Positions 1-64,000 of a stretch of DNA of 64,000 bases are shown here, one piece after another. The notes below the pieces were generated by a model. It saw only the letters and a program-made list of their open reading frames with translations, did no database searches and had not been told where the DNA came from. Every line of letters starts with the position of its first letter. Within the stretch, counting starts at the first letter, position 1. The stretch is from an uncultured Chloroflexota bacterium. Lineage in GTDB: Bacteria > Chloroflexota > Anaerolineae > Promineifilales > Promineifilaceae. Position numbers and translations under genes: made by a program. The stretch spans positions 3,875 through 67,874 of the forward strand of contig CAADGU010000415.1 of NCBI GenBank assembly GCA_900696625.1. The letters run 5' to 3'.

Positions 1-548
1 AACAAAGCACCGGGCGCATCATCCATATCCCCAACGGCCTGGTGTTGAAAGAACCGTTAGTCAACACCCACCAGGGCTACCCCTTCATCTGGAACGAAAT
101 TCCGGTGATGGTCACATTTGAAAGCGACTGGGAAAAGGCCAAAGCCATCCTGACCAACATCATCCAGGAGTTGGCGCCCGACATCAGCGAAGGCATCCGC
201 CAGTATGAAAAGCGCCCCGACCGCTTTGTCATTTCCTATGGCAGTTTAGCGCCAATCATTTATACTCGTGTCGCCGACAGCGGCGTGTTATTGACTATGC
301 GCTATCTGGTAGACCCGCGCCGCAAACGGGGCAGCGAAAACGAAATTTGGGAGGCGGTCTTACGCGCCTTCCGGCTGCATGAGGACATTGATTTTGCCTA
401 CCCCACGCAGCGCGAGTTTTTACATTTTCAAGAAGGAAAAAAACCTTACGCGCCCACAACCCAGGAAGAGCCAACCGTTGTTTCCCACAAAGCATGGATG
501 ACATCTGATACCGGTTTCCGGCCCATTCCACCGAAAAAGGACGAGTAA
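1..548 (+). CDS. mechanosensitive ion channel (MscS family), C-terminal part; 5' end lies outside the window
   Basis: The frame is open from nt 3 (..GRIIHIPNGLVLKEPLVN..). This is an MscS-like beta-domain 'IPN' segment followed by a C-terminal domain. Stop at 546-548. Confidence 0.6.
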   Translation, partial: QSTGRIIHIPNGLVLKEPLVNTHQGYPFIWNEIPVMVTFESDWEKAKAILTNIIQELAPDISEGIRQYEKRPDRFVISYGSLAPIIYTRVADSGVLLTMRYLVDPRRKRGSENEIWEAVLRAFRLHEDIDFAYPTQREFLHFQEGKKPYAPTTQEEPTVVSHKAWMTSDTGFRPIPPKKDE

Positions 549-585
549 CGGCCGTAACCCGTAATCCGTAATCGGTAATCGGTGA
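545..585. repeat. short-unit array (GTAAYCS units: gtaacccgtaatccgtaatcggtaatcggtgaacgg)
   Basis: Read directly from the sequence, immediately after the stop of the MscS gene. Belongs to the heptamer-array family seen at other gene ends. Confidence 0.6.
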
Positions 586-620
586 ACGGTATGCTGCCGT
601 GCGTTTTAGGATTGATTGCT

Positions 621-2438
621 ATGATAAAACTGACTTCTGATCAACAAGCCATGCTCGATGGTGAACGCGGCGTGGCCGCGCAAATGGCGATGCGCCTGCT
701 GCTGGATATGGCCGCCGCCGCCAATGCCAGCGAACTGATCCCCATTCAGAGCGCCCACCTCTCCGGCGTCTCGCCGCTGACAGGTGGGCTGGGGCTGCGC
801 CAATTCCTGGCCAAACTGGCCCAAGACCCGCAGGCCAAAGTGGCCGTGCCCACCACGCTCAATGCCGCCGGCTGTGACGAAAACCAGTTTGAGGCCATGC
901 GCATCACCGCCCCCCACTTCCGGGAACACAACCAGGAAATTGTGGCCGCCTACACCCGGCTGGGTGTGCGCCCTACCCAATCCTGCATTCCCTACGAATG
1001 GGAGGGGGTAGTGGTCAACGGCCCAGCGGCCTGGGCGGAATCGAACGCCATCTGTTTTGGCAATTCTTACACCGGGCTGCTCACCAACCGGGAATCGGGG
1101 CTGTCGGCATTGGCCTGCGCCCTGACAGGCTACACCCCCCGCTACGGCCTTCTGGACGAAGCCGCCCGCCGCCCCAACCTGGAAGTGATCGTCACCACGC
1201 CATTGAGCGACCCCACCGACTTTTCTGTTTTGGGCGATTGGATTGGCAAACAGCGCACACCGGCCTGGAAAACGCCCTATGGCCCTATTCCGCTGATTAA
1301 AGGGCTGCCCACCGATTTGAACCACGAGCAAAAGAAGGCGTTGACAGCCGCTGCCGCTAACTATGGCAGCCCGTTACTCTATCTGGACGGGCACGGCCCT
1401 GTCCCGGACGGGGATTTTCAGGCACAGTTGGTTTTTGGCGAGGGAGAATTGAGGGAACGGTATGAAAAGTTACGGCCGTCCCAATCCCCCTCCCTCATCG
1501 CCATTGGCTGCCCCCAGGCGTCGGTTGGGGAACTACGCGCGGTGGCCGAACTGCTCAAAGGGCGACAGTTGCATCCTGATGCGCCGCCGCTGTGGGTCTT
1601 CACCTCCTCGGCCAACAAAGCCATTGCCCAAAAACTGGGCCTGGCCGACATCATTACCAACGCCGGGGCGCTGCTGCTGGAAAACACCTGCCCGGAAGTG
1701 GTGCCCTACGACCCCGCCTGGGTGCAATCCGTCCTCACCAACTCCATGAAAGCGGAGCATTACATCAAGTCCGGGCTGAATGGCGTCCCAACGGCCGTGA
1801 TGCGCCTGGCAGACTGCGTGGCTGTAGCCTTAGGGGAACTAGAGATTGGGAGATTGCCAACCGGAGGTTGGGGAGATTGGGAGATTGGTGATCACCCCCT
1901 CACCTCATCACCCCGCACTGTCCCCAGCGCCCACCCCCTCACCCCCTCACCTGCTCACCACTTACCGCTCACTGCTCACCGCTCACTGCCCACCGGCCCC
2001 TTCACCGCCACCGGTCACGGCTTGCCCTCCCAGCAAGCCTTCACCGTCACCGGCCAGGCGTTTGTGACGGACACGCCCATCACGTTGTTGGGTTTTGTGA
2101 ACCGGGAGACAGGGGTGATTGAAGAGGAAGGGCATCCGGCCAACGGCCGTAGCCTGGCCCACAAGATCGCCATCTTCCCCAAAGGCAGCGGCTCCACCGT
2201 CGCCCCCTACGTGCTGCTGGAACTGTTTTACCGGGGCAATGCCCCCCTGGCCATCGTCAACACCGAAATTGACCAGCAAAGCGCGCCTGCCTGTTCGCTG
2301 GAAGGCATCCCCTACGCCTACGACTTCGACGCTGATGTCATTGCCCACATCAACGACGGCGATACCGTTGAACTCAGCCGCCAGGGAGAGTACGTCACCA
2401 TTCGCGTCCTGGCCCGCCGCGAGATAAAACGTTTGTAG
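621..2438 (+). CDS. aconitase X (AcnX), fused catalytic (DUF521-like) + swivel (DUF126-like) domains, with a repeat-derived linker
   Basis: N-terminus 'MIKLTSDQQAMLDGERGVAAQMAM' and the body look like the AcnX large domain. C-terminus 'GRSLAHKIAIFPKGSGSTVAPYVLLEL..NTEIDQQ' looks like the swivel domain. ATG 621 is preferred over 582. It is one ORF with no stop across 1838-2008. Confidence 0.75.
   Translation: MIKLTSDQQAMLDGERGVAAQMAMRLLLDMAAAANASELIPIQSAHLSGVSPLTGGLGLRQFLAKLAQDPQAKVAVPTTLNAAGCDENQFEAMRITAPHFREHNQEIVAAYTRLGVRPTQSCIPYEWEGVVVNGPAAWAESNAICFGNSYTGLLTNRESGLSALACALTGYTPRYGLLDEAARRPNLEVIVTTPLSDPTDFSVLGDWIGKQRTPAWKTPYGPIPLIKGLPTDLNHEQKKALTAAAANYGSPLLYLDGHGPVPDGDFQAQLVFGEGELRERYEKLRPSQSPSLIAIGCPQASVGELRAVAELLKGRQLHPDAPPLWVFTSSANKAIAQKLGLADIITNAGALLLENTCPEVVPYDPAWVQSVLTNSMKAEHYIKSGLNGVPTAVMRLADCVAVALGELEIGRLPTGGWGDWEIGDHPLTSSPRTVPSAHPLTPSPAHHLPLTAHRSLPTGPFTATGHGLPSQQAFTVTGQAFVTDTPITLLGFVNRETGVIEEEGHPANGRSLAHKIAIFPKGSGSTVAPYVLLELFYRGNAPLAIVNTEIDQQSAPACSLEGIPYAYDFDADVIAHINDGDTVELSRQGEYVTIRVLARREIKRL
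1838..2008. repeat. composite repeat (GGGAGATTG units + CCAACC/GGTTGG hairpin + CTCACC/GCTCAC units), inverted copy of 4106-4266
   Basis: Long exact reverse-complement matches to 4106-4266 (for example gagattgccaaccggaggttggggagattgggagattggtgatcaccc, and ctcactgcccaccggccccttcacc). Lies in-frame inside the AcnX ORF. Confidence 0.85.
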
Positions 2439-2485
2439 TAGGCGATTTATCGCCTGCAAAGGGCGATAAATCGCCTACTACAAAC
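2431..2485. terminator. perfect 24-bp inverted repeat (hairpin) overlapping the AcnX stop codon; no U-tract
   Basis: gtttgtagtaggcgatttatcgcc (2431-2454), loop tgcaaag, ggcgataaatcgcctactacaaac (2462-2485). The TAG stop at 2436-2438 lies in the left arm. Confidence 0.4.
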
Positions 2486-2510
2486 GACAAACCTGTTACA
2501 AGGATACACA

Positions 2511-3731
2511 ATGTCGCATGACTTATTAGATTTATTACTGGCGCTGGTCATCATCGTCATTGCCGCCAAAGCATGTGGCTACCTCAGCATGAGGTTGGGG
2601 CAGCCCTCGGTGTTGGGTGAACTGATGGCCGGCATCATTCTTGGCCCCACCCTGCTCAATATCTTCCACACCATACCCGCCTTTAACGACTCGGAATTGT
2701 TGAGCATCACGGTGGCCGAGTTTGCCGAGTTGGGGGTGCTGGTGCTGATGATGCTCGCCGGGCTGGAACTGCACCTGTCCGATTTGCTCAAATCCGGCAA
2801 AGTATCGGCGATTACGGGGACGATGGGCGTTTTTGTGCCGGTGGTGTTGGGGTATGGCACGGCCGTACTCTTTGGTCTGAGTTCTACAGAAGCCTTGTTT
2901 GTGGGCATCGCCCTCTCCGCCACCAGCGTCAGCATCTCCGCCCAAACACTGATGGAGTTGGGCGTCTTACGCAGCCGGGTGGGCATTGCCTTGTTGGGCG
3001 CGGCCGTGTTTGATGACATCCTGGGCATCCTCCTGCTCTCCGTTGCCTCGGCGCTCTTCATCGGCGCCAGCAGCAGCCGTGACTCCGTCGGCATGGTCGT
3101 CTTCCGCATGGTCGCCTTCCTCGGCGGCGCCGGTATTCTGGGCTACCTGTTCATCCCCCGCCTCACCCGCTGGATTAACAGACTGGAGATTTTCCAGGGA
3201 CTCATCGCCTTCGCCCTGGTGTTGTGCTTTCTCTACGCCTGGGCGTCTGAAGCGATCGGTGGCGTGGCCGGCATCACCGGCGCCTTTATGGTGGGGCTCA
3301 TGTTGGGGCTGACCCCCTATCGCTCAGAAATCATCAACGGCCTTTCCGCCATTGCCTATGGCCTGTTTGTGCCCGTCTTCTTTGTGAACATTGGCCTGAA
3401 CGTGGACTTGTTGAGCATTAGCGGTTCGGCCTGGATTTTTGCCATCACGCTCACCACAGTCGCCATCCTCAGCAAGGTTGTTGGCTGTGGGTTGGGCGGG
3501 CGTCTGAGCGGCTTCACCAACCGGGAATCGCTGCAATTGGGCATCGGCATGGTTTCGCGCGGTGAAGTTGGCCTGATTGTGGCCGCCTTCGCCATTTCTC
3601 AGGGCGTATTAAGCCAAAACACATTCTCCATTATCGTGTTTATGGTCATCATCGCCACCTTAGTCACACCGCCTATGCTGCGCAATGCTTTCAGAGGACA
3701 GGCGCAAAAACAACCGGCAAAAGGAGTTTAG
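2511..3731 (+). CDS. cation:proton antiporter (CPA2 / Kef-type Na+/H+ exchanger family)
   Basis: 406 aa and polytopic. Typical CPA N-terminus 'LLLALVIIVIAAKACGYLSMRLGQPSVLGELMAGIILGP'. SD aagga upstream of the ATG. Confidence 0.85.
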   Translation: MSHDLLDLLLALVIIVIAAKACGYLSMRLGQPSVLGELMAGIILGPTLLNIFHTIPAFNDSELLSITVAEFAELGVLVLMMLAGLELHLSDLLKSGKVSAITGTMGVFVPVVLGYGTAVLFGLSSTEALFVGIALSATSVSISAQTLMELGVLRSRVGIALLGAAVFDDILGILLLSVASALFIGASSSRDSVGMVVFRMVAFLGGAGILGYLFIPRLTRWINRLEIFQGLIAFALVLCFLYAWASEAIGGVAGITGAFMVGLMLGLTPYRSEIINGLSAIAYGLFVPVFFVNIGLNVDLLSISGSAWIFAITLTTVAILSKVVGCGLGGRLSGFTNRESLQLGIGMVSRGEVGLIVAAFAISQGVLSQNTFSIIVFMVIIATLVTPPMLRNAFRGQAQKQPAKGV

Positions 3732-3733
3732 CA

Positions 3734-4111
3734 ATGTACCATATGGTTCTTCTCATTTTGAATGATCTGGATGACTGCACACCCGTCCTGGACGCCTGGG
3801 AAGCATTGGGTGTTGGCGGCATCACCATCCTGGAAAGCACCGGTCTAGGCCATGCCCGCAAATCAGGCATCCGCGAAAACATGCCCACCATGCCCTCGCT
3901 GGCCGACTTCTTCCGCCGTTCCGAACACCGCCACCGTACCATTTTCACCGTTGTAGACAGTGAGGAAATGGCCGATAAGCTCATTGAGGTCACGGAACAA
4001 ACCCTCGGCAATTTAGAAAGCGCCGACAATGGCGTCTTGTTTGTGCTGCCGGTTTCCAAAGCCAAAGGCATTCGCGGCGGCCAAAAACGGGCGCAGGAGC
4101 GGCGGGGGTGA
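3734..4111 (+). CDS. PII-like (GlnB-fold) small signalling protein
   Basis: 125 aa. 'MVLLILNDLDDCTPVLDAWEALGVGGITILESTGLG' aligns by eye with the beta1-alpha1-beta2 of PII proteins. SD aaggag. Starts 2 nt after the antiporter stop. Confidence 0.5.
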   Translation: MYHMVLLILNDLDDCTPVLDAWEALGVGGITILESTGLGHARKSGIRENMPTMPSLADFFRRSEHRHRTIFTVVDSEEMADKLIEVTEQTLGNLESADNGVLFVLPVSKAKGIRGGQKRAQERRG

Positions 4112-4266
4112 TGGGGTGAGCAGGTGAAGGGGCCGGTGGGCAGTGAGAGGTGAGCGGTGAGCAGGTGAGGGGGTGATGGGGTGATGGGGTGATGAGGTGA
4201 GGGGGTGATCACCAATCTCCCAATCTCCCCAACCTCCGGTTGGCAATCTCCCAATCTCCCGATTAC
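4106..4266. repeat. composite repeat, inverted copy of 1838-2008
   Basis: ggtgaaggggccggtgggcagtgag and gggtgatcaccaatctcccaatctccccaacctccggttggcaatctc are exact reverse complements of segments in 1838-2008. Overlaps the last codons of the PII-like gene. Confidence 0.85.
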
Positions 4267-4316
4267 TGTGGCCGATCTCCAGACATAGCCACATAGGGAT
4301 ATACGGCCGTACCTAC

Positions 4317-5276
4317 TCACTCACCAACCACACGTTCAATAAACGCCCGGCTTTCGGCAGCGATCACGTCGGGGGCATAGTTGTGCAGATAATGGGGCAC
4401 ATCCAGCGCCAGAGATTCTCCCCCGGCGGCGGCCGCGTAAGCGATCAAAATGTCAGGCCAGTTGTCCAGCGCCACATCGGAAGCGTTGGAGACAAAAAAG
4501 AAGAGGGGAACGTCGGGGATACCTGTAGCGGCTACCAGTTGCGGATTGCCTGTGGCCTTTATTTCGGCCAGCATGTTGGGCGTCAGGGTGCGCCGGTAAA
4601 AGAGGGAGCAGAAGACGGCCGTTTCTTCGGCCGTTAAATGCCCTTCGCTAACAGCGGCAAACTCGTGACACACGGATGCTCCTGACCGGATCACCCCCGT
4701 GCGCGCCGCAAACGTGATGACGGAAAGCATCAATTGCGGCGGCGGCGGCATGACTTCATAAATTTCAGGCAAGGCCGGGTCCAGCCCCACAATGGCCGCC
4801 ACCTCATCGGGATAGAGGTTGGCCCAATAAAGCGCCTCCAACCCGGCCATCGAGTGCGGAAACAACACGTAGGGCGGACTTTCCCCCGCCAGTTGCAGCG
4901 CCAGGCGTGTTTCGGCCAGGACGGTGTCAATGTCGCGGGGCGTGTCGCCTATTTCGCTCCAGCCATAACCGGCCCGCTCCACAACGGCAATACGGTATTC
5001 GTCTGAGAGGCGGCTGTAGAGCGCCTTGAAATCCAATGTGGGGGCGCTGGTGCCGCTGCCCGACAGAAAAACCAGCGTCAATGGCCCCTCCCCTGATCCC
5101 TCCCCTTCGCTGTAAACGTGCAACTTATGGTCCCCCACGGCGACCATTTGGCCCGGCGGCGGATAGAGTGTTTCTTCTTGCACCGAACGAATCGTGTGAT
5201 TGACAAAACTACCCCCAATCAACAGCACCAGTAAAATAACAATTCCCAGGGTAATCCATTTGAGTACTCGTTTCAC
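4317..5276 (-). CDS. alpha/beta hydrolase with N-terminal membrane anchor
   Basis: 319 aa. N-terminal TM segment, nucleophile elbow 'HSMAG', and the typical 'LVFLSGSG' segment. Confidence 0.75.
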   Translation of the reverse strand: MKRVLKWITLGIVILLVLLIGGSFVNHTIRSVQEETLYPPPGQMVAVGDHKLHVYSEGEGSGEGPLTLVFLSGSGTSAPTLDFKALYSRLSDEYRIAVVERAGYGWSEIGDTPRDIDTVLAETRLALQLAGESPPYVLFPHSMAGLEALYWANLYPDEVAAIVGLDPALPEIYEVMPPPPQLMLSVITFAARTGVIRSGASVCHEFAAVSEGHLTAEETAVFCSLFYRRTLTPNMLAEIKATGNPQLVAATGIPDVPLFFFVSNASDVALDNWPDILIAYAAAAGGESLALDVPHYLHNYAPDVIAAESRAFIERVVGE

Positions 5277-5346
5277 TATGACCTCACTTCATTAAAAAAA
5301 GTTCATCTTTTCCCAAAAGTTGAACTTTTGGGAACCTGGTTGAAAG

Positions 5347-7218
5347 CTAGTCCAGATGCGCTTTCACCGCTTCGGCCACTTCCACGGGGATGCCGGGCAC
5401 GGTGGCGATCTCCTCGACGGTGGCCTGGCGAATGCCGTCTAGCGAGCCGAAGCGATCGAGCAGCAGTTTGCGCCGCTTGGGGCCAACACCGGGGATGCCG
5501 TCCAAAATGGAAGCCGTGCCCACCTTTGACCGCTGCTTGCGGTGCCCCTCGTTGGCAAAACGGTGCGCCTCGTCCCGTACCCGCTGCACCAGATACAACC
5601 CCTGCGACCGCCGATCCAACAGAATGGAGCGGGGGTTGCCGGGCACAAATAACTCTTCCTCTTGTTTGGCCAGACCGGCCAGCGGCACTTCCCCTTCCAG
5701 CCCAAATTCGCGCAGCACATGCACAGCCATACTCAACTGCCCCTTGCCGCCGTCCACAATGAGCAGGTCGGGCAAGATGGCCCAGGCCGTATCTTTTTGC
5801 TTGCCGATCTGGCTGGCATCATGCAGTTCACCGTCCAGCGATTCCTGGTAACGTTGGAAGCGGCGGGTAAGTGTCTCTTTCATCGCGCCAAAGTCGTCAT
5901 TGGTGACGGTGCGGATGTTAAAGCGGCGGTAGTCGCTCTTTTTGGGCGCGCCCTGCACAAACACGACCATGGAGGCAACGGTGTTGGTACCCTGTGTGTG
6001 GCTGATGTCGTAACATTCGATGCGAGCGGGCGGTGTGGGCAGATTAAGCGCCTCTTGCAGTTCGGCCAGGGCCTGTACGTGTTTGGAGCGGTCGGCTTCC
6101 CACTGCTGGCGGATGGTGTTCAGGGTGTCCTGGGCGTTGGTGGCGGCCATTTGCACCAGCTCTTTTTTCTTGCCCTTTTGGGGCACGGTGATGGTGACTT
6201 TGGTGCTGCGTTTCTGGCGCAGCCACTCTTCGATGACCATGGCTTCGGAGACTTCGCTGGGCAGCAGCACTTCTTTGGGGATGTGGGCGGCTTCGTCGTA
6301 GAAGCGGGTGAGGAAGTCGCTGAGGATGGTTTCGTCGCTTTCGCCTTCGGCATTGTCTAGCATGAAGTATTCACGGCCGATCAATTTGCCGTAGCGGATG
6401 AAAAAGACCTGAACGCAGGCGTCGCCCTGGTCGCGGGCAAAGGCGATGACGTCCTGGTCGGCGTTGGCGGCGGAGATGACTTTTTGTTTGGCGGTGACTT
6501 TGGTCACGGCCGTTAACTGATCCCGATACTCTGCCGCCTTCTCAAATTGCAAATTTTCCGCTGCCCGCGCCATCTTTTGCTCTATCTCTTTGGCAATGTG
6601 TTCCGACTTGCCATTCAGAAAATCCATCAGGTTTTGAATCATAGCCCGGTACTGTTCCCGGTTCACCGCGCCAATGCAGGGGCCGTTGCACAGCTTGATG
6701 TCATAGTACAGGCAGGCGCGTTCGTCTTGCCCATTGATGATGCGGTCACACGTCAGGTAGGGGAAAATTTTGCGCAGCATGTCCAGCGTCTGATGCACGG
6801 CCCAGACAGAGGTGTAGGGGCCAAAGTAACGCGCCCCGTCCCGCTCCATGCGCCGGGTGACGGTCACTTTGGGGAAATCATCCTGCCAATGCACCTTGAT
6901 GTAGGGGTAGCGTTTATCGTCTTTGAGGCGGATGTTGTATTTGGGCTTGTGCTTTTTGATGAGGGTGTTTTCCAGCAGCAGCGCTTCCAGTTCGCTTTCG
7001 GTGGTGATAATTTCCAGGTCGAAGATTTCGCGGCGCAGGCGGGACGTTTTGATGGAGTCTACATTTTCGTGGAAGTAGGAACGGACGCGGCTGCGCAGGT
7101 TAATCGCTTTGCCCACGTAAATGATCGTGCCGTACTTATCTTTATGTAAATAAACGCCTGGTTTGGCGGGCAGTTTTTTCAGGATTTCCTGGATGCTTTC
7201 GGGGGGAAGGTAACTCAT
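5347..7218 (-). CDS. uvrC: excinuclease ABC subunit C
   Basis: 623 aa. GIY-YIG N-terminus 'PGVYLHKDKYGTIIYVGKAINLRSRV', UvrBC domain, and C-terminal (HhH)2 'IPGVGPKRRKLLLDRFGSLDGI'. Confidence 0.95.
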   Translation of the reverse strand: MSYLPPESIQEILKKLPAKPGVYLHKDKYGTIIYVGKAINLRSRVRSYFHENVDSIKTSRLRREIFDLEIITTESELEALLLENTLIKKHKPKYNIRLKDDKRYPYIKVHWQDDFPKVTVTRRMERDGARYFGPYTSVWAVHQTLDMLRKIFPYLTCDRIINGQDERACLYYDIKLCNGPCIGAVNREQYRAMIQNLMDFLNGKSEHIAKEIEQKMARAAENLQFEKAAEYRDQLTAVTKVTAKQKVISAANADQDVIAFARDQGDACVQVFFIRYGKLIGREYFMLDNAEGESDETILSDFLTRFYDEAAHIPKEVLLPSEVSEAMVIEEWLRQKRSTKVTITVPQKGKKKELVQMAATNAQDTLNTIRQQWEADRSKHVQALAELQEALNLPTPPARIECYDISHTQGTNTVASMVVFVQGAPKKSDYRRFNIRTVTNDDFGAMKETLTRRFQRYQESLDGELHDASQIGKQKDTAWAILPDLLIVDGGKGQLSMAVHVLREFGLEGEVPLAGLAKQEEELFVPGNPRSILLDRRSQGLYLVQRVRDEAHRFANEGHRKQRSKVGTASILDGIPGVGPKRRKLLLDRFGSLDGIRQATVEEIATVPGIPVEVAEAVKAHLD

Positions 7219-7238
7219 GGGTTAAGTCTCAAATTGTT

Positions 7239-7303
7239 GGAGATCAGGAGATTGGGGGATTGGGAGATTGAAAAGCATAATCTCTCAGCCTCCTAATCTC
7301 ATT
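7239..7303. repeat. heptamer array GGAGATY x4 followed by inverted AATCTC units
   Basis: ggagatcaggagattgggggattgggagattg aaaagcat aatctctcagcctcctaatctcatt. Lies between the vapC stop and the uvrC start. Confidence 0.7.
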
Positions 7304-7304
7304 C

Positions 7305-7727
7305 TTAATGCATCGGCCAGAGTTGAAACCCGGCCTGGACAAAATGGTGGTCAAAAGTAAATGCCTGATACAGTCCCAATTGGCGCATCAAGACAAAGCT
7401 GGTGCAATCGGTAAAGGCCCATGTCTTATCACTATAAGTCTGGAACATTTGCCAGGCTGCCCCCCATACGGCTTCATCCACGCGCACAAGTTCAACATTG
7501 CCGGCATTTAGTAACCAACGGCCAAATTGAACGGCCGCTGCGTGGTATGTGCGCGTAAGCAAGAAAGTAATCGCTTCATCAAAAACATAATCTGAAGTAA
7601 TCAGGCGCAGATGATAACTGCGCAACGATCTTAATGCCGCCGTCGCCACCGCATGATATTGATCTTGCCCATCGTAAAGGGCGATCCAACCACTGCTGTC
7701 CACGAACAACTCAATTTCATGTGTCAT
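7305..7727 (-). CDS. vapC: type II toxin, PIN-domain ribonuclease (VapC family)
   Basis: 140 aa. PIN acidic positions 'LFVDSSGWIAL', 'DEAITF', 'FTDCTSF', 'FDHHF'. Overlaps the upstream RHH gene. Confidence 0.85.
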   Translation of the reverse strand: MTHEIELFVDSSGWIALYDGQDQYHAVATAALRSLRSYHLRLITSDYVFDEAITFLLTRTYHAAAVQFGRWLLNAGNVELVRVDEAVWGAAWQMFQTYSDKTWAFTDCTSFVLMRQLGLYQAFTFDHHFVQAGFQLWPMH

Positions 7728-8007
7728 GCTCTACAGGATCCCAGTCTCGCGCATAGATGTATTTGTCATGATTAACAGAACCATCATTGACGCCACTTTT
7801 GATCATCCCAATTATTTCCCATATGGGGTCATCGTCCGTGAGGATGGGCGCCTGTGCCCTGGCTTCACCAGTGGCTACAACGTATTCCACCAGGGCTTCC
7901 CGAATCTGGTCAGCCATGGTGATGCCCTCCCGTTCGGCGCGGGCTTTGATCTGGTCGTAGATGTCTCGCGGCAGGTAAACCTGGGTACGTACCATATTTT
8001 CCGCCAT
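7717..8007 (-). CDS. vapB: type II antitoxin, ribbon-helix-helix (CopG/VapB-like)
   Basis: 'VRTQVYLPRDIYDQIKARAEREGITMADQIREAL' is an RHH pattern. ATG 8007 is preceded by GGAGG. 11-nt overlap with vapC. Confidence 0.8.
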   Translation of the reverse strand: MAENMVRTQVYLPRDIYDQIKARAEREGITMADQIREALVEYVVATGEARAQAPILTDDDPIWEIIGMIKSGVNDGSVNHDKYIYARDWDPVEHDT

Positions 8008-8220
8008 ATTTGCCTCCAACTGCCATTAGATGTATGGAGTATACATCTACGAATGATTGAGGGCAATTTCTTGACAAGTAGTGCCAGGCAAGGGGCTGTA
8101 TGGCCTTGGTCAATCAACATGGTTCTGCCCTTTGCCTGGTACTGCCTGGCGTATCAACAAAAAATTCGCGCACATACACACGGCCGTACCCGCTTTATGC
8201 TAGAATTGGCGGCAGAAATA

Positions 8221-8273
8221 GGGAGATTGGAGATTGGAGATGGACACATCTCTAGTCTCCAATCTCTAATCTC
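8221..8273. repeat. palindromic heptamer array (GGAGATT)n ... (AATCTCY)n
   Basis: gggagattggagattggagatggacacatctctagtctccaatctctaatctc, directly upstream of pcm. Confidence 0.7.
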
Positions 8274-8282
8274 AGATAACTT

Positions 8283-8951
8283 TTGAGTGAAAATTTGAGT
8301 ACCAACAATTTTACTACCAAACGTGAACGCATGGTACGGGAACAGATTATGGGGCGGGGTATTGAGGACACGGCCGTACTCCGCGCCATGCGCACTGTGC
8401 CCCGTGAACAATTTGTGTTGGACGAGTACCGCGACTACGCCTACGATGACAGCCCGCTGCCCATCCCTGCCCACCAGACCATCTCTCAACCGTATGTGGT
8501 CGCCTATATGCTGGAAGCGATGGATTTGCAGCCGCGGGATCGGGTGCTGGAAATTGGCGCGGGTTCGGGGTATGTGGCGGCGCTGCTCAGTCATATTGTG
8601 GCCGAAGTGCATACGGTGGAACGGCACGAGCGGCTGGTGTGGTATGCCCGTGAACGGCTGGCGGCGTTGGGCTATGACAATGTGTGGGTACATCATGGGG
8701 ATGGTTCACTCGGTTGGCCGCCGGCGGCGCCGTATGATGGCATTGTGGTAGCGGCGGGCGGGCCGATTGTGCCGCCCACACTCAAGCAGCAGATGAAAGT
8801 TCACGGCCGTCTGGTGATGCCGGTGGGTAAACGCGGCAGCCAAACCCTGGTGCGGCTGGTGCGCCTCAGCGACGACGACTACCAACACCTCAACCTCGGC
8901 CCTGTCAAGTTTGTGCCCCTGGTGGGGGAAGAGGGGTGGGGGAAAGAGTGA
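8283..8951 (+). CDS. pcm: protein-L-isoaspartate O-methyltransferase
   Basis: 'VLRAMRTVPREQFV', 'ISQPYVVAYMLE', SAM motif 'VLEIGAGSGY', 'PYDGIVVAAG'. The start may be TTG 8283 or ATG 8331. Confidence 0.9.
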   Translation: MSENLSTNNFTTKRERMVREQIMGRGIEDTAVLRAMRTVPREQFVLDEYRDYAYDDSPLPIPAHQTISQPYVVAYMLEAMDLQPRDRVLEIGAGSGYVAALLSHIVAEVHTVERHERLVWYARERLAALGYDNVWVHHGDGSLGWPPAAPYDGIVVAAGGPIVPPTLKQQMKVHGRLVMPVGKRGSQTLVRLVRLSDDDYQHLNLGPVKFVPLVGEEGWGKE

Positions 8952-9105
8952 GCGGTGGGCAGTGAGCGGTGAGCAGTGAGCAGTGAGCGGTGGGCAGTGA
9001 GCGGTGGGCAGTGAGCAGGTGAAAGGGTGACAAGGTGAGCTTTCAATCTCCCAATCTCTAATCTCCAGTCTCCCAATTACCAAATTACTCAATTACTCAA
9101 TTACC
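8947..9105. repeat. long short-unit array: (GTGAGCR/GTGGGCA)n, then (AATCTCY)n, then (AATTACY)n
   Basis: Read directly: gtgagcggtgggcagtgagcggtgagcagtgagcag... caatctcccaatctctaatctccagtctccc aattaccaaattactcaattactcaattac. Lies between the convergent pcm gene and the 9110 gene. Confidence 0.8.
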
Positions 9106-9109
9106 CTCC

Positions 9110-9775
9110 TCAAAACGGCCACAGCGATAAAATTAGAATGGCGGCGGCGGTGATGGTGAGGTTGTCCAGGCCCCAGATGGAGACGGCTTCGATGAGGGTG
9201 GTGACGACGGTGACGGTAAGGGCGGGGGCGATGGCTTGCAGGGGGGTGATGACCGGCGAGCCGGGAATCATCCACAAGGCCAGCCAGGTAAAGATCAAAC
9301 AGGCCACAAAAAAGCCCAGTGAGCCTTCGTAGGTGCGGGTGTGGGAAGCGACAATGTAGTGACGACGGCCGTAAGCCTTACCCACCACCGGCGCCATGCC
9401 ATCCCCCCACGTCAACGGCATCAAGGCGGCTACCATCAGCGGTGGTTGATCCCAGAACACCAGCGCCACCACCCCGGCTGCCAACGGAAAGTAGACCGTG
9501 CCCAGGTTAGAGCGGTCGCTGCTGGCCATGGCCGCAAAAAAGCCGTAGCGCCAATCCAGCAGGTTGATGATCATAAAAGCGACACAGGCAGCCACAAACG
9601 GCCAGGGATTATCAAAGAGGAAATGTAAAAACCAGCTCATCATGCCCACGCCAATGTGGATGACCTTGCGCGTAAAGCCGCTGCCATAGCCGCGCCAACG
9701 ACGCAGCCCTTCGGCCAGACCGATGATGGCAAAGACGTAGGTGAGACAGATGATGAAGCCGAGGAAATTGTTCAT
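9110..9775 (-). CDS. CTP-dependent polyprenol/phytol/diacylglycerol kinase-like membrane protein (CDP-alcohol / DolK-like family)
   Basis: 221 aa and polytopic. 'FTRKVIHIGVG' and 'GDGMAPVVGKAYGRR' motifs are typical of this family. Confidence 0.6.
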   Translation of the reverse strand: MNNFLGFIICLTYVFAIIGLAEGLRRWRGYGSGFTRKVIHIGVGMMSWFLHFLFDNPWPFVAACVAFMIINLLDWRYGFFAAMASSDRSNLGTVYFPLAAGVVALVFWDQPPLMVAALMPLTWGDGMAPVVGKAYGRRHYIVASHTRTYEGSLGFFVACLIFTWLALWMIPGSPVITPLQAIAPALTVTVVTTLIEAVSIWGLDNLTITAAAILILSLWPF

Positions 9776-9780
9776 GGGTG

Positions 9781-9827
9781 TCAGGTGTTCAGGGGTTCAG
9801 GTATTCACGTAAACACTTGAATACCTG
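9781..9827. repeat. GTTCAGG-type units plus a 10-bp-stem hairpin downstream of the PfkB kinase gene
   Basis: tcaggtgttcaggggttcagg, then caggtattca (9798-9807) / tgaatacctg (9818-9827). Confidence 0.5.
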
Positions 9828-9834
9828 GACACGA

Positions 9835-10764
9835 TTACACGATGAGATGTTCATACAGCATATCCAGGCTGAGGTCGGGGACGACGGTTTCGTTGGTTTG
9901 CAGCGTCAGGCTGGCGGCAGCCGCGCCCAGGCGAATGGCTTCGCGGGGCGGCAGGTCGTTGAGCAGGCCAAAGATGATGGCCGCGGTAACGGCGTCGCCG
10001 GTGCCGGTGCTGTCTACCATTTCCGAGTAGGAAGGGGGCACATAGCCCGTTTCATCAGAGGTGGCATAAACCAGGCCAAAGTCAGAGAGGGTGACGACAC
10101 TGTTTTTCACGCCCATGCGCAGCAGGCGTCGCGCTAAATCCAGGCTGGCGTCGGGATCATACCCTTCATAATCACATTGACATAATTCGGCGGCTTCGGC
10201 TTCATTGGGTACAACCAGGTGGAGATTGGGCAGGTACGGCCGTAACTTATAAGCCAATCGCGCCGAGGACGGGTCCGCACAGAGGGGGACGTTGTATTTT
10301 TCACATAGAGTTACGGCCGTTTTCATGGCATCCGGCGTCAGGCTGCCATCCACCATCACCAGGGCCGCTTCCTTGAACAGGCGGCGGTGGTAATAGAGGT
10401 AGACGGCCGTGATATGCTGCATCACTCGCACATCATCCAGCGCCACCGCCAGCGAACCATCCTCTTCCAGCACCGCCATATACGTGCCGGTACGCTCGCC
10501 GGCGACAACCTGCACATTGGTCACGTCCACGCCCGCCTCGGCCGTTTGCTCCACCAATTGATTACCGATCAGGTCATCCCCGATAGCGGAGAGCAGCACC
10601 ACTTCCGCCCCCAGACGGCCCAGATTTTCGGCCACATTGCGGGCGGTGCCGCCGCGCGTCACCCGGATCACCGCCGGATTAGACGTATAGGGTTCCAGGC
10701 CGGCTTCTGGTTTGCCTTTGGTATCCAACAGGGTGGCCCCCACCACAAGCACATGATCGCCCAT
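9835..10764 (-). CDS. PfkB-family carbohydrate/nucleoside kinase (ribokinase-like)
   Basis: 'VLVVGATLLD', 'GGTARNVAENL', and C-terminal 'DSTGTGDAVTAAIIFGL'. ATG 10764 is preceded by GGAGGAG (the ORF opens at GTG 10776). Confidence 0.8.
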   Translation of the reverse strand: MGDHVLVVGATLLDTKGKPEAGLEPYTSNPAVIRVTRGGTARNVAENLGRLGAEVVLLSAIGDDLIGNQLVEQTAEAGVDVTNVQVVAGERTGTYMAVLEEDGSLAVALDDVRVMQHITAVYLYYHRRLFKEAALVMVDGSLTPDAMKTAVTLCEKYNVPLCADPSSARLAYKLRPYLPNLHLVVPNEAEAAELCQCDYEGYDPDASLDLARRLLRMGVKNSVVTLSDFGLVYATSDETGYVPPSYSEMVDSTGTGDAVTAAIIFGLLNDLPPREAIRLGAAAASLTLQTNETVVPDLSLDMLYEHLIV

Positions 10765-10806
10765 CGTCTCCTCCACAGCTTCTTGAGGGGACTGACCCTT
10801 TACCGA

Positions 10807-11931
10807 TCAGTCCACCATCTGCTTTGCCGGCCGCCACAGGCCAACCACAATGCCAATAATCTTCTCTAAATCTACCACATCTTCCCGACCTTCGGGAGTG
10901 AGGAAAATTTCTCCCGTTTCCGGGTTGCGCTTAAACGACCAGCCTTCGCCGCGCGACTCCCGCAGGTAAATGCGATAACCTTGTGTTACCTGCTCAGAGG
11001 GATGCGGTCGCAAATGTATTGTACTCCCACTACCAGATTGGCACACAATGACAATGGGTTGTTCTTCGGTATGAGCTAAATCACTTTGATCCGGCTGCAT
11101 AAAAACCAGCAGCCAATCTTGTGAATGAATTTGGGGAATAAAACCATCTGTTTGCCGGCGTTCCACCAGATACCAGCGGTAACGGCCGTCTACCTTCACA
11201 TGACCATCAATCGGCAGCGGATCATCAGACAAATTGGTACGCGGCGGCGGCGGCTCATAGCTCTCGTCGGAATCTTGCGGGGCCTCAGCCGCCGTCGTTG
11301 CTTCATCGGCTGGGCCGGGCTGGCTCTCTGCCTCAGGTGCAGGTTCCACCTGGCCCGGTTCCACTTCTGCCGGTGGGCGCTGGCGCATTTTCGCGCTGAA
11401 AAATTCTTGCGCTTCGCGCAGGCATGGCTGTATGCGGGCATAGAAGTTCATCTGCACGCTGGTTGGCTGTGACATGCGCTCCAAATAACGCCGGGCTTTG
11501 CCAAAACTGACCATAGCCGCTTCGTCATGATCCCCCAATCCCTGGGCAAAGCCGCGACCCAGCAAAGAAAGGCTCATGTCCGCCACCTGCCCATGATCCA
11601 TTGACCAATGCCGCCAGGCCATCTCAAACTGTTTTTCGGCCGCGTAACACTCACCCCAATAGAGATAAATGAGGCCAACGTGGAACTCATTCAAACCACT
11701 TTGCCGATAATCGCCCAGCGCGCGATTGATGCGCTGCGATTGTTCAATGTCCCGAATAGCTGCCAGGTTCATGTTTTCATGTAATTTATACCGGTATTGC
11801 AGCGAATTCAGGGTAAAAATATCCGGCGTGGGGTCTGGGTGCAGGATTTCCAGCAGCTCTTGCAAACAATGGACAGCCACACGGGTTTGGGGGTTGTTGT
11901 TGTAGGATTTGGATGATCCCGCGCTGCTCAT
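10807..11931 (-). CDS. hypothetical protein: helical/TPR-like N-domain, acidic Pro-rich linker, C-terminal beta-barrel (LexA/S24-fold-like by eye)
   Basis: 374 aa. The start ATG overlaps the upstream stop (ATGA at 11928-11931). No catalytic motif recognised. Confidence 0.6.
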   Translation of the reverse strand: MSSAGSSKSYNNNPQTRVAVHCLQELLEILHPDPTPDIFTLNSLQYRYKLHENMNLAAIRDIEQSQRINRALGDYRQSGLNEFHVGLIYLYWGECYAAEKQFEMAWRHWSMDHGQVADMSLSLLGRGFAQGLGDHDEAAMVSFGKARRYLERMSQPTSVQMNFYARIQPCLREAQEFFSAKMRQRPPAEVEPGQVEPAPEAESQPGPADEATTAAEAPQDSDESYEPPPPRTNLSDDPLPIDGHVKVDGRYRWYLVERRQTDGFIPQIHSQDWLLVFMQPDQSDLAHTEEQPIVIVCQSGSGSTIHLRPHPSEQVTQGYRIYLRESRGEGWSFKRNPETGEIFLTPEGREDVVDLEKIIGIVVGLWRPAKQMVD

Positions 11932-13262
11932 GGGGGGCTGCCTTCTTCAGGGTTTTCAGGCAATAAGGGGTTAGCGGCCAACGCTCTGGCAGCCAGATCG
12001 CTGCGCAGTTCATCCAACTCGGCCAGCAGGGTGAGGGCATCCGGTTTTTGGCGCGATTGTTCGGCCATGCGCTCCAGCCCTTCGATCAGGCGTAGGGCGA
12101 CGATTTCACTGGTGCGGGTAGTGGCGCCGCTGCGCCGGGCGCGCTGGATGCCTTCCAAAATGGCCTGAATCATGGCCACTTCGGCTTCGGCGCGGGCGAT
12201 TTCAATCTCTTCTACGGCCGTTGCCTCGCCATCCGCCTTACTCAACCGCACTCTTTCTTGCCAGTGGGTGCGCCAAAAAGCAATGTACTGCGCTTCCACA
12301 TCCGGCGGCGGCTGTATCCGGTCAATATGCACCGAAAGCAGATCAATGCCCGCGTTAGCCAGTTCCGCGCGGGCCGCGCGCCACACCCCGCGCTGCAAAG
12401 TGCGGTACGGCTCATCGGTGCGGCCCGGCGGGTGCATCAGTTCATCCAGCCGGAGCCGCTCCACCGCCGCCGCCAGTCTGGCACGGGTGGTACCGGCCGG
12501 TCGGCTGTCCCAGGTGGCAGCAGCTCCGGTCGCCAGCACCGTTTGGGCATACGCCGCCGCTCTCACGGCCGCTTCGTCATAGGGATACGGTTTCGTTTTG
12601 CTGGGCTGTTCATCCCCCGTGCGAATGCGGTAGACGATGCTGAAGGTGACGGTCAGGTCAATGTTGTCCCTGGTACGCACCACCGCATCGGCAACTACCC
12701 GTTCCTGAGGGCGCAAATCGAGTACGGTGTGGACGTATTCAAAGGGGCGAAGCTGGTAACTGCCGGCAGAGATTATGCGGGCAAAACGGCCGTTATCCTC
12801 CGTCACCGCCGCCATATAAGGTTCCACCTTCACTTTACCCGGCCCACCCACCCGCAGCAGCACCGAGTTCGGCCGTTCAATTTCCAGGGTGTGGGGCAGA
12901 AGCGGCGCTGCTTTTTCGCCGGAGTATTCAGGTGAACGTAGACGGCTGAGAAAAAGGGCGGCCTCATCCCTGGTAGGCAAATCATACAAACGCTGGATCA
13001 TGCCCACCGTGGCGCTGTAGGCAAACCACCAGCCGACTGCGATGGGCAAGAAGTGGCGCAAAATAACCACAAACAGGGTAATAAATTCCCAGATAAGGGC
13101 GGTGGGTGGCAGCAGCAAGACCTCCGCCAGCCACGCCCGTAAATTGATGCCTTCCAAAAGCCACACGATGACAAAATAGGCAGCGAGCAAGCCATAGAGG
13201 CCCAGCGTAAACCAGCGCTGGCCGTGGGAAACGCGGGGCGGGGGCGCGGGACGGTTGGTCAC
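11928..13262 (-). CDS. membrane protein with SPFH/band-7-like domain and C-terminal coiled coil
   Basis: 444 aa with N-terminal TM helices. '..GPGKVKVEPYMAAV..LDLRPQERVV..TRDNIDLTVTFSIVYRI' is an SPFH-like pattern. GTGA overlap with the upstream paralogue. Confidence 0.6.
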   Translation of the reverse strand: MTNRPAPPPRVSHGQRWFTLGLYGLLAAYFVIVWLLEGINLRAWLAEVLLLPPTALIWEFITLFVVILRHFLPIAVGWWFAYSATVGMIQRLYDLPTRDEAALFLSRLRSPEYSGEKAAPLLPHTLEIERPNSVLLRVGGPGKVKVEPYMAAVTEDNGRFARIISAGSYQLRPFEYVHTVLDLRPQERVVADAVVRTRDNIDLTVTFSIVYRIRTGDEQPSKTKPYPYDEAAVRAAAYAQTVLATGAAATWDSRPAGTTRARLAAAVERLRLDELMHPPGRTDEPYRTLQRGVWRAARAELANAGIDLLSVHIDRIQPPPDVEAQYIAFWRTHWQERVRLSKADGEATAVEEIEIARAEAEVAMIQAILEGIQRARRSGATTRTSEIVALRLIEGLERMAEQSRQKPDALTLLAELDELRSDLAARALAANPLLPENPEEGSPP

Positions 13263-14545
13263 GGCCGTGGGCCTCCCCCACCCTGCCCCGATGGCAGCAG
13301 CGGATCATCCAGCCGCGCCTGCATCTGCGCCGACGCATCGGCCAGCAGCCCGGCCATAATCCGGTGCGGCACCAGGGCGCGCGGCGAATCGGCAGCAACG
13401 GCCTCTTCCAGGGCATCAATCAGCCGCAGGATGATTACCTGGTTCAGTTCAGATTCCCCTTCCTGGCGCATCGCTTCCAAATTTTGGATGATGGTTTCAA
13501 TGATCTCAATTTGGGCGCGGGCGCGCGCCTGTTTCTTGCGGCGGATCACTTCGGCGTCAACGGTCGCTTTTTCGATCTCGATTCTGCGCTGCCACTCGGC
13601 CTGCCAGGTGGCGATGTTTTGCTTTCGGATTTCTTCAGGTAATTCGAGGGGGCCGACTCGGGCCGCCATGATCTGGATGCCTGACAGCGCCGGATCGCCC
13701 TGGATGGTTTGCAGGATGTGCTGTTCAATCTCTTGCAGGGGGGATACGGCCGTAGATGGATAATGAATGAGTGCATCCAGATTATACTGCGCCAGTTCCC
13801 GCACCAACTCGGCCGCCGCCCGTGGCGTCAGTTGCTCCGTCCACCCATATGATGTCCCTTCCATATTCACCGATTGCAGGTAACTGATCAGGAAAATGGC
13901 CTCTTTGTCAAATGGAAATAACAAATGGGCCTGCGACCGATCCGCTGCGTCTTGTTTCACCTGAAAAATCACCGTCACCGAAGTTTCCAGCGGAATACCA
14001 TCGCGGGTGCTGGCATGAACAGGCTGCTGGCGCAGTTGCACCCGCAAATCTATCACCTGGCGAATCTCTTCCTTGGCAAACAGGTCCACAAAACCTGGCC
14101 CGGCAGCGCGGATAAAACTATTGCCTTTGGTAATGGCCAACACCTGGTAGCTGCGTACAATCCCGGCGCGCATGGTAAACAGACTGATGGGAATATCGGC
14201 CCGCGGCACAACGGCGGCCGATGGCTGCCGTTTTTTATCATCAGGGCGCGGTTGGCGCACAAACTGAGTGGTCAGACCGGTGTAATGGCGCATGATCAGC
14301 CGCACCCCCTCCCACCAGCCCAGCCGGCTGCGCAAAGGGGCGGCAAACTGGGCAAAAAAAAGCACACCGAGGGTAAAGGTGACGCCGGTCACATACAACC
14401 AGATAAGCGACAAAGTAGCGCCAAAGGGATGGCCGCGCCTGTCAGCTAAAAAATAGGCCATCACCGCCAACCCAAAAGCCGCCAGGATAAAACCCAGCAA
14501 GCCCAATTCCGGTCGTTGACGCTTATTTTTCTTCTTCTTGCTCAA
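13259..14545 (-). CDS. membrane protein with SPFH/band-7-like domain (paralogue of 11928-13262)
   Basis: 428 aa. 'AAGPGFVDLFAKEEIRQVIDLRVQ..STRDGIPLETSVTVIFQV', and the same TM + SPFH + coiled-coil layout as its neighbour. Confidence 0.6.
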   Translation of the reverse strand: MSKKKKNKRQRPELGLLGFILAAFGLAVMAYFLADRRGHPFGATLSLIWLYVTGVTFTLGVLFFAQFAAPLRSRLGWWEGVRLIMRHYTGLTTQFVRQPRPDDKKRQPSAAVVPRADIPISLFTMRAGIVRSYQVLAITKGNSFIRAAGPGFVDLFAKEEIRQVIDLRVQLRQQPVHASTRDGIPLETSVTVIFQVKQDAADRSQAHLLFPFDKEAIFLISYLQSVNMEGTSYGWTEQLTPRAAAELVRELAQYNLDALIHYPSTAVSPLQEIEQHILQTIQGDPALSGIQIMAARVGPLELPEEIRKQNIATWQAEWQRRIEIEKATVDAEVIRRKKQARARAQIEIIETIIQNLEAMRQEGESELNQVIILRLIDALEEAVAADSPRALVPHRIMAGLLADASAQMQARLDDPLLPSGQGGGGPRP

Positions 14546-14692
14546 GGGTCACCCTATTTCCCCGGAAGTATTCAGTTTCCGGGGAAATCATAATGCAACT
14601 ATACCATAGCCCCGTTTTGGGCGGCAACCAACATTATGTCATTTTTTTGACGGCGATTGAAAGGGGGATATAATGTTGCCCGCTTCAAAAAA

Positions 14693-14766
<74 letters not shown>

Positions 14767-14826
14767 CCTGGCAGCAAAAACTGCCTCGTTCCTGCTAACT
14801 GTATTCAGTTGGTAAGGTGCGGACAA

Positions 14827-14868
14827 AAAACGCGCTGCCCTTGTCTCGTAAACTCGGCAGCGCGTTTT
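14827..14868. terminator. bidirectional-looking intrinsic terminator (downstream of xis on the minus strand)
   Basis: aaaacgcgctgcc (14827-14839) / ggcagcgcgtttt (14856-14868), flanked by A-runs and T-runs. Confidence 0.55.
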
Positions 14869-14872
14869 GTTT

Positions 14873-15082
14873 TTATTCAGATTTTTTAGTGCTGGCCAGC
14901 CGCTGCTGTTCAAAGGCTTCAATGTCCGACAAGGGGATGATGTAGGGGCTGGTTTTTGCTAACGGCCGTGACTTGTAAGCATTTGGGAATTCTCCGGCGC
15001 GGATCATGCGCCGGATTGTCATAGCAGATACACCCAATCGCTTTGCTGCATCAACCGCAGATATTGAATCTTGGTTCATCAT
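14873..15082 (-). CDS. excisionase-family helix-turn-helix DNA-binding protein
   Basis: 69 aa. 'ISAVDAAKRLGVSAMTIRRMIRAGEFP..YIIPLSDIEAF' matches the Xis/AlpA-type HTH pattern. Adjacent to attL. Confidence 0.7.
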   Translation of the reverse strand: MMNQDSISAVDAAKRLGVSAMTIRRMIRAGEFPNAYKSRPLAKTSPYIIPLSDIEAFEQQRLASTKKSE

Positions 15083-15197
15083 GACCGTTGCGTCTCCGTT
15101 CCTGTTGTGCTAGATGTTCAAACTATAGATGCATATTTTCATTTCGTCAATAGCAAAGATTTATTTAATTGCCAATATAAGGAGGAACAAAAATCAA

Positions 15198-16028
15198 ATG
15201 CGCAAACAACTTCTAGTTATTCTTCTTATTGCCCTTGTGGCAACTATTTTTGCCTGCTCGCCGGAACCTGAGACCGTGGAAGTGGAGGTGGAGGCCACAC
15301 GTGAGGTCACACGCGAGGTGGTGGTTACCGTAGAAGTCACGCGCCTGGTTGAAGTAACACCAGTAGCACCAACATCACTACCTGCGGCCTCTTTTGGCTC
15401 GGTAGAATGTGACGACTATACCGCCGCAGTGCGAGACTTGTCTCAACAGTGGTCAGACGCCTTCGACCTCGCATCGAGTACAGCACGTGTCTCTCTTGGG
15501 GACAGGGTGGCCGAGATGCAAGAGATCCGGCGCGAGATGTCAAGGCTAACCGAACCGGGGTGCGCCAGTCAGATAGAAGTCCAAGATCGGCTGGTTGAGA
15601 TGATGGATGCCGGAATCGAATTCTTCACTGAGTTCATGGCTCAAAACGACATTTCTGCGGAAAGTGCCCAATATGCCATAGCTGTTCACCTAACCCTTGA
15701 TGCTTTAGAGGCTCTCTATAATCATTCCACTAAACTGCCCAATCGAATCCATTACTACGCCCTGGGAACCACTGGGTTTTCCCTACGGTACGCAGATGAA
15801 AATGGGGAACTGATCACGCCGGAGGCAGGTCCCACAGAGCGATTCGGCTTTGATGATATGCCGGTCGTGTTTACCGCTCTTTTGCCCGAAGGGGAGACGG
15901 CTAAAGTAACCTTGTTTAACCCAACCAGCACAAGCGGGGATTTGACCTGTTTTATCCTGCTCAATGGAGAGGCCGTCGCAACCGAGACTCAAACAGCACA
16001 GACAACATGTGAGTTTGAAATCCCCTAG
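15198..16028 (+). CDS. lipoprotein of unknown function (moron-like, lower-GC island)
   Basis: 'MRKQLLVILLIALVATIFAC' is a signal peptide with a lipobox Cys. SD aaggagga lies 8-9 nt upstream of ATG 15198. Composition is visibly AT-richer. Confidence 0.6.
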   Translation: MRKQLLVILLIALVATIFACSPEPETVEVEVEATREVTREVVVTVEVTRLVEVTPVAPTSLPAASFGSVECDDYTAAVRDLSQQWSDAFDLASSTARVSLGDRVAEMQEIRREMSRLTEPGCASQIEVQDRLVEMMDAGIEFFTEFMAQNDISAESAQYAIAVHLTLDALEALYNHSTKLPNRIHYYALGTTGFSLRYADENGELITPEAGPTERFGFDDMPVVFTALLPEGETAKVTLFNPTSTSGDLTCFILLNGEAVATETQTAQTTCEFEIP

Positions 16029-16035
16029 ACAAACT

Positions 16036-16128
16036 ATGAAAAAAGTCATCTGGCCCATCGTCTGGCTGCTCACCGGCTTTGTGGCCGGGCTGCTGGTGGT
16101 GGCCCTGGTTTACTGGATTTTTTGGTAG
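16036..16128 (+). CDS. possible 30-aa single-TM peptide (MKKVIWPIVWLLTGFVAGLLVVALVYWIFW)
   Basis: Translated by hand. No clear SD. Lies directly after the lipoprotein gene. Confidence 0.25.
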   Translation: MKKVIWPIVWLLTGFVAGLLVVALVYWIFW

Positions 16129-16163
16129 TGGGGGTGGGTGGACGGCCGTGTTTGGAGGTGGCT

Positions 16164-16457
16164 ATGGCTCAACTGAATGAGAGGCAAAAGGATTTCTTGC
16201 GCTGGTGGGTGGGGGAAGAGACGGCCGGAAATGTGCCACGTGGCTTTGTTTCTGGCGCACGCACTTTGAAGGATGGTCTTCGCCTAGCTGTGCCTGGCCG
16301 GAAAGGGAGAGCGATAATGCCGGAGATTGGCGCGGCCGAGGTGGACGATCTGGTAGCCCGAAAGCTGCTGGCAATTCCTCTGGGACAAACGGATGTCTGG
16401 CAATTGACGCCTGCCGGTCGGCGGGCGGTAGCTGATGACTTCAAGCAGACGGACTAA
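16164..16457 (+). CDS. hypothetical protein
   Basis: ORF with an internal ATG at 16164 (MAQLNERQKDFLRWW..). No motif recognised. Confidence 0.45.
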   Translation: MAQLNERQKDFLRWWVGEETAGNVPRGFVSGARTLKDGLRLAVPGRKGRAIMPEIGAAEVDDLVARKLLAIPLGQTDVWQLTPAGRRAVADDFKQTD

Positions 16458-16761
16458 CGGCCGTCTGCGTTTCCGGCGCCGTCTCGGCGAACAACATCCA
16501 GCCCACGACCATCTCCCGTTGCAGGCGCACTTGCTGCACTCGCGTATCGGCTTTTTCCTCATAACGTCGGAGCAGGGCGCTGATGAGGAAGTTTAATGCC
16601 AACTGCAAGGGCGGCGGCGTTTCTGGCCCGGCTTGCGATTTCATAGCCACCTCGCCTGCGGCAAGTAGGGCATAGGCAGCTTCTTGCAGGGTGACGAAGT
16701 CGCCCGCGGCGATTTCGTCCAGATAAGTAGTGGAGATAGTTTTCGCGCTCATGCTCAGCAT
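16441..16761 (-). CDS. hypothetical protein
   Basis: 106-aa ORF convergent with, and overlapping by 17 nt, the 16164-16457 ORF. No SD seen. Confidence 0.4.
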   Translation of the reverse strand: MLSMSAKTISTTYLDEIAAGDFVTLQEAAYALLAAGEVAMKSQAGPETPPPLQLALNFLISALLRRYEEKADTRVQQVRLQREMVVGWMLFAETAPETQTAVSPSA

Positions 16762-16880
16762 GGTAACACGGCCGTATGCCCGTGTTCAATAGGCCAAAGA
16801 TACGGCCGTGTGTGGGCGTTGGCGCCGCGGCGATTGGTGACAAACCGGCGCGCCAGGCGCACGGCCGTGTCACCACCGTC

Positions 16881-16956
16881 ATTGATTCAATGATTCATTG
16901 ATGATGAATGATGACAATGAACATTGATCATTGATCATTGATCATCATCATCAATG
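16881..16956. other. AT-rich block built from ATGA/TCAT/TGATCAT units (three TGATCA sites)
   Basis: attgattcaatgattcattgatgatgaatgatgacaatgaacattgatcattgatcattgatcatcatcatcaatg. Strongly atypical for this GC-rich DNA. Non-coding. Confidence 0.8.
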
Positions 16957-16960
16957 CCCC

Positions 16961-17130
16961 GGATCAAATGATCCGCCACCTCTACCTCTGGTAAATGGCA
17001 TTTAGAGGCGGATCAAATGATCCGCCTCTACCCCCGGATCAAATGATCCGCCACCAGTGCCGGATCAAATGATCCGCCACCAGTGCCGGATCAAATGATC
17101 CGCCACCAGTGCCGGATCAAATGATCCGCC
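16961..17130. repeat. six iteron-like palindromic sites GGATCAAATGATCCGCC
   Basis: Copies start at 16961, 17010, 17036, 17062, 17088 and 17114, and the last four are spaced exactly 26 bp. Arms are CGGATCA/TGATCCG with a 2-bp spacer. Copy 2 has perfect 12-bp arms (agaggcggatca aa tgatccgcctct). Confidence 0.85.
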
Positions 17131-17320
17131 ACTGTCGCACAGTATTGTGCGCCACACAGTATAGGAAAAACGGTCGTTTGGCGGGGCAACGGCCGATGGG
17201 TGGGAAGCTGCTGGCGTGAGCAAAAAACCCCTCGGCCGTCTCATTCAACGGCCGTAAACGGCCGTGTAAGCTGTGGGCAACGGGTTATGAGAATCACACT
17301 TTGCAAAGTTGGGAGATGTT

Positions 17321-18343
17321 ATGAACGAATCAGAAAGTGAATCAGTGGCGCGGCCGACGGCCGTGTTGCCGACGGTCGTTGCCCAACCGGTGGATCAACG
17401 GCCGTCGGCCGTGTACCTGGCCGGGCTGTCGGCCGGCAGCCGGCGGACAATGGCGCAGTCGTTGGGCGCCATCGCCGCCATTATCAGCCCTTCGGCCCCT
17501 TCGGCCCCTTCGGCCCCTTCGGCAGGCTCAGGGGCCGGCACAGGGGACGGCTCAGGGGCCGGGGCCAGCCATCTGGAGATTCCCTGGCACCTGCTGCGCT
17601 TTCAGCACACGGCCGCGCTGCGCAGCCACCTGGCCGAGCATTATGCCCACAGCACGGCCAACAAGATGCTGAGCGCCTTGCGCGGTGTGTTGAAGGCGGC
17701 CTGGCGGTTGGGCTTAATGTCGGCCGAGGATTACCACGCGGCCGCGTCGGTGGCCAACGTGAAGGGGGAGCGGGTACCGGCCGGGCGGGCGCTGGCGGTG
17801 AGCGAGGTGCAGCTGCTGTTGGCGGCTTGCGCTTCGGCAAGCTCAGCGCAAGCTGCCCAGGGGCGGCGGGATGCGGCCGTTATTGCTACCCTGTATGCCT
17901 GTGGCCTGCGGCGGGGGGAGCTGGTGGGGCTGGACCTGGCCGATTACGATGGCCAGGCGCTGCGAGTGCGCCGGGGCAAGGGCAATAAGGAGCGGTTGGT
18001 GCCGGTGGCGGCCGCGGCGGCCGCGTACCTGGCGGCCTGGCTGGATGTGCGCGGCCACCGGCCGGGGCCGCTCTTCCATGCCCTGGACGGCCGTCACAAT
18101 GGCGGCCGCCTCAGCACGCAGACGATCTATGACATTTTGCAGGTGCGGGCACAGGCGGCCGGGATACGGCCGTTGTCGCCTCACGACTTCCGGCGCACCT
18201 TCGTCTCGCTGCTGCTGGACGCCGGCGAGGACATTGTGACGGTGCAGCGGCTGGCCGGGCACGCCAGCGTGGAGACGACGGCCCGTTACGACCGGCGGGG
18301 GGAGGATGTGAAGCGGCGGGCGGTGGAGAGGCTGCAATGGTAA
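17321..18343 (+). CDS. tyrosine recombinase (phage integrase / XerC-D-like), internal to the prophage
   Basis: 'ACGLRRGELVGL', 'GKGNKERLVPV', 'SPHDFRRTFVSLLLDAGEDIVTVQRLAGHASVETTARY' contain R..HxxR..Y catalytic residues. ATG 17321 follows gggaga. The N-terminus carries a SAPSAPSAP low-complexity insert. Confidence 0.85.
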   Translation: MNESESESVARPTAVLPTVVAQPVDQRPSAVYLAGLSAGSRRTMAQSLGAIAAIISPSAPSAPSAPSAGSGAGTGDGSGAGASHLEIPWHLLRFQHTAALRSHLAEHYAHSTANKMLSALRGVLKAAWRLGLMSAEDYHAAASVANVKGERVPAGRALAVSEVQLLLAACASASSAQAAQGRRDAAVIATLYACGLRRGELVGLDLADYDGQALRVRRGKGNKERLVPVAAAAAAYLAAWLDVRGHRPGPLFHALDGRHNGGRLSTQTIYDILQVRAQAAGIRPLSPHDFRRTFVSLLLDAGEDIVTVQRLAGHASVETTARYDRRGEDVKRRAVERLQW

Positions 18344-18406
18344 TTAGGAATGGAGATTGGTGTCACCGGCGCTGGCGCTGCGGCGCCAGGCTGTCACCAA
18401 CAGGAT

Positions 18407-18476
18407 GCCGGCAACAGCATGCCGGCAACAGCATGCCGGCAACAGCATGCCGGCAACAGCATGCCGGCAACAGCAT
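18407..18476. repeat. 14-bp tandem repeat GCCGGCAACAGCAT x5
   Basis: Five perfect head-to-tail copies at 18407, 18421, 18435, 18449 and 18463, beginning 64 nt after the recombinase stop. Confidence 0.9.
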
Positions 18477-18661
18477 ATCAGCGATGCTATACGGCCGTTG
18501 CCCTGGTAGGCTGTTGTGGGGCTTGCTGTGAAAGGGGAAGGAGCTAATGACTATGTGAAACGCTATGGGAGATCATACACACGGCCGGGGGCGGCGCCAC
18601 TTTGCCACAACAAGATAGACGCATCATCTCCAGGAAGATTATACGCACGATCTGACGGCCG

Positions 18662-18868
18662 TTAACGGCCGTTGCGACAGTAGGGGCGGGTGCGGCCGGG
18701 GCACCGCTGGCCGGGTTCGATGTGGCGCCAGAAGTGGCTGACACGGCCGTCCATGCGCCGGCGCTGGCGCAGGGCAACGGCCGCGCCACAATGGGGGCAG
18801 CGGGCGCGGCCGGGCGCGGCCGCTGCGGCGGTGATGGCTGAGCCATCGGGGAGATGGGCCTGTTTCAC
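18662..18868 (-). CDS. possible small Cys-containing (CPHCG..CPG) protein
   Basis: 68-aa ORF with a GTG start and no SD. Coding status is uncertain. Confidence 0.3.
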   Translation of the reverse strand: MKQAHLPDGSAITAAAAAPGRARCPHCGAAVALRQRRRMDGRVSHFWRHIEPGQRCPGRTRPYCRNGR

Positions 18869-18965
18869 AATCAGGAATTATGAATTAGGAATTAGGAATG
18901 GGCTAGAGGGGGCGGCCGCTGTGTGGCGGCCTGGTCTCGATTGTACGGCCGTGCGGCCGGGTCGC

Positions 18966-19175
18966 CTAGTGAGGAATGTCATCCGAGGCCGCTGCCCAAT
19001 ACCCGGTTGGGCCTTCAATGGCCTGGCCGCGCATGGCCAGCAGCACCAGGCGGCTGGTGGCTTGCAGGATGGTGACGCCGGCGGCGTGGGCGATGGTGGC
19101 CACCGGCGTGGGGGTGGCGGTGAGCAGGCGGCCGATGAGCGCCTGTTGTTGCTCGTAGGGGGTGGGGTTGGTCAT
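18966..19175 (-). CDS. hypothetical small protein co-transcribed with the repressor
   Basis: 69 aa. The ATG overlaps the stop of the upstream XRE gene (ATGA at 19172-19175). Confidence 0.5.
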   Translation of the reverse strand: MTNPTPYEQQQALIGRLLTATPTPVATIAHAAGVTILQATSRLVLLAMRGQAIEGPTGYWAAASDDIPH

Positions 19176-19396
19176 GTGGTCTCGTCCTCATCAGCCACAT
19201 AGACAAAGATGTCACCGGGCTGCACCTCCAGCAACTGGCAGATCCGGGCCAGGGTGTCCAGGTCTATACGCTTGCTGCTGCCATGATACAAGGCGTGGGC
19301 AGTGTTGTAGGCGATATTTGCACCTTCAGCCAGGGCACTGATGTGCATACGCCTGGCACCCAAGATTTCAGAGAGTTGGTTCTTGATGTATCCCAT
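19172..19396 (-). CDS. XRE/Cro-CI family HTH repressor (short form, no peptidase domain)
   Basis: 'IKNQLSEILGARRMHISALAEGANIAYNTAHALYHG..IDLDTLARICQLLEVQPGDIF' is an HTH_XRE pattern. ATG 19396 is preceded by GGAGGC. Divergent from the early rightward genes. Confidence 0.75.
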   Translation of the reverse strand: MGYIKNQLSEILGARRMHISALAEGANIAYNTAHALYHGSSKRIDLDTLARICQLLEVQPGDIFVYVADEDETT

Positions 19397-19417
19397 AATT
19401 GTTTGCCTCCGCACTCT

Positions 19418-19505
19418 AGGGTACTCGACGGCCGCCAGATTGTCAAGGAAGTTGCACAAAATATGCAACTTGTTATTGACAATAGTATGCAACTTGTTGT
19501 ATAAT
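19418..19505. promoter_or_regulatory. divergent promoter/operator region (genetic switch)
   Basis: Plus strand: TTGACA 19476-19481, 18-bp spacer, TATAAT 19500-19505. Minus strand: TTGACA 19446-19441, 17-bp spacer, TACCCT 19423-19418. Direct repeats ATGCAACTTGTT at 19463 and 19487. Nested inverted repeats ATTGTCAA/TTGACAAT and GTTGCA/TGCAAC. Confidence 0.6.
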
Positions 19506-19544
19506 TTCCTTAGTTAGTTGATACGACCTAAGGAGATACAGACA

Positions 19545-19748
19545 ATGAAAACCAACCAATTCACCCACCTGAGCGACGCCGAACTGAACGAAGCCCTCTT
19601 CGGCATTAGTGAGCAACCCATCTACCGCCCGACCGTCACCGCGACCACCACCGAGCAACCCCGCCCCTACTGGAACAACCCAACCGCGCGCAGCAAGGAC
19701 TGGCGCGAACTGAGCGACGCCGAACTCAACGACGCGCTCTTTGGCTAG
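19545..19748 (+). CDS. hypothetical early protein with duplicated LSDAELNxALFG motif
   Basis: 67 aa. SD aaggaga lies 8 nt upstream of ATG 19545. First gene downstream of the consensus promoter. Confidence 0.55.
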   Translation: MKTNQFTHLSDAELNEALFGISEQPIYRPTVTATTTEQPRPYWNNPTARSKDWRELSDAELNDALFG

Positions 19749-19808
19749 ACCAACCACACCCCTGGCCGCCCCCACCGGCGGCCAGGGCATACCCCGGAGG
19801 AACCTGAG

Positions 19809-20330
19809 ATGAAACCCACCCTGACCCAATTAACCCACCTGTCCACCGGCGATTACTTCGCCACCTGGCTGCGCAGCGGTACGACCGTCGAGTCCCTGCA
19901 CGGCAGCGACGGCCGTTGCCTGGCCTCTTCCCTGGGGGCGAAGCTGCCCCGCCTGACAAAGGCAGAGATGGCGGCCGCCCACGCGGAGCGCCACCCGGCC
20001 TACGACCTGGCTGCCCAGGGCACGGCCGCCCGGCCAGAACTGGCGCGGCGGATGCAGGCAGCGGCCGACCTGGTCGCCGGTGGCCTGGTGACGCTGTACG
20101 AAGACGGCGCGGGCATTGTGGCCAGCCGCAGCCATGCCTGCGCCCACCAGGTGGACGACCACCACTGCGACTGCCAGGACTTTCAGTTTCGCGGTAGCTG
20201 GTGCGCCCATCGTATCGCCCGGCGCATGGCGCTGGCCTTGGGGCAGCCGGAACTGGTACGGCCGTTTGTGGCCCCGGCCGCCTTTCCCCAACCCCGTTTA
20301 TCCATTAGCGCGCCGTCACCGGCTGGCTAA
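19809..20330 (+). CDS. SWIM zinc-finger domain protein
   Basis: 'HHCDCQDFQFRGSWCAHRIA' fits the CxC..CxH SWIM signature. SD ggagga upstream. Confidence 0.7.
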   Translation: MKPTLTQLTHLSTGDYFATWLRSGTTVESLHGSDGRCLASSLGAKLPRLTKAEMAAAHAERHPAYDLAAQGTAARPELARRMQAAADLVAGGLVTLYEDGAGIVASRSHACAHQVDDHHCDCQDFQFRGSWCAHRIARRMALALGQPELVRPFVAPAAFPQPRLSISAPSPAG

Positions 20331-20393
20331 AAAAAAGGCCAGGCGATGCCTCACAATCGCCTGGCCAACACCCCCACGAGGAGATGTAAAACC

Positions 20394-20672
20394 ATGCACA
20401 ATTCTACTGAAAACCAGGACACAATCAACCAGGACACGGCCGATGATGCGCCTGATGGCGTGGCCGTCGCCGATGGCCCGGCCAGCCCACCCACCCCTCG
20501 GCACGGCCGTAACGCCGCCCAGGATGGCTGGACACGGGCGTACCGTCTGGCGGACCCCAACCACCCGGAGAACCGCCGCCGGCGCAACTTCTGGCGGGCG
20601 GCCAGTGACCCCAAGACACAGGCACGAGTGCGCAAGTTGGCCCTGTCTCGGCCGAATCCCCTGAATTTTTAA
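20394..20672 (+). CDS. hypothetical protein
   Basis: ATG 20394 is preceded by gaggag. No motif recognised. Confidence 0.5.
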   Translation: MHNSTENQDTINQDTADDAPDGVAVADGPASPPTPRHGRNAAQDGWTRAYRLADPNHPENRRRRNFWRAASDPKTQARVRKLALSRPNPLNF

Positions 20673-20703
20673 TCGTAATCCGTGAACCGTTAAGGAGAGC
20701 ATC

Positions 20704-20946
20704 ATGTTTGAGATTGACCAGGTATTAGAAGCGTTATTCACCTTCTCGCGGGATGCACGGCCGGAGGACTTCCAGGCCATCTTCGGCGCCCACGTGGGCC
20801 GCCATCTCTTCGAGAAATTTGCCGACCAGTATCAATTTGACCTGTTGGCTCTGTGGGGCAGCCTGGACACAGAAAGCCGGGCGCGGCTGGCCAGCCACCT
20901 GGTGGCGGCCGGGGCTGCCGGGAGGGTAGAGCCATGCAGCAAGTAA
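20704..20946 (+). CDS. hypothetical protein
   Basis: SD aaggagag upstream of the ATG. 80 aa. Confidence 0.55.
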   Translation: MFEIDQVLEALFTFSRDARPEDFQAIFGAHVGRHLFEKFADQYQFDLLALWGSLDTESRARLASHLVAAGAAGRVEPCSK

Positions 20947-21143
20947 AAGGCAATACCATTGACCTGCGCCACCCGACAAAGGATGTGCCGGCAACGGCCG
21001 TCATCCTGGACTTCTGGCGGCGCAACGGCCGGAATGCCGGCCTGAAGCTGGAATTCCCCGGCGGGCACACCTGCTGCCTGACCTATGCGGAGATTGCCGA
21101 CCTGCAAACAAACGAGGAGACAAACCATGACAGCCCCCAATAA
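20934..21143 (+). CDS. hypothetical protein
   Basis: Internal ATG 20934 (MQQVKGNTIDL..), overlapping the previous gene by 13 nt. Confidence 0.45.
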   Translation: MQQVKGNTIDLRHPTKDVPATAVILDFWRRNGRNAGLKLEFPGGHTCCLTYAEIADLQTNEETNHDSPQ

Positions 21144-21498
21144 CACCCCCCCAAGAAGTGTATCCGAACTATTCCCCAGCCCGTGGCTGCACGCCGATGA
21201 CCTGAACGGCCGCACGGTGACTGTGACCATCCGGCAGGTGACGGTGGAGAGCATCCGTAATCCCCAAACGCGCAAGAGCGAGTGGAAAGCGGTGCTGGAC
21301 TTCGGCCGCAGCAAGCGACTCATTGTCAACAAGACCCAATCGCTGGCCCTGGCCGACATCGCCAACAACGAAGAGTTTGCGGCCTGGTCTGGCCTAACCA
21401 TCAGCCTGAGTCCGGCCGTAGCCCATAACGGCAAGCCCACCATCGCCATTCAACGGCCAGCGCGCCCGGCCCTGGGCGAAGAAATAGACCATGATTAA
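21127..21498 (+). CDS. hypothetical protein
   Basis: ATG 21127 is preceded by gaggaga. 123 aa. Confidence 0.55.
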   Translation: MTAPNNTPPRSVSELFPSPWLHADDLNGRTVTVTIRQVTVESIRNPQTRKSEWKAVLDFGRSKRLIVNKTQSLALADIANNEEFAAWSGLTISLSPAVAHNGKPTIAIQRPARPALGEEIDHD

Positions 21499-21532
21499 AC
21501 CATAAATGGCCTATTACCAGACCTGCCAGCAG

Positions 21533-21569
21533 CGGCCGTCCACTTTTGTGGACGGCCGTTTTTTGTTTT
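21533..21569 (+). terminator. intrinsic terminator between the early rightward genes and the terminase genes
   Basis: cggccgtccac (21533-21543), loop tttt, gtggacggccg (21548-21558), then ttttttgtttt. Confidence 0.7.
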
Positions 21570-21669
21570 CCCAAGTGCGCTTTTTTAGCCCCGTTACCCT
21601 ATTCCAGTTCGGCCAAAACTGTGTAGATTTTCAGTGAGTACCACATAATGAACGTGGGCGAGGAGCTGC

Positions 21670-22263
21670 ATGGCCATCACCAAAAAATCGCCGCTGACGG
21701 GCAAACAGCTGGCGTTTATTGACTACTACTTCATTTGCGACTTCAACGGCACAGAGGCGGCCCGGCGCGCCGGGTACAAGGGCGACGATGCTACGTTGGC
21801 AGCCATCGCCTACGAAAACCTCAGAAAGCCTCATATTGCTGCCGAGATTCGCCGCCGCACCAAAACACGAGGGATGGATGCGGACGAAGTCATCGGCCGC
21901 CTGAGCGACCAGGCACGGGGTACGATGGGGCATTTCCTGAACTTCGAGGGCGGCCGCCAGGTGGAGATTGACCTGAACCAGGCGCGGGAATTGGGGGCGC
22001 TGGGCCTCATCAAGAAAATAAAAATGGTGGAGACCGTCTCCCCCAGTGGAGATGAGGAAATTGTACTCACCCGCCGCACCGAGATTGAGCTATACCCCTC
22101 CCAGCAAGCATTGGCCCACCTGGCGCGTATCCTGGGGCTGATGGGCGCCAAGGGGACTGAGGAAGACCCGCTGCACGTGGAGATTCCGGGCCTGAACGCC
22201 GCCCTCACCCGCATCTACGGCCGTGACCATGACAACGACGCCAACGCCAACGGCCGAACTTGA
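21670..22263 (+). CDS. terS: terminase small subunit
   Basis: 'LTGKQLAFIDYYFICDFNGTEAARRAGYKGDDATLAAIAYENLRKPHIAAEI' is the typical Terminase_2/P27-type N-terminal HTH. Sits immediately upstream of terL. Confidence 0.8.
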   Translation: MAITKKSPLTGKQLAFIDYYFICDFNGTEAARRAGYKGDDATLAAIAYENLRKPHIAAEIRRRTKTRGMDADEVIGRLSDQARGTMGHFLNFEGGRQVEIDLNQARELGALGLIKKIKMVETVSPSGDEEIVLTRRTEIELYPSQQALAHLARILGLMGAKGTEEDPLHVEIPGLNAALTRIYGRDHDNDANANGRT

Positions 22264-23635
22264 TCGCCTCCTGTTGGCGGCAAAAACGGCCGGGGTGCAG
22301 CGGGAGCAAATCGCCCGCTTCGTCCGCGCCGGGTATGTGGCTCAGCCTAAGCAACTGGAATTCCACGCTGCCTGCCGCCTGGCCGACCGGCCGGGTGGCC
22401 CGGTCCTGATTGGCTACGGCGGCGCACGCGGACCAGGTAAGTCTCACGCCAGCATTGTGCAGGCGGCCGTTGACGATTGCCAGCGGGTACCCGGCCTCAA
22501 GGTGCTGTTCCTGCGCAAGGTGGGTAAGGCGGCCCGCGAATCATTCAACGACCTGCGGCAACGGACGCTGCGCTACCTGCCCCACGCTTACAACGCCGGC
22601 AGCGGCGCCCTGTCCTTCCCCAACGGCTCCCTTATCGTTATTGGCAACTTCTACACTGAGAAGGACATTGACAAATATCTGGGCATCGAATACGACCTGA
22701 TCATCATCGAGGAAGCCACCCAACTAAGTGAAGAAAAGTTTAAGATGCTGCGGGGCAGCCTGCGCACCAGTAAACCCAACTGGCGGCCGCGCATGTACCT
22801 GACCACCAACCCCGGCGGCATCGGCCACCAGTGGTTCAAGCGGATGTTCGTGCTGCCCTGGCGCAGCGGCCGCCAGACCGAGACACGCTTCATCCAGGGC
22901 ACCTATCGAGACAACAGTTTTCTGAATCAGGAGTATCGAGAGTATCTGGAGGGGCTGACGGGTGTATTAGGCCGCATGTGGCGCGATGGCGATTGGGACA
23001 TTGGCGCCGGCACCTTTTTTGTCAATTGGGACTACGACCAGCATGTTGTGGCCCCATTCCGTGTGCCCGATCACTGGCCGGTCTGGGCCAGCCTGGATTA
23101 TGGTTTCGGCCATCCTACGGCCGTCTACCTGCACACACGAAATGATGGCACGGTCTGGACGATTGCCGAGCACGTACAGGCGCGGTGGCTGGCGCCGCAG
23201 CACGCGGCCGCCATTCACGAGATGGCGCGGCGCTGCGGCCGGCGGGTGGAAGATTTCGAGTCGTTTGTGGCCGGGCATGATGTCTTCGCCGAGCGGGGCA
23301 ACAGCGACGGCATGACGATTGCTGAGCAATACGCAGCCGAAGGCATCAAGCTGACCCCGGCCAACATCGGCCGTATCTCCGGCGCGGCCGAAATGCTGCG
23401 GCGCATGGGCGACCCGGCGGCCGGCATCGCCCCCACCTGGCGCATTTTCGACACCTGTGTGCAGTTGATCGAATGCCTACCCAATTTACAGACGGATCCC
23501 AACCGGTCAGAGGACGTGCTGAAGGTGGACGCCAACGAGGAGGGGTTGGGTGGCGACGATCCCTATGACAGCGCCCGCTATGGTTTGATGGAGGCGCGGC
23601 CGCCGTTTGCCGGTATGTTTGTGGTGCGGCGGTAG
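22223..23635 (+). CDS. terL: terminase large subunit
   Basis: Walker A 'GGARGPGKSHA', Walker B 'DLIIIEEATQL', and a C-terminal nuclease-like half. 470 aa. Starts at GTG 22223 or ATG 22229. Confidence 0.9.
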   Translation: MTMTTTPTPTAELDRLLLAAKTAGVQREQIARFVRAGYVAQPKQLEFHAACRLADRPGGPVLIGYGGARGPGKSHASIVQAAVDDCQRVPGLKVLFLRKVGKAARESFNDLRQRTLRYLPHAYNAGSGALSFPNGSLIVIGNFYTEKDIDKYLGIEYDLIIIEEATQLSEEKFKMLRGSLRTSKPNWRPRMYLTTNPGGIGHQWFKRMFVLPWRSGRQTETRFIQGTYRDNSFLNQEYREYLEGLTGVLGRMWRDGDWDIGAGTFFVNWDYDQHVVAPFRVPDHWPVWASLDYGFGHPTAVYLHTRNDGTVWTIAEHVQARWLAPQHAAAIHEMARRCGRRVEDFESFVAGHDVFAERGNSDGMTIAEQYAAEGIKLTPANIGRISGAAEMLRRMGDPAAGIAPTWRIFDTCVQLIECLPNLQTDPNRSEDVLKVDANEEGLGGDDPYDSARYGLMEARPPFAGMFVVRR

Positions 23636-23736
23636 ACGGCTGTGCCAAACGGCCGTGTAGCCGCTCTTGCAAACACGGCCGTCTTTCTGCTAAACTGTGG
23701 CCACAGCCACCTGGCTGCCTCCCCAACTGGCACAGG

Positions 23737-23780
23737 AAACGGCCGCGTGAACCACTGCATCACGCGGCCGTTTCGGTTTT
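23737..23780 (+). terminator. hairpin terminator downstream of terL
   Basis: aaacggccgcgtga (23737-23750) / tcacgcggccgttt (23760-23773), followed by cggtttt. Confidence 0.55.
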
Positions 23781-23880
23781 GGTGCCACCGGCGCACCCAC
23801 GTCGCCGTGCGGGTGTCACCATTTTCCTATTTCCCCACGCCCCGGCCGGGATACAATACACACATCATTTCTTTCTCGCA

Positions 23881-23955
23881 GAGCGCACCGACGCCTCCGG
23901 GCCAGCGACCGCCAGACGGCGCCCAGGTTGGTTTGGAGGCGTTTTGTGTTTGTTT
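23881..23955 (+). promoter_or_regulatory. box + hairpin + U-tract element, copy C (diverged)
   Basis: gagcgcaccgacgcc box; stem cgcctcc (23892-23898) / ggaggcg (23935-23941); the loop contains ccgccagacggc; tail gttttgtgtttgttt. The 3' arm supplies GGAGG for the methylase start. Confidence 0.6.
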
Positions 23956-24800
23956 ATCGAATTCAGCGAGCAGATTGCCTGACAGCGGCGGCCGATTACC
24001 CAGACGGCCACTTCCAGCTGCTGCTTACCTCTACCCCCTACCCTGGACAACGATCCTTTGATCTGAGCGTTCCGGCCTACTTTGATTGGTGGCGGCCGCG
24101 CCTGGAGGCATTGGCACCGCTGCTGCACCCCGTCACCGGCGTCCTGGTGCAGGTCATCAAGTTCCGGCGCGCCGGCGGCTGGTTCGACCGCCGCATCTTT
24201 GAGCTATTTGACCTGTACACGGCCGTTGGCCTGCACCCCATTGACCTCTACATCTGGGACAAACTGAATAGCCCCCCCTCCGGCAACCACGGGCGGCACG
24301 ACCGAGATGAATACGAATTTTGCTTTGCCTTGGCCAAGGGCGAGGGCTACACCAAAAACCAGGCCAGACGGCCGTACAGCCCTAAATCTATCACCGGCGA
24401 CCGCGCCAAAACGCGGCAGCCGGATGTGGCCGGCAGCCACGCCAACGGCCACCGGCGGCTGCACCCAGCCGGGGCGCTGCAAGGCAACGTCATCCGCGCC
24501 AGCAGCAGCGGCGACCAGAACCGGCCGCGTGTCAGAGGTGGCTCATTCCCGCGGCGGCTGGCCGCACGTTTCATCGAGACGTTCAGCAATCCCGGCGACT
24601 GGGTGCTGGATCCGTGCTGTGGCGCGGGTACCACGCTGGTGGAAGCCATCCGCCTGGGCCGTCCGGCCGTGGGCATGGATATTGATGGCACGGCCGTCAG
24701 CACGGCCGCCGATTGGGCACAGGCAGCAACGGCAGCGCGTTTTGGGGTGTGGCAGGACTATAGTACGGCCGCGCCTGGCACCGTGTCAGAAGCGGCGTAA
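23946..24800 (+). CDS. DNA methyltransferase (N6-adenine/N4-cytosine, beta-class motif order)
   Basis: 'ADCLTAAADYPDGHFQLLLTSTPYP' ((D/S)PPY-like motif IV) precedes 'VLDPCCGAGTTLVEAIRLGR' (motif I). GTG 23946 lies 6 nt after GGAGG (the ORF opens at TTG 23928). Confidence 0.85.
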   Translation: MFVYRIQRADCLTAAADYPDGHFQLLLTSTPYPGQRSFDLSVPAYFDWWRPRLEALAPLLHPVTGVLVQVIKFRRAGGWFDRRIFELFDLYTAVGLHPIDLYIWDKLNSPPSGNHGRHDRDEYEFCFALAKGEGYTKNQARRPYSPKSITGDRAKTRQPDVAGSHANGHRRLHPAGALQGNVIRASSSGDQNRPRVRGGSFPRRLAARFIETFSNPGDWVLDPCCGAGTTLVEAIRLGRPAVGMDIDGTAVSTAADWAQAATAARFGVWQDYSTAAPGTVSEAA

Positions 24801-24875
24801 GCAAAAAGAGGGACTATTGACCCCTAGAACCAGCCTCCGGGAGCCGTAACATAGACCCGGAAGAACTAAATAGCC

Positions 24876-24950
24876 TGAGCGCATTGACGCCTCACCGGTG
24901 CCTGCGAGCCGCCAGACGGCCGTACCGCCACCAGTGAGGCGTTTTTTGTT
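24876..24950 (+). promoter_or_regulatory. box + hairpin + U-tract element, copy A (also an intrinsic terminator after the methylase)
   Basis: tgagcgcattgacgcc box (24876-24891); stem cgcctcaccggtg / caccagtgaggcg; the loop contains gagccgccagacggccgt; tail ttttttgttt runs into ATG 24952. Confidence 0.65.
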
Positions 24951-24951
24951 T

Positions 24952-25335
24952 ATGAATCAGACACAAGCCCAACCTATCGCGGATCCGCCAGTCGCCCACA
25001 CGGAGCTGGTTGACGCCCTGGCCGCGACCGCGCTGAGCCTGTACCGGGCGGCAATGGTAGCCAATGCCGGGGAGTTCGTTTCGTCGCTGCGCCACGACCT
25101 GCTGCACCCACGGCCCGGTGACATTGTGCTGGATGTGCATGATTGGTGGCGGCCGGCGGATGAGCGCCTGGGGGTACTGGAACATATCATGCGCCAGGCC
25201 GACGGCGGCGGCTGCGTAGCTTTTGTGCGCCGGTTAAACGGCCGTTACGAGACCTGGAAACACGCCCACCTGGTCAAGGTCAACACGCAGCCATTTAATC
25301 TCCCCACCACCCAGACCCAGGAGCGCGTAGCATGA
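24952..25335 (+). CDS. hypothetical protein
   Basis: ATG 24952 directly follows element A. 127 aa. First of four coupled small genes that precede the portal gene. Confidence 0.5.
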   Translation: MNQTQAQPIADPPVAHTELVDALAATALSLYRAAMVANAGEFVSSLRHDLLHPRPGDIVLDVHDWWRPADERLGVLEHIMRQADGGGCVAFVRRLNGRYETWKHAHLVKVNTQPFNLPTTQTQERVA

Positions 25336-25658
25336 TGCCAGACCACCAGGTCACACTCGCCTTGCGGCCGGATGAACAGCCACACCTGTACCGGCAGCGG
25401 CCGTCGCTGCCCACCGATGGCTCGCTCTACGCCTTAATGCTGCGCAGCACGCCAGCGTTCCCTGGCCAGGTCGCGGGCGGCCAGTCCGCCGGCGATAGTC
25501 GCAGCCTCCTCCTGATTTGCGCCCATTACGGCCGGCACGGATGGGCATGGATTACCCTGGAAGCGAACACCCGGCAGCTTCTGGAGAACACGATGCGCCA
25601 GCAACGGGCGGTAATAGACCGCTGGTATTACATGGAGCTAGTACGAGGTATTCAATGA
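25332..25658 (+). CDS. hypothetical protein
   Basis: ATGA overlap with the previous gene. 108 aa. Confidence 0.5.
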   Translation: MMPDHQVTLALRPDEQPHLYRQRPSLPTDGSLYALMLRSTPAFPGQVAGGQSAGDSRSLLLICAHYGRHGWAWITLEANTRQLLENTMRQQRAVIDRWYYMELVRGIQ

Positions 25659-25939
25659 ACGTCATTCCCACTATCCATCACCTGATCGCTCTCAAGTTGT
25701 GGCTCAAGAAACTCCAGGAAGGGCAAAGCGGCCGTGCCGCCCGGCGCTTGCTTATTGTGCGCGGCCAGCGGCAGGATGACCTCGGCCGACCCATTACCCT
25801 GGTTGCCAGTCCCTACGCCCACAATTTCTACCACCCACGGCCGCACGCGCCGCGACCGCGCAAACCGGCGCCAGCATTCCATGCCAATCTGGTGGCGCGG
25901 CAGAAGAAGGCGCGGCCGTATCCCGGAGACACCGTATGA
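25655..25939 (+). CDS. hypothetical protein
   Basis: ATG 25655 overlaps the previous stop (ATGA). 'MNVIPTIHHLIALKLWLKKL..'. Confidence 0.5.
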   Translation: MNVIPTIHHLIALKLWLKKLQEGQSGRAARRLLIVRGQRQDDLGRPITLVASPYAHNFYHPRPHAPRPRKPAPAFHANLVARQKKARPYPGDTV

Positions 25940-26187
25940 CACCCGTCAGTTTCCACCCCCAAGAGCAGTTGTTCACCTCGACAGACCCCAACGTCGGCGA
26001 CCTGCCCACCATCCGGGTCAAGTATGCCGACGGCCGCCGGGGCATCGTCTCTTGCTGGCGGCCGTCGTTCAGGGAACGGGTACGCATACTGACGGGACGG
26101 CCGGTTTACCTTTGCGTCCTGGGTTGGCTGCATCCGCCGGTGCTGCTGTCTACCGACGCTCACGAAGTGGGGGACAAGCCATCATGA
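25936..26187 (+). CDS. hypothetical protein
   Basis: ATGA overlap on both sides. 83 aa. Confidence 0.5.
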   Translation: MTPVSFHPQEQLFTSTDPNVGDLPTIRVKYADGRRGIVSCWRPSFRERVRILTGRPVYLCVLGWLHPPVLLSTDAHEVGDKPS

Positions 26188-27686
26188 TCCTACCTGACCA
26201 GGTAAACCTGGCTGAGATTGCCTATTTGCAGCATCGGGCCGAAGAGGAGAAAGAAATCCAGGCCCGTATCGTCCGGGCGCGGGAGCTGGATGAGGGTGAC
26301 TTCGACGACACGCTGGCGACGCAGACTGCCAAATATCTTGTCGGGGGCACGGCCGATGAGTTAGAGGGTGTGAACTTGATGTCCATCGTGTTGCGCACCG
26401 TGCTGCGTCGCATTGATGTAAAGGGTATTGCCACCACCGACAACGCCCTGACCATCTGGCTGGAACATATCTGGGACGCCAACAGCATGGCCATCAAGCA
26501 GTCAACTGTCCATCGCCTGGCGGAGCGGGATGGTGAGGCGTTTGTGATTGTGGACTATGACATGGGCACGGAACGGCCGTGGCAACCAGATGGCCCGCGG
26601 GGAATGCCCACTATTTACATTCATCAACGGTACACGGACCCAGAGGTAGGCGGTGACGGCGATGGCTGCCGGGCATTTTATCGCAACGACGACCCCAACC
26701 AGCCCCTGGAAATGGTCTCGAAACGATGGACGGAGACTATCTGGGAAAACAAAAAGGCCACCACCCGCCAGCGCATGACACTATACATTGCCAGACAAAA
26801 AAACGTGGCCGCGCGCATTGAGAAGTATGTCTGGGGCATCTCTGGGGCCTGGGAGCCATACACAGAGACCACCATCAACCAGGCGGGGGCGCTGGTAGAG
26901 GAAACATGGCCGATCTGGTGGACAGATGACCGCACGGCCAACGGCCGTTCGCTGCCGCTCGCCGTTATTCACTTCCGCAACGAGGAAATGGAGCCACTGA
27001 CTCGCCGCCTCTGGGGGCTGCAAAATGGCATGGATCATGCCTGGTCTGCCTTGTTGGGTGGGCTAACACAAACGGCATTTCGCACACTGTTTGTATTGGG
27101 ATTCTTCCCCACCCTCGATGGCAAAGCGCCGGCGGCCGATGGCTCCAACCTGATCCCGGTCGCACCGGGCACCATCATCGGCTCGGCCGAAAAGGGCGCC
27201 GACAAGGCGTCTGTCACCGTTATCGAACCGGCCGATCTCTCCTCCGTGTTGTCCACCATGGATAAGATGGCCATCTATTGTGCGTTCGTGGCGGGGCTGC
27301 CCATCGGAAATTTCATGGTCTCCCATCAGGTGATGGCGGCCGGGACATTGCAGCAGGGCGAAAGCGACCTGCTGGCCCACGTCAACGCCCTGGTGCGGCT
27401 GTGGGGCGCGTCCTGGAACCAGTCACTCAGCGTGGCGCGGCGGTTGGACAATCTGTACGGCCGGGCCAGCCACAATGAAGCGGTCAAAATTGAAACGATA
27501 TTTGCACCCGCCGAAGTGGCCGATATTTCCAGCCGTAATGAGGAGGCCAAAGCGCAGGCGGAGACAGGGGTACCGGACGAGGTCATCTGGCGCACGGTTT
27601 GGGGGTTCAGCGAGGAACAGGTGCAGGAGATGAAGCGTATTGTGGCTAATGTCAATGTCCCGGTTGCCTCACCGGGCCAGGAATAG
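26184..27686 (+). CDS. portal protein (SPP1 gp6-like, assigned by size and position)
   Basis: 500 aa, sitting between the terminase and the scaffold/capsid genes. ATG 26184 overlaps the upstream stop. The longer ORF from 25734 overlaps two coupled genes and was not used. Confidence 0.6.
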   Translation: MILPDQVNLAEIAYLQHRAEEEKEIQARIVRARELDEGDFDDTLATQTAKYLVGGTADELEGVNLMSIVLRTVLRRIDVKGIATTDNALTIWLEHIWDANSMAIKQSTVHRLAERDGEAFVIVDYDMGTERPWQPDGPRGMPTIYIHQRYTDPEVGGDGDGCRAFYRNDDPNQPLEMVSKRWTETIWENKKATTRQRMTLYIARQKNVAARIEKYVWGISGAWEPYTETTINQAGALVEETWPIWWTDDRTANGRSLPLAVIHFRNEEMEPLTRRLWGLQNGMDHAWSALLGGLTQTAFRTLFVLGFFPTLDGKAPAADGSNLIPVAPGTIIGSAEKGADKASVTVIEPADLSSVLSTMDKMAIYCAFVAGLPIGNFMVSHQVMAAGTLQQGESDLLAHVNALVRLWGASWNQSLSVARRLDNLYGRASHNEAVKIETIFAPAEVADISSRNEEAKAQAETGVPDEVIWRTVWGFSEEQVQEMKRIVANVNVPVASPGQE

Positions 27687-27691
27687 GAGCT

Positions 27692-27898
27692 ATGGCATAC
27701 AAGGAGATCAGGGCAAGGGGTAACGGCCGTTTACTGGGCGAGTTCGACCCAGACCGCGACCTGTTTCGGATAAAGGTCAAGGGCGAGTTTTACGTCATTG
27801 ACCTGGAAGAGGAGCGCGGCAGCGTCAGGAATCCGGTTGGCACACCCGGCCAGACCGGAATACTGCCATCGCTGCATGAGGTTCCGTCAGAAAATTAG
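27692..27898 (+). CDS. hypothetical small protein
   Basis: 68 aa. Starts 5 nt after the portal stop, with ggag upstream. Confidence 0.5.
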   Translation: MAYKEIRARGNGRLLGEFDPDRDLFRIKVKGEFYVIDLEEERGSVRNPVGTPGQTGILPSLHEVPSEN

Positions 27899-27957
27899 CA
27901 CCAGGTAGCTATTCCAGCGGCCGGCAACGGCCGCTACCATGTCACCAACCGAATAAT

Positions 27958-28023
27958 TGAGCGCATTGACGCCCTGGGCACAGAGCCGCCAGACGGCCGT
28001 GTGTCGAGGGCGTTTATTTGTTT
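27958..28023 (+). promoter_or_regulatory. box + hairpin + U-tract element, copy B
   Basis: tgagcgcattgacgcc (27958-27973) is identical to copy A. Stem cgccct..agggcg. The loop contains the same gagccgccagacggccgt. Tail tttatttgttt. Confidence 0.65.
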
Positions 28024-28149
28024 AGGGTCGAGCAGCCTGGTAACGGGCGAAATCAGGGCCGGAAACAACGAAAACAGCGAAGGGCTGGATGAGGGCCGCA
28101 AACACCTGTATCGCTGACCACGAGCAAATTCACAAGGAGATTAGCCGCG

Positions 28150-28746
28150 ATGGCTGGAACAACCACAACCACAGAACAAAACCCGCAGGGGGATCCTGCT
28201 GCCAGCCCAACCGTGACGGATGGGCAGCAAACGACTGAGCAGACAACCGAACAGGCAACCACCCAAACGGCCGATGAAGTGCAGGCCGAATTGGAACGCA
28301 CCCGCGAGGCGCTGAAAAAGGCCAACGCGGAAGCGGCCGAACGCCGACACAAGCTCAAGGAGCTAGAGGATGCGCAGCGAGCGGCCGAACGGGCAGGTAT
28401 GGATGAAAGTGCGCGCCTGGCGGCCGAATTGGAAGACCTGAAGAAGGCAACGGCCGACCGGGAGACATTGGCACAAGAAGCAGAGGCGCTGCGCACGGCC
28501 GTAGCCACGCAGGTGGACGCGCTGCTGAAGGAACTCAATGTGCCCAAGCACATTTTGCCCCTGATGGAGTCCATGTCCCCGGCGCAAAAGCTCACCTACC
28601 TGACGGAAAACCGGGCGCACTTCGCCCGGCCGGCAACCACACCGGCCGACATTGACGCCGCAAACCGGGGGCGCAACACCCAAACCGAGACCGATGAGCA
28701 AAAGGAGGCGCGGCTAAAAAAGCGCTTCCCCAGCCTCAGCCGGTAA
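28150..28746 (+). CDS. capsid scaffolding protein
   Basis: 198 aa. Highly charged coiled coil (ELERTREALKKANAEAAERRHKLKELEDAQRAAE..), located just upstream of the capsid genes. Confidence 0.6.
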   Translation: MAGTTTTTEQNPQGDPAASPTVTDGQQTTEQTTEQATTQTADEVQAELERTREALKKANAEAAERRHKLKELEDAQRAAERAGMDESARLAAELEDLKKATADRETLAQEAEALRTAVATQVDALLKELNVPKHILPLMESMSPAQKLTYLTENRAHFARPATTPADIDAANRGRNTQTETDEQKEARLKKRFPSLSR

Positions 28747-28778
28747 GCCGGTTTTTATAGTTTTGAGGAGGAATTCTT

Positions 28779-29204
28779 ATGGCAGACATTACCATAACTG
28801 CTGTTGATGTAGACGCTTCCGCGATGGCCGTCATCGAGCGTGGCACACTTGGTGAAGCGGCCGCCGCTGGCGACCTGCTGTATCTGGACGGGGCCAATGG
28901 CTGGAAAAAGGCCGACGCCGACGCCCTGGCCAGCGCCCAGGCCCGCGCCGTCCTGTTGGGATCCGGCGTGTTGGGCACCACGTACCCCAGCGGGGCGCAA
29001 GTTGACCTGGTCTTCTTCGGCCTTATGACCTGGGGCGCGGGCATGACACCCGGCGGCCGGGTCTATGTGTCCACGACGGCCGGCAAGGGCGACCAGACGG
29101 CGCCCGCAGCGGCCGGTGACTATCCGTTTATTGTCGGCTGGGCCTATTCGGCCACCGAACTGTTTGTTGATCCACAATCGGCCGTGCCGGTGGTGAACAG
29201 CTAA
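28779..29204 (+). CDS. head decoration / capsid cement-like protein (DUF2190-like by eye)
   Basis: 141 aa and Gly/Ala-rich, between the scaffold and the major capsid gene. Strong SD gaggagg. Confidence 0.45.
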   Translation: MADITITAVDVDASAMAVIERGTLGEAAAAGDLLYLDGANGWKKADADALASAQARAVLLGSGVLGTTYPSGAQVDLVFFGLMTWGAGMTPGGRVYVSTTAGKGDQTAPAAAGDYPFIVGWAYSATELFVDPQSAVPVVNS

Positions 29205-29233
29205 TTCCGGTAATTCCGGGAGGGGATTGAACG

Positions 29234-30343
29234 ATGCCACAACAAACATTAAACCTGAAACATGTTTCCCTGCCCTCCGCCTGGGACGCGGCCGAATTAA
29301 CCCGGCTGCGCCTGGCTGATGGCACGACCTACCAGCAAATGGTGGCCGATATTGACGGCGCGTTAGAGATAGCGGCCAACATGCTGCTGAACAGCTATTA
29401 CGGCCGGCTCATCAGCGTCACCGATGAAGTGGCGGTTGAGTACGATTCCGGCAACGTGCGCGGCTTCGAGCGTGTCACCGAACGCGGCCGGGGCCAGGGC
29501 CGCCGGGGCGATACCAGCGGCCACATGCTGCCCCTGATGGACTTCGACTACAACCTGTACTGGACGCACCTGTGGCTGCGGGATGCCCGCCGGGCGCAGA
29601 TTGACCGCCAGATCAACGGCCTGATCGCCAATGTGGAAAATCTCTTCCAGAAAGAGGCGCTGACCCGCCTGTTCAAAATGGAGGAAGAGACGGGCCATTA
29701 TTACGGCCTGGGCAGCGGCGGTGTGTCTGTGCCCTTCTGTGATGGCGGTGGGGGCACGATTGCCTACACCCCCACCCCCCGGCCGGAGCGCGGCGGCACC
29801 TTCGCCAGTACGCACGATCACTACCTGCGGCTGAATGGCATCACCCAGGCCAACCTGGAGACGGCCGTCCGGCATCTGTGGGAGCACGGCATTGATGGGC
29901 CCTATGACCTGGTGATCTCGCTGGCCGATATTGCCTCCTGGACCAATACGACCAACGTCACCGGGTATGTGGAAAAGCCAGATCCGTCCGTTGTTTACGG
30001 CGCCAACTCCGAACTGGCGCGGGTGGATGACATCTACATCGGCGGCGTGAAAACCGAGTATGGGTTCTGCCGTATGTGGGCCAGCGGCCGTATCCCCACG
30101 ACCTACTGGGGCGTGACCAAAGTGTATGGGCAGAACGACATGCGCAATCCGCTGAAGGCGCGTGTGCCCGCCGGCCAGCAAGCAATCTCGGCCGAACTGA
30201 TCGTGGAGAATGTGGGCAGCTACCCGTTGCAGGGCGCTATCCCGTTCATCCGCTTCGGCGTAGGCGTGGCTGAGATGCGTGAAGCGGCCGTACTGGTGGA
30301 AAACGACTCCAGCGGCGATTACGCCAGCCCCGCCATCAGCTAA
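29234..30343 (+). CDS. major capsid protein
   Basis: 369 aa. Position follows scaffold and decoration genes. SD gggagg. Followed by a strong hairpin. Confidence 0.65.
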   Translation: MPQQTLNLKHVSLPSAWDAAELTRLRLADGTTYQQMVADIDGALEIAANMLLNSYYGRLISVTDEVAVEYDSGNVRGFERVTERGRGQGRRGDTSGHMLPLMDFDYNLYWTHLWLRDARRAQIDRQINGLIANVENLFQKEALTRLFKMEEETGHYYGLGSGGVSVPFCDGGGGTIAYTPTPRPERGGTFASTHDHYLRLNGITQANLETAVRHLWEHGIDGPYDLVISLADIASWTNTTNVTGYVEKPDPSVVYGANSELARVDDIYIGGVKTEYGFCRMWASGRIPTTYWGVTKVYGQNDMRNPLKARVPAGQQAISAELIVENVGSYPLQGAIPFIRFGVGVAEMREAAVLVENDSSGDYASPAIS

Positions 30344-30351
30344 TTGACCTA

Positions 30352-30381
30352 GAGGACACGGCCGTATACGGCCGTGTCCTC
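30352..30381 (+). terminator. hairpin after the major capsid gene (attenuator-like, weak U-tract)
   Basis: gaggacacggccgt (30352-30365) / acggccgtgtcctc (30368-30381). Confidence 0.45.
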
Positions 30382-30395
30382 TTGTGGAGAATCTT

Positions 30396-30917
30396 ATGGA
30401 CGAATTACGACCCGGCCAGGCCATCACCACGCCTATGGGCAGCATGATTGTCACGGCCGTGGGCCTGCCCAACAGCTGCACCGGCTGTGGCCAGCCACAG
30501 ATTGGCTTCTGGCTGGCCCGCCACCAGGACGAAGCCCGCAGCGGCGGCGGCCGTTGCCCCACGTGCGCCGGATTGGTGACAGAAACAGCTTCCCAGGAAG
30601 AGACGGCTGACACCAATGACACGGCCGATGACCCCACCGGCAATGGCGACGGCTCAAACGAAGAGCCGGAAATGGTGACAGCCGGCGCAAGCCAGGCTGA
30701 GGGCGCTGACACCAATGATGACACGGCCGTGCCTAACGATCTGACCATCATCAAGGGTATTGGTCCGGCGCGCCGGGACGAGTTGGCCCAACTGGGCATC
30801 ACCACGTTCACGGCGCTGGCTGCGGCCGATATAGCGTTCCTGGACACGGCCCTTGAGGTCAACCGGGCGCAGATCGCCGACTGGATAAGCCAGGCGGCGC
30901 AACTGGCGGCGCAATAA
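30396..30917 (+). CDS. hypothetical protein: N-terminal zinc-ribbon (CTGCG..CPTC), acidic linker, C-terminal helix-hairpin-helix
   Basis: 'IIKGIGPARRDELAQLGITTFTALAAAD' is an HhH-like pattern. ATG 30396 follows ggaga. Confidence 0.55.
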   Translation: MDELRPGQAITTPMGSMIVTAVGLPNSCTGCGQPQIGFWLARHQDEARSGGGRCPTCAGLVTETASQEETADTNDTADDPTGNGDGSNEEPEMVTAGASQAEGADTNDDTAVPNDLTIIKGIGPARRDELAQLGITTFTALAAADIAFLDTALEVNRAQIADWISQAAQLAAQ

Positions 30918-31294
30918 TGGCTTTCACCTACGACCTCTCGGCCGACGGCGATGTGCTGGTCATCAGCAAAATACGGCTGCAAATTGGCGATACCAAAGAG
31001 GGCAGCGGCCCCCGGCCGGATGGCAGCAATTTTAGCGATGAGGAGCTGCTGGAATTGCACAGTGATGAAGGCGCGCACGTGAAGCGGGCGGCGGCCGCAG
31101 CGCTAGAGGTTCTGGCTAACGAGTGGTCGGCCCACGCCGGTAATCACAAGCTGGGACCGGAGAGTGAGACATTCTTGCAAGCGGCCGAATATCGCCTGCA
31201 AGCCCAGAGGCTGCGTGACCGTTACGGTCACGGCGACGGCCAGGCAACGGCCGTCGCCTTCAGTATTGCTGTGAAACCGGCCGGGAAAACATGA
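30917..31294 (+). CDS. head-tail connector / head completion protein (assigned by position)
   Basis: 125 aa. TAATG overlap with the previous gene. First of a coupled head-tail gene string. Confidence 0.45.
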   Translation: MAFTYDLSADGDVLVISKIRLQIGDTKEGSGPRPDGSNFSDEELLELHSDEGAHVKRAAAAALEVLANEWSAHAGNHKLGPESETFLQAAEYRLQAQRLRDRYGHGDGQATAVAFSIAVKPAGKT

Positions 31295-31650
31295 TGGACA
31301 GACAGAACGATCAGACCGGACAAATGGGGCAAAACGCGCCGGACGTGGTGCGCATTGGCTTTCTGGATTACACGGTGCAGCGCGTGGCCGGGCTGTTCGC
31401 CGCCGATGCTGACGGCCGCTACGCCCGCTATCACGGCCGCGTTCACTTCGGTGAGCAACTCATCGAAATTGAGCGCGACGCCTCACCAGAACGCCAATGG
31501 GCAACGTTGTGGCATGAGATTACCCACGTGCTGCTGGAGCAAGCCGGCATCGAAGAGCAGGCGGGGCAAGAGCAGATTGTGACCGTCCTGGGCTATGGCA
31601 TTCCGGCCGTGCTGCAAGCCAACCCCTGGCTCGGAGCGCCGTCACGATGA
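31291..31650 (+). CDS. small HExxH-motif protein (putative zinc metallopeptidase-like)
   Basis: 'QWATLWHEITHVLLEQAG' contains HEITH. 119 aa. ATGA overlaps on both sides. Confidence 0.5.
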   Translation: MMDRQNDQTGQMGQNAPDVVRIGFLDYTVQRVAGLFAADADGRYARYHGRVHFGEQLIEIERDASPERQWATLWHEITHVLLEQAGIEEQAGQEQIVTVLGYGIPAVLQANPWLGAPSR

Positions 31651-31985
31651 CCACCAAACCGAGCCGCCGCCGCCGCTATCACAACATGGCAACCATCACC
31701 CGCATCCCGGCCGGGAATGACCCAGAGGCGCGGGAGGTGGTGGTGGCCAATGTGCCCTGCACGGCCGTGCATGAGCTTGACCAGGAACAAAAGGAGCGGG
31801 CCGGGATGGGCACGGTCAAGGTCGGGCGACTGGTTTTCTGCCCGTCTCCAGGTGTGACCATCGAAAAGCGGATGCGCTTTACGTTGGTCGGCAGCCAGAA
31901 GGAATACGCCATTCACCGGGTGGCCGGGCATCCGGCCGACGCGCCGGCATTCCTGGCATTGTACCTGGAGGATGAATCGCCGTGA
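31647..31985 (+). CDS. head closure / head-tail adaptor protein (assigned by position)
   Basis: 112 aa, coupled to neighbours (ATGA and GTGA overlaps). Confidence 0.45.
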   Translation: MTTKPSRRRRYHNMATITRIPAGNDPEAREVVVANVPCTAVHELDQEQKERAGMGTVKVGRLVFCPSPGVTIEKRMRFTLVGSQKEYAIHRVAGHPADAPAFLALYLEDESP

Positions 31986-32395
31986 TTAGTGTGCAGGTTG
32001 ACCCCAAAAGCATGGCCGCCCTCTGGGATTTGCAGCAGCGCAACACGCAGGCGCTGAAGGCGATTACCCCCGGCGAGAGTGGCTATGATGACCTGATTGC
32101 CGACGCCACACTGAAGCTGCGGGATGCGGCCGTCCAGGAAGCGCCACGTCTGACAGGGTCACTGAAAAGCGCCCACCGGGGCATTCTGGCGGCGGCCGGG
32201 ACGGGGCAGGTTTTCGTAGATCCGGCCGTGCGCAACCCAATATACGGCGGGCAGCCATCGGTCTACGGGCAGATTGTGCATCAGCGCAAACCCTGGCTGG
32301 CGCGAACGCTGCACCTGCACGGTACGCGCATCCTGAGTGAAGTGGGCGTCAAGCTGTTCAGGCGGCTCGACGATATTTACAAGGGGGCAGTGTGA
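31982..32395 (+). CDS. HK97 gp10-like head-tail protein
   Basis: 'AVQEAPRLTGSLKSAHR' resembles the gp10-family motif. 137 aa. Confidence 0.5.
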   Translation: MISVQVDPKSMAALWDLQQRNTQALKAITPGESGYDDLIADATLKLRDAAVQEAPRLTGSLKSAHRGILAAAGTGQVFVDPAVRNPIYGGQPSVYGQIVHQRKPWLARTLHLHGTRILSEVGVKLFRRLDDIYKGAV

Positions 32396-32811
32396 CGGCG
32401 ACGATTAACCAATGTCTGAACCAACTGGCGGCCGATTTAACGACCGCTCTGACCCCAGACACGGCCGATAAGGTGTATGGCTTCCGGGTGCTGCCCAACA
32501 AGCTGCAAACGGCCGTGTCCCTGACCTACATTGGTGGACTGCCCCAGGCGGCCGTGACCGGCGGGCATGGGGCGCATTACGATTTTGCGGCCGTGTTGGT
32601 GGCTCAGCATGACAATACGGAGGCCGGGCTGCTGGCGGCCGAGGAAACGCTGAATGCGGTGGAAAACATTCTCTTTCACACCCTGGCCGGCAGCCGCAAC
32701 ACGCTATGGCGTAAGGTGGAATTTCTGCGGCCGAGTGTGCGGCCGCCAACGCCGGAAGAACTGATCGGCGCCCGGTATGGCGAGGTGTACTTCCGGCTGC
32801 ACTTGAAGTGA
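32392..32811 (+). CDS. head-tail module protein (possible tail terminator)
   Basis: 139 aa. GTGA overlap with the previous gene. Confidence 0.45.
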   Translation: MTATINQCLNQLAADLTTALTPDTADKVYGFRVLPNKLQTAVSLTYIGGLPQAAVTGGHGAHYDFAAVLVAQHDNTEAGLLAAEETLNAVENILFHTLAGSRNTLWRKVEFLRPSVRPPTPEELIGARYGEVYFRLHLK

Positions 32812-32818
32812 GGTAACG

Positions 32819-33148
32819 ATGGCCACATTGGCAATCCAGACAATTAGCAAGGCAGGTATTGTGCCCTCGTTGGGCGCGGCCGCCGGTGGCGGCGATGAGT
32901 TCGCCAACGATGGCGAAACGTTCCTGTGGGTCAACAATGGCGGCGGTGGCAACATCACCGTCACGCTGGTAACACAGGCCACTGTGGACGGCCTGGCTGT
33001 GGCCGACCGCACGGTCACAGTTAATGCCGGGCAGCAAAAATTTATCGGCGACCTGGAGAAGGCTATTTACAACGACACCAACGGCCGGGTACAGGTGACG
33101 TATTCTGGCGTGACCAGCGTCACCGTAGGCGCGTTCCGCGCCAGTTAG
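32819..33148 (+). CDS. hypothetical structural-module protein
   Basis: 109 aa. SD gtgaggt upstream. Confidence 0.5.
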   Translation: MATLAIQTISKAGIVPSLGAAAGGGDEFANDGETFLWVNNGGGGNITVTLVTQATVDGLAVADRTVTVNAGQQKFIGDLEKAIYNDTNGRVQVTYSGVTSVTVGAFRAS

Positions 33149-33159
33149 TGAGGTGACTG

Positions 33160-33504
33160 ATGGCCAAAACCAAAATCCTGCCCCTACAAGAGCAGCTGCA
33201 CCGCATAATGCGGCCGATTAGCTACGGCAACCCGGCCAGCCCGCATTACGAACAGATTGTGACGCCGGCCGACGGCCTCTTCCTGGATTTCCCCCACCTG
33301 GACGACACAGACATTCTGCTGCTGCGCCGAATGAAGGCGATCTGCCCAGCAACGGAGGCGGAAATCGAACAGTCGGAGGCAGATCGGGCCGCGGCCGCGG
33401 CTATGGCTGAAGCGGAAACAGAAACGGCCGCCAACGGCCGGGCCGCCCAGAAGAGAGCCGCAAATCAAAAAATAGAGGTGAATCATGGCAAAAACAGAAA
33501 ATAG
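33160..33504 (+). CDS. hypothetical structural-module protein
   Basis: 114 aa. SD gtgaggtg upstream. Confidence 0.5.
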   Translation: MAKTKILPLQEQLHRIMRPISYGNPASPHYEQIVTPADGLFLDFPHLDDTDILLLRRMKAICPATEAEIEQSEADRAAAAAMAEAETETAANGRAAQKRAANQKIEVNHGKNRK

Positions 33505-34009
33505 CTACGTGTCAGACCTGGGTGAGGTAAAAGTCACCATTTCAGCGGCCAACGTGACCGCGGTTCCAGCCTTCGCCACGGCCGAAACCATCACGATTGA
33601 TGGCGCCGTGCGCTCTTTTCGGCGCACCAACAACCCGCAGCGGTCGGTAGCCAACACCCGCGTCACCGGCGACCTGAACCCCATTGTGACTCGCGGAAAT
33701 AGCAAGGTTGAGGGCGAAACCTGGGAGCTGGTGCTGGTGGATGATTACTACAAGGGCGCCGCCGGCGAATGGGGCACAGATGACCTGTCGGCCGTGGAAA
33801 TCTTTGTGGAATTGGACAAGGCCAACCAGGACCCAGGTGGCCTCAAATGCACCCCGGCCGGGGGCGCGGCCGGTGAGATTGAAATCACGCTGGTGAACCC
33901 GAAATTGCTTGGGGTGAGCGCGCCAGAAATTAACGCCGACGCCACCACGCCGAACGAAGTGACGGTGTTCCTGGCGGCCGACAGCCATACAGAAGCTGTC
34001 CACGCATAA
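33485..34009 (+). CDS. major tail protein (assigned by position)
   Basis: 174 aa, directly upstream of the G/GT chaperone pair and the tape measure. Followed by a 21-bp-stem hairpin. Confidence 0.55.
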   Translation: MAKTENSYVSDLGEVKVTISAANVTAVPAFATAETITIDGAVRSFRRTNNPQRSVANTRVTGDLNPIVTRGNSKVEGETWELVLVDDYYKGAAGEWGTDDLSAVEIFVELDKANQDPGGLKCTPAGGAAGEIEITLVNPKLLGVSAPEINADATTPNEVTVFLAADSHTEAVHA

Positions 34010-34010
34010 A

Positions 34011-34061
34011 CAACAAATTGGCGCGACAGGCATCCAATCGGCCTGTCGCGCCAATTTGTTG
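34011..34061 (+). terminator. strong hairpin after the major tail gene (no U-tract)
   Basis: caacaaattggcgcgacaggc (34011-34031) / gcctgtcgcgccaatttgttg (34041-34061). Confidence 0.5.
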
Positions 34062-34075
34062 CCCAATCAATCACT

Positions 34076-34477
34076 ATGGCGACAAAAAAACCAAATTTCG
34101 AGATTGTTCACGGACAGCAGGCGATGCGCATTGCCTCGCCGCTGGTGAATTGGCCGGGGCACATTTACATGCCGCGCAGCCTGAGCGCCGAGCAGTACGG
34201 CCATTGGTGGGAGAAATACCAGACCAATGGCGGCGACAAACGGCCGGAGCTCCCCCACGCGGCGGCCATCGAGCGCATGTACAAGGAGCGCTGCCACATC
34301 GTTCTGGAGTCGGGCATTGAGGGGATCGTCTTCGACGAGGCTATGCCCTACCTGGCGCTGATGAACCTGGTGGTGGCCGCCACGCAGCCGCTGATTGTGG
34401 AGGCGCGTTTCCTCCCAAACTTGCCCGGCTGGTGGAGCAGCACTGCGACTGGCGAAGCGGCGGGCGAAACGGCGTAG
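34076..34477 (+). CDS. tail assembly chaperone (gpG-like)
   Basis: 133 aa, between the major tail protein and the tape measure. Contains the slippery heptamer C CCA AAC in phase at 34414-34420. Confidence 0.65.
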   Translation: MATKKPNFEIVHGQQAMRIASPLVNWPGHIYMPRSLSAEQYGHWWEKYQTNGGDKRPELPHAAAIERMYKERCHIVLESGIEGIVFDEAMPYLALMNLVVAATQPLIVEARFLPNLPGWWSSTATGEAAGETA

Positions 34478-34752
34478 AGCCGCCGCTGCCCTGGGCCTGG
34501 CACATGGCCCAGTGGTGTTACGACCCGACAGCCAGCGCCCTCACCGGCCGTATCCAACTCCGCCTGCCCTATCCGCAGCCGAACTGGCGGGAGGAGCGGG
34601 TCTGGAATGCGTTTTTACTGCACGCCATGCACCATACACTGACGGCCGAGGCCGTCTTTAGCCGGCCGCCGGACCAATGGAGCACGGCCGACAAGCAGTT
34701 TGTCAAGGACATGATTCGGGGATTGGGCAGCCACCATGACGACGAGATATGA
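34414..34752 (+). CDS. gpT-like extension reached by -1 programmed frameshift (a GT fusion would be 34076-34420 joined to 34420-34752)
   Basis: The -1 frame is open from before 34414 through 34752 and overlaps the tape-measure start. Frame arithmetic: 34076 mod 3 = 2 and 34432 mod 3 = 1. Confidence 0.55.
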   Translation, partial: PKLARLVEQHCDWRSGGRNGVEPPLPWAWHMAQWCYDPTASALTGRIQLRLPYPQPNWREERVWNAFLLHAMHHTLTAEAVFSRPPDQWSTADKQFVKDMIRGLGSHHDDEI

Positions 34753-37396
34753 CCTGGAAATCCTCATCCGCACCAAAAAAGAGGGAGATGGCATCCCCAA
34801 GGTGGAGAATGAGGTCAAGGGCCTGGGCGACACCCTGGGCAAGCTGGCGAAATTCGGCCTGGTGGCCGGCGCCGGTAAATTCCTGCTAGACATCGGCCGG
34901 GACGCCATCACGACTGCATCTGACATCCAGGAGATGCAGTCTATGTTTGACCAGGTCTTTGGCCCTCATGCCGGCAGTGTCACCAACCAACTGAAAGAAT
35001 TTGGCGATACGGCCAATCGCTCGATTTACGACCTGCAGGGGTTTGCGGCCGGATTTCAGGATACATTTGTGCCTCTGGGGTTCGCCCGCGAGCGGGCGGC
35101 CGAGCTATCAGTCGAACTCACCAAACTGACCGAAGACCTGGCCAGCTTCAAAAACATAGACGCAGGCGAAGCGGCCGAAAAGCTCAGCAGTGGGTTGGTG
35201 GGCAACCACGAGGCGCTGCGGTCATTTGGCATCGTCATCACGGAGACGGTGCTGAAGGCGGAGCTGGCCGCCAATGGGTGGGACAAGCTCTCCGGAGCAG
35301 CGCTGGAACAGGCAAAGGTGCAGGCCAGGCTGAACATTATCATGCGCTCCACCACGGACGCGCAGGGAGACGCCATCCGCACGGCCGACAGCTACGCCAA
35401 CCAGGTGCGCGGCCTGGAGGCAGCCCAAAAAGAACTGTATGCCACGATAGGCACGCTGCTGCTGCCGGTGGCTACGGATGTGGTTTCGGTCATGGCCGAG
35501 GGGGCGCGGGTAATCGCCAATGACATGACGCCCTCGGTGCAGGCGCTGACCGGCGAATATGGCACGGCCGTTGAGCAGATGATCCAGTCCAACCTGGAAC
35601 TGGCCACATCACAAGAGGAAGTGGTTGCGCAGACGCTGAAGATGGCGAATTCGCTAGAGATAGCCAGTCACGGTTGGGGATTGCTCACCGGCACGGCCGA
35701 TGACATCGAGGCCTCATTGCAGCAGGTTGTGGCTGGCTTTGTAGACACATCCAGGGCCGGGAACACCGTGGCCAGCCAGAACCGGGCCGTCTTTGAATCG
35801 CTGCAAGCAGTCTATGGCGAAGCGGTCACAATGGAGCGAGGTTACATCAAGCTGAATGGTGTAACAGTTGACTATGCTGGCAATCTGTTCGACCTTGCGC
35901 TGCAACTGCAACTTGAAGCTGATGCAGCCGAAGCTGCCAGCTTTGACAATCATCAAATGAACCGGACGATGGAGCAGTCGGCCGAAGCAGCCAAACAAGC
36001 CGTAGCGGCCATACGGCCGTACCACCAGGCGATGGCCGAAGCCCGCGGGCCGAACGAAGACCTGGCGGACAAACAAGCCCAACTGGCCAACCGCATCACC
36101 GAAACAGAAGCGGCTATCCGCGCCGCTAATGCCGCCAACCAGGCGTTCGTGGAGGGATTGCGCGCACAGGAGGAAGCGGCGATAGCCGCCAACGCTGCCC
36201 TGGTGGGCGCCTTCCAGCACAAGGACACGGCCGATGCCATTCAATCGCTGCTGGCGGGCCAGGACGCGCTGGCCGCCTCTCAAGGTGAATGGGTGACGGC
36301 CGTGCGTGACAGCAGCGGCCAGGTAGCGGACATCAACAGCCAACTGGCGGCCGACCTCTCCAGCGAGCAAAAACGGGCGTATGAGGACATCCTGAACACA
36401 GTGGCCGAGGGGTCGGCCGAGTGGCTGGCCGCGTACCAGGCATTGCAGGGCGACCTGACCGACAGCCAGCGGGCGGAACTGGTGGCGCAGCGGGCGGAGT
36501 TGGAAGCGGCCGGGGAGCAGATTGTCAACGTCTACACCGGGGACGCGGCTGCGGCCAAAGAAGCCCAGGAGCAAATCGAGGCCGCCAACGCCGCCCTAAT
36601 TGAATCGTATCGCAACCTGGCTGTGGAGGGGTCGCTGGCCCTGGCCGAATTGTCACCTGACCCGACGGCCGTACAACGCACCTTAGATTACGCGGTGGCC
36701 ATTGGCGCCATGACCCAGGCGGAGGCAGATATGCGCCTGGAAGCCGCCAACACCCGTCTGGCAATCGAAGACCTGAATGCGATGGTGGTGCAAAACGGCC
36801 TGGACGCGGCCATCGCCGGCGAGGCATTCCGGCTGTTGACAGAGGGGGAGGCGCGCACGGCCGAGGAGGCTGTGGTGGCGGCCGAGCAGCTGGTGAAAAT
36901 GAATGAGGAACTGGACCGTATTCCTGGCAGCTATGAGGCGGAGATTGCGGCTGATACCGATGACGCTATGGCCAAGCTGGATTCGGCCAAGAATGCACTC
37001 GACGAGATCAACGGCCGTACTGTCCGCGCCTACGTGGAAATCGAGGAGCGCATTCAATCAAGCCAACAAGACCAATCCGTTGTCGGCAGCGGCGGAAATG
37101 GCGGCGGCGGCCGGGCAGGGGGCGGGCCGGTATCGGCCGGGCGGACTTACCGCGTGGGTGAGGGCAACCGGCCGGAGTTGCTGTCTACGGACAATGGCCT
37201 CTTCATGATCCCCGGCGACAACGGCCGTGTCTTCAGCAACCAGGAGTCGCAGTCATTGCTCGGCAACAACGCGGCCGGACCGACAAATTTATCTATCACT
37301 GTCAATGTAGAGACCGTTGGTGACCCAGATCGGGTCGGCAACCTGGTGGCGCGCGGCGTCATGGATGCGGCGCGGCAATTGGGATTGGCAACATGA
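34736..37396 (+). CDS. tail tape measure protein
   Basis: 886 aa, Ala/Glu/Gln-rich and largely helical, in the canonical position after G/GT. Confidence 0.85.
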   Translation: MTTRYDLEILIRTKKEGDGIPKVENEVKGLGDTLGKLAKFGLVAGAGKFLLDIGRDAITTASDIQEMQSMFDQVFGPHAGSVTNQLKEFGDTANRSIYDLQGFAAGFQDTFVPLGFARERAAELSVELTKLTEDLASFKNIDAGEAAEKLSSGLVGNHEALRSFGIVITETVLKAELAANGWDKLSGAALEQAKVQARLNIIMRSTTDAQGDAIRTADSYANQVRGLEAAQKELYATIGTLLLPVATDVVSVMAEGARVIANDMTPSVQALTGEYGTAVEQMIQSNLELATSQEEVVAQTLKMANSLEIASHGWGLLTGTADDIEASLQQVVAGFVDTSRAGNTVASQNRAVFESLQAVYGEAVTMERGYIKLNGVTVDYAGNLFDLALQLQLEADAAEAASFDNHQMNRTMEQSAEAAKQAVAAIRPYHQAMAEARGPNEDLADKQAQLANRITETEAAIRAANAANQAFVEGLRAQEEAAIAANAALVGAFQHKDTADAIQSLLAGQDALAASQGEWVTAVRDSSGQVADINSQLAADLSSEQKRAYEDILNTVAEGSAEWLAAYQALQGDLTDSQRAELVAQRAELEAAGEQIVNVYTGDAAAAKEAQEQIEAANAALIESYRNLAVEGSLALAELSPDPTAVQRTLDYAVAIGAMTQAEADMRLEAANTRLAIEDLNAMVVQNGLDAAIAGEAFRLLTEGEARTAEEAVVAAEQLVKMNEELDRIPGSYEAEIAADTDDAMAKLDSAKNALDEINGRTVRAYVEIEERIQSSQQDQSVVGSGGNGGGGRAGGGPVSAGRTYRVGEGNRPELLSTDNGLFMIPGDNGRVFSNQESQSLLGNNAAGPTNLSITVNVETVGDPDRVGNLVARGVMDAARQLGLAT

Positions 37397-37818
37397 GCAG
37401 CATTATCTATCCCTCTTCTTTTGCCAGTTCCCCTGCCCTGACGTTGCACAATGGCACCACGCATAAGGCAGCGGCTATTGTGCCCCGTTCGGCCGTGGCC
37501 CAACTGGATTACATCGTGCTGCCCAATAAGGTGCTCTACGACCCTAACGGCAGCGGCCAGGCAGCACGGCTGCCCGACGTGGTTGTGGCGCGGGTGGTGG
37601 TGCAACTTACTACTAAAGCGGCCGTTGTCGCCGAATTTGAGGCGATGTGTAATCAGGTGGGGGTGAAAGCCACCCTCACGGCGACAAAGATAAGCGGAGG
37701 CACAGTCACCTGCGCCGCCCGGCTGGAGCAGGTGGAAAACGTGTCGCCATTTTTGTTGGAGATAGACCGGCAAATGGAAGTGCAATTAACCTTCCGGCCG
37801 CTAACCAATTGGGCGTAG
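37393..37818 (+). CDS. tail component (possible distal tail protein)
   Basis: 141 aa. ATGA overlap with the tape-measure stop. Confidence 0.45.
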   Translation: MSSIIYPSSFASSPALTLHNGTTHKAAAIVPRSAVAQLDYIVLPNKVLYDPNGSGQAARLPDVVVARVVVQLTTKAAVVAEFEAMCNQVGVKATLTATKISGGTVTCAARLEQVENVSPFLLEIDRQMEVQLTFRPLTNWA

Positions 37819-37827
37819 GGGCTTAAA

Positions 37828-40800
37828 ATGAGCATATTCAATGGCATTTCCGTAGACATCTACGACCAAAACCTGATGCTCGTTGGAGCAGTGGAAAACG
37901 TGCTATCGGCTGCGGCCACACGGCCGTTAGACAAAATCGGCAGCGGCAGCTACACCATACCAATACCAACACCCGGGGCCGGATATTCAAGCCGTGACCT
38001 CATTGCGCACATGTACACCTACAACACACTGCTGGCGGCCAACCAGACAATTGGGGTTTTCCTGATTAAGTCCATTGTGCGGCGCGACCCGCCCAACGGC
38101 GGCCAGGCGGTTTTTGACATCAGTGGCCCCGACTTGCTGCACGAATTGACCTATCGCAGCATCGGCCAGAACGTCATTGCTACCAGTGTCTACACCAATC
38201 TGGCGGCCACGGCCACCGGGCGGCAGACCACGCTCACCGTGCAGGCCAACGCAGGAAATACCACGATCACCATTGACGATACATTCGGGTGGGCGACGGG
38301 CAACCTGGTGGATGTAAAACTCAACAGCGGCAGTTGGCACACGGCCACAATCACCAGCGTGGCCGGTAACGTCATCGGTCTGTCGGCAGCTATCCCGGTC
38401 GGCGGTACGGCCGACATAGGCAACATAGTCCGTACTCGCATTTTGAAATTGAGCGTAGACGACACCACCGGATTCACAGACGGGGCGGTGGTCACAGTTG
38501 GGCTGTATCCGGCCAGCATATCACATACGACCACCATTACTAATATCAGCGGTAACAGCATCACGCTGGCGGACGCTATCCCAGAGGCACGGACGGCCAG
38601 CATCGGCAACCCGGTGTCCCACCCCGGCGCTATCACGGTGCTGACCAGCCCGGCCGAGGCAGGCAATACTACCATCAGTGTGGCTGACGTGGCCGGGGCC
38701 AGCATCAGCGACCCGATTACTGTCCGGTTGGACCCGCCGCCCCTGACCCACAGCGCGGTCATTGTCGGCACACCGTCCGGCGGCATTATCACCATGTCAG
38801 CGCCACTGCCCTGGGGCCTGGCGGCACCCTACCAGTACGTGGTGCGCAGCAAAAGGCCGGCCGATAACGACATCGAGCAGATCATGAACTATGCACCGTC
38901 CACGTGGACGAATCCGGGCGGAGGCACACCAAACGGCTCGTACATCGTCGGCGCAGGAGAGACGGTCTACCAGGCGCTTGAGCAGGCGCGACAGCAGGGG
39001 GGCGGACATTTCCGCATCGCCTACACAGGCGGTATTGCGCGGCAGCTGCAATGGCGCACGACGCCGGATTCCAGCGGGATCGAGTTGACCTTGCCCGCAT
39101 CGGCCACCCACGCCGACATGACCAACACCAACAAGGGGGTTATCCTGAGCCTGGAGCAAGACTTTTCGGAGGGGCAGAAGGAGCCGCTTACCAGAATTTA
39201 CGCCCGCAACGCCAATAATGAGACGTTCACGGCCGCCGAAGGTCTTGTCACGCCCGCCGGTGGGGTTACGGTAAACTGGGCGGCAGGGCTGATCACCAAC
39301 ACCACCGCCGAGGCCGGCGGGGCAACTCGCATAGAGCGGCATATACGCTATGACAACATACGACCGGAGGATGAGACCGAGACAGCAACACTGCAAGCAG
39401 CTATCTCGCTCTACAAGACGGCCGAGGCGCAATTGCTGGCCGCCCAGACATTGCCGAAGTTTTTTAATATCGTCTGTATAACCCACAGCGCGGTGGGCAT
39501 CAAACCCTACAACACGGTGTTGGTGAATTACAACGGGAACGGCGTCGTCCTAAACAATATCACGCTGACGGTGCTAGAGGTGCGATACCAGATGGGCCAG
39601 GATGGGGTGTTGTACACACACCTCACCGCCACCGACCTGGCCGACGCGGATACGCAACCTCTGGCCGATCCTGACTACCTGGCCAAGACGATCCAGAAGC
39701 ACGATACAGCTTTGCGCCACCTGTCCAGCGGCAGCAGCAGCAGCAGCGGGGGAACAGGCGGGACTGTGCAGCAGCACCATGATTTATTGGGGCTCGAGGA
39801 TGACGATCATCCGCTGTACTTGCGGGAGGATGGGACACGGCCGTTAAGCGGCAATCTGGCCGTCAATAGTGGCATCACCATTGACGGTGTGGACATCTCG
39901 GCCCACGCAGCGAATCCGGCCGCGCACCACGCGCCGGTGACGGCCGGGGATGGTATCGCCGTCAGTGGGCAGCAGGTGGCCGTTGACCTGGCGTCACCGT
40001 CCGGGCTGGAATTCAGCGGCGGCGATCTGCGCCTGGCTGACAGCGTGGCCGGGAATGGGCTGAGCATCGCCAGCAAAATCATGGCTATCAATCTGGCATC
40101 CCCGTCCGGGTTGGAGATTGCCAGCGACGCGCTGCGCATCAATGACACAGTGGCCGGGGCGGGGCTGACCATCAGTAGTAAAATTTTGGCGGTGGGGGCA
40201 GGTAACGGCATCACCGTCAACGCGGACGACGTGGCGCTGACGACACCGGGCACGTTGTCGGTGTCATCAACCAACAACCCGGCCGGCAACCACACCCACG
40301 CCGTGACTGCCTCAGATAATCCCGGTGCGGCTACACAACTACTGAAATCCAGCGCGGCGGGCCATTTGCAATTGATCCGGTTGGGGTTGCAGGTTGCACC
40401 GGCCGTGCCGCTGCACGTGGCCGGGGCGACGGAGCAATTACGGATTGAGTACGATGGCAGCAACTACGCCTCTTTTACTGAGCAGGCCAGTGGCACATTG
40501 CAGATAGTGACGCAGAATAATATCAATCTCTATCCGGGTGGGGATATTGTCTTTAATCCGGGGGGCAAAGACTTGTTACCACTCAATAACTACGATCTCA
40601 ATATCGGCCTTATCAACAAAAAATACTTGACGTTACATGCTGCGGAGTTGTGGGTAGAAACGCTGGTGGCCCAAAATACCATCGCCACTATTGGCGGCCG
40701 TATCCTGGTCGGCCCTACTACGCAGTTTACCAGAGATGCCTCTAATGCACAGACATACCTGTTCTTGAAGCATAATCAGCCCCATATCGGCGATGTAATG

Positions 40801-42303
40801 TATGCAGAAGCGGCCGGATTTGTCGAGTTTTTCCGGGTTCAAGGAGAACTATTAGTAGGTGTTACTGCTGGCACCGAAGGCCAATTCCACTTACAGGGGG
40901 ATTGGGTGGCATTTTTTATCCCTGGACAAACTTTACGTATCGAGGATGACAAGCAAGGGTATAACGGAACATACACCATTGTTTCTGTGGGATATGATTC
41001 AGGAGACGACGAAACAGATATTAAGGTTACAGCCACCCTTCCAGCCGGAACACCCGATGGATACATTACCGTAGCACAGCAAACAGCAACGGAATTTTGT
41101 TATCTGGTTGTTACCAGGAATTTGGATGGATCAGGAGCGAACACCTGGTACGCTGGCGACGCCCTATTCAACACTGGCGTTGTTGATGACGGATTCATTG
41201 ACCTCTACTCCCTAAATGGCGTGAGTTCCGGAGCAGGCCCCACAATCGTCGGCAATGTGCGGACAGGCACAACGTACAACCAGTGGGTTGAGCATTGGGC
41301 TATCGGTAACCTTAACGGCATCTATGGTTACGGCTCGGATACCTACGGGGCGGCAGTGGGGAAATACTCGACCACCACCAGTTACTTGACGGCCGATGCA
41401 ACTGCTGGGATTCGCATGATGCGCGGCAGCACGCAGCTGGCGCGGTGGTTTGCTAATGGCGACATTTTGATCGGGCAGCAGGCGGCCAGCCAGAACAATG
41501 TGCTCATTTCCAGCGGTGTTTTATCGGTGCGCAACAACACCACCGAGCGGATCGGCATGACGGCCGCCGGGATACTGACCATCAAGGACAGCAGCGGAAA
41601 CGCAGTGTTTACGTTTAATTCGTCGTCAGGCGCGGAATTCACTCTGCCCCTCACACTGGCATCTGGCGGAGGTATCTATCAAGGGACAGGTACATTTGCA
41701 TCCCCAACTACAGGATTGAAACTGTGGAATGATTCAGGGATTGGCAGAATGGCCGGGTACAACTCTGGCACATTGCAGGTTGGCTTCGGAACTGACGGCC
41801 GTCTTACTGCTGGAGCCGGAAACATCAGGTTATCCGCAATTGGCGTTGAGCTAATCGCCAATACATCCTACGGCTTTGATACCACGAGAGGCATTTCATT
41901 CGTCCAATCACTCGGCTCCACTGTTTATGGTGGGTTATTCACGGTACGCGACACAAGTGCCAATATCACCAGTGCTCGACTGTTAGCCTTGAGCCCAAAC
42001 GGCTCAAACACTAACGAACTGTTTGTTTCGGCCGATAACAGCAATAACTTGCGCGTACAAAGTTCTCATTCAACCGCTGTTTTTGGCAACATCTTGCTCG
42101 GTGAACGTGGTAGCTCCTATATCAATTCTGTGGATTTGGGTGTGTCGTTAACTCCTACTACCACACCCTCACTAGGCTGCAATATCTATGTGAAATCAAG
42201 TAAATTGATTGTTCGGATGGTGGATGGCCTAACCGTCCGCTATAAATATCTCGACCTTACAGGCACAGGTGTGACATGGGTACACACCACCACCGCGCCG
42301 TAA
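37828..42303 (+). CDS. large tail fibre / host-specificity protein
   Basis: 1491 aa. Poly-Ser/Gly hinge, then 'HHDLLGLEDDDHPLYL', a motif common in phage fibre proteins. Internal 'LASPSGLE..' repeats. Compositionally distinct C-terminal third. Confidence 0.8.
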   Translation: MSIFNGISVDIYDQNLMLVGAVENVLSAAATRPLDKIGSGSYTIPIPTPGAGYSSRDLIAHMYTYNTLLAANQTIGVFLIKSIVRRDPPNGGQAVFDISGPDLLHELTYRSIGQNVIATSVYTNLAATATGRQTTLTVQANAGNTTITIDDTFGWATGNLVDVKLNSGSWHTATITSVAGNVIGLSAAIPVGGTADIGNIVRTRILKLSVDDTTGFTDGAVVTVGLYPASISHTTTITNISGNSITLADAIPEARTASIGNPVSHPGAITVLTSPAEAGNTTISVADVAGASISDPITVRLDPPPLTHSAVIVGTPSGGIITMSAPLPWGLAAPYQYVVRSKRPADNDIEQIMNYAPSTWTNPGGGTPNGSYIVGAGETVYQALEQARQQGGGHFRIAYTGGIARQLQWRTTPDSSGIELTLPASATHADMTNTNKGVILSLEQDFSEGQKEPLTRIYARNANNETFTAAEGLVTPAGGVTVNWAAGLITNTTAEAGGATRIERHIRYDNIRPEDETETATLQAAISLYKTAEAQLLAAQTLPKFFNIVCITHSAVGIKPYNTVLVNYNGNGVVLNNITLTVLEVRYQMGQDGVLYTHLTATDLADADTQPLADPDYLAKTIQKHDTALRHLSSGSSSSSGGTGGTVQQHHDLLGLEDDDHPLYLREDGTRPLSGNLAVNSGITIDGVDISAHAANPAAHHAPVTAGDGIAVSGQQVAVDLASPSGLEFSGGDLRLADSVAGNGLSIASKIMAINLASPSGLEIASDALRINDTVAGAGLTISSKILAVGAGNGITVNADDVALTTPGTLSVSSTNNPAGNHTHAVTASDNPGAATQLLKSSAAGHLQLIRLGLQVAPAVPLHVAGATEQLRIEYDGSNYASFTEQASGTLQIVTQNNINLYPGGDIVFNPGGKDLLPLNNYDLNIGLINKKYLTLHAAELWVETLVAQNTIATIGGRILVGPTTQFTRDASNAQTYLFLKHNQPHIGDVMYAEAAGFVEFFRVQGELLVGVTAGTEGQFHLQGDWVAFFIPGQTLRIEDDKQGYNGTYTIVSVGYDSGDDETDIKVTATLPAGTPDGYITVAQQTATEFCYLVVTRNLDGSGANTWYAGDALFNTGVVDDGFIDLYSLNGVSSGAGPTIVGNVRTGTTYNQWVEHWAIGNLNGIYGYGSDTYGAAVGKYSTTTSYLTADATAGIRMMRGSTQLARWFANGDILIGQQAASQNNVLISSGVLSVRNNTTERIGMTAAGILTIKDSSGNAVFTFNSSSGAEFTLPLTLASGGGIYQGTGTFASPTTGLKLWNDSGIGRMAGYNSGTLQVGFGTDGRLTAGAGNIRLSAIGVELIANTSYGFDTTRGISFVQSLGSTVYGGLFTVRDTSANITSARLLALSPNGSNTNELFVSADNSNNLRVQSSHSTAVFGNILLGERGSSYINSVDLGVSLTPTTTPSLGCNIYVKSSKLIVRMVDGLTVRYKYLDLTGTGVTWVHTTTAP

Positions 42304-42319
42304 TAAAGGGGAATCAATC

Positions 42320-42601
42320 ATGGCAAACCAGACACAAAAAGCAATCATTCTAGCAATGGAAACCAGCGACGCCTGTAAGCAACTACTAGACGCGCTGGAC
42401 AAACTGGCGGCGCTGGAGCAGCGGCGGGCTAAATCATTCCTCGATCTGAATGATTTTGACGCCGATTTTGAGGCATACGACCAGACTGCACACCTGACCG
42501 GCAATACACTCATCAACGTGCTGGCCAACAGCACCGCGGCCGTGCGTAGCTTCATAGCCGCCAACAACCACGAGGATAACTTCCAACTGGCGAGGAGATA
42601 A
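42320..42601 (+). CDS. hypothetical protein (possible fibre assembly factor)
   Basis: 93 aa, immediately after the fibre gene. Confidence 0.5.
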   Translation: MANQTQKAIILAMETSDACKQLLDALDKLAALEQRRAKSFLDLNDFDADFEAYDQTAHLTGNTLINVLANSTAAVRSFIAANNHEDNFQLARR

Positions 42602-42603
42602 TC

Positions 42604-42807
42604 ATGATGACAATCGAGCAATTGGAAAACGACCGCAAGGATTTACAGCGGCAGTTGGAGCAGGCCATCCGGGCTGAGGAGCAGGCGCGGCAGCAGCGAG
42701 CTATGCTGCAAGGGGCCTTGCAGTATATTGAGATTCAGATGCAGCGGTACCAGGGCGCCGGGCCGGAGATGGGCGAGGGAGCGAGGGGCGAGGGAGCAGC
42801 CGAATAG
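42604..42807 (+). CDS. hypothetical coiled-coil protein
   Basis: 67 aa. SD gaggaga upstream. Confidence 0.5.
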   Translation: MMTIEQLENDRKDLQRQLEQAIRAEEQARQQRAMLQGALQYIEIQMQRYQGAGPEMGEGARGEGAAE

Positions 42808-42809
42808 AA

Positions 42810-44228
42810 ATGGCACTGGTAATCACGCAGCGAATTAGCGCCAACACAGGTCAAACATCACAGGGCAGTTATACAACTGCCTCATTCACACCTGCGGCTA
42901 ATTCGCTGTGTTTTGTTTTCTGTATAGGACAACGAGACAACCATTCATCGGCGCGGAGCTGGACAGTCAGCGGCGGGGGATACACCTGGACCAAATTGAA
43001 TGAGTCCACCCTGTACCCCTGGGAGAACCTTGACATATACTCACTGAATGCAGTTTGCTGGTACACCGCCGTAGGCGCGTCTCCGGCAGCAATGACTGTC
43101 ACCGTTGACGCCAGCGCAAATAACGAAGTTTACAGTGTGGTCATTTTTGATGTCACCGGTCACGACGCTGCTACGCCATTTCCGCAATCCAGCGTGCACA
43201 ATGGCGCGACGTTTAACCCGGCCACCAACAGCGGCACCGGCACATTGACCTTGGGCAGTAATCCACTCAGCAGCCATATGGTGATCGGTATGTTTGGCGC
43301 AGGCGCTGATGGCGGCGGGGGCCTGGCCACACCCGCCGGATACACTGCTTTAATCAATCAGAATACATCGTACACGCAGTCGGCCGTTTTCTACCGAACC
43401 GGGACTACATCCCCGGCCATTACCTGTGACGACCTTGGCCAGGCGGTCGGGAACTGGGCTGGGATCGCCTTCGCAATCGCCGCGGCGTCTGACGCAGCTG
43501 TGGTACCGGCCGCAACCGCAACGCTCAGCCTGGTCGGGCAGACGGCCGTTATTGTGCCCGGCGGCATGGCCATTACGGCCGATCTCGCCCTCATTGGGCT
43601 GGATGGACAGACGGCCGTTATTGTGCCCGGCGGCATGGCCATTACGGCCGATCTCGCCCTCATTGGGCTGGATGGGCAGACGGCCGTTATTGTGCCCGGC
43701 GGCATGGCCATTACGGCCGATCTCGCCCTCATTGGGCTGGATGGGCAGACGGCGATTGTCGCGCCCGGCGGCGTCAATATCGAGACGGCCGCCGGCACAT
43801 TAACCATCACCGGCGAAAGCGTTCTGGTACTCTCTGGCGGCTCATTGATTCAGGCAACGCCCGGTCTGCTTAATTTAGCCGGGCAAACGGCCGTGGTTTT
43901 ACCGGGGAGCATCAGCCTGGGGCTGGCGGTCGCAGAATTGGCGTTGGCCGGGCAAACGGCCGTGGTATTGCCCGGCACTGTGAGCATCCAGGCGGCCGCA
44001 GGTGAGCTGGCGATTTCCGGGCAGACGGCCGCGCTGCTGCCCGGCGCGGTGGCAGTGGCGGTGGCGGCCGGTGTGCTGAGCGTAACCGGGCTGTCGCTGG
44101 AAAGTATTGGCGAGGCGGCGTTTGTGGCCCTGGGGCGGCCGTTTGCGGCCGAAGAGATCGCCCGCTTTTTTGCCCAGGGCGTGATGACCTTTGATAACAA
44201 GGGCATCGTGTCATTTACCGTAATCTGA
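42810..44228 (+). CDS. fibre-like structural protein with tandem 23-aa repeats
   Basis: 472 aa. N-terminal globular half, then about 10 units of the '(L)xGQTAVxxPGxxxIxxxxxxLxL' type, of which three are nearly identical at the DNA level. Confidence 0.6.
   Translation: MALVITQRISANTGQTSQGSYTTASFTPAANSLCFVFCIGQRDNHSSARSWTVSGGGYTWTKLNESTLYPWENLDIYSLNAVCWYTAVGASPAAMTVTVDASANNEVYSVVIFDVTGHDAATPFPQSSVHNGATFNPATNSGTGTLTLGSNPLSSHMVIGMFGAGADGGGGLATPAGYTALINQNTSYTQSAVFYRTGTTSPAITCDDLGQAVGNWAGIAFAIAAASDAAVVPAATATLSLVGQTAVIVPGGMAITADLALIGLDGQTAVIVPGGMAITADLALIGLDGQTAVIVPGGMAITADLALIGLDGQTAIVAPGGVNIETAAGTLTITGESVLVLSGGSLIQATPGLLNLAGQTAVVLPGSISLGLAVAELALAGQTAVVLPGTVSIQAAAGELAISGQTAALLPGAVAVAVAAGVLSVTGLSLESIGEAAFVALGRPFAAEEIARFFAQGVMTFDNKGIVSFTVI
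43539..43745. repeat. 69-bp tandem repeat x3 inside the CDS
   Basis: Copies at 43539, 43608 and 43677. Copies 2 and 3 are identical, and copy 1 differs at one base (last position). Confidence 0.9.
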
Positions 44229-44244
44229 CAAAGGGAGCTAGACC

Positions 44245-44634
44245 ATGCAGCTAACAACGGAGCAATTTTTTACAGCAATCACCATTGGTTTGGGGGTCTT
44301 ATCGGCCGTGGGTGGCGCCATCGCCTATCTCTTCAATCGGCCGGGAGAAACAGCCAACACAAACAAAACGCTGTCAGAAACGGTGCAGATGCTCTCTACC
44401 CGGCTGAGCCAATTGGAGGCGGAGCGAGAGGCAGACCACCAGCGCATCCTGAAGCTGGAGGCGGAAAATCATGCCCAACGGCAGCAGGCGCAGGTTTTTG
44501 AGCGCCTACTCTCCCTGTGCGTGATTGGCTTGCAGGCTCTATCCAACCAACTCATGCGTGCGGAGATCAACCCGGAGTGGACGCCACCAGCCGAACTTGA
44601 CCGGTGGATGACGGACTATTTGAAAAAGCACTAA
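44245..44634 (+). CDS. membrane-anchored coiled-coil protein (lysis-region; possible holin/spanin-like)
   Basis: 129 aa. One N-terminal TM segment (ITIGLGVLSAVGGAIAYLF), then a coiled coil. Confidence 0.45.
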   Translation: MQLTTEQFFTAITIGLGVLSAVGGAIAYLFNRPGETANTNKTLSETVQMLSTRLSQLEAEREADHQRILKLEAENHAQRQQAQVFERLLSLCVIGLQALSNQLMRAEINPEWTPPAELDRWMTDYLKKH

Positions 44635-44689
44635 TGGCGACACGGCCGCGCCGAGCGGCGCGGCCGTGTCACCAAACAAGGAGCCTCAC

Positions 44690-44989
44690 ATGAGAATTCA
44701 ACCACCCGTATTTGCTTCCAAAAAAGCGAGCATGGCCGCGTTTGGCGCGGCCGTTATCACCTTTGTGATGACCGTCCTGCCCATCCTGATGCCCACAGTG
44801 CCGGATGAGGTATGGAAGAGTCTGGCTAATCTATTGGCGCAGTTGTTCAGCCTGTACCTGATCGGGCAAAGCAGCGTGGATGTGGTGGAGAGCTTTCGGG
44901 GCGGGCGCGTGACGCTGGATGCCTCAAAAATCGCCCTAGAGACGGCCGGAGCGCAAAATGAATCAGACAGTGCAAATCCTGCGCCTTAA
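44690..44989 (+). CDS. putative holin (two TM segments)
   Basis: ATG 44690 follows aaggag. 'MAAFGAAVITFVMTVLPILM' and 'LANLLAQLFSLYLIG' are hydrophobic segments. Confidence 0.4.
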   Translation: MRIQPPVFASKKASMAAFGAAVITFVMTVLPILMPTVPDEVWKSLANLLAQLFSLYLIGQSSVDVVESFRGGRVTLDASKIALETAGAQNESDSANPAP

Positions 44990-45239
44990 GCACCAGGGCG
45001 AGAAATTCGGGTCGATACAAACCGTTTTGGCCGTTGGCCGGGCTGCCCGCGACACGGCCGGGCTGTCGGCAGACGAACTGGCGCAGCTGGCGGCCGATGT
45101 CTGGACGTTACCCCAGCCGCAAATGCGGCCGGGTGAGGGTGCGAATCTGCTGCGACTACTTTTGAAGTTGGGCAATGAGCAATTTGGGCGGCCGTTTGTG
45201 GGGGCAGTGGCCCGCAAGCTGGCTCCAAGGAAAGAGTGA
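44958..45239 (+). CDS. hypothetical protein
   Basis: 93-aa ORF overlapping the previous gene by 32 nt. Confidence 0.4.
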   Translation: MNQTVQILRLKHQGEKFGSIQTVLAVGRAARDTAGLSADELAQLAADVWTLPQPQMRPGEGANLLRLLLKLGNEQFGRPFVGAVARKLAPRKE

Positions 45240-45242
45240 TAG

Positions 45243-45467
45243 ATGAGCGAAACCATTATTGTGTTGGACGATATGGGACGGCTACAACTGGCCGATGCGG
45301 TAATCGCCTATCTGGAAACCTGCGAGGATCCACGTGCGCCAGAGGCACTGGCCCACTACCGCGCTCAACGAGAAGAGTTAGCTGTCCGGATGCGGGCGGC
45401 CAACGAAGGCAAACAAACAGTTATTGAATGTCAGCCAGGCCGGATGGGTGTGGCTGAAGGAAGGTGA
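45243..45467 (+). CDS. hypothetical protein
   Basis: 74 aa. Confidence 0.45.
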   Translation: MSETIIVLDDMGRLQLADAVIAYLETCEDPRAPEALAHYRAQREELAVRMRAANEGKQTVIECQPGRMGVAEGR

Positions 45468-45470
45468 AAG

Positions 45471-45914
45471 ATGGCTCAGGGGGATATTACAGTTTACAAC
45501 GACTTTAAGGAGCAAATCCTGAAGAAGGTGCATGACCTGGTGAATGACACCATCAAGGTCACGCTGCACACGGGTTACACGCCCAACATTGACAGCCACC
45601 AGGTGTGGGCAGATGTGAGCAGCACAGAGTATGGCAGCGGCAGTGGCTACACGGCCGGTGGTCAGGCGTTGGCCGGCAAGTCGGTGGCCCAGGACAACAC
45701 CAATGACCGGGCCTCGTTTGACGCCAACGACCTCACCTGGCCCTCTCTGGGGCCACTGTCACCGGCCACACCATCACACGCCGTTGTGTGGAACGATACA
45801 CCCGCATCACCGGCCGACCCGCTCATCTGCTACCTTGAGCTGGGCAGCACAGCCACAAACGGCGGCGACTATACGCTGCAATGGCACGCCAACGGCATCT
45901 TGCTGGTGAACTAG
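45471..45914 (+). CDS. hypothetical protein
   Basis: 147 aa. SD ggaaggtg upstream. Confidence 0.5.
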   Translation: MAQGDITVYNDFKEQILKKVHDLVNDTIKVTLHTGYTPNIDSHQVWADVSSTEYGSGSGYTAGGQALAGKSVAQDNTNDRASFDANDLTWPSLGPLSPATPSHAVVWNDTPASPADPLICYLELGSTATNGGDYTLQWHANGILLVN

Positions 45915-45928
45915 GGAGAAAAATCATC

Positions 45929-46396
45929 ATGCGCCAATTTACACGTATTTTGGCGGTGGCCATCTGTCTGGGGCTGGTACTCCTTTGCGTTTTGTGCCTG
46001 GCCGGGCGGCCGCAGCCCGCGCCAGCACCTACACCCACATCCACCATGCCGATGACGGCCGCGCCCACGCTAACGGCTACACCTACGGCCGAGTCTCGCA
46101 CACCAACACCTTCAGCAACGGCCGTATTACCCACAACCACAATAACGGCCGTGCCCACCATGGCCCCATCAGCAACATTGACACCTACGGCCTCACCGAC
46201 CGCGATACCGTACCCCTGCCCCACGTCACACACGGTGCAGCGCGGCCAGCACCTGTGGCTGATCGCCGAGATGTACTATGGCAACGGCCGTCACAATTTG
46301 CGCATTTGCGCCGCCAATCGGCCGTTGATCCGCGACTGCAACCTGATCTTCACCGGTTGGGTATTGGCGCTGCCAGAGGTGTGTACAAATGAATGA
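45929..46396 (+). CDS. signal-anchored PT-rich protein with C-terminal LysM peptidoglycan-binding domain
   Basis: 'HTVQRGQHLWLIAEMYYGNG..ANRPLIRDCNLIFTGWVLALP' is a LysM pattern. N-terminal TM segment 'ILAVAICLGLVLLCVLCLA'. No catalytic domain seen. Confidence 0.65.
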   Translation: MRQFTRILAVAICLGLVLLCVLCLAGRPQPAPAPTPTSTMPMTAAPTLTATPTAESRTPTPSATAVLPTTTITAVPTMAPSATLTPTASPTAIPYPCPTSHTVQRGQHLWLIAEMYYGNGRHNLRICAANRPLIRDCNLIFTGWVLALPEVCTNE

Positions 46397-46718
46397 ACTG
46401 TTTTTGGGGGAAACGGTGCAGGCGCCGGGTGATAATGTGCGGGTAGCGTATCCGGTTGATCTATCCCGGCTGGCTGAAGATGCGGCGGTCACGGCCGTGA
46501 CTGTGAAGGATGTGACACGGCCGTCGGCCATCGAGGACGTGAGCGGCCAAACCATCACCGGCAGCGCCCAGGGTGCGGGGGCGACGTACCAGACGCCGCT
46601 GATCTACAACCTGTCCCTGGGGCATACCTACCACGTGGTTTTGCTGACCTCGGCCGGCGGCAACACGCCGGCCGTGTACTTTCGGATCAAGTGTGTGCGG
46701 GAAGGGACGGCCGTGTGA
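46389..46718 (+). CDS. hypothetical protein (last rightward gene)
   Basis: 109 aa, overlapping the previous stop. Confidence 0.5.
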   Translation: MNELFLGETVQAPGDNVRVAYPVDLSRLAEDAAVTAVTVKDVTRPSAIEDVSGQTITGSAQGAGATYQTPLIYNLSLGHTYHVVLLTSAGGNTPAVYFRIKCVREGTAV

Positions 46719-46790
46719 CCCCCTTCCCCAACGGCCGTGCCCCTCGTGATTGGTGACAGCGAGCGGGCACGGCCGTGCCCATATCGGCCG

Positions 46791-47360
46791 TTATTTGTCA
46801 CCAATTTGGCGGCCGTTCATCACGGCTTTATAGCCAATGTCGAACGCCATCAGCAGCTTGTTCTGCCCCACCCTCCGCATATCGTCACCGATCAGGGTCC
46901 AGTTCATATCCCCGGCCACCATAGCCCCCTGCTCGCTGCGACTAATGTTAATCCTGGCCGCGTTCTGACGGCCGTCTGTGGTCAGGCCGGTCACCGAAAC
47001 GATCTCTTGCCGGTCTGGGTGTTCGGAATAGTCACCAATTACCTTTTCCTGGCTGATCACCATCCAGGCCTCGAAGATGCCGAACACGGCCGCCAGCCGT
47101 TCACCATCGGCCAGCCTGGCGGCAAAATCCGCGCCCAGATCGAATAGGAGTCCGTATTTGTTTTGGGCATTGAAGTCCATAGCCAGCGCTATCAACGTCG
47201 CTTGCGGCCGGTTTTGCTCATCCAGGGTAACGGCCACCAGGTGAGGCATTAGCTCCTCGCAGTCACCAGGTTCCAGCCAGGCAAGCGCAAAGCTGACAGC
47301 CTGCTCCAGTTGTTTGTTGAAATCCTGATCCGTAAAGAAAATCGGGGTTGTTGTGTCCAC
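46791..47360 (-). CDS. hypothetical protein (last gene of the leftward operon)
   Basis: 189 aa. GTG start preceded by aggaga. Confidence 0.55.
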   Translation of the reverse strand: MDTTTPIFFTDQDFNKQLEQAVSFALAWLEPGDCEELMPHLVAVTLDEQNRPQATLIALAMDFNAQNKYGLLFDLGADFAARLADGERLAAVFGIFEAWMVISQEKVIGDYSEHPDRQEIVSVTGLTTDGRQNAARINISRSEQGAMVAGDMNWTLIGDDMRRVGQNKLLMAFDIGYKAVMNGRQIGDK

Positions 47361-47455
47361 ATTTATCTCCTGAGAACTGTACGTCTCTTGTTCTTTGTGT
47401 TGGCCGTAAAAATTGCGGGGGCGGGTGTGCGGTTAACGGCCGTCAGCGACGGCCG

Positions 47456-47941
47456 TCAGTCGTAGCTCAGATCATACACCAGGCAAACACCCTCATAGAC
47501 CTCGCCGGGGTGCAGCTGGCGGTGAAGGATTGACCTCCCCTTCAGGAAGGCGATTTTGGCAGGCCCCTCAACCCTTTGCGGTTGGGAGGTCTTCAGGCGG
47601 CGATTTAATTCCTTCATGGCCACATCGGCCGTGACCCGCGGGTACGTCTTCGGTTCGTAGGGACTGCCCAGGTAACGCCCGGTGATGATACAGCTCAGCG
47701 TGGGCACATCCAGCGTTTTGGCCTGCTCACGGCCGATGGCTGCCAGAGCCTCTTTCTCGCGCCGGCAATACTCCTGGTAACACCGCTCCAGCGCCTGGCT
47801 CAGCGGGTAAGTCCACTCTTTCTCTGGGAAATACTCGCGCCCCTGCCAGCGATAGCCAATCCTGAATCTGCCCTGGGCATGGATTTCTATAAGCAGCACC
47901 GTGTCCGGAGCGAATTGCCCGAACATTTCTTGCGTGTTCAC
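47456..47941 (-). CDS. hypothetical protein
   Basis: GTG 47941 lies 7 nt after aggaga and overlaps the upstream stop (GTGA). The ORF also has in-frame ATGs at 47962 and 47926. Confidence 0.5.
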   Translation of the reverse strand: MNTQEMFGQFAPDTVLLIEIHAQGRFRIGYRWQGREYFPEKEWTYPLSQALERCYQEYCRREKEALAAIGREQAKTLDVPTLSCIITGRYLGSPYEPKTYPRVTADVAMKELNRRLKTSQPQRVEGPAKIAFLKGRSILHRQLHPGEVYEGVCLVYDLSYD

Positions 47942-48174
47942 GGCCGTTTCTCCTTGCCCCATATCTCGCGGCGATGCTGCTGTAACTGCCAAATGATTTC
48001 GTCCAACGTGCCTGGCCCCTTGAACCTGAGGACAAAGGTCACGTGCGCAGGCGACGCCGAGAGCATTACATGAAGCTGACTCGGTTTCTCTTCGTCCTCG
48101 GCCGTCCACTGCCAAAACTCAATGGCGTCTAAGTTGATGGGCACAATGTATTGATTAAACTGCGGTTCGTTCAT
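47938..48174 (-). CDS. hypothetical small protein
   Basis: 78 aa. SD ggagag upstream. Confidence 0.55.
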   Translation of the reverse strand: MNEPQFNQYIVPINLDAIEFWQWTAEDEEKPSQLHVMLSASPAHVTFVLRFKGPGTLDEIIWQLQQHRREIWGKEKRP

Positions 48175-48182
48175 TATCTCTC

Positions 48183-48653
48183 CTACAACAGATTGGGCTG
48201 GCTCATCGTGGGCGCCGGATGGACAAACGCCAGGTCATGCGCCGCCAGTTGGTCTACGGCCGCCAGCCAACTGCGGGCAACATGGTACTGGAGCGGCTCT
48301 AACGCAAACAGGTGCGCCATGCTGACACTCTGCCACCGGTACACGGCACACAGACGGCCGCTCACTGTTGACCGGTACCCATCCCTGGTGGGATACACCG
48401 TGACGACGTGGCCGCCACCACGACTGGCGTTGCGCAGCGCCAGCAGTAGTGAAGCCAGCGCCCGCTCTTCCTGTGGCCGGGTTGGTTCCCTGCCGTCGCT
48501 GCGGCCGACCAACAAAACGTGATCGGCGTCGTTGTGGGGCGCGGGCGTGTAGTGCAGCGCCAGGCCATCGGCCGTTGCCTGCCCACCCTGCTTGATCAGC
48601 AGTTCACCAATGGCCGTGCTGATGACCTTGTTTGGTTTGGGACTGGCTGCCAT
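48183..48653 (-). CDS. hypothetical protein
   Basis: 156 aa. SD ggggagggg upstream. Confidence 0.55.
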   Translation of the reverse strand: MAASPKPNKVISTAIGELLIKQGGQATADGLALHYTPAPHNDADHVLLVGRSDGREPTRPQEERALASLLLALRNASRGGGHVVTVYPTRDGYRSTVSGRLCAVYRWQSVSMAHLFALEPLQYHVARSWLAAVDQLAAHDLAFVHPAPTMSQPNLL

Positions 48654-48665
48654 TTCACCCCTCCC

Positions 48666-49097
48666 CTACCAGTACTCGATGCCGGGTTCACGGCCGTCAC
48701 CGGTGGGAAAACGCACCAACATAATCGTCTCATGCGGTGGCTCTATCAAGAGGCGCTCCTGTGAAGCGTCCCACAGCCCTATCTCAGCAAACGCCCATCG
48801 CAGTTCGGCATAGCCCGCCCCACGCAACTGCCAGATACCTTCAGCCCCGGCCGCGTCCAACAAATCGGCTGCCCGGTCTACCAGCCAGCGCCGCGCCAGT
48901 TGCCTGGCCTCTTCCAGTGTATCGGCGTGACCGATGGTTTCTTCGTTGCCGTCGTTTTGTTCTACGAAGAATTTGCCATTCTCCAGGTACAGAATGTCAA
49001 TGGCGAACAATCCAGCTTCTAGCCGGTCGTACTCAAGCGATTCACTGTCGTCTGGGTCGTCTTCAAACGGTTCTAAAACAACGTGTTGCCACTCCAT
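48666..49097 (-). CDS. hypothetical strongly acidic protein
   Basis: 143 aa. By my count about 33 D/E versus about 11 K/R. SD aaggag. Confidence 0.55.
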   Translation of the reverse strand: MEWQHVVLEPFEDDPDDSESLEYDRLEAGLFAIDILYLENGKFFVEQNDGNEETIGHADTLEEARQLARRWLVDRAADLLDAAGAEGIWQLRGAGYAELRWAFAEIGLWDASQERLLIEPPHETIMLVRFPTGDGREPGIEYW

Positions 49098-49133
49098 GGT
49101 TATTCTCCTTACGGCCCAACGGCCGTGTAACGT

Positions 49134-49481
49134 CTAAATAGCCAGCCTCAATTGGCCGCTATCCCACTCTGGTACATACTCCGGCTCTAGCTCCAATTCG
49201 AGTTCCTCAAAGTGGTTCGGGGATAGTTGGAAACAAACGTCCTTCACGCCGGTCAATCCAGTAAACACCATGAACTCTGGCTGGTTGGTCAGCCGTTGAT
49301 TGATGGCTTCCCTGGTGAAGCGGCTGGCGCGAGATTTGGGCACCGCCAGCCAGCGCTCCGGATAACAAAACTCCTCGGTCTCGCACCAAAACTGAACCTG
49401 TAAATAACTTTCCCTGTCATCAAATGGGTAATGACCTTTGATGACCAGGGCATAACAGGGGTTGTCATTGTCGTTCATCAT
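49134..49481 (-). CDS. hypothetical acidic protein
   Basis: ATG 49481 overlaps the stop of the upstream small ORF (TGATG). 'MMNDNDNPCYALVIKGHYPFDD..'. Confidence 0.55.
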   Translation of the reverse strand: MMNDNDNPCYALVIKGHYPFDDRESYLQVQFWCETEEFCYPERWLAVPKSRASRFTREAINQRLTNQPEFMVFTGLTGVKDVCFQLSPNHFEELELELEPEYVPEWDSGQLRLAI

Positions 49482-49621
49482 CACCCCCACGGTTTTTCTC
49501 TTTTGGCTTCACCGCCCTCGCTGGTTAGCCAATCGCCGATAGCGCGCCGCAGCGATTTGTTGCTGATGGCCGCTAAAAAAACCAGGGCGGACAGCCCACA
49601 CAATAAAAATATAGCATTCAC
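49481..49621 (-). CDS. possible 46-aa single-TM peptide (VNAIFLLCGLSALVFLAAISNKSLRRAIGDWLTSEGGEAKREKPWG)
   Basis: Translated by hand. GTG start. The stop is coupled to the next gene. Below the 60-aa ORF-track cut-off. Confidence 0.3.
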   Translation of the reverse strand: MNAIFLLCGLSALVFLAAISNKSLRRAIGDWLTSEGGEAKREKPWG

Positions 49622-49678
49622 TCGATCACCTTTCCTTTCGGCCGTTGCCCCGCCAGGAGCAACGGCCGTCTCTCATGG

Positions 49679-49789
49679 CTATCGCGCGAAAAGCGCGAAT
49701 AAGCCGACAATAACAGCAATCCAAACGAGGGCGAAGGCACAACCAACGTTGAACGCTTCGCCGGGTGTCAGTTCTGGGCCATGTGGCAT
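49679..49789 (-). CDS. possible 36-aa hydrophobic peptide (MPHGPELTPGEAFNVGCAFALVWIAVIVGLFALFAR)
   Basis: Translated by hand. Strong SD taaggagg lies 5 nt upstream of the ATG (it contains the stop of the upstream gene). A hairpin cggccgttgc/gcaacggccg follows at 49640-49668. Confidence 0.4.
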   Translation of the reverse strand: MPHGPELTPGEAFNVGCAFALVWIAVIVGLFALFAR

Positions 49790-49799
49790 GATCGCCTCC

Positions 49800-50258
49800 T
49801 TACAGGTTGATTGATCCCAACCAATCCACGATCCCGGCACGTGTCCAGTGATTCACGTCTACCAGGTGCGTCATTTCGGTGGCAACGTCCTGATGTCGGC
49901 CTGTTGGTCCAAAAACCTTGACTGCGCCAATGTTGTAGCCAACCAACTGGCTCAGCCGCCAGACTGCCATGCTGTAGGAGAAATCCGGCCGTTGGATGGT
50001 TTCCGCGCCAAACGCGCCGGCATAGGCAGCAGCGACCGCGCACGTGTGCCAGACCGTGCGGCGTTCATAATGGTAGTAACCGGTGGTCACGGCCGTTACA
50101 AACGATTGCCGCCGCGCCAACGGGTGCAGCGCCCGCCCCGCTTCCAGAAAGTGGGAGAGGCGCGGCCGGGCTAGTTTGGGATTCGGCCGTAGTAGGCAGG
50201 GTGTCAAGACGATATGTTGCGCCTGGGTAAATTGGGTCGTTTGGGTCAACATGATCAT
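49800..50258 (-). CDS. hypothetical protein
   Basis: 152 aa. ATGA overlap with the upstream gene. Confidence 0.55.
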   Translation of the reverse strand: MIMLTQTTQFTQAQHIVLTPCLLRPNPKLARPRLSHFLEAGRALHPLARRQSFVTAVTTGYYHYERRTVWHTCAVAAAYAGAFGAETIQRPDFSYSMAVWRLSQLVGYNIGAVKVFGPTGRHQDVATEMTHLVDVNHWTRAGIVDWLGSINL

Positions 50259-50641
50259 TTACCCCCCTGCTCTGCTGCGATCCGGATGAGATCGGCGCGG
50301 ATGGTCTGACAGATGGCCGTTAGCGGTTGATTCATTTGGATAGCGTTTATGCAAGGTGCAGCAGCTTCTCCATAAATCAAAAATACATCTTGCAAACTGT
50401 GGGCCTGGGCTGGTGTTGGCACGGCCGTCCACGTGGCCGGTGGTGAGATGATTACCAAATCAGGCACGGCCGTGTTCACAGGCGCCAGTTGAGTGGGCAC
50501 TGCCGTAAGGGGTACGGCACCTGCTGGCACGGCCGTCGCCTGCCCTCCCCCACCAGGCTGAGGCCGCCAGCCCACTTTATCGGCAACCAGCAGGGCAATG
50601 ATCAGCAAAAAAAACACAATCAAAGGGTCACTCCTTTTCAT
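50255..50641 (-). CDS. signal-anchored hypothetical protein
   Basis: ATG 50641 (MKRSDPLIVFFLLIIALLVADK..) overlaps the stop of the upstream small ORF (ATGA). Confidence 0.55.
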   Translation of the reverse strand: MKRSDPLIVFFLLIIALLVADKVGWRPQPGGGGQATAVPAGAVPLTAVPTQLAPVNTAVPDLVIISPPATWTAVPTPAQAHSLQDVFLIYGEAAAPCINAIQMNQPLTAICQTIRADLIRIAAEQGGK

Positions 50642-50754
50642 CGCACACGCTCCCATCGGGCACGGCCGTCGTCCCAAATCAGGCCGTATCCGGTCAGCCG
50701 CTCAACGGCGGCAAGAATCCAATCGGTCAATCGTAAATCCATAATGGTGTTCAT
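50638..50754 (-). CDS. possible 38-aa peptide (MNTIMDLRLTDWILAAVERLTGYGLIWDDGRARWERVR)
   Basis: Translated by hand. SD aaggag lies 6 nt upstream. The stop is coupled to the next gene. Confidence 0.4.
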   Translation of the reverse strand: MNTIMDLRLTDWILAAVERLTGYGLIWDDGRARWERVR

Positions 50755-50803
50755 GGTTTGCTCCTTGACCTGACAGGTTAGGGAAACCTGTCAGGTCTAA
50801 ACA

Positions 50804-51088
50804 TTAAAACTCTGTATACCCTTCTTCCCACGGTGCCACCGGCGGCGCGGCGGGAAATTTACCCGTGTCCGGGTAGCCGGTTGCTTTCCAATAGACGTGG
50901 GCGCCCATGCTGGCCAGGTAATGCCGGGCTTCGGCCGGTGAACGGAAGCGGGCGGCAAACGCCTGCCAGCCCTTCGAGCCAATGGCGCTGTAATGGGATG
51001 AGCCGTGTTTGCGGTATGTGGCCCGGCCGCCAGCGACCGCGATGCGCCGGCAATGCTCAGCCCGGTCAAATGGTTTCTTTTCGCTCAT
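50804..51088 (-). CDS. hypothetical protein (weak resemblance to KGG stress-repeat proteins)
   Basis: 94 aa. SD aggagg. 'GGRATYRKHGSSHYSAIGSKG' is reminiscent of KGG-repeat motifs. Low certainty on function. Confidence 0.5.
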   Translation of the reverse strand: MSEKKPFDRAEHCRRIAVAGGRATYRKHGSSHYSAIGSKGWQAFAARFRSPAEARHYLASMGAHVYWKATGYPDTGKFPAAPPVAPWEEGYTEF

Positions 51089-51091
51089 GAT

Positions 51092-51886
51092 CTACCTCCT
51101 GGCGCCGTTCTGCGCGGCCTTTTCGGTGGTAACTAGCGCGGTTAGTTGGCGGGCATTTCGCAGCCAGCGCCGGGCAGTTGAATCGCTGACGCTGTATTTC
51201 CTGGCTATTTCCCCAGTGGTGAGGTCGAGCATTCGCACTTTTTCAGCATGGGCAAGTAACCGCCAATCCGACGGCGTTGTGACCGCTTTTTGCCCACCTT
51301 CTGGCTGCCGCTTCGCGGCCGCCTGCGCCTTGAGTTGGCGCGCCAACTCGCGGTCTTTCTCGGCCTGTTCGCGCTCCCAGACAGCCCGATCGCGTTCCTG
51401 CTCTTGGCGCGCCTGCTCAGCCTGGCGCGCCTGGGACTGGCGTATGCCATCGTCGTCTACCAGGCCTAGGAGCAGGTACACCGCGCCGGCAATCAGGAAC
51501 ATGACGGTGCCGGTGATTTTGGCGTCCCGGCTGGTGGATTCCAGCAGCCAGATACCGGCGATGCCCACAACCAGGTAGAAAACGGCTATACCGCCGGCAA
51601 CAAGCGCCTTACCCCGCTCGCCACTGCTTTGCAGGCGGACGGCGATGTGTGCAGAGAGGATGCCGACGGATTCCAGGCCGGCGGCGGCGACCAGGCCAAC
51701 GATCAGGCCAACGGCCGTACTGCTGGCCATGGCCAGCACGGCCACATAGACGGCGTGGCCGAAGAAGAAGGCAGGCGCGGCCGGGACGCTGAATGGTGCC
51801 AGGCGGCGAATGAAAGAGAGTGCGATGTTGCCGCCGGTCTCGAAGAGCGCATCAAAGAATGTTTCGATTTTTTTTAGGCGTGTCAT
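51092..51886 (-). CDS. polytopic membrane protein with coiled coil and C-terminal HTH-like tail
   Basis: ATG 51886 follows aaggag. About 4 TM segments, then 'QARQAEQARQEQERDRAVWEREQAEKDRELARQL', then 'TTGEIARKYSVSDSTARRWLRNA'. Confidence 0.55.
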   Translation of the reverse strand: MTRLKKIETFFDALFETGGNIALSFIRRLAPFSVPAAPAFFFGHAVYVAVLAMASSTAVGLIVGLVAAAGLESVGILSAHIAVRLQSSGERGKALVAGGIAVFYLVVGIAGIWLLESTSRDAKITGTVMFLIAGAVYLLLGLVDDDGIRQSQARQAEQARQEQERDRAVWEREQAEKDRELARQLKAQAAAKRQPEGGQKAVTTPSDWRLLAHAEKVRMLDLTTGEIARKYSVSDSTARRWLRNARQLTALVTTEKAAQNGARR

Positions 51887-51897
51887 GGATAGCTCCT

Positions 51898-52128
51898 TCA
51901 CCGCAGAAAGATAATAAAGCAGGCTAACGCCGCAAAAAACGTGAACAGGAAAACCAGGCCATAGAACGCCACATTCAGGCGTTCGGCGCGGCGGCGGGCG
52001 GCCACTTTTCTCCTGAACGCTTCCCTCATCGCGGCCTTTTCCGCCTCCCAGGCTGCCAGATCGTCCGACAGTTCCGGTTCGTGCCCGATGCGCTCGTATT
52101 TCAACTCATCTGTCCAGGGTGACATCAT
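51898..52128 (-). CDS. small membrane protein
   Basis: 76 aa. SD aaggagg. C-terminal TM segment 'VAFYGLVFLFTFFAALACFIIFL'. Confidence 0.55.
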   Translation of the reverse strand: MMSPWTDELKYERIGHEPELSDDLAAWEAEKAAMREAFRRKVAARRRAERLNVAFYGLVFLFTFFAALACFIIFLR

Positions 52129-52451
52129 GCGCCTCCTTTGCTGATGTAAAGCAGCGACCCGCCGACGAATGCGCCGGAGATGAGGATGAAGATGCCGACG
52201 GCGGCGGTTGTCGCGCCGGAGAATCGCGCCGGGGGGTCTGGTGTGGGGGGCTGGATGGCGGCCGTTACCTGGTTATTACGGCCGTTAATGGCAATGGCGA
52301 CACCGCCGTCGCCGCGCACCTCGGCGCTCGTTTCTGGCGAGAAGAGGCGCGTGTCCAGCGTGATGTCGCGGGGGATGACCATGGCCATCAACACGGCGCC
52401 TACAACCAGGCCGAAGATCAGGGTGGAAAAAGAAAAGGTAGATTGTTTCAT
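52125..52451 (-). CDS. small membrane protein
   Basis: ATG 52451 follows gaggaa and overlaps the upstream stop (ATGA). It has an N-terminal and a C-terminal TM segment. Confidence 0.55.
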   Translation of the reverse strand: MKQSTFSFSTLIFGLVVGAVLMAMVIPRDITLDTRLFSPETSAEVRGDGGVAIAINGRNNQVTAAIQPPTPDPPARFSGATTAAVGIFILISGAFVGGSLLYISKGGA

Positions 52452-53518
52452 GTTGGTTTCCTCGTTTTGCTTGTTGGCAGCGGTGGGATGATTCCCTCTC
52501 CCCTGCCCCATTTAATGGCACGATTCACGATTGCCAGGCGATCAGAGTTTTTGCTGCCGAAATACTCGAAGCAGACCCGGTTCATAGACGGCCGTTCACC
52601 ACGCGCAGACATCTCATTCCACAGAGAGCAGATGCCTTCTAACACGGCCGCGTCAATAACCGGCTCAGTGGGCTGCACACTCACGGTGATGACCCCTGGC
52701 GCGGGCGTTGCACCGGTGTTTTGCACTGGTGCTGCACCGGTTACACCGGTTACACCGGTGTTTCGCACCGGTGCTACTCGACTACGCTGCCATTCATGTA
52801 GTGGGGTGGTGCGCACCGGTGCAGGCAAGGCGCGCACCGGTGCGGCCGGGGCGGTGGGGGAGGCCATCCCCGCCTGCGCGAGGATTGTCAGCAGGTGCAT
52901 TTCCAGCAGCCGGTACAGGCGGCGCAAATGGCTGTCATTCGGCCGGACAACAGCGAATAACAGGCCAACGGCCGCCAGGCCAAAAAGGGCCAATGACAAC
53001 CAGGTCAGGCGTATGGCGGCCGTGCGGGCGGCCTGCCAATCGGCAGCGTAGTCGATCACCTGGTGGGGAGCGGGAGGCGTCCAGGTGGGCGCAGGCGTCC
53101 AGGTAGGCAGGGCCGTCCACGTGGGCGGGGGCGTGTAGGTGGGCGCGGCCGTGTGCGTGGCCATCGGCGTGTAGGTGGGCAACGGTGTGTACGTCGCGGG
53201 TGGCATCCATGTAGATGCAGGAACGGCTCCTACCGTCGCTGGGGCAGCCTCAACCGCCAACGCCGGCAGCCTAGTAACAGTGGGCGCCAGCGTCGGAGTA
53301 TTGGACAGCACAAGCCCGGTGGGGCCATAGATGGCGGTGGCTGTGGTGCTCACAGCCAGACCGGGTTGTTGCCCGGCGTTGACAACGGCTAACACGCCTA
53401 CGATGACCACCGCAACCAGGAAAAAAACAACCAGGTTGGAAATCGTCTCCAGCAGGCAGCCTCCGCCTTTTTCTTGTTCCTTAAGTTTCGTTATATCTTC
53501 TTCCGAGAAGTGCTTCAT
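52448..53518 (-). CDS. two-TM protein with PT-rich exterior segment and repeat-containing cytoplasmic tail
   Basis: 356 aa. SD ggagg. 'PTYTPPPTWTALPTWTPAPTWTPP', and APVR/TGVTG repeats encoded by the CACCGGTG cluster. Confidence 0.6.
   Translation of the reverse strand: MKHFSEEDITKLKEQEKGGGCLLETISNLVVFFLVAVVIVGVLAVVNAGQQPGLAVSTTATAIYGPTGLVLSNTPTLAPTVTRLPALAVEAAPATVGAVPASTWMPPATYTPLPTYTPMATHTAAPTYTPPPTWTALPTWTPAPTWTPPAPHQVIDYAADWQAARTAAIRLTWLSLALFGLAAVGLLFAVVRPNDSHLRRLYRLLEMHLLTILAQAGMASPTAPAAPVRALPAPVRTTPLHEWQRSRVAPVRNTGVTGVTGAAPVQNTGATPAPGVITVSVQPTEPVIDAAVLEGICSLWNEMSARGERPSMNRVCFEYFGSKNSDRLAIVNRAIKWGRGEGIIPPLPTSKTRKPT
52711..52842. repeat. cluster of eight CAC(C/T)GGT(G/T) palindromic octamers inside the CDS
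   Basis: Sites at 52711, 52724, 52735, 52744, 52753, 52766, 52814 and 52835, read directly. Confidence 0.8.
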
Positions 53519-53575
53519 GGAACCTCCGCAGTGGCATGAGGGCGTAACCCGGCCGGGTTACGCCCTTTGTCATTA

Positions 53576-54343
53576 TTAAGAGTTACCAGCGCCATCATCG
53601 GCCGCGCCACCTGCGTCTGTGGCGGCCGTGTCTACGGCCACTTTGAGCCGGATGTACAGGCAGCAGGCTTCGCCGTTGGGCACAGTCTGGAATTCGGCGT
53701 CACGCCCCTCTGTGCGCCACCGGGGGCGCAATGTACCCAGGTAAGAGCGCACCCGTTTGGCAGTTGGCGCATCGGCAAACGTGACCCGGATCCATTCACT
53801 GTAGCCATTCTTGCCGATGGGCACGGCCAGCAGGCGGGTGGCCAGCGGCGCGTATTTGGCTTTGCCCACAACGGGCGGCTGTACGCCGATCTCAAATGCC
53901 TGATACAGTTCGTTTTTTGTGGCGTCTTGAATTGCCATGGTTGGTTGTCCTTCATCCGGCCGGGTACCCGGCGCGGACATTGTGACGGCCGTGTGACCGG
54001 CCGTCGCCAGTTGTTTGTAAACATAATGGGGGGGGGCGAATGCGGGCGGAATGCCGTCGCCGACGGCGCAACCGATACAGAGATCACCGACGGCCAGGTT
54101 GACAGTGGGCGCCCAGGGCACGGCCGCTGCTGCCGCCTCACTCGCCGAGGGGAAGATGTGGATAGTGCAGCACCGGCAGCGGGTGAGGCAGGCGTCACAG
54201 ACGGCCGAATTGGGGCGATTGGGCCGGTCAGGGACGCGGCCGCAATGGAGGCAACGAGGTAGGGCCAGGAATGCCTGGTCTACCAGATCGTCTGTTGTTT
54301 CGGCCAACCAACGGCCGTCTAGCGTATTTGTGATTGCGCTCAT
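53576..54343 (-). CDS. hypothetical Cys-rich protein
   Basis: 255 aa. The N-terminal half has several CxxC pairs (CLHCG, CDAC, CRCC, CIGC). Confidence 0.55.
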   Translation of the reverse strand: MSAITNTLDGRWLAETTDDLVDQAFLALPRCLHCGRVPDRPNRPNSAVCDACLTRCRCCTIHIFPSASEAAAAAVPWAPTVNLAVGDLCIGCAVGDGIPPAFAPPHYVYKQLATAGHTAVTMSAPGTRPDEGQPTMAIQDATKNELYQAFEIGVQPPVVGKAKYAPLATRLLAVPIGKNGYSEWIRVTFADAPTAKRVRSYLGTLRPRWRTEGRDAEFQTVPNGEACCLYIRLKVAVDTAATDAGGAADDGAGNS

Positions 54344-54374
54344 ATCGCACCTTTGTTTGTGTTACAATGGGGGT

Positions 54375-54449
54375 CTGCTCCGAGCTGGCCCAATGGCCTG
54401 CTTGACCGGCCTGGCCGCCACCCCCGTGAACGGCCAGGCCGGTTTTTTT
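54375..54449 (+). ncRNA. candidate small RNA, about 75 nt, antisense to the leftward operon (prediction only)
   Basis: Extended -10 TGTTACAAT at 54360-54368 on the plus strand. Plus-strand-specific intrinsic terminator ccggcctggccg (54406-54417) / cggccaggccgg (54431-54442) followed by 7 T. Confidence 0.3.
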
Positions 54450-54450
54450 G

Positions 54451-55230
54451 TCAATCCATAGACAACTCCTTTGCCGGGGACGGGCTGGGGGAACCACACC
54501 ACCGGCGATTCAATTCACCTATATCTCGTTCCAGGGCAGCCAGCCTGTCGCGGGCTGCATCCAGAATTCGCACACTCTCTTGCCAGGCTTGCCAGTTTTG
54601 CATGGCCGTCAGCACGGCTTCCTGGTCGGCCAGGTTGCCGCCCACATAGGCCCGTAGGCGCTGCGCGGGGTCGGCGTGACGGCCGTGTAGGGGACATTCC
54701 TGCCCGGCCGTGTGGATGGCATATAAGTAGCGGTCGCTGCGCCAGTGTTCGCGGCCGTTGCAGCACGGCCGGGAGCGAGCATTGGCCTCGGCGCGGGTGG
54801 CGTGCTGCACGGCGGCCGATAGCCGGGCCAGCGTCTCGGTGATACTGGCCAGTCGTTCGGCCGTCTGCATGGAAACAAGCTGGTTATCCAGCCGATACTC
54901 GGCGGCCGGATCCGGCCTTTCGCGGGTACTCTTTTGCCGCTCCTGGTCAAGCACATTGGCAATGGCCTGGTACACGTCGCGGGGGCGGTGGCGGGCGGGC
55001 AGGGCGGCCGTGAGCCGGGGCCAATTGGCTGAGCGTTGGCGTAGCTCGTGCATCTTTTCCAGGATGAGCAGCCAGCCGCCTTTATCGTATTGCCGCAACC
55101 AGGCGTAGAGGCCGGCTTCCAGGTCACGCACGGTGGCCAAATTGGTGTCACCGGCGGCGGCGGTCGCGGCGCCTGGTGTCACCAATTCACCCGTCTGATT
55201 GATTGGCTCTGTACCAGGTAAGAATCCCAT
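54451..55230 (-). CDS. hypothetical protein
   Basis: ATG 55230 lies 6 nt after aaggag. 259 aa. Confidence 0.55.
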   Translation of the reverse strand: MGFLPGTEPINQTGELVTPGAATAAAGDTNLATVRDLEAGLYAWLRQYDKGGWLLILEKMHELRQRSANWPRLTAALPARHRPRDVYQAIANVLDQERQKSTRERPDPAAEYRLDNQLVSMQTAERLASITETLARLSAAVQHATRAEANARSRPCCNGREHWRSDRYLYAIHTAGQECPLHGRHADPAQRLRAYVGGNLADQEAVLTAMQNWQAWQESVRILDAARDRLAALERDIGELNRRWCGSPSPSPAKELSMD

Positions 55231-55240
55231 AACCTGCTCC

Positions 55241-55558
55241 TTATACCGGGGCGACATGGCCGTCTTCCGGCTCGGCCGCGCCACGCACCGCCTCACACAA
55301 TAACCCTAGCCACTCTTCAGCTACGGCCGCCTCAGCGCCACTGGTGGCGCAAAGGGCGCGGATGAGCATTCGATGGCTGGGCCGCTCCTGCCGCGGTAGG
55401 GCATCACCGGCCAGCGCCTCGTATTGCAAGGCGGTGACGGCGTTGCCCAGGGCGTGGCGGTTGACGCTGTAAATGTCAGCCGCGGCCGTGACCGTGTCTT
55501 GCCAGTGACGGACCCGGCCGCTTTCAAAAATGACAATGACGTGGCTGATGCTGTCCAT
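55241..55558 (-). CDS. hypothetical protein
   Basis: 105 aa. SD aaggga. Confidence 0.55.
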   Translation of the reverse strand: MDSISHVIVIFESGRVRHWQDTVTAAADIYSVNRHALGNAVTALQYEALAGDALPRQERPSHRMLIRALCATSGAEAAVAEEWLGLLCEAVRGAAEPEDGHVAPV

Positions 55559-55570
55559 AATGCCAATCCC

Positions 55571-56482
55571 TTAGCGTTTGATAGGCAGGTCGGTGCAATC
55601 CAGGCACCGGCCGTTAATCGTGGTTTCGCCTTCATCCAGGATGCGGCCGCATCCAGCACAGACGCCCGTTTGCCCCAATAGCTGCGGCGGGTAGACGCCC
55701 GCCTCCAGCTTGCTGCGCAGGAACCCGGCCGGGTTGCGGATCTGCTTCTCTTTGGCCTTGATTTCGGCCAGCCAGCCAGTGATGACAGATTCCATGTCGT
55801 CGCCAAAGGTCTGCCGCGCCTTATGCACCAGGTAGGAGGCGCTGCGGCGGTCTATGCCCAGGTAGCCCAGGCGGGAGATGAGGGACGGGCTGCCGTTGCC
55901 ATTGCCATTGCTGTGTGTATCGCCATCCCCTTCTTCATCGTCCGGGTAGGCAGGGGTGGGGGCGGCGGCGCGTGATTCGTGGTAGAGGGCGAGCAGCCGC
56001 CGCTTGAGCGATTCGCCAATCTCATAGCCGTTTTCGATGGCGGCCCCAATCTCCTGCAACAGGTTGGCAATCTCGGCCGCACGGGCGCGGCGGGCCTGCT
56101 CTTCTTGCTCGTAGAGGTGCAGAGCGGCGTCCAGCAGGGGGGTGAAGTCGTAGTCGTTTTCGGCCTGCCCACGTTCGTCATATCGCTTGCTGAGAGTAAG
56201 CAGGTCTATCTCTTCCAGGTATGAGATGTACTGGCGCAGCACACGGGGATCTGTCTGCATCCATTCGGCGATCTGCGATTGGGAGGCTTCATCCCCATTC
56301 AGGTAGGTGGAGAAAATCTCCAGCACAAAGACCAGGTGCTGGTGGCGCAGGCCCAACGGCCGGTAATGGTGCAGCAGCGCCAGGGGCACGGGCATCGTCC
56401 AGCGGAACGCCGGGTGAAAGGGCAGGCTAAATTTGAAACGTTCGTCTGGGGCGGGATCGCCGGTGGGCGGGTCATCAATCAT
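55571..56482 (-). CDS. winged-helix DNA-binding protein, possible replication initiator/organiser (first leftward gene)
   Basis: 303 aa. 'SQSQIAEWMQTDPRVLRQYISYLEEIDLL' is wHTH-like. 'IRNPAGFLRSKLEAG' is a motif I associate with DnaD/replication-organiser-type proteins. C-terminal CxxC..CxxC. Confidence 0.4.
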   Translation of the reverse strand: MIDDPPTGDPAPDERFKFSLPFHPAFRWTMPVPLALLHHYRPLGLRHQHLVFVLEIFSTYLNGDEASQSQIAEWMQTDPRVLRQYISYLEEIDLLTLSKRYDERGQAENDYDFTPLLDAALHLYEQEEQARRARAAEIANLLQEIGAAIENGYEIGESLKRRLLALYHESRAAAPTPAYPDDEEGDGDTHSNGNGNGSPSLISRLGYLGIDRRSASYLVHKARQTFGDDMESVITGWLAEIKAKEKQIRNPAGFLRSKLEAGVYPPQLLGQTGVCAGCGRILDEGETTINGRCLDCTDLPIKR

Positions 56483-56575
56483 GTGATTTCTCCATCTGGT
56501 TGCGGGTTGATAAAGCTGGTTGATAAAATCGGCCGTTTGCGGTTCTTACGGCCGTGTGAAATAAGGAGGTGTACA

Positions 56576-57658
56576 TTGTCAGGTGTTTTGAGGCCCAAAC
56601 GCCCCACGCGGGCGGGGCAGAAGGTGGCGGTGTTTTTGGCTGCGGATTATGAAAAGGGCAGCTACTTTGCGGCGTTGCAAAAGTTTCTGGAAAAGCAACA
56701 GGCGCGGGGGCTGTCGGTCTATACGGTGGCCCGACTGTATTACAGTCTGTACCCCATTGGCGTGGCGGCGGAGAATGCGCCGCTGACGGCTTTGTCGCCG
56801 GAGTGGCTGCGGGAATATCTGGACGATCTGTGGCGGACCCACGCGCCGGAGACGCTGCGCACACACACGGCCGATGCCCGCCAGTTCTTTAAGTGGTGCA
56901 AGAAAAAGGGGCATCACCCGTTAAACATCGCCAGAGGTATCCGGCCTGTGCGCTACCGGCCGCAACGGCGGCGGCGGGTCACGGCGGCGCCGGAAGCGGA
57001 TGTACGGCAGGTGATGGCGCATCTGGCGGGGCTGCTGCGGGCGTCTGACCTGGTGTACCGCGACCTGTTCCGCACGCTGCAAGCGGCGGAGACGGGGTGG
57101 ACGGAGGAGACGGTGCGGGCGCTGCGCGACCTGCTGATCCTGGCCTTCTTGTACGAGACCGGGGCGCGGGTGGGGGAGTTGTCCCGATTGGGGTCGGCGG
57201 CGATGGATGAGGCAATACGGCAGCCCCAGAGTGTTTACCAGGTGACGGTGGTGGGCAAGACTAACGACCGCGAGCGGTATTTCACCACGTACACGGCCGA
57301 ATTGTGGCGTCTCTGGCAGCAGGTACGGCCGGCGCCGGCGCGGGAGTTTGCGGTGGTGGGGTGGCGCGGCGGCCGGGAAGCGGATGCGGAGCAGATGCGC
57401 ACCAATGGCGTCAGCCAGATGTTGGAGCGGCGCTGCATTCAGGCCGGGGTACGGCCGTTTCGGGCGCAGTCCTTACGCCACGCCAAAGTGAAGCGCAGCC
57501 GGCAGCAGGTGGGCATGGAGTTGGCGGCGGTGCTGATTGACCACAGCACCATCCGCTCTACCTGGAACTACGTCAACATAGATGACGATGAGATTAGCCA
57601 GGCGGTGGTGGCCACGGGGCTGCAAACCGACCTGTGGGTGGGGCAAGGAGGGGAATAG
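56576..57658 (+). CDS. int: tyrosine integrase adjacent to attR
   Basis: TTG 56576 lies 6 nt after aaggagg. 'GARVGEL', 'RAQSLRHAKVKR', 'LIDHSTIRSTWNYV' contain R..HxxR..H..Y residues. Ends 60 nt before attR. Confidence 0.85.
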   Translation: MSGVLRPKRPTRAGQKVAVFLAADYEKGSYFAALQKFLEKQQARGLSVYTVARLYYSLYPIGVAAENAPLTALSPEWLREYLDDLWRTHAPETLRTHTADARQFFKWCKKKGHHPLNIARGIRPVRYRPQRRRRVTAAPEADVRQVMAHLAGLLRASDLVYRDLFRTLQAAETGWTEETVRALRDLLILAFLYETGARVGELSRLGSAAMDEAIRQPQSVYQVTVVGKTNDRERYFTTYTAELWRLWQQVRPAPAREFAVVGWRGGREADAEQMRTNGVSQMLERRCIQAGVRPFRAQSLRHAKVKRSRQQVGMELAAVLIDHSTIRSTWNYVNIDDDEISQAVVATGLQTDLWVGQGGE

Positions 57659-57717
57659 ACAAAGAAGTTATACTAACAAACGAGCGCAGATTTGCGGACA
57701 GGTGGGGCGTTAGAGGC

Positions 57718-57759
57718 TTGACATCGTAGAGGTCACAAGTTCAAGTCTTGTACCGCCCA
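57718..57759. repeat. attR core (displaced 3' part of tRNA-Val; not a functional tRNA)
   Basis: Identical to 14725-14766. The upstream sequence does not supply the 5' half of a tRNA. Confidence 0.9.
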
Positions 57760-57773
57760 TCGGCAAAGAAAAA

Positions 57774-57799
57774 GCCACCGGTCAACCGGTGGCTTTTTT
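57774..57799 (+). terminator. intrinsic terminator (native tRNA-Val terminator)
   Basis: gccaccgg (57774-57781), loop tcaa, ccggtggc (57786-57793), then tttttt. Confidence 0.75.
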
Positions 57800-57882
57800 G
57801 CTTGAACGCTGCCCCCAGCAGTTAAACACCTCATGCCAGAGGTGGCGCGTTTTTCATACCGTTTGATCCGTTCTGATTCTGG

Positions 57883-59823
57883 CTACCCCGGCAAATTTTC
57901 AATCTCTACCGGCTTCACCGGGTCAGCCAGGGTAAAACCAAACACCCGGCTGTAAAAATAAAGTTCACTATCCAGCGCCCGTTTGATGTTATCGGCGCGG
58001 CGGAAGCCGTGCTGCTCCCCGGCAAAGGGTACATAAGCTACCGGCAGCCCCTTCGCTTTGACCGCCGCAAACATCATCTCCGCCTGGTTGGGTGGCACCA
58101 CCAAATCTTCCAAGCCCTGGAATAAAATGAGGGCGCAGTTGATCCGGTCAATAAAGTGAATGGGCGACCGCTGCACATAAATCTCTTTGCCCTCCGGGTA
58201 AGGGGCGATGAGGGTGTCCAGGTAACGGGATTCAAATTTGTGGGTTTCCACGGCCATCGCTTCCAGGTCGCTGATGCCGTAATGGCTGGCCCCGGCGGTA
58301 AACGTATCGTCAAAGGTGATGGCACAGAGGGTGGTGTAACCGCCGGCGCTGCCGCCACGAATGGCTAAGCGGCGTTCGTCGGCCAATCCTTGCGCCACCA
58401 GATAACGGGCGGCATTGGCGCAATCTTGCACATCCACCACACCCCAGGTTCCGTTCAGGCGCTGGCGGTATGCACGGCCGTAACCCGTGCTGCCTCCATA
58501 ATTCACATCCACCACCGCAAAACCCCGGCTGGTAAAGTATTGAATGCCCAGATTCAGCGTGGCATTGGCGGCGCTGGTAGGGCCGCCGTGGCTCAGCGTC
58601 AGCAGCGGCGGCTTATCGCCAGCGGGCGCGGTGAAATCCCGGTTCTGCGGCGGGTAATAAATGGCGTGCGCCGTCAGGCCGTTGGCGGTGGGGAATTCAA
58701 TGGCTTGTGGCGTAGACAGATACGCGGCGTCTACGGTCAACTGGGTAGATTGCTTGAGTACCTGCCACTGCCCGGTATGCAAGTCTAACCGGATGATGGA
58801 CGACGGCCGTGTGGCCGCCCCACCGGAAAAGGCGACAAATCCCGGCCCCACCTGCACCGAGCCAATGGAAGTAAAGGGCAAGTCAAAATCTGTCAGTTGG
58901 CCGCTGTTCACATCCAGCCGCGCCAGCCGCCACACCCCATTTTGGGTATAGGCGCAAATGATGGTGTGGGCGTCGGCAAACCCATAGGTGGACATGCGGA
59001 AAACCCACTGCGGCAGGCCAAATTCGGCATCCATGGGGCAAATGGCTTCCACCTGCCCCCCGCGCCAGCGGTACAAATTCCACCAATTGCTGCGGTCAGA
59101 CACAAAGTACAATGTGCCATCCGGCGACCAGCGAGGCTGGAAGACGGATTCATCTGGGCCACCGGCAATCAGGGCGAGATTGTGTACGGCCGTGCCTGTT
59201 TCATCCAGTTCCGCCAGCCATAGTTCCGTGCCATCCCAGGGCATGTTAGGGTGCCGCCACGTCAGCCAGGCCAGTTGACGGCCGTCGGGGCTGAGGCTGG
59301 GCGACGCATAAAAATCATTGCCCGCCGCCAGCGTCTCGCCAATTTCATTACTGCCATCCAGGTTCAGGCTCACCAACGAATTAACCGCTTCCTCGCCCTG
59401 CGTCAGGTGCGCCTCGCGGATGCAGACCATGCGCCCGCGGCGGGCGTCTACCACGCCATCAGCAAAACAGAGCTTTTCATTGGCCGTCAACGGTTCTGGT
59501 TCGGCGTAGGGATATTGCACATACACGCGCTGGTCCACAAAATTGCTGAAGTAAACGGCCTCATCATGGATGGTAAATGAGCCGCCGCCATATTCGTGAA
59601 CACGGGTGCGCACGTTAAAACCGGCGGCGCTCATCTCTTCAATGCCGCCGGTTGGCGTCCACTTCACCAGGGCGTTACGGCCGTTTTCTGAGGGCCGCAT
59701 TTCCAGCCAATAAATCGCTTCACCATCTAATTGAATTTCACCCAGTCCAATCGAACCAGCCACGATTAAACTAGAGGTAATCGGAGATTTCCACGAACCA
59801 TAAGGAGCAATTTCACCATTCAT
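57883..59823 (-). CDS. S9-family serine peptidase (prolyl oligopeptidase / acylaminoacyl-peptidase type)
   Basis: Beta-propeller N-domain, 'IRGGSAGGYTT' nucleophile motif, and a C-terminal Asp/His region. ATG 59823 (MNGEIAPYGSWKSP) is preferred over 59946. Confidence 0.85.
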   Translation of the reverse strand: MNGEIAPYGSWKSPITSSLIVAGSIGLGEIQLDGEAIYWLEMRPSENGRNALVKWTPTGGIEEMSAAGFNVRTRVHEYGGGSFTIHDEAVYFSNFVDQRVYVQYPYAEPEPLTANEKLCFADGVVDARRGRMVCIREAHLTQGEEAVNSLVSLNLDGSNEIGETLAAGNDFYASPSLSPDGRQLAWLTWRHPNMPWDGTELWLAELDETGTAVHNLALIAGGPDESVFQPRWSPDGTLYFVSDRSNWWNLYRWRGGQVEAICPMDAEFGLPQWVFRMSTYGFADAHTIICAYTQNGVWRLARLDVNSGQLTDFDLPFTSIGSVQVGPGFVAFSGGAATRPSSIIRLDLHTGQWQVLKQSTQLTVDAAYLSTPQAIEFPTANGLTAHAIYYPPQNRDFTAPAGDKPPLLTLSHGGPTSAANATLNLGIQYFTSRGFAVVDVNYGGSTGYGRAYRQRLNGTWGVVDVQDCANAARYLVAQGLADERRLAIRGGSAGGYTTLCAITFDDTFTAGASHYGISDLEAMAVETHKFESRYLDTLIAPYPEGKEIYVQRSPIHFIDRINCALILFQGLEDLVVPPNQAEMMFAAVKAKGLPVAYVPFAGEQHGFRRADNIKRALDSELYFYSRVFGFTLADPVKPVEIENLPG

Positions 59824-59997
59824 AGGTCTAAATGATAATCGGCATTGGGCATTTCGCCAACAGTAGGGCAAGGCAAGTGGGCATAATCTTGTCTGGCGAG
59901 ACAAATCTACCTTTACCCTTACAATCGTGATACCTGTCACTTGCACACTTGCCTACTTTATCTTTATACTCCTGTAACGTCGTCACAGGAGGAATGG

Positions 59998-60672
59998 ATG
60001 AACGACTTCACTTTAAGCCCCCCACCGATGCCAACACCGGGCAGCGCCGCCTATGTGGTGGTAGAGCGGGGACCAGCACCAGACACACGATATGACATCA
60101 CGGCCGTTACCAACACCATCGGCCGTTCTCCCCAAAACGAGATTGTGATCAATGACCCGGAGATGTCACGGCGGCACGCCCAGATTGTGCAGCAGGGCGA
60201 CCATTTTGTCGTGTCTGACCTGGGCAGCACCAACGGCACCTTTGTCAACGGCCAACGCTGCACCGGGGCTACCTCCTTGCGTCATGGCGACCGGATCGAG
60301 TTTGGTGATACCGTCAGTCTGCTTTTTTACCAGACGGCCGTGCCCTACCAGACCATGCCCTCCCCCCCGGTTCACCTGGAAGACGAAGACACGGCCGATC
60401 TGCCGCCGGTGAAACCACCACCCCGGCCCCCCGTCGCCGTCCCTTATGCCCAAGACCAGTATCTGCCCGCCGACGCGGAACAACCGGCCGGCCGCAGCAA
60501 CCGGCTGGCGCTAGGTTGTGTGCTGGCGCTGGTGCTGCTCACCTGCTGCTGCGGCATCATGCTCGTGGTGTTAGACAGTTACCAACAGGGGCAATACCTG
60601 TACTGTGGCGGTTTACGGCCGTTGTGGGAATTGGTGTTAGGGCCTCTGGGGTTTAATCCGTTGTGCCCGTAA
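59998..60672 (+). CDS. FHA-domain protein with C-terminal TM segment
   Basis: 'TIGRSPQNEIVINDPEMSRRHAQIV..VSDLGSTNGTFVNG' is an FHA pattern. ATG 59998 follows caggagga. Confidence 0.8.
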   Translation: MNDFTLSPPPMPTPGSAAYVVVERGPAPDTRYDITAVTNTIGRSPQNEIVINDPEMSRRHAQIVQQGDHFVVSDLGSTNGTFVNGQRCTGATSLRHGDRIEFGDTVSLLFYQTAVPYQTMPSPPVHLEDEDTADLPPVKPPPRPPVAVPYAQDQYLPADAEQPAGRSNRLALGCVLALVLLTCCCGIMLVVLDSYQQGQYLYCGGLRPLWELVLGPLGFNPLCP

Positions 60673-60748
60673 GCCGTGATCGGCTTACGGCTTTCGGCTT
60701 ACGTCTTGTTTTTTTATCACACCTTTGTTGTGAAAAAGGAGAATAAAA

Positions 60749-62305
60749 ATGGACAGATTTCAAGATTTCCTCGTGGACACACTGGGTAACAGCCTGCTTA
60801 ACTTGTTAGCAGCGTTAGTTATCCTCGTTGTTGGTTATGTGGTGGCGCGGCTGGTGGCAGGGCTGCTGCGCCGCCTGTTGCAGCGCGTTCGGCTCAATGA
60901 ACGGGTTGCCACCCGGTTCAGCAAAGACTTTGGCCTGCCCGAAGTCAATTTAGAAAGCCTGATTGCCACCATTGTCTTTTGGTTACTGCTCATCTTTGTG
61001 TTCGTGGCTGTGGTGGAACGGCTGAACCTGGTCATTGTAGCCCAGGCCATTGGGCCACTGCTGACCAGTATTACCAGTGATTTCCTGCCGGGTCTCGTTT
61101 CGGCGCTGCTGCTGCTCCTGTTAGCCTGGGTACTGGCAGTCATTTTCAAGGCGATTGTGATCAAAGTCTGCGCCGTGGCCAAACTGGATGAGCGCATGAC
61201 CAAACATGGGGCGCTGCGCGAAGGGGAACAGGTCTCCATTAGCGAATCGCTGGGCGTGACCGTCTTCTGGCTCATCATCCTGCTGTTTATCCCGGCGATA
61301 TTGGATTCGTTGGGGATCACGGCCGTGTCGCAACCCTTTCAGCAGGCCACCGCTGCCTTCTTCACCTATTTGCCTAACATCGTCTCCGCCATCGTCATCT
61401 TTGTGGTGGGCTGGCTGCTGGCGCGGGTGCTGCGCCAGCTTGTCACCAGCCTGCTGGCGGCCATCCGCGTGGTAGACAGCCTGGGTGAACGGGTAGGGCT
61501 GCGCGGCGAACAATCACTTTCCCGGCTGCTGGGCACCATCACCTACGCCATCGTCATGCTCATCATCCTCATTGCCGCTCTGGATGCACTCAACATTGCC
61601 GCTATTTCGGTACCAGCTATCTCCATGCTCACCATCATCCTGACGGCCATCCCCTCCTTCATCGGCGCCGTGCTGGTGTTGGTTATTGCCTACTTCATTG
61701 CCCGGCTGGTGATGGGCCTGGTGGTGGATGTACTCAGCGGGATCGGGTTTGACAGATGGCCGGCCTCCCTGGGCATCAACTACACCGGTACACGCACTCC
61801 CTCCCAACTGGTAGGCTACCTGCTGTTGGTGGGCATCATGCTCTTGGCCGCCGTAGCTGCCGCCGATTTACTCAATTCAGCGGCGCTATCGCTCATTTTG
61901 ACCACCATGGTAGATTTCTTCTTCCGGGTGGTGCTGGCGCTGGTGATCATTGCCTTTGGCCTCTATTTTGCCAATCTGGCGCAAAGTGTAGTCGCTGGTG
62001 CAGGTGGGGCCAACGGCCGTGTCTGGGGCATAGCCGCCCGCATTGCCATCCTCATTCTGGCCATCGCCATGGCGTTGCGCCAGCTGGGGCTGGCCGACGA
62101 TATTGTCAATCTGGCCTTTGGCCTGATTCTAGGGGCCATTGCCCTGGCTGCCGCCCTGGCCTTTGGCCTGGGTGGGCGTGAAGTCGCCGGGCGGGAACTC
62201 AACCGTATGGTTGGCCGGATGCGGTCGGAGGAAGTGCAAACAATCCTCACCCCACCCTCTCCCTGGCAGGAAGAAGGCATGGATCCCTCCTCCCTTGAAA
62301 GGTGA
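60749..62305 (+). CDS. polytopic membrane protein with conserved-TM-helix repeats (mechanosensitive-channel-related family)
   Basis: 518 aa. Repeated 'N(L/I)..A(L/I)VI(L/F)VVG(Y/W)..AR(L/V)' units. SD aaaggaga. Confidence 0.6.
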   Translation: MDRFQDFLVDTLGNSLLNLLAALVILVVGYVVARLVAGLLRRLLQRVRLNERVATRFSKDFGLPEVNLESLIATIVFWLLLIFVFVAVVERLNLVIVAQAIGPLLTSITSDFLPGLVSALLLLLLAWVLAVIFKAIVIKVCAVAKLDERMTKHGALREGEQVSISESLGVTVFWLIILLFIPAILDSLGITAVSQPFQQATAAFFTYLPNIVSAIVIFVVGWLLARVLRQLVTSLLAAIRVVDSLGERVGLRGEQSLSRLLGTITYAIVMLIILIAALDALNIAAISVPAISMLTIILTAIPSFIGAVLVLVIAYFIARLVMGLVVDVLSGIGFDRWPASLGINYTGTRTPSQLVGYLLLVGIMLLAAVAAADLLNSAALSLILTTMVDFFFRVVLALVIIAFGLYFANLAQSVVAGAGGANGRVWGIAARIAILILAIAMALRQLGLADDIVNLAFGLILGAIALAAALAFGLGGREVAGRELNRMVGRMRSEEVQTILTPPSPWQEEGMDPSSLER

Positions 62306-62324
62306 GAGGCAGGGTTGGCGTTCA

Positions 62325-63830
62325 TTACTCTCCCGCCAACCACCGGCTGAAAAAGGCAGCCAGCGATTTGCTGGCTGCCGCTTCCATTACCGCGATGAAT
62401 TCTTCATCGCTGGCTGTGCCGTGGGCGTATTGCTGGAAATAGGTTTTCAGACCGGCAAAAAAGGCGTCATCGCCCATTTCCTGGCGTAGTTCATGCACCA
62501 TGAGTGCGCCGCCAATGTAGGTGTAGGCGCTGAATAGTTCGGCGGGTGGTGGGTTGCGTAATGGTTTACCCAATTCGTCGTTGTCTTCCAAAAAGGCGCG
62601 GATGCCTTCCATTTGCAGTTCCAGCCCTTCGGGGTCGTCACGGTTTTCCCACATAAAGGAGATGTAGGTGGCAAAGCCTTCGTTGCGCCACATTTCGCCC
62701 CAGGAATCCAGGCTGACCCAATCGCCAAACCACATATGCGCCAGTTCGTGGACGGCAACGTTCTCATCAAACATGCCCGTAGACAACAGCACCATCGTCT
62801 GCGTCTCTAGCGAGACGCCCGGCGCGTGAACGGAGACGAAGCCAAATTCCTCATATGGGTAGACGCCAAACAGGTCGCTCATCCAGTCAATGGCTTCGCC
62901 GGTAGCCGTCGTAGCCCGCTCAAATGGGGGTTGGCTCATGGGGAAGACATAATCACGCAGGGGGACGCCGGCCGGGGATTGAGAATCCAGCCGCACATAT
63001 TCGCCAACGGCAATGGTCGCCAGGTAGGAAGCCATGGGATAGTTGTGTTCCCAGATGAAGGTGTTGTTTTCTTGGGCAATGAGACGGCCGTTGGCCACGG
63101 CCGTTAACCCCTCTGGCACGGTAATCTCAAAACGGTACGTTGCCTTGTCACGCGGGTGGTCATTGTTGGGGAACCAGTAACGCGCCCCATCTGGCTCCGA
63201 CAGCACGTAAATGGTGTTTTCCCGCGCATAAAACAACCCCAGCCAACTGGCAAAACCAACATAGGGCGAACGCGCCTGCTCGGCTTTACCCTGGTAGCGG
63301 ATGGTCAACTGAAACTGTTCTTCGGAAGCCAACGGTTCGGGCAGCGTGATGACCAATTTGCCCTCTTCGCGGCGAAAATTAGCAGGCTGCCCATTCACCA
63401 GCAGTTCGTCAATCTCAAAGCCGATAAAGTCCAGCGACATCTCCCCCAGATTGTCCAGCGCCGCCACCGCCTCAATGGTGGCGACGCCAGCGAGTTCATA
63501 CGGTTGGGCTGGGTCCAGATTGACCTGAATGGTGTAGTGCAGTACATCATAACCCGTGTTGCCCAGTTCCGGCGCATACGGGTCGCCGATGGTGCGCTCC
63601 CCGGCGACCATATCGGTGGTCACGGCCGTGCCCGGGGACACGCCGGCGCTGAGAGCAGACGAAGTGGCCGTGTGAGTGGGTGCAGCCGTGACTGTCGGCG
63701 TCGCCAGCGTTGCCGGATCAGCTTCTACAATCGTCCTATCCACCAGGCCACAGCCCAGCACCAGTGATAGACCCAGCGCCAACCCTACCAGTTTAATGTT
63801 TGCCATAAGAGCCTCTCTTTTTGCTTGCAT
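62325..63830 (-). CDS. M1-family zinc aminopeptidase (lipoprotein signal)
   Basis: 'HELAHMWFGDWVS..WRNEGFATY' is HExxH-18-E. GAMEN-like region. N-terminal 'LGLSLVLGCG' lipobox. Confidence 0.9.
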   Translation of the reverse strand: MQAKREALMANIKLVGLALGLSLVLGCGLVDRTIVEADPATLATPTVTAAPTHTATSSALSAGVSPGTAVTTDMVAGERTIGDPYAPELGNTGYDVLHYTIQVNLDPAQPYELAGVATIEAVAALDNLGEMSLDFIGFEIDELLVNGQPANFRREEGKLVITLPEPLASEEQFQLTIRYQGKAEQARSPYVGFASWLGLFYARENTIYVLSEPDGARYWFPNNDHPRDKATYRFEITVPEGLTAVANGRLIAQENNTFIWEHNYPMASYLATIAVGEYVRLDSQSPAGVPLRDYVFPMSQPPFERATTATGEAIDWMSDLFGVYPYEEFGFVSVHAPGVSLETQTMVLLSTGMFDENVAVHELAHMWFGDWVSLDSWGEMWRNEGFATYISFMWENRDDPEGLELQMEGIRAFLEDNDELGKPLRNPPPAELFSAYTYIGGALMVHELRQEMGDDAFFAGLKTYFQQYAHGTASDEEFIAVMEAAASKSLAAFFSRWLAGE

Positions 63831-63905
63831 TTTTATTCTCCTCTCGCCATACTCACCCCAGTTTGAACCGTTTTACGCTATTAGACAAATAAAAGATGAG
63901 AGTGG

Positions 63906-63950
63906 GTGAGGCCAATCTCTTAATCTCCTAATCTCTCAATCTCAAATTTC
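63906..63950. repeat. heptamer array (AATCTCY)n
   Basis: ggccaatctcttaatctcctaatctctcaatctcaaat, upstream of the M1 peptidase gene. Confidence 0.7.
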
Positions 63951-64000
63951 CTCGGAGAACAACCCTTGACCGACAATCCCAAACTCCGCCCGCTCGACTA

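Follow-up and report, generated by a model that had tools for sequence, protein, structure and literature searches.

The window analysed here, a 64-kb piece of a Chloroflexota chromosome carrying a prophage, contains three copies of an element, each consisting of a box (GAGCGC-N3-GACGCC), a strong hairpin and a U tract. The best reading of the sequence is that these represent a family of phage cis-elements of the intrinsic-terminator type that is widespread and not previously described. We propose, with a probability of about one half, that the copies act as boxed terminators close to promoters (attenuators) and control head and packaging genes, with a small protein as their candidate partner. 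When the window was searched with a covariance model of the element, the only matches at E<1 were the three copies, listed here with their parts.

23880..23955, + strand: copy C (70.8 bits)
23881-23895, + strand: copy C box, GAGCGCACCGACGCC
23890-23895 and 23938-23943, + strand: copy C basal helix, GACGCC pairing with GGCGUU
23909-23920, + strand: copy C apical CCGCCAGACGGC
23935-23939, + strand: methylase SD (GGAGG) in the copy C 3' arm
23942-23955, + strand: copy C U-rich tail
23946, + strand: methylase GTG start, inside the copy C U tract
24876..24952, + strand: copy A (86 bits)
24936-24939, + strand: GAGG in the copy A 3' arm, 12 nt 5' of ATG 24952
24938-24941, + strand: copy A 3' foot GGCG, followed by UUUUUUGUUU
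27958..28023, + strand: copy B (63.6 bits)
28008-28012, + strand: copy B 3' foot GGGCG
28013-28023, + strand: copy B tail, UUUAUUUGUUU

An earlier note on this DNA had proposed three copies of a box, hairpin and U tract, and these proved to be real. A looser form of the box (GAGCGC-N2-4-GACGCC) matches the 64-kb window three times, always on the + strand, where 0.04 matches would be expected, and none of 100 shuffles of the window contained three. The hairpins have predicted folding energies of -43.6, -37.9 and -38.9 kcal/mol (z = -4.6 to -5.8), a strength reached by none of 200 shuffles. As the note had stated, the 16-nt box TGAGCGCATTGACGCC is identical in copies A (24876-24891) and B (27958-27973); copy C carries it with three mismatches (23880-23895). 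The loop sequence said to be shared by A and B is present as an exact 18-mer, GAGCCGCCAGACGGCCGT, at 24906-24923 and 27983-28000 (0.01 expected), and exact CCGCCAGACGGC is confined within the window to copies A, B and C. This is not, however, a large open loop, but an apical stem of 4 bp (GCCG/CGGC) closed by the 5-nt loop CCAGA, together with flanks, and one instance of the palindrome ACGGCCGT, which occurs 119 times in the window, forms part of it. Similarly, the box is linear only in its first part: GAGCGC and the spacer are unpaired, whereas GACGCC forms the 5' side of the basal helix, opposite GGCGUU. The tail GTTTWTTTGTTT is exact in copy B but fits copy A only with one T fewer, whilst the presence of the methylase SD in the copy C 3' arm was confirmed (GGAGG).

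The copies lie at module junctions, preceding the methylase gene (C), a block of small ORFs plus portal (A) and the scaffold-capsid block (B), and copies C and A flank the methylase gene as described previously.

23946..24800, + strand: N6/N4 DNA methyltransferase gene, between copies C and A
24952..27686, + strand: block 3' of copy A, four small ORFs (24952-26187) and the portal gene
26184-27686, + strand: portal gene (phrog_104)
27692..27898, + strand: small-protein ORF, 68 aa, its stop codon 60 nt 5' of the copy B box
28024..28149, + strand: leader of 125 nt from copy B to the scaffold-like gene
28150-28746, + strand: scaffold-like gene

Motifs of this leader such as GGTAACGGG are kept in four related loci (L006, L013, L129, L130) and the leader is missing in three (L010, L014, L127); a search of 28024..28149 for a consensus structure gave none convincing. 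Promoter-like sites and ordinary terminators were also located around the copies.

21531-21570: ordinary terminator, box-less, 5' of the terS promoter-like motif
21599..21629, + strand: third promoter-like motif, CTATTC...TAGATT, 5' of terS and without a boxed hairpin
23737..23782, + strand: ordinary box-less terminator hairpin after terL, GAAACGGCCGCGTGA...TCACGCGGCCGTTTC then GGUUUUGG, read directly from the sequence
23827..23857, + strand: putative promoter 5' of copy C, CTATTT, 19 nt, TACAAT
24847..24852, + strand: putative -10 hexamer TAACAT, 24 nt 5' of the copy A box
27909..27940, + strand: putative promoter 5' of copy B, CTATTC, 20 nt, TACCAT

In copy C 23 nt separate the end of the -10-like hexamer from the box, and in copy B 18 nt; the spacer of the copy B site contains the palindrome GCGGCCGGCAACGGCCGC. 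The putative copy A promoter, with its weak -35 region, is the weakest assignment of the three. Across the family, sigma-70-like promoters are enriched 15-30 nt 5' of the box: the best upstream score averaged 7.04 against 5.86 +/- 0.26 (maximum 6.58) in shuffles, and a score of 9 or more out of 12 was reached by 12 of 50 sites (2.3 expected; one in the reverse-complement control). Three sites have perfect TTGACA-16/17-TATAAT promoters, whilst in the window's own family the -35 hexamers of the promoter-like sites are poor (approximately 3/6). The two ordinary terminators nearby lack the box, in agreement with the proposal that the copies are more than generic terminators. Since one of them lies ahead of the copy C promoter-like site, terL transcripts can be stopped without copy C, which must act on local ones.

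Absence of homologous elements from related phages had been named as evidence against the proposal, and such elements were found. In related prophages (portal identity 48-91%) the element occupies the same two or three gene-order slots, and a looser-pattern scan of uncultured viral contigs identified 66 loci, approximately 50 of which are genuine hairpins. Stems and loops of these are unrelated, and what is fixed across the wider family is confined to the 5' box and the GGCGU-U-tract foot, indicating that the box is the universal feature. Apical loops include CCAGA, CGAGA, CACGA, CAAGA, CCUGA, UAAAA and UUUAA and the tetraloops GCAA, GAAA and GUAA. The conserved loop is therefore a trait of the window's subfamily, arising partly from the hyper-abundant palindrome, and the argument that it reflects a specific interaction was not sustained. 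Covariation of the stems was upheld: 43 of 53 unique stem interiors, which use all pair types, have at least three pairs stacked directly on the conserved base, compared with approximately 5% of shuffles, and 99.1% of cells in the model alignment are paired, compared with 29-57% when partners were slid. The copies are homologous, structured and strand-specific elements of RNA type. A compensated change extends into the box itself, with GACACC opposite GGTGTC in L013 6831. The GC-rich foot and consensus tail, GGCGUUUUUU(G/U)UUU, give the element the shape of a terminator. Ahead of the element, but after the preceding gene or promoter, lie tRNA genes at two loci (L130, L199) and a mini CRISPR-like array at another (L198), as expected if the element closes a short, actively transcribed unit. 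Genes 3' of the elements encode portals of PHROG families 12, 3753, 156 and 104, terS and a terminase-associated HNH protein. All family sequences are from uncultured sources, and cultured phages yielded none with the small protein or the element.

The candidate partner belongs to a beta-rich protein family of approximately 65 aa without known relatives, represented in the window at 27692-27898. Its gene was found at 42 element-bearing loci, invariably upstream and on the same strand, with a median of 37.5 nt from stop codon to box and at most 400 nt at 39 of the 42. Linkage was also seen in the reverse direction: the element lay downstream on all three contigs picked by the small protein alone, and a canonical element lay 23-94 nt downstream at 14 of 16 IMG/VR loci found via the protein. 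The neighbours of the pair vary (terL|portal, portal|scaffold, MuF|next block, 5' of terS), a variation better explained by a functional unit than by inheritance of gene order. Approximately 20 element-bearing loci have no small protein in the available sequence, which in some cases spans 12-15 kb (L144, L149, L189), suggesting that the protein is dispensable or substituted in those phages. In the window its gene lies behind copies C and A, so that a regulatory role would need leaky read-through or another promoter. The protein has a median core pI of 8.2; its fold gave no hint of nucleic-acid binding, and a Foldseek search gave nothing below E = 0.08.

In the proposed mechanism RNA polymerase arriving from the local promoter or from upstream would by default stop at the U tract, and the 3' arms of copies C and A would in addition sequester the SD and start codon of the gene that follows, so that expression of the late block would need termination to be overridden. 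As part of the box also forms the 5' side of the terminator stem, the box is a likely recognition site for a factor blocking completion of the hairpin, and the best candidate for that factor would be the small beta-rich protein, encoded directly 5' of one element per phage. The order of small regulator gene, promoter, short leader, terminator and late genes is shared with lambda Q/PR'/tR', although the parts are unrelated: Q has its site by the promoter whereas the conserved site here abuts and overlaps the terminator stem, several cassettes occur per genome, the gated genes are for head and packaging rather than lysis, and the candidate partner, small and beta-rich, is unlike Q, for which Pfam and PHROG searches found no homologue. 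In Stx phages tRNA genes can lie in the late leader, as at some element loci. The BglG/SacY-LicT RAT sites, ANTAR and HutP also place a conserved RNA site on the terminator 5' arm in a promoter-proximal leader, and binding at the box would likewise stop hairpin completion. However, there is no similarity to RAT or ANTAR sites in sequence or structure, the context here is phage late genes, and the element loci show no CAT/PRD, ANTAR or HutP domain and no evident alternative antiterminator helix.

It is possible, though unlikely, that the elements are instead constitutive terminators or insulators on a mobile promoter-terminator cassette, the box being kept by cassette spread and recombination rather than by a factor, with recombination between copies adding or removing modules such as the methylase gene. 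The position of copies C and A on both sides of that gene is consistent with this, as are the varied cargo of the terL-portal interval in relatives (methylases, type I and MmeI/Eco57I restriction-modification genes, a reverse transcriptase, an SLFN/AlbA gene), the reshuffling of copy types within genomes (the L010 scaffold-slot copy has an A-type stem), the same cassette 5' of four unrelated portal families, and the small ORF of L198, whose 3' end is duplicated around the inserted array. A precedent exists in the PeSLs of T4-type phages, repeated promoter and stem-loop cassettes at module borders (PMC2839356, PMC4122927), which like the element flank variable genes and are common to several phages. 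In PeSLs, however, the stem-loop overlaps the promoter hexamers or sits between them, and transcription from upstream ends there, whereas the hairpin here is 3' of the promoter and so blocks the local promoter rather than insulating it, and PeSLs have neither the invariant linear box nor the linked protein gene. Furthermore, only 14 nt and the foot are constant; all intervening and flanking sequence has diverged fully, which would ill suit homologous recombination and suggests selection on the box itself. Cargo of the terL-portal interval in relatives usually lacks two flanking copies, and that in L127-L130 lacks them. The recombination-boundary alternative of the earlier note stays viable as a secondary role, and a function as recombination cassettes is possible. 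A role in RNA processing, stability or translation is improbable. Here box-tail pairing would lengthen the read-through hairpin, giving an RNase III cut, a 3' stabiliser or a sib-like retro-regulator of the upstream gene, and cleavage would release the sequestered SD of the methylase gene and the ORF at 24952. In T7, RNase III sites are placed just 3' of promoters, and these and lambda sib/tI resemble the element as conserved intergenic hairpins following a promoter or gene, with extension by read-through being possible as here. Stems of 18-25 bp with internal loops would suit such a role, as would SD and start codon within the 3' arms of C and A and pairing of GAGCGC with the tail (GUGUUU in copy C, GCGCUCU past the U tract in L127, a fully Watson-Crick extension in L014). 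Against it, box-tail pairing is mostly G-U and not consistently possible, many stems in the family are only 10-14 bp and too short for RNase III, the T7 sites lack a U tract, and SD sequestration is not general, since at most loci a separate SD, 3' of the U tract, serves the following gene.

The earlier note had suggested nut-like (boxA plus boxB) or put-like sites, which would load a processive antitermination complex onto RNA polymerase, and its interpretation was only partly supported. The linear box, the hairpin after it, whose tip is a short stem closed by a loop of 4-5 nt (a GNRA tetraloop in the majority of the wider family), and the promoter-proximal placement do recall lambda nut, where the loop is important, and HK022 put. 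Membership of this class is nevertheless quite improbable: the box differs from boxA (CGCUCUUA) and is half base-paired, the long hairpin with its U tract is itself a terminator, the loop sequence varies, put requires two stem-loops where the element has one, neighbouring ORFs include no N-like or Q-like family, and Rfam has no match for the element. Small RNA genes, with the box as 5' seed of a 60-90-nt trans-acting sRNA, would account for the upstream promoter, an unstructured A-rich, G-poor leader containing the conserved single-stranded box, and a U-tailed terminator. This is highly improbable, as half of the proposed seed is base-paired, complements of the box in the window number four against 3.6 expected, three being the elements themselves, and the following gene starts within or right next to the U tract, which makes essential genes dependent on read-through. 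Stoperators of Cluster A mycobacteriophage offer a precedent for a box acting at the DNA level, as operator, roadblock or recombinase site with an incidental hairpin, and the box is indeed strongly conserved and asymmetric, never changes orientation and lies at about +10 to +30 with respect to the promoter-like sites. That reading is barely tenable, since anything from 2 to 4 nt may separate GAGCGC from GACGCC and GAGCGC itself can take up an additional base (GAGGCGC, GAGACGC), a looseness that is awkward in a duplex-DNA site, whilst the second half of the box covaries with its RNA partner and the conserved G-U pair of the foot works only in + strand RNA. If the attenuator interpretation is correct, the box plus hairpin may constitute a late-gene switch of phages not described before.

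The boxed hairpin element, present as copies C, A and B in the late region of the prophage, is a real and non-random feature of this DNA. The box pattern GAGCGC-N2-4-GACGCC occurs three times in 64 kb, always on the + strand, against an expectation of 0.04, and a covariance model built from 12 copies matched only copies A, B and C in the window at E<1. A 16-mer box is exact in A and B and has three mismatches in C, and an 18-mer (GAGCCGCCAGACGGCCGT) is likewise exact in A and B. With fold energies of -38 to -44 kcal/mol and z-scores of -4.6 to -5.8, all three copies form extended hairpins that run into a U-rich tail. Their anatomy departs a little from that given in the earlier note: GACGCC forms the 5' strand of a basal helix with GGCGUU, and the presumed loop is a CCAGA pentaloop on a 4-bp apical stem (GCCG/CGGC), which sits atop an 18-25-bp terminator stem with its U tract. 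The 3' arm and tail of copy C contain the SD and GTG start of the methylase, and in copy A a GAGG is located in the 3' arm with the next ATG directly after the tail. The methylase gene is flanked by these two copies, and the surrounding features are as follows.

Features of the prophage and its border, in window positions
14693-14768, tRNA-Val gene
17309-18343, integrase
19172-19396, Cro/CI-type repressor, divergent and facing the promoter at 19476-19505
19476-19505, perfect sigma-70 promoter TTGACA-18-TATAAT, followed by six small early ORFs
19809-20330, SWIM zinc-finger protein, one of the six early ORFs
21599-21629, + strand, CTATTY-N17-20-TAnnnT motif before terS
21670-22263, terS
22223-23635, terL
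23737-23782, ordinary box-less terminator between terL and the promoter-like site of copy C
23827-23857, + strand, CTATTY-N17-20-TAnnnT motif before copy C
23880-23955, + strand, copy C
23946-24800, N6/N4 DNA methylase, with four small ORFs between it and the portal gene
24876-24952, + strand, copy A
26184-27686, portal
27692-27898, 68-aa ORF (the small protein)
27909-27940, + strand, CTATTY-N17-20-TAnnnT motif before copy B
27958-28023, + strand, copy B
28024-28149, leader of 125 nt between copy B and the scaffold-like gene
28150-28746, scaffold-like gene, with the capsid gene next

Host chromosomal genes (aconitase X, UvrC, PfkB kinase and others) occupy positions 1 to ~14.7 kb and resume near 57 kb. 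The early region (17309-21498) is very small, comprising the integrase, the Cro/CI-type repressor, the promoter and the six small ORFs, and no replication genes were recognisable in it before terS. Searches of the early ORFs (19172-21498) against Pfam and PHROG identified no antiterminator or sigma factor, the only assignments being the Cro/CI-type HTH and the SWIM zinc finger. Relatives of the portal were found in MAGs from Anaerolineae and other Chloroflexota, the nearest (91% portal identity) in the MAG 'Chloroflexota bacterium BJ8'.

In contigs encoding portals of 48-91% identity to that of the window, the element occupies the same gene-order positions: before the methylase in L006, L010 and L013, before the block of small ORFs plus portal in these three and in L127-L130, and before the scaffold-capsid block in L006, L010, L013, L014, L127, L129 and L130. 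The box and the GGCGU-U-tract foot were kept in all copies from relatives, and at L013 6831 a GAGTGC...GACACC box is accompanied by a compensating GGTGTC. The apical loop varied in the more distant relatives (CGAGA, CACGA, CAAGA, CCUGA, UAAAA, UUUAA), and the copy at L013 4503 is just a plain 11-bp hairpin. A loop-free pattern, GAGCGC-N2-4-GACGCC-N17-47-GGCGTTTT, reached more widely in IMG/VR viral contigs, where it returned 66 loci, ~50 of which are clean hairpins with unrelated stems, often with GNRA tetraloop tips, on contigs of 44-65% GC. The helix was extended by at least three stacked pairs on the conserved base in 43 of 53 unique stem interiors, compared with ~5% of shuffled interiors, and all pair types were used. 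On the model alignment 99.1% of cells were paired, falling to 29-57% with partners slid, and the tail consensus of 49 dereplicated copies is GGCGUUUUUU(G/U)UUU. Conservation and pairing across the wider family indicate that all members share the box on the 5' side, the foot with its U tract and, between them, a hairpin whose sequence is free. A conserved loop is confined to the subfamily of the window, and the earlier note's proposal of a conserved loop does not extend to the family. Its broader claim, a specific regulatory RNA element at module junctions, gained support from the existence of an element family and its occurrence in the same slots in relatives.

Part of the loop identity in the window reflects genomic background. 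The window contains 119 copies of the palindrome ACGGCCGT, where 1.8 would be expected, and 398 of CGGCCG (6.2 per kb), and both are scattered over host and prophage parts alike (for example 17248-17265, 30358-30375 and 46118-46152); the loop sequence common to A and B ends in one ACGGCCGT octamer. This palindrome resembles cyanobacterial HIP1 but differs in sequence, and could be related to the methylase at 23946-24800. It is also abundant in the close relatives L006, L010, L013, L129 and L130 and absent from unrelated viral contigs.

No described RNA or cultured phage was matched. Rfam gave no match at the elements at E<=1 (window 20-32 kb and six wider-family loci), blastn with 7.9 kb found nothing in GenBank phages, and neither tblastn with the small protein nor blastn with the family consensus produced a true match in cultured phages; a match in Microcystis phage Mae-JY35 was rejected as lying inside coding sequence. 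A strict pattern that required the loop had no match in viral_contigs. With the box-plus-loop pattern there were 64 matches in genome_contigs and 46 in metagenome_contigs, nearly all rejected as chance occurrences in GC-rich coding DNA, the real ones being confined to the BJ8 Chloroflexota MAG prophage (three copies) and one JGI contig (L118). On the viral contig L144 an Rfam match to DUF3800-VIII RNA (13025-13089, - strand, 47 bits, above the gathering score) is unrelated to the element.

Clustering of neighbouring ORFs identified one small protein family immediately upstream of the element. With a diverse profile it was detected in 42 element-bearing loci, always co-oriented and upstream, with a median of 37.5 nt from its stop to the box (<=100 nt in 29/42, <=400 nt in 39/42). 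In the reverse direction, all three contigs picked by the protein alone have the element downstream, as do 14 of 16 IMG/VR loci found via the protein (canonical element, 23-94 nt downstream); the remaining two are a single sequence, in which the box at that position has diverged. On L213 (490-600) and L214 (2657-2770) one member of the protein family is followed, in the customary position, by a terminator with diverged box GACCACACGATGGCC, so the box is not absolutely fixed. Gene neighbours of the protein vary (terL/portal, portal/scaffold, MuF/next block, upstream of terS), and ~20 element-bearing loci lack it in the available DNA. Stand-alone members are 63-76 aa, the family comprises at least 184 clusters at 50% identity, and the longer members show no informative domain fusions. 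The protein belongs to no Pfam or PHROG family. Its AlphaFold model has a core of four beta strands and a short helix (pLDDT 82-87, residues 1-45), for which Foldseek gave no significant match in PDB or BFVD (best PDB, YonK, E = 1). The element family is widespread and undescribed, and a protein of no known relatives is tightly linked to it. A model of ribosome occlusion, in which the small-ORF stop lies near the box, was dropped, as the distances range from 9 to >300 nt.

Small-RNA cargo can separate the small-protein gene from the element: tRNA genes (Pro, Met) at L130 12240-12331 and L199 10270-10345, and on the phage contig L198, at 10188-10353, a CRISPR-like mini array of 3-4 repeats, three of them clear 32-nt repeats (GTCGCCTCCCGCGCGGGGACGTGGATTGAAAC) with a period of 66-68 nt. 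A duplicate of the last 31 nt of the small ORF lies beyond this array (10152-10182 and 10407-10437). tRNA-like remnants not called by ARAGORN occupy the same place at about 12285-12320 in L128 and 12265-12300 in L129. In L128 a box (GAGCGCCCGACGCC, 12335-12350) has lost its hairpin, and the prophage appears truncated right after it; downstream are an ATPase gene and an IS605-type OrfB/Y1 transposase pair (14352-15905).

Across the family, sigma-70-like promoters are enriched upstream of the box, with a best-score mean of 7.04 compared with 5.86 +/- 0.26 for shuffles (maximum 6.58). Scores >=9 of 12 were obtained at 12 of 50 sites (2.3 expected, 1 in the reverse-complement control), including three perfect consensus promoters. 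The -10 hexamer ends 15-30 nt before the box, and the intervening leader is A-rich and G-poor with AAUA-like motifs, its per-position information being weak (at most 0.41 bit). In the window -10-like hexamers are present (TACAAT at C, TAACAT at A, TACCAT at B) and, because the accompanying -35 hexamers are poor, these promoters are putative rather than demonstrated. The motif CTATTY-N17-20-TAnnnT is found only three times in the window, each on the + strand in a late-region intergenic gap, and may define a class of phage-specific late promoters whose -35 element is non-canonical; its spacers often contain small palindromes. Genes downstream across the family encode portals of four PHROG families, terS and a terminase-associated HNH. 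Motifs in the copy-B leader (AGCRGC-GGTAACGGG, GCWAACAC) are kept in L006, L013, L129 and L130 and absent from L010, L014 and L127, and no supported secondary structure was found in this leader despite them.

The interval from terL to the pre-portal element is a cargo hot spot in relatives. Its contents include type I restriction-modification with a SLFN/AlbA gene, MmeI/Eco57I-type enzymes, an RVT_1 reverse transcriptase and one to three methyltransferases.

Cargo intervals between terL and the pre-portal element in relatives
L127, 291-7625
L128, 2828-9317
L129, 5380-8286
L130, 6382-8694
L010, 7073-8570
L013, 2464-4024

The elements have the shape of intrinsic (Rho-independent) terminators on the transcribed strand, a GC-rich hairpin followed by a U-rich tract. 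The GC-rich foot, the U tract and, indirectly, the small-RNA cargo just upstream argue that they probably function as such. Because they follow promoter-like sites and immediately precede essential genes for head and packaging, termination would have to be overcome, and with the box-less terminator at 23737-23782 in place copy C need not stop transcripts of terL. A ribosome-binding site would be sequestered as well in copies C and A. The invariant box overlaps the terminator stem on its 5' strand, the position at which known RNA-binding antiterminators act. From terminator placement and this overlap the preferred reading is an attenuator close to the promoter that would respond to a trans-acting factor, for which the linked small protein is the best candidate, although loci without the protein, and the position of its gene behind copies C and A in this prophage, weaken the proposal.

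In layout the element resembles lambda Q/PR'/tR', without homology: the lambdoid Q module has a constitutive promoter, a short leader, a terminator and then the late genes, an order also seen here with promoter-like sites, a terminator-shaped hairpin and late genes downstream. That module further includes a sigma-dependent pause element near the promoter and a DNA element bound by Q; the corresponding stretch here would be the A-rich leader with its weakly informative AAUA-like motifs. Pfam and PHROG searches of flanking and early ORFs revealed no Q-family protein of the kind encoded upstream of a lambdoid late promoter, and the small protein gave no fold match either. The nut/put label of the earlier note is not supported, as its defining features are missing. 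In lambda nut the hairpin is preceded by a boxA sequence (consensus CGCUCUUA or similar), whereas all copies here carry GAGCGC-N2-4-GACGCC; its boxB has a ~5-bp stem, a conserved GNRA-like pentaloop and no U tract, in contrast to the long terminator stem, varying loop and U tract of the element. No N-type protein with an arginine-rich motif was detected among flanking and early ORFs by Pfam and PHROG, searches that short disordered proteins can escape. HK022 put comprises two adjacent cis-acting stem-loops of ~70 nt that lack a terminator tail, unlike the single hairpin with U tract seen here.

As the chief alternative, the element could belong to a mobile cassette of promoter and terminator, comparable to PeSL, that would spread and mediate module exchange (PMC2839356, PMC4122927). 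In PeSL the stem-loop lies between -35 and -10 or overlaps the -10, providing an upstream terminator and then re-initiation (PMC2839356). The likeness consists of a sigma-70-like promoter with a stem-loop, repeated at borders of variable genes, and such a cassette fits both a methylase flanked by copies C and A and the changing sets of defence and methylase genes that relatives carry between terL and portal. It explains less well why only 14 nt are fixed, and the boxed hairpin starts 15-30 nt downstream of the -10-like hexamer. Readings of the element as an RNA-processing site, an sRNA or a DNA operator found little support, the box complement expected of an sRNA target being absent from the window beyond chance. 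The attenuator reading can be taken one step further: many uncultured tailed phages may share a new late-gene switch made of two parts, a tentative proposal to which we assign a probability of about 0.3. A ~65-aa beta-rich protein would bind the nascent RNA box at the foot of the promoter-proximal terminator and keep the hairpin from closing, so that portal, scaffold, capsid and terminase genes are turned on, and its gene would travel with one target site as a cassette.

The timing of late-gene expression is well understood in few model phages (lambda Q and N, T4 gp55/33, P2 Ogr), and we know of no regulatory biology for prophages of Chloroflexota. The 14-nt box, terminator and linked ~65-aa protein family provide a sequence-defined handle, and in annotation the element would mark where late modules start and where cargo of the tRNA, CRISPR-like and defence kinds is inserted. 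Confirmation of the factor could yield a terminator/antiterminator pair, compact and orthogonal, for use in synthetic biology; if the element is only a mobile terminator cassette, PeSL-like modular shuffling would still be documented outside T4-type phages. The element may point to a way of gating head and packaging genes that is common, though unrecognised, among uncultured phages, Chloroflexota prophages included.
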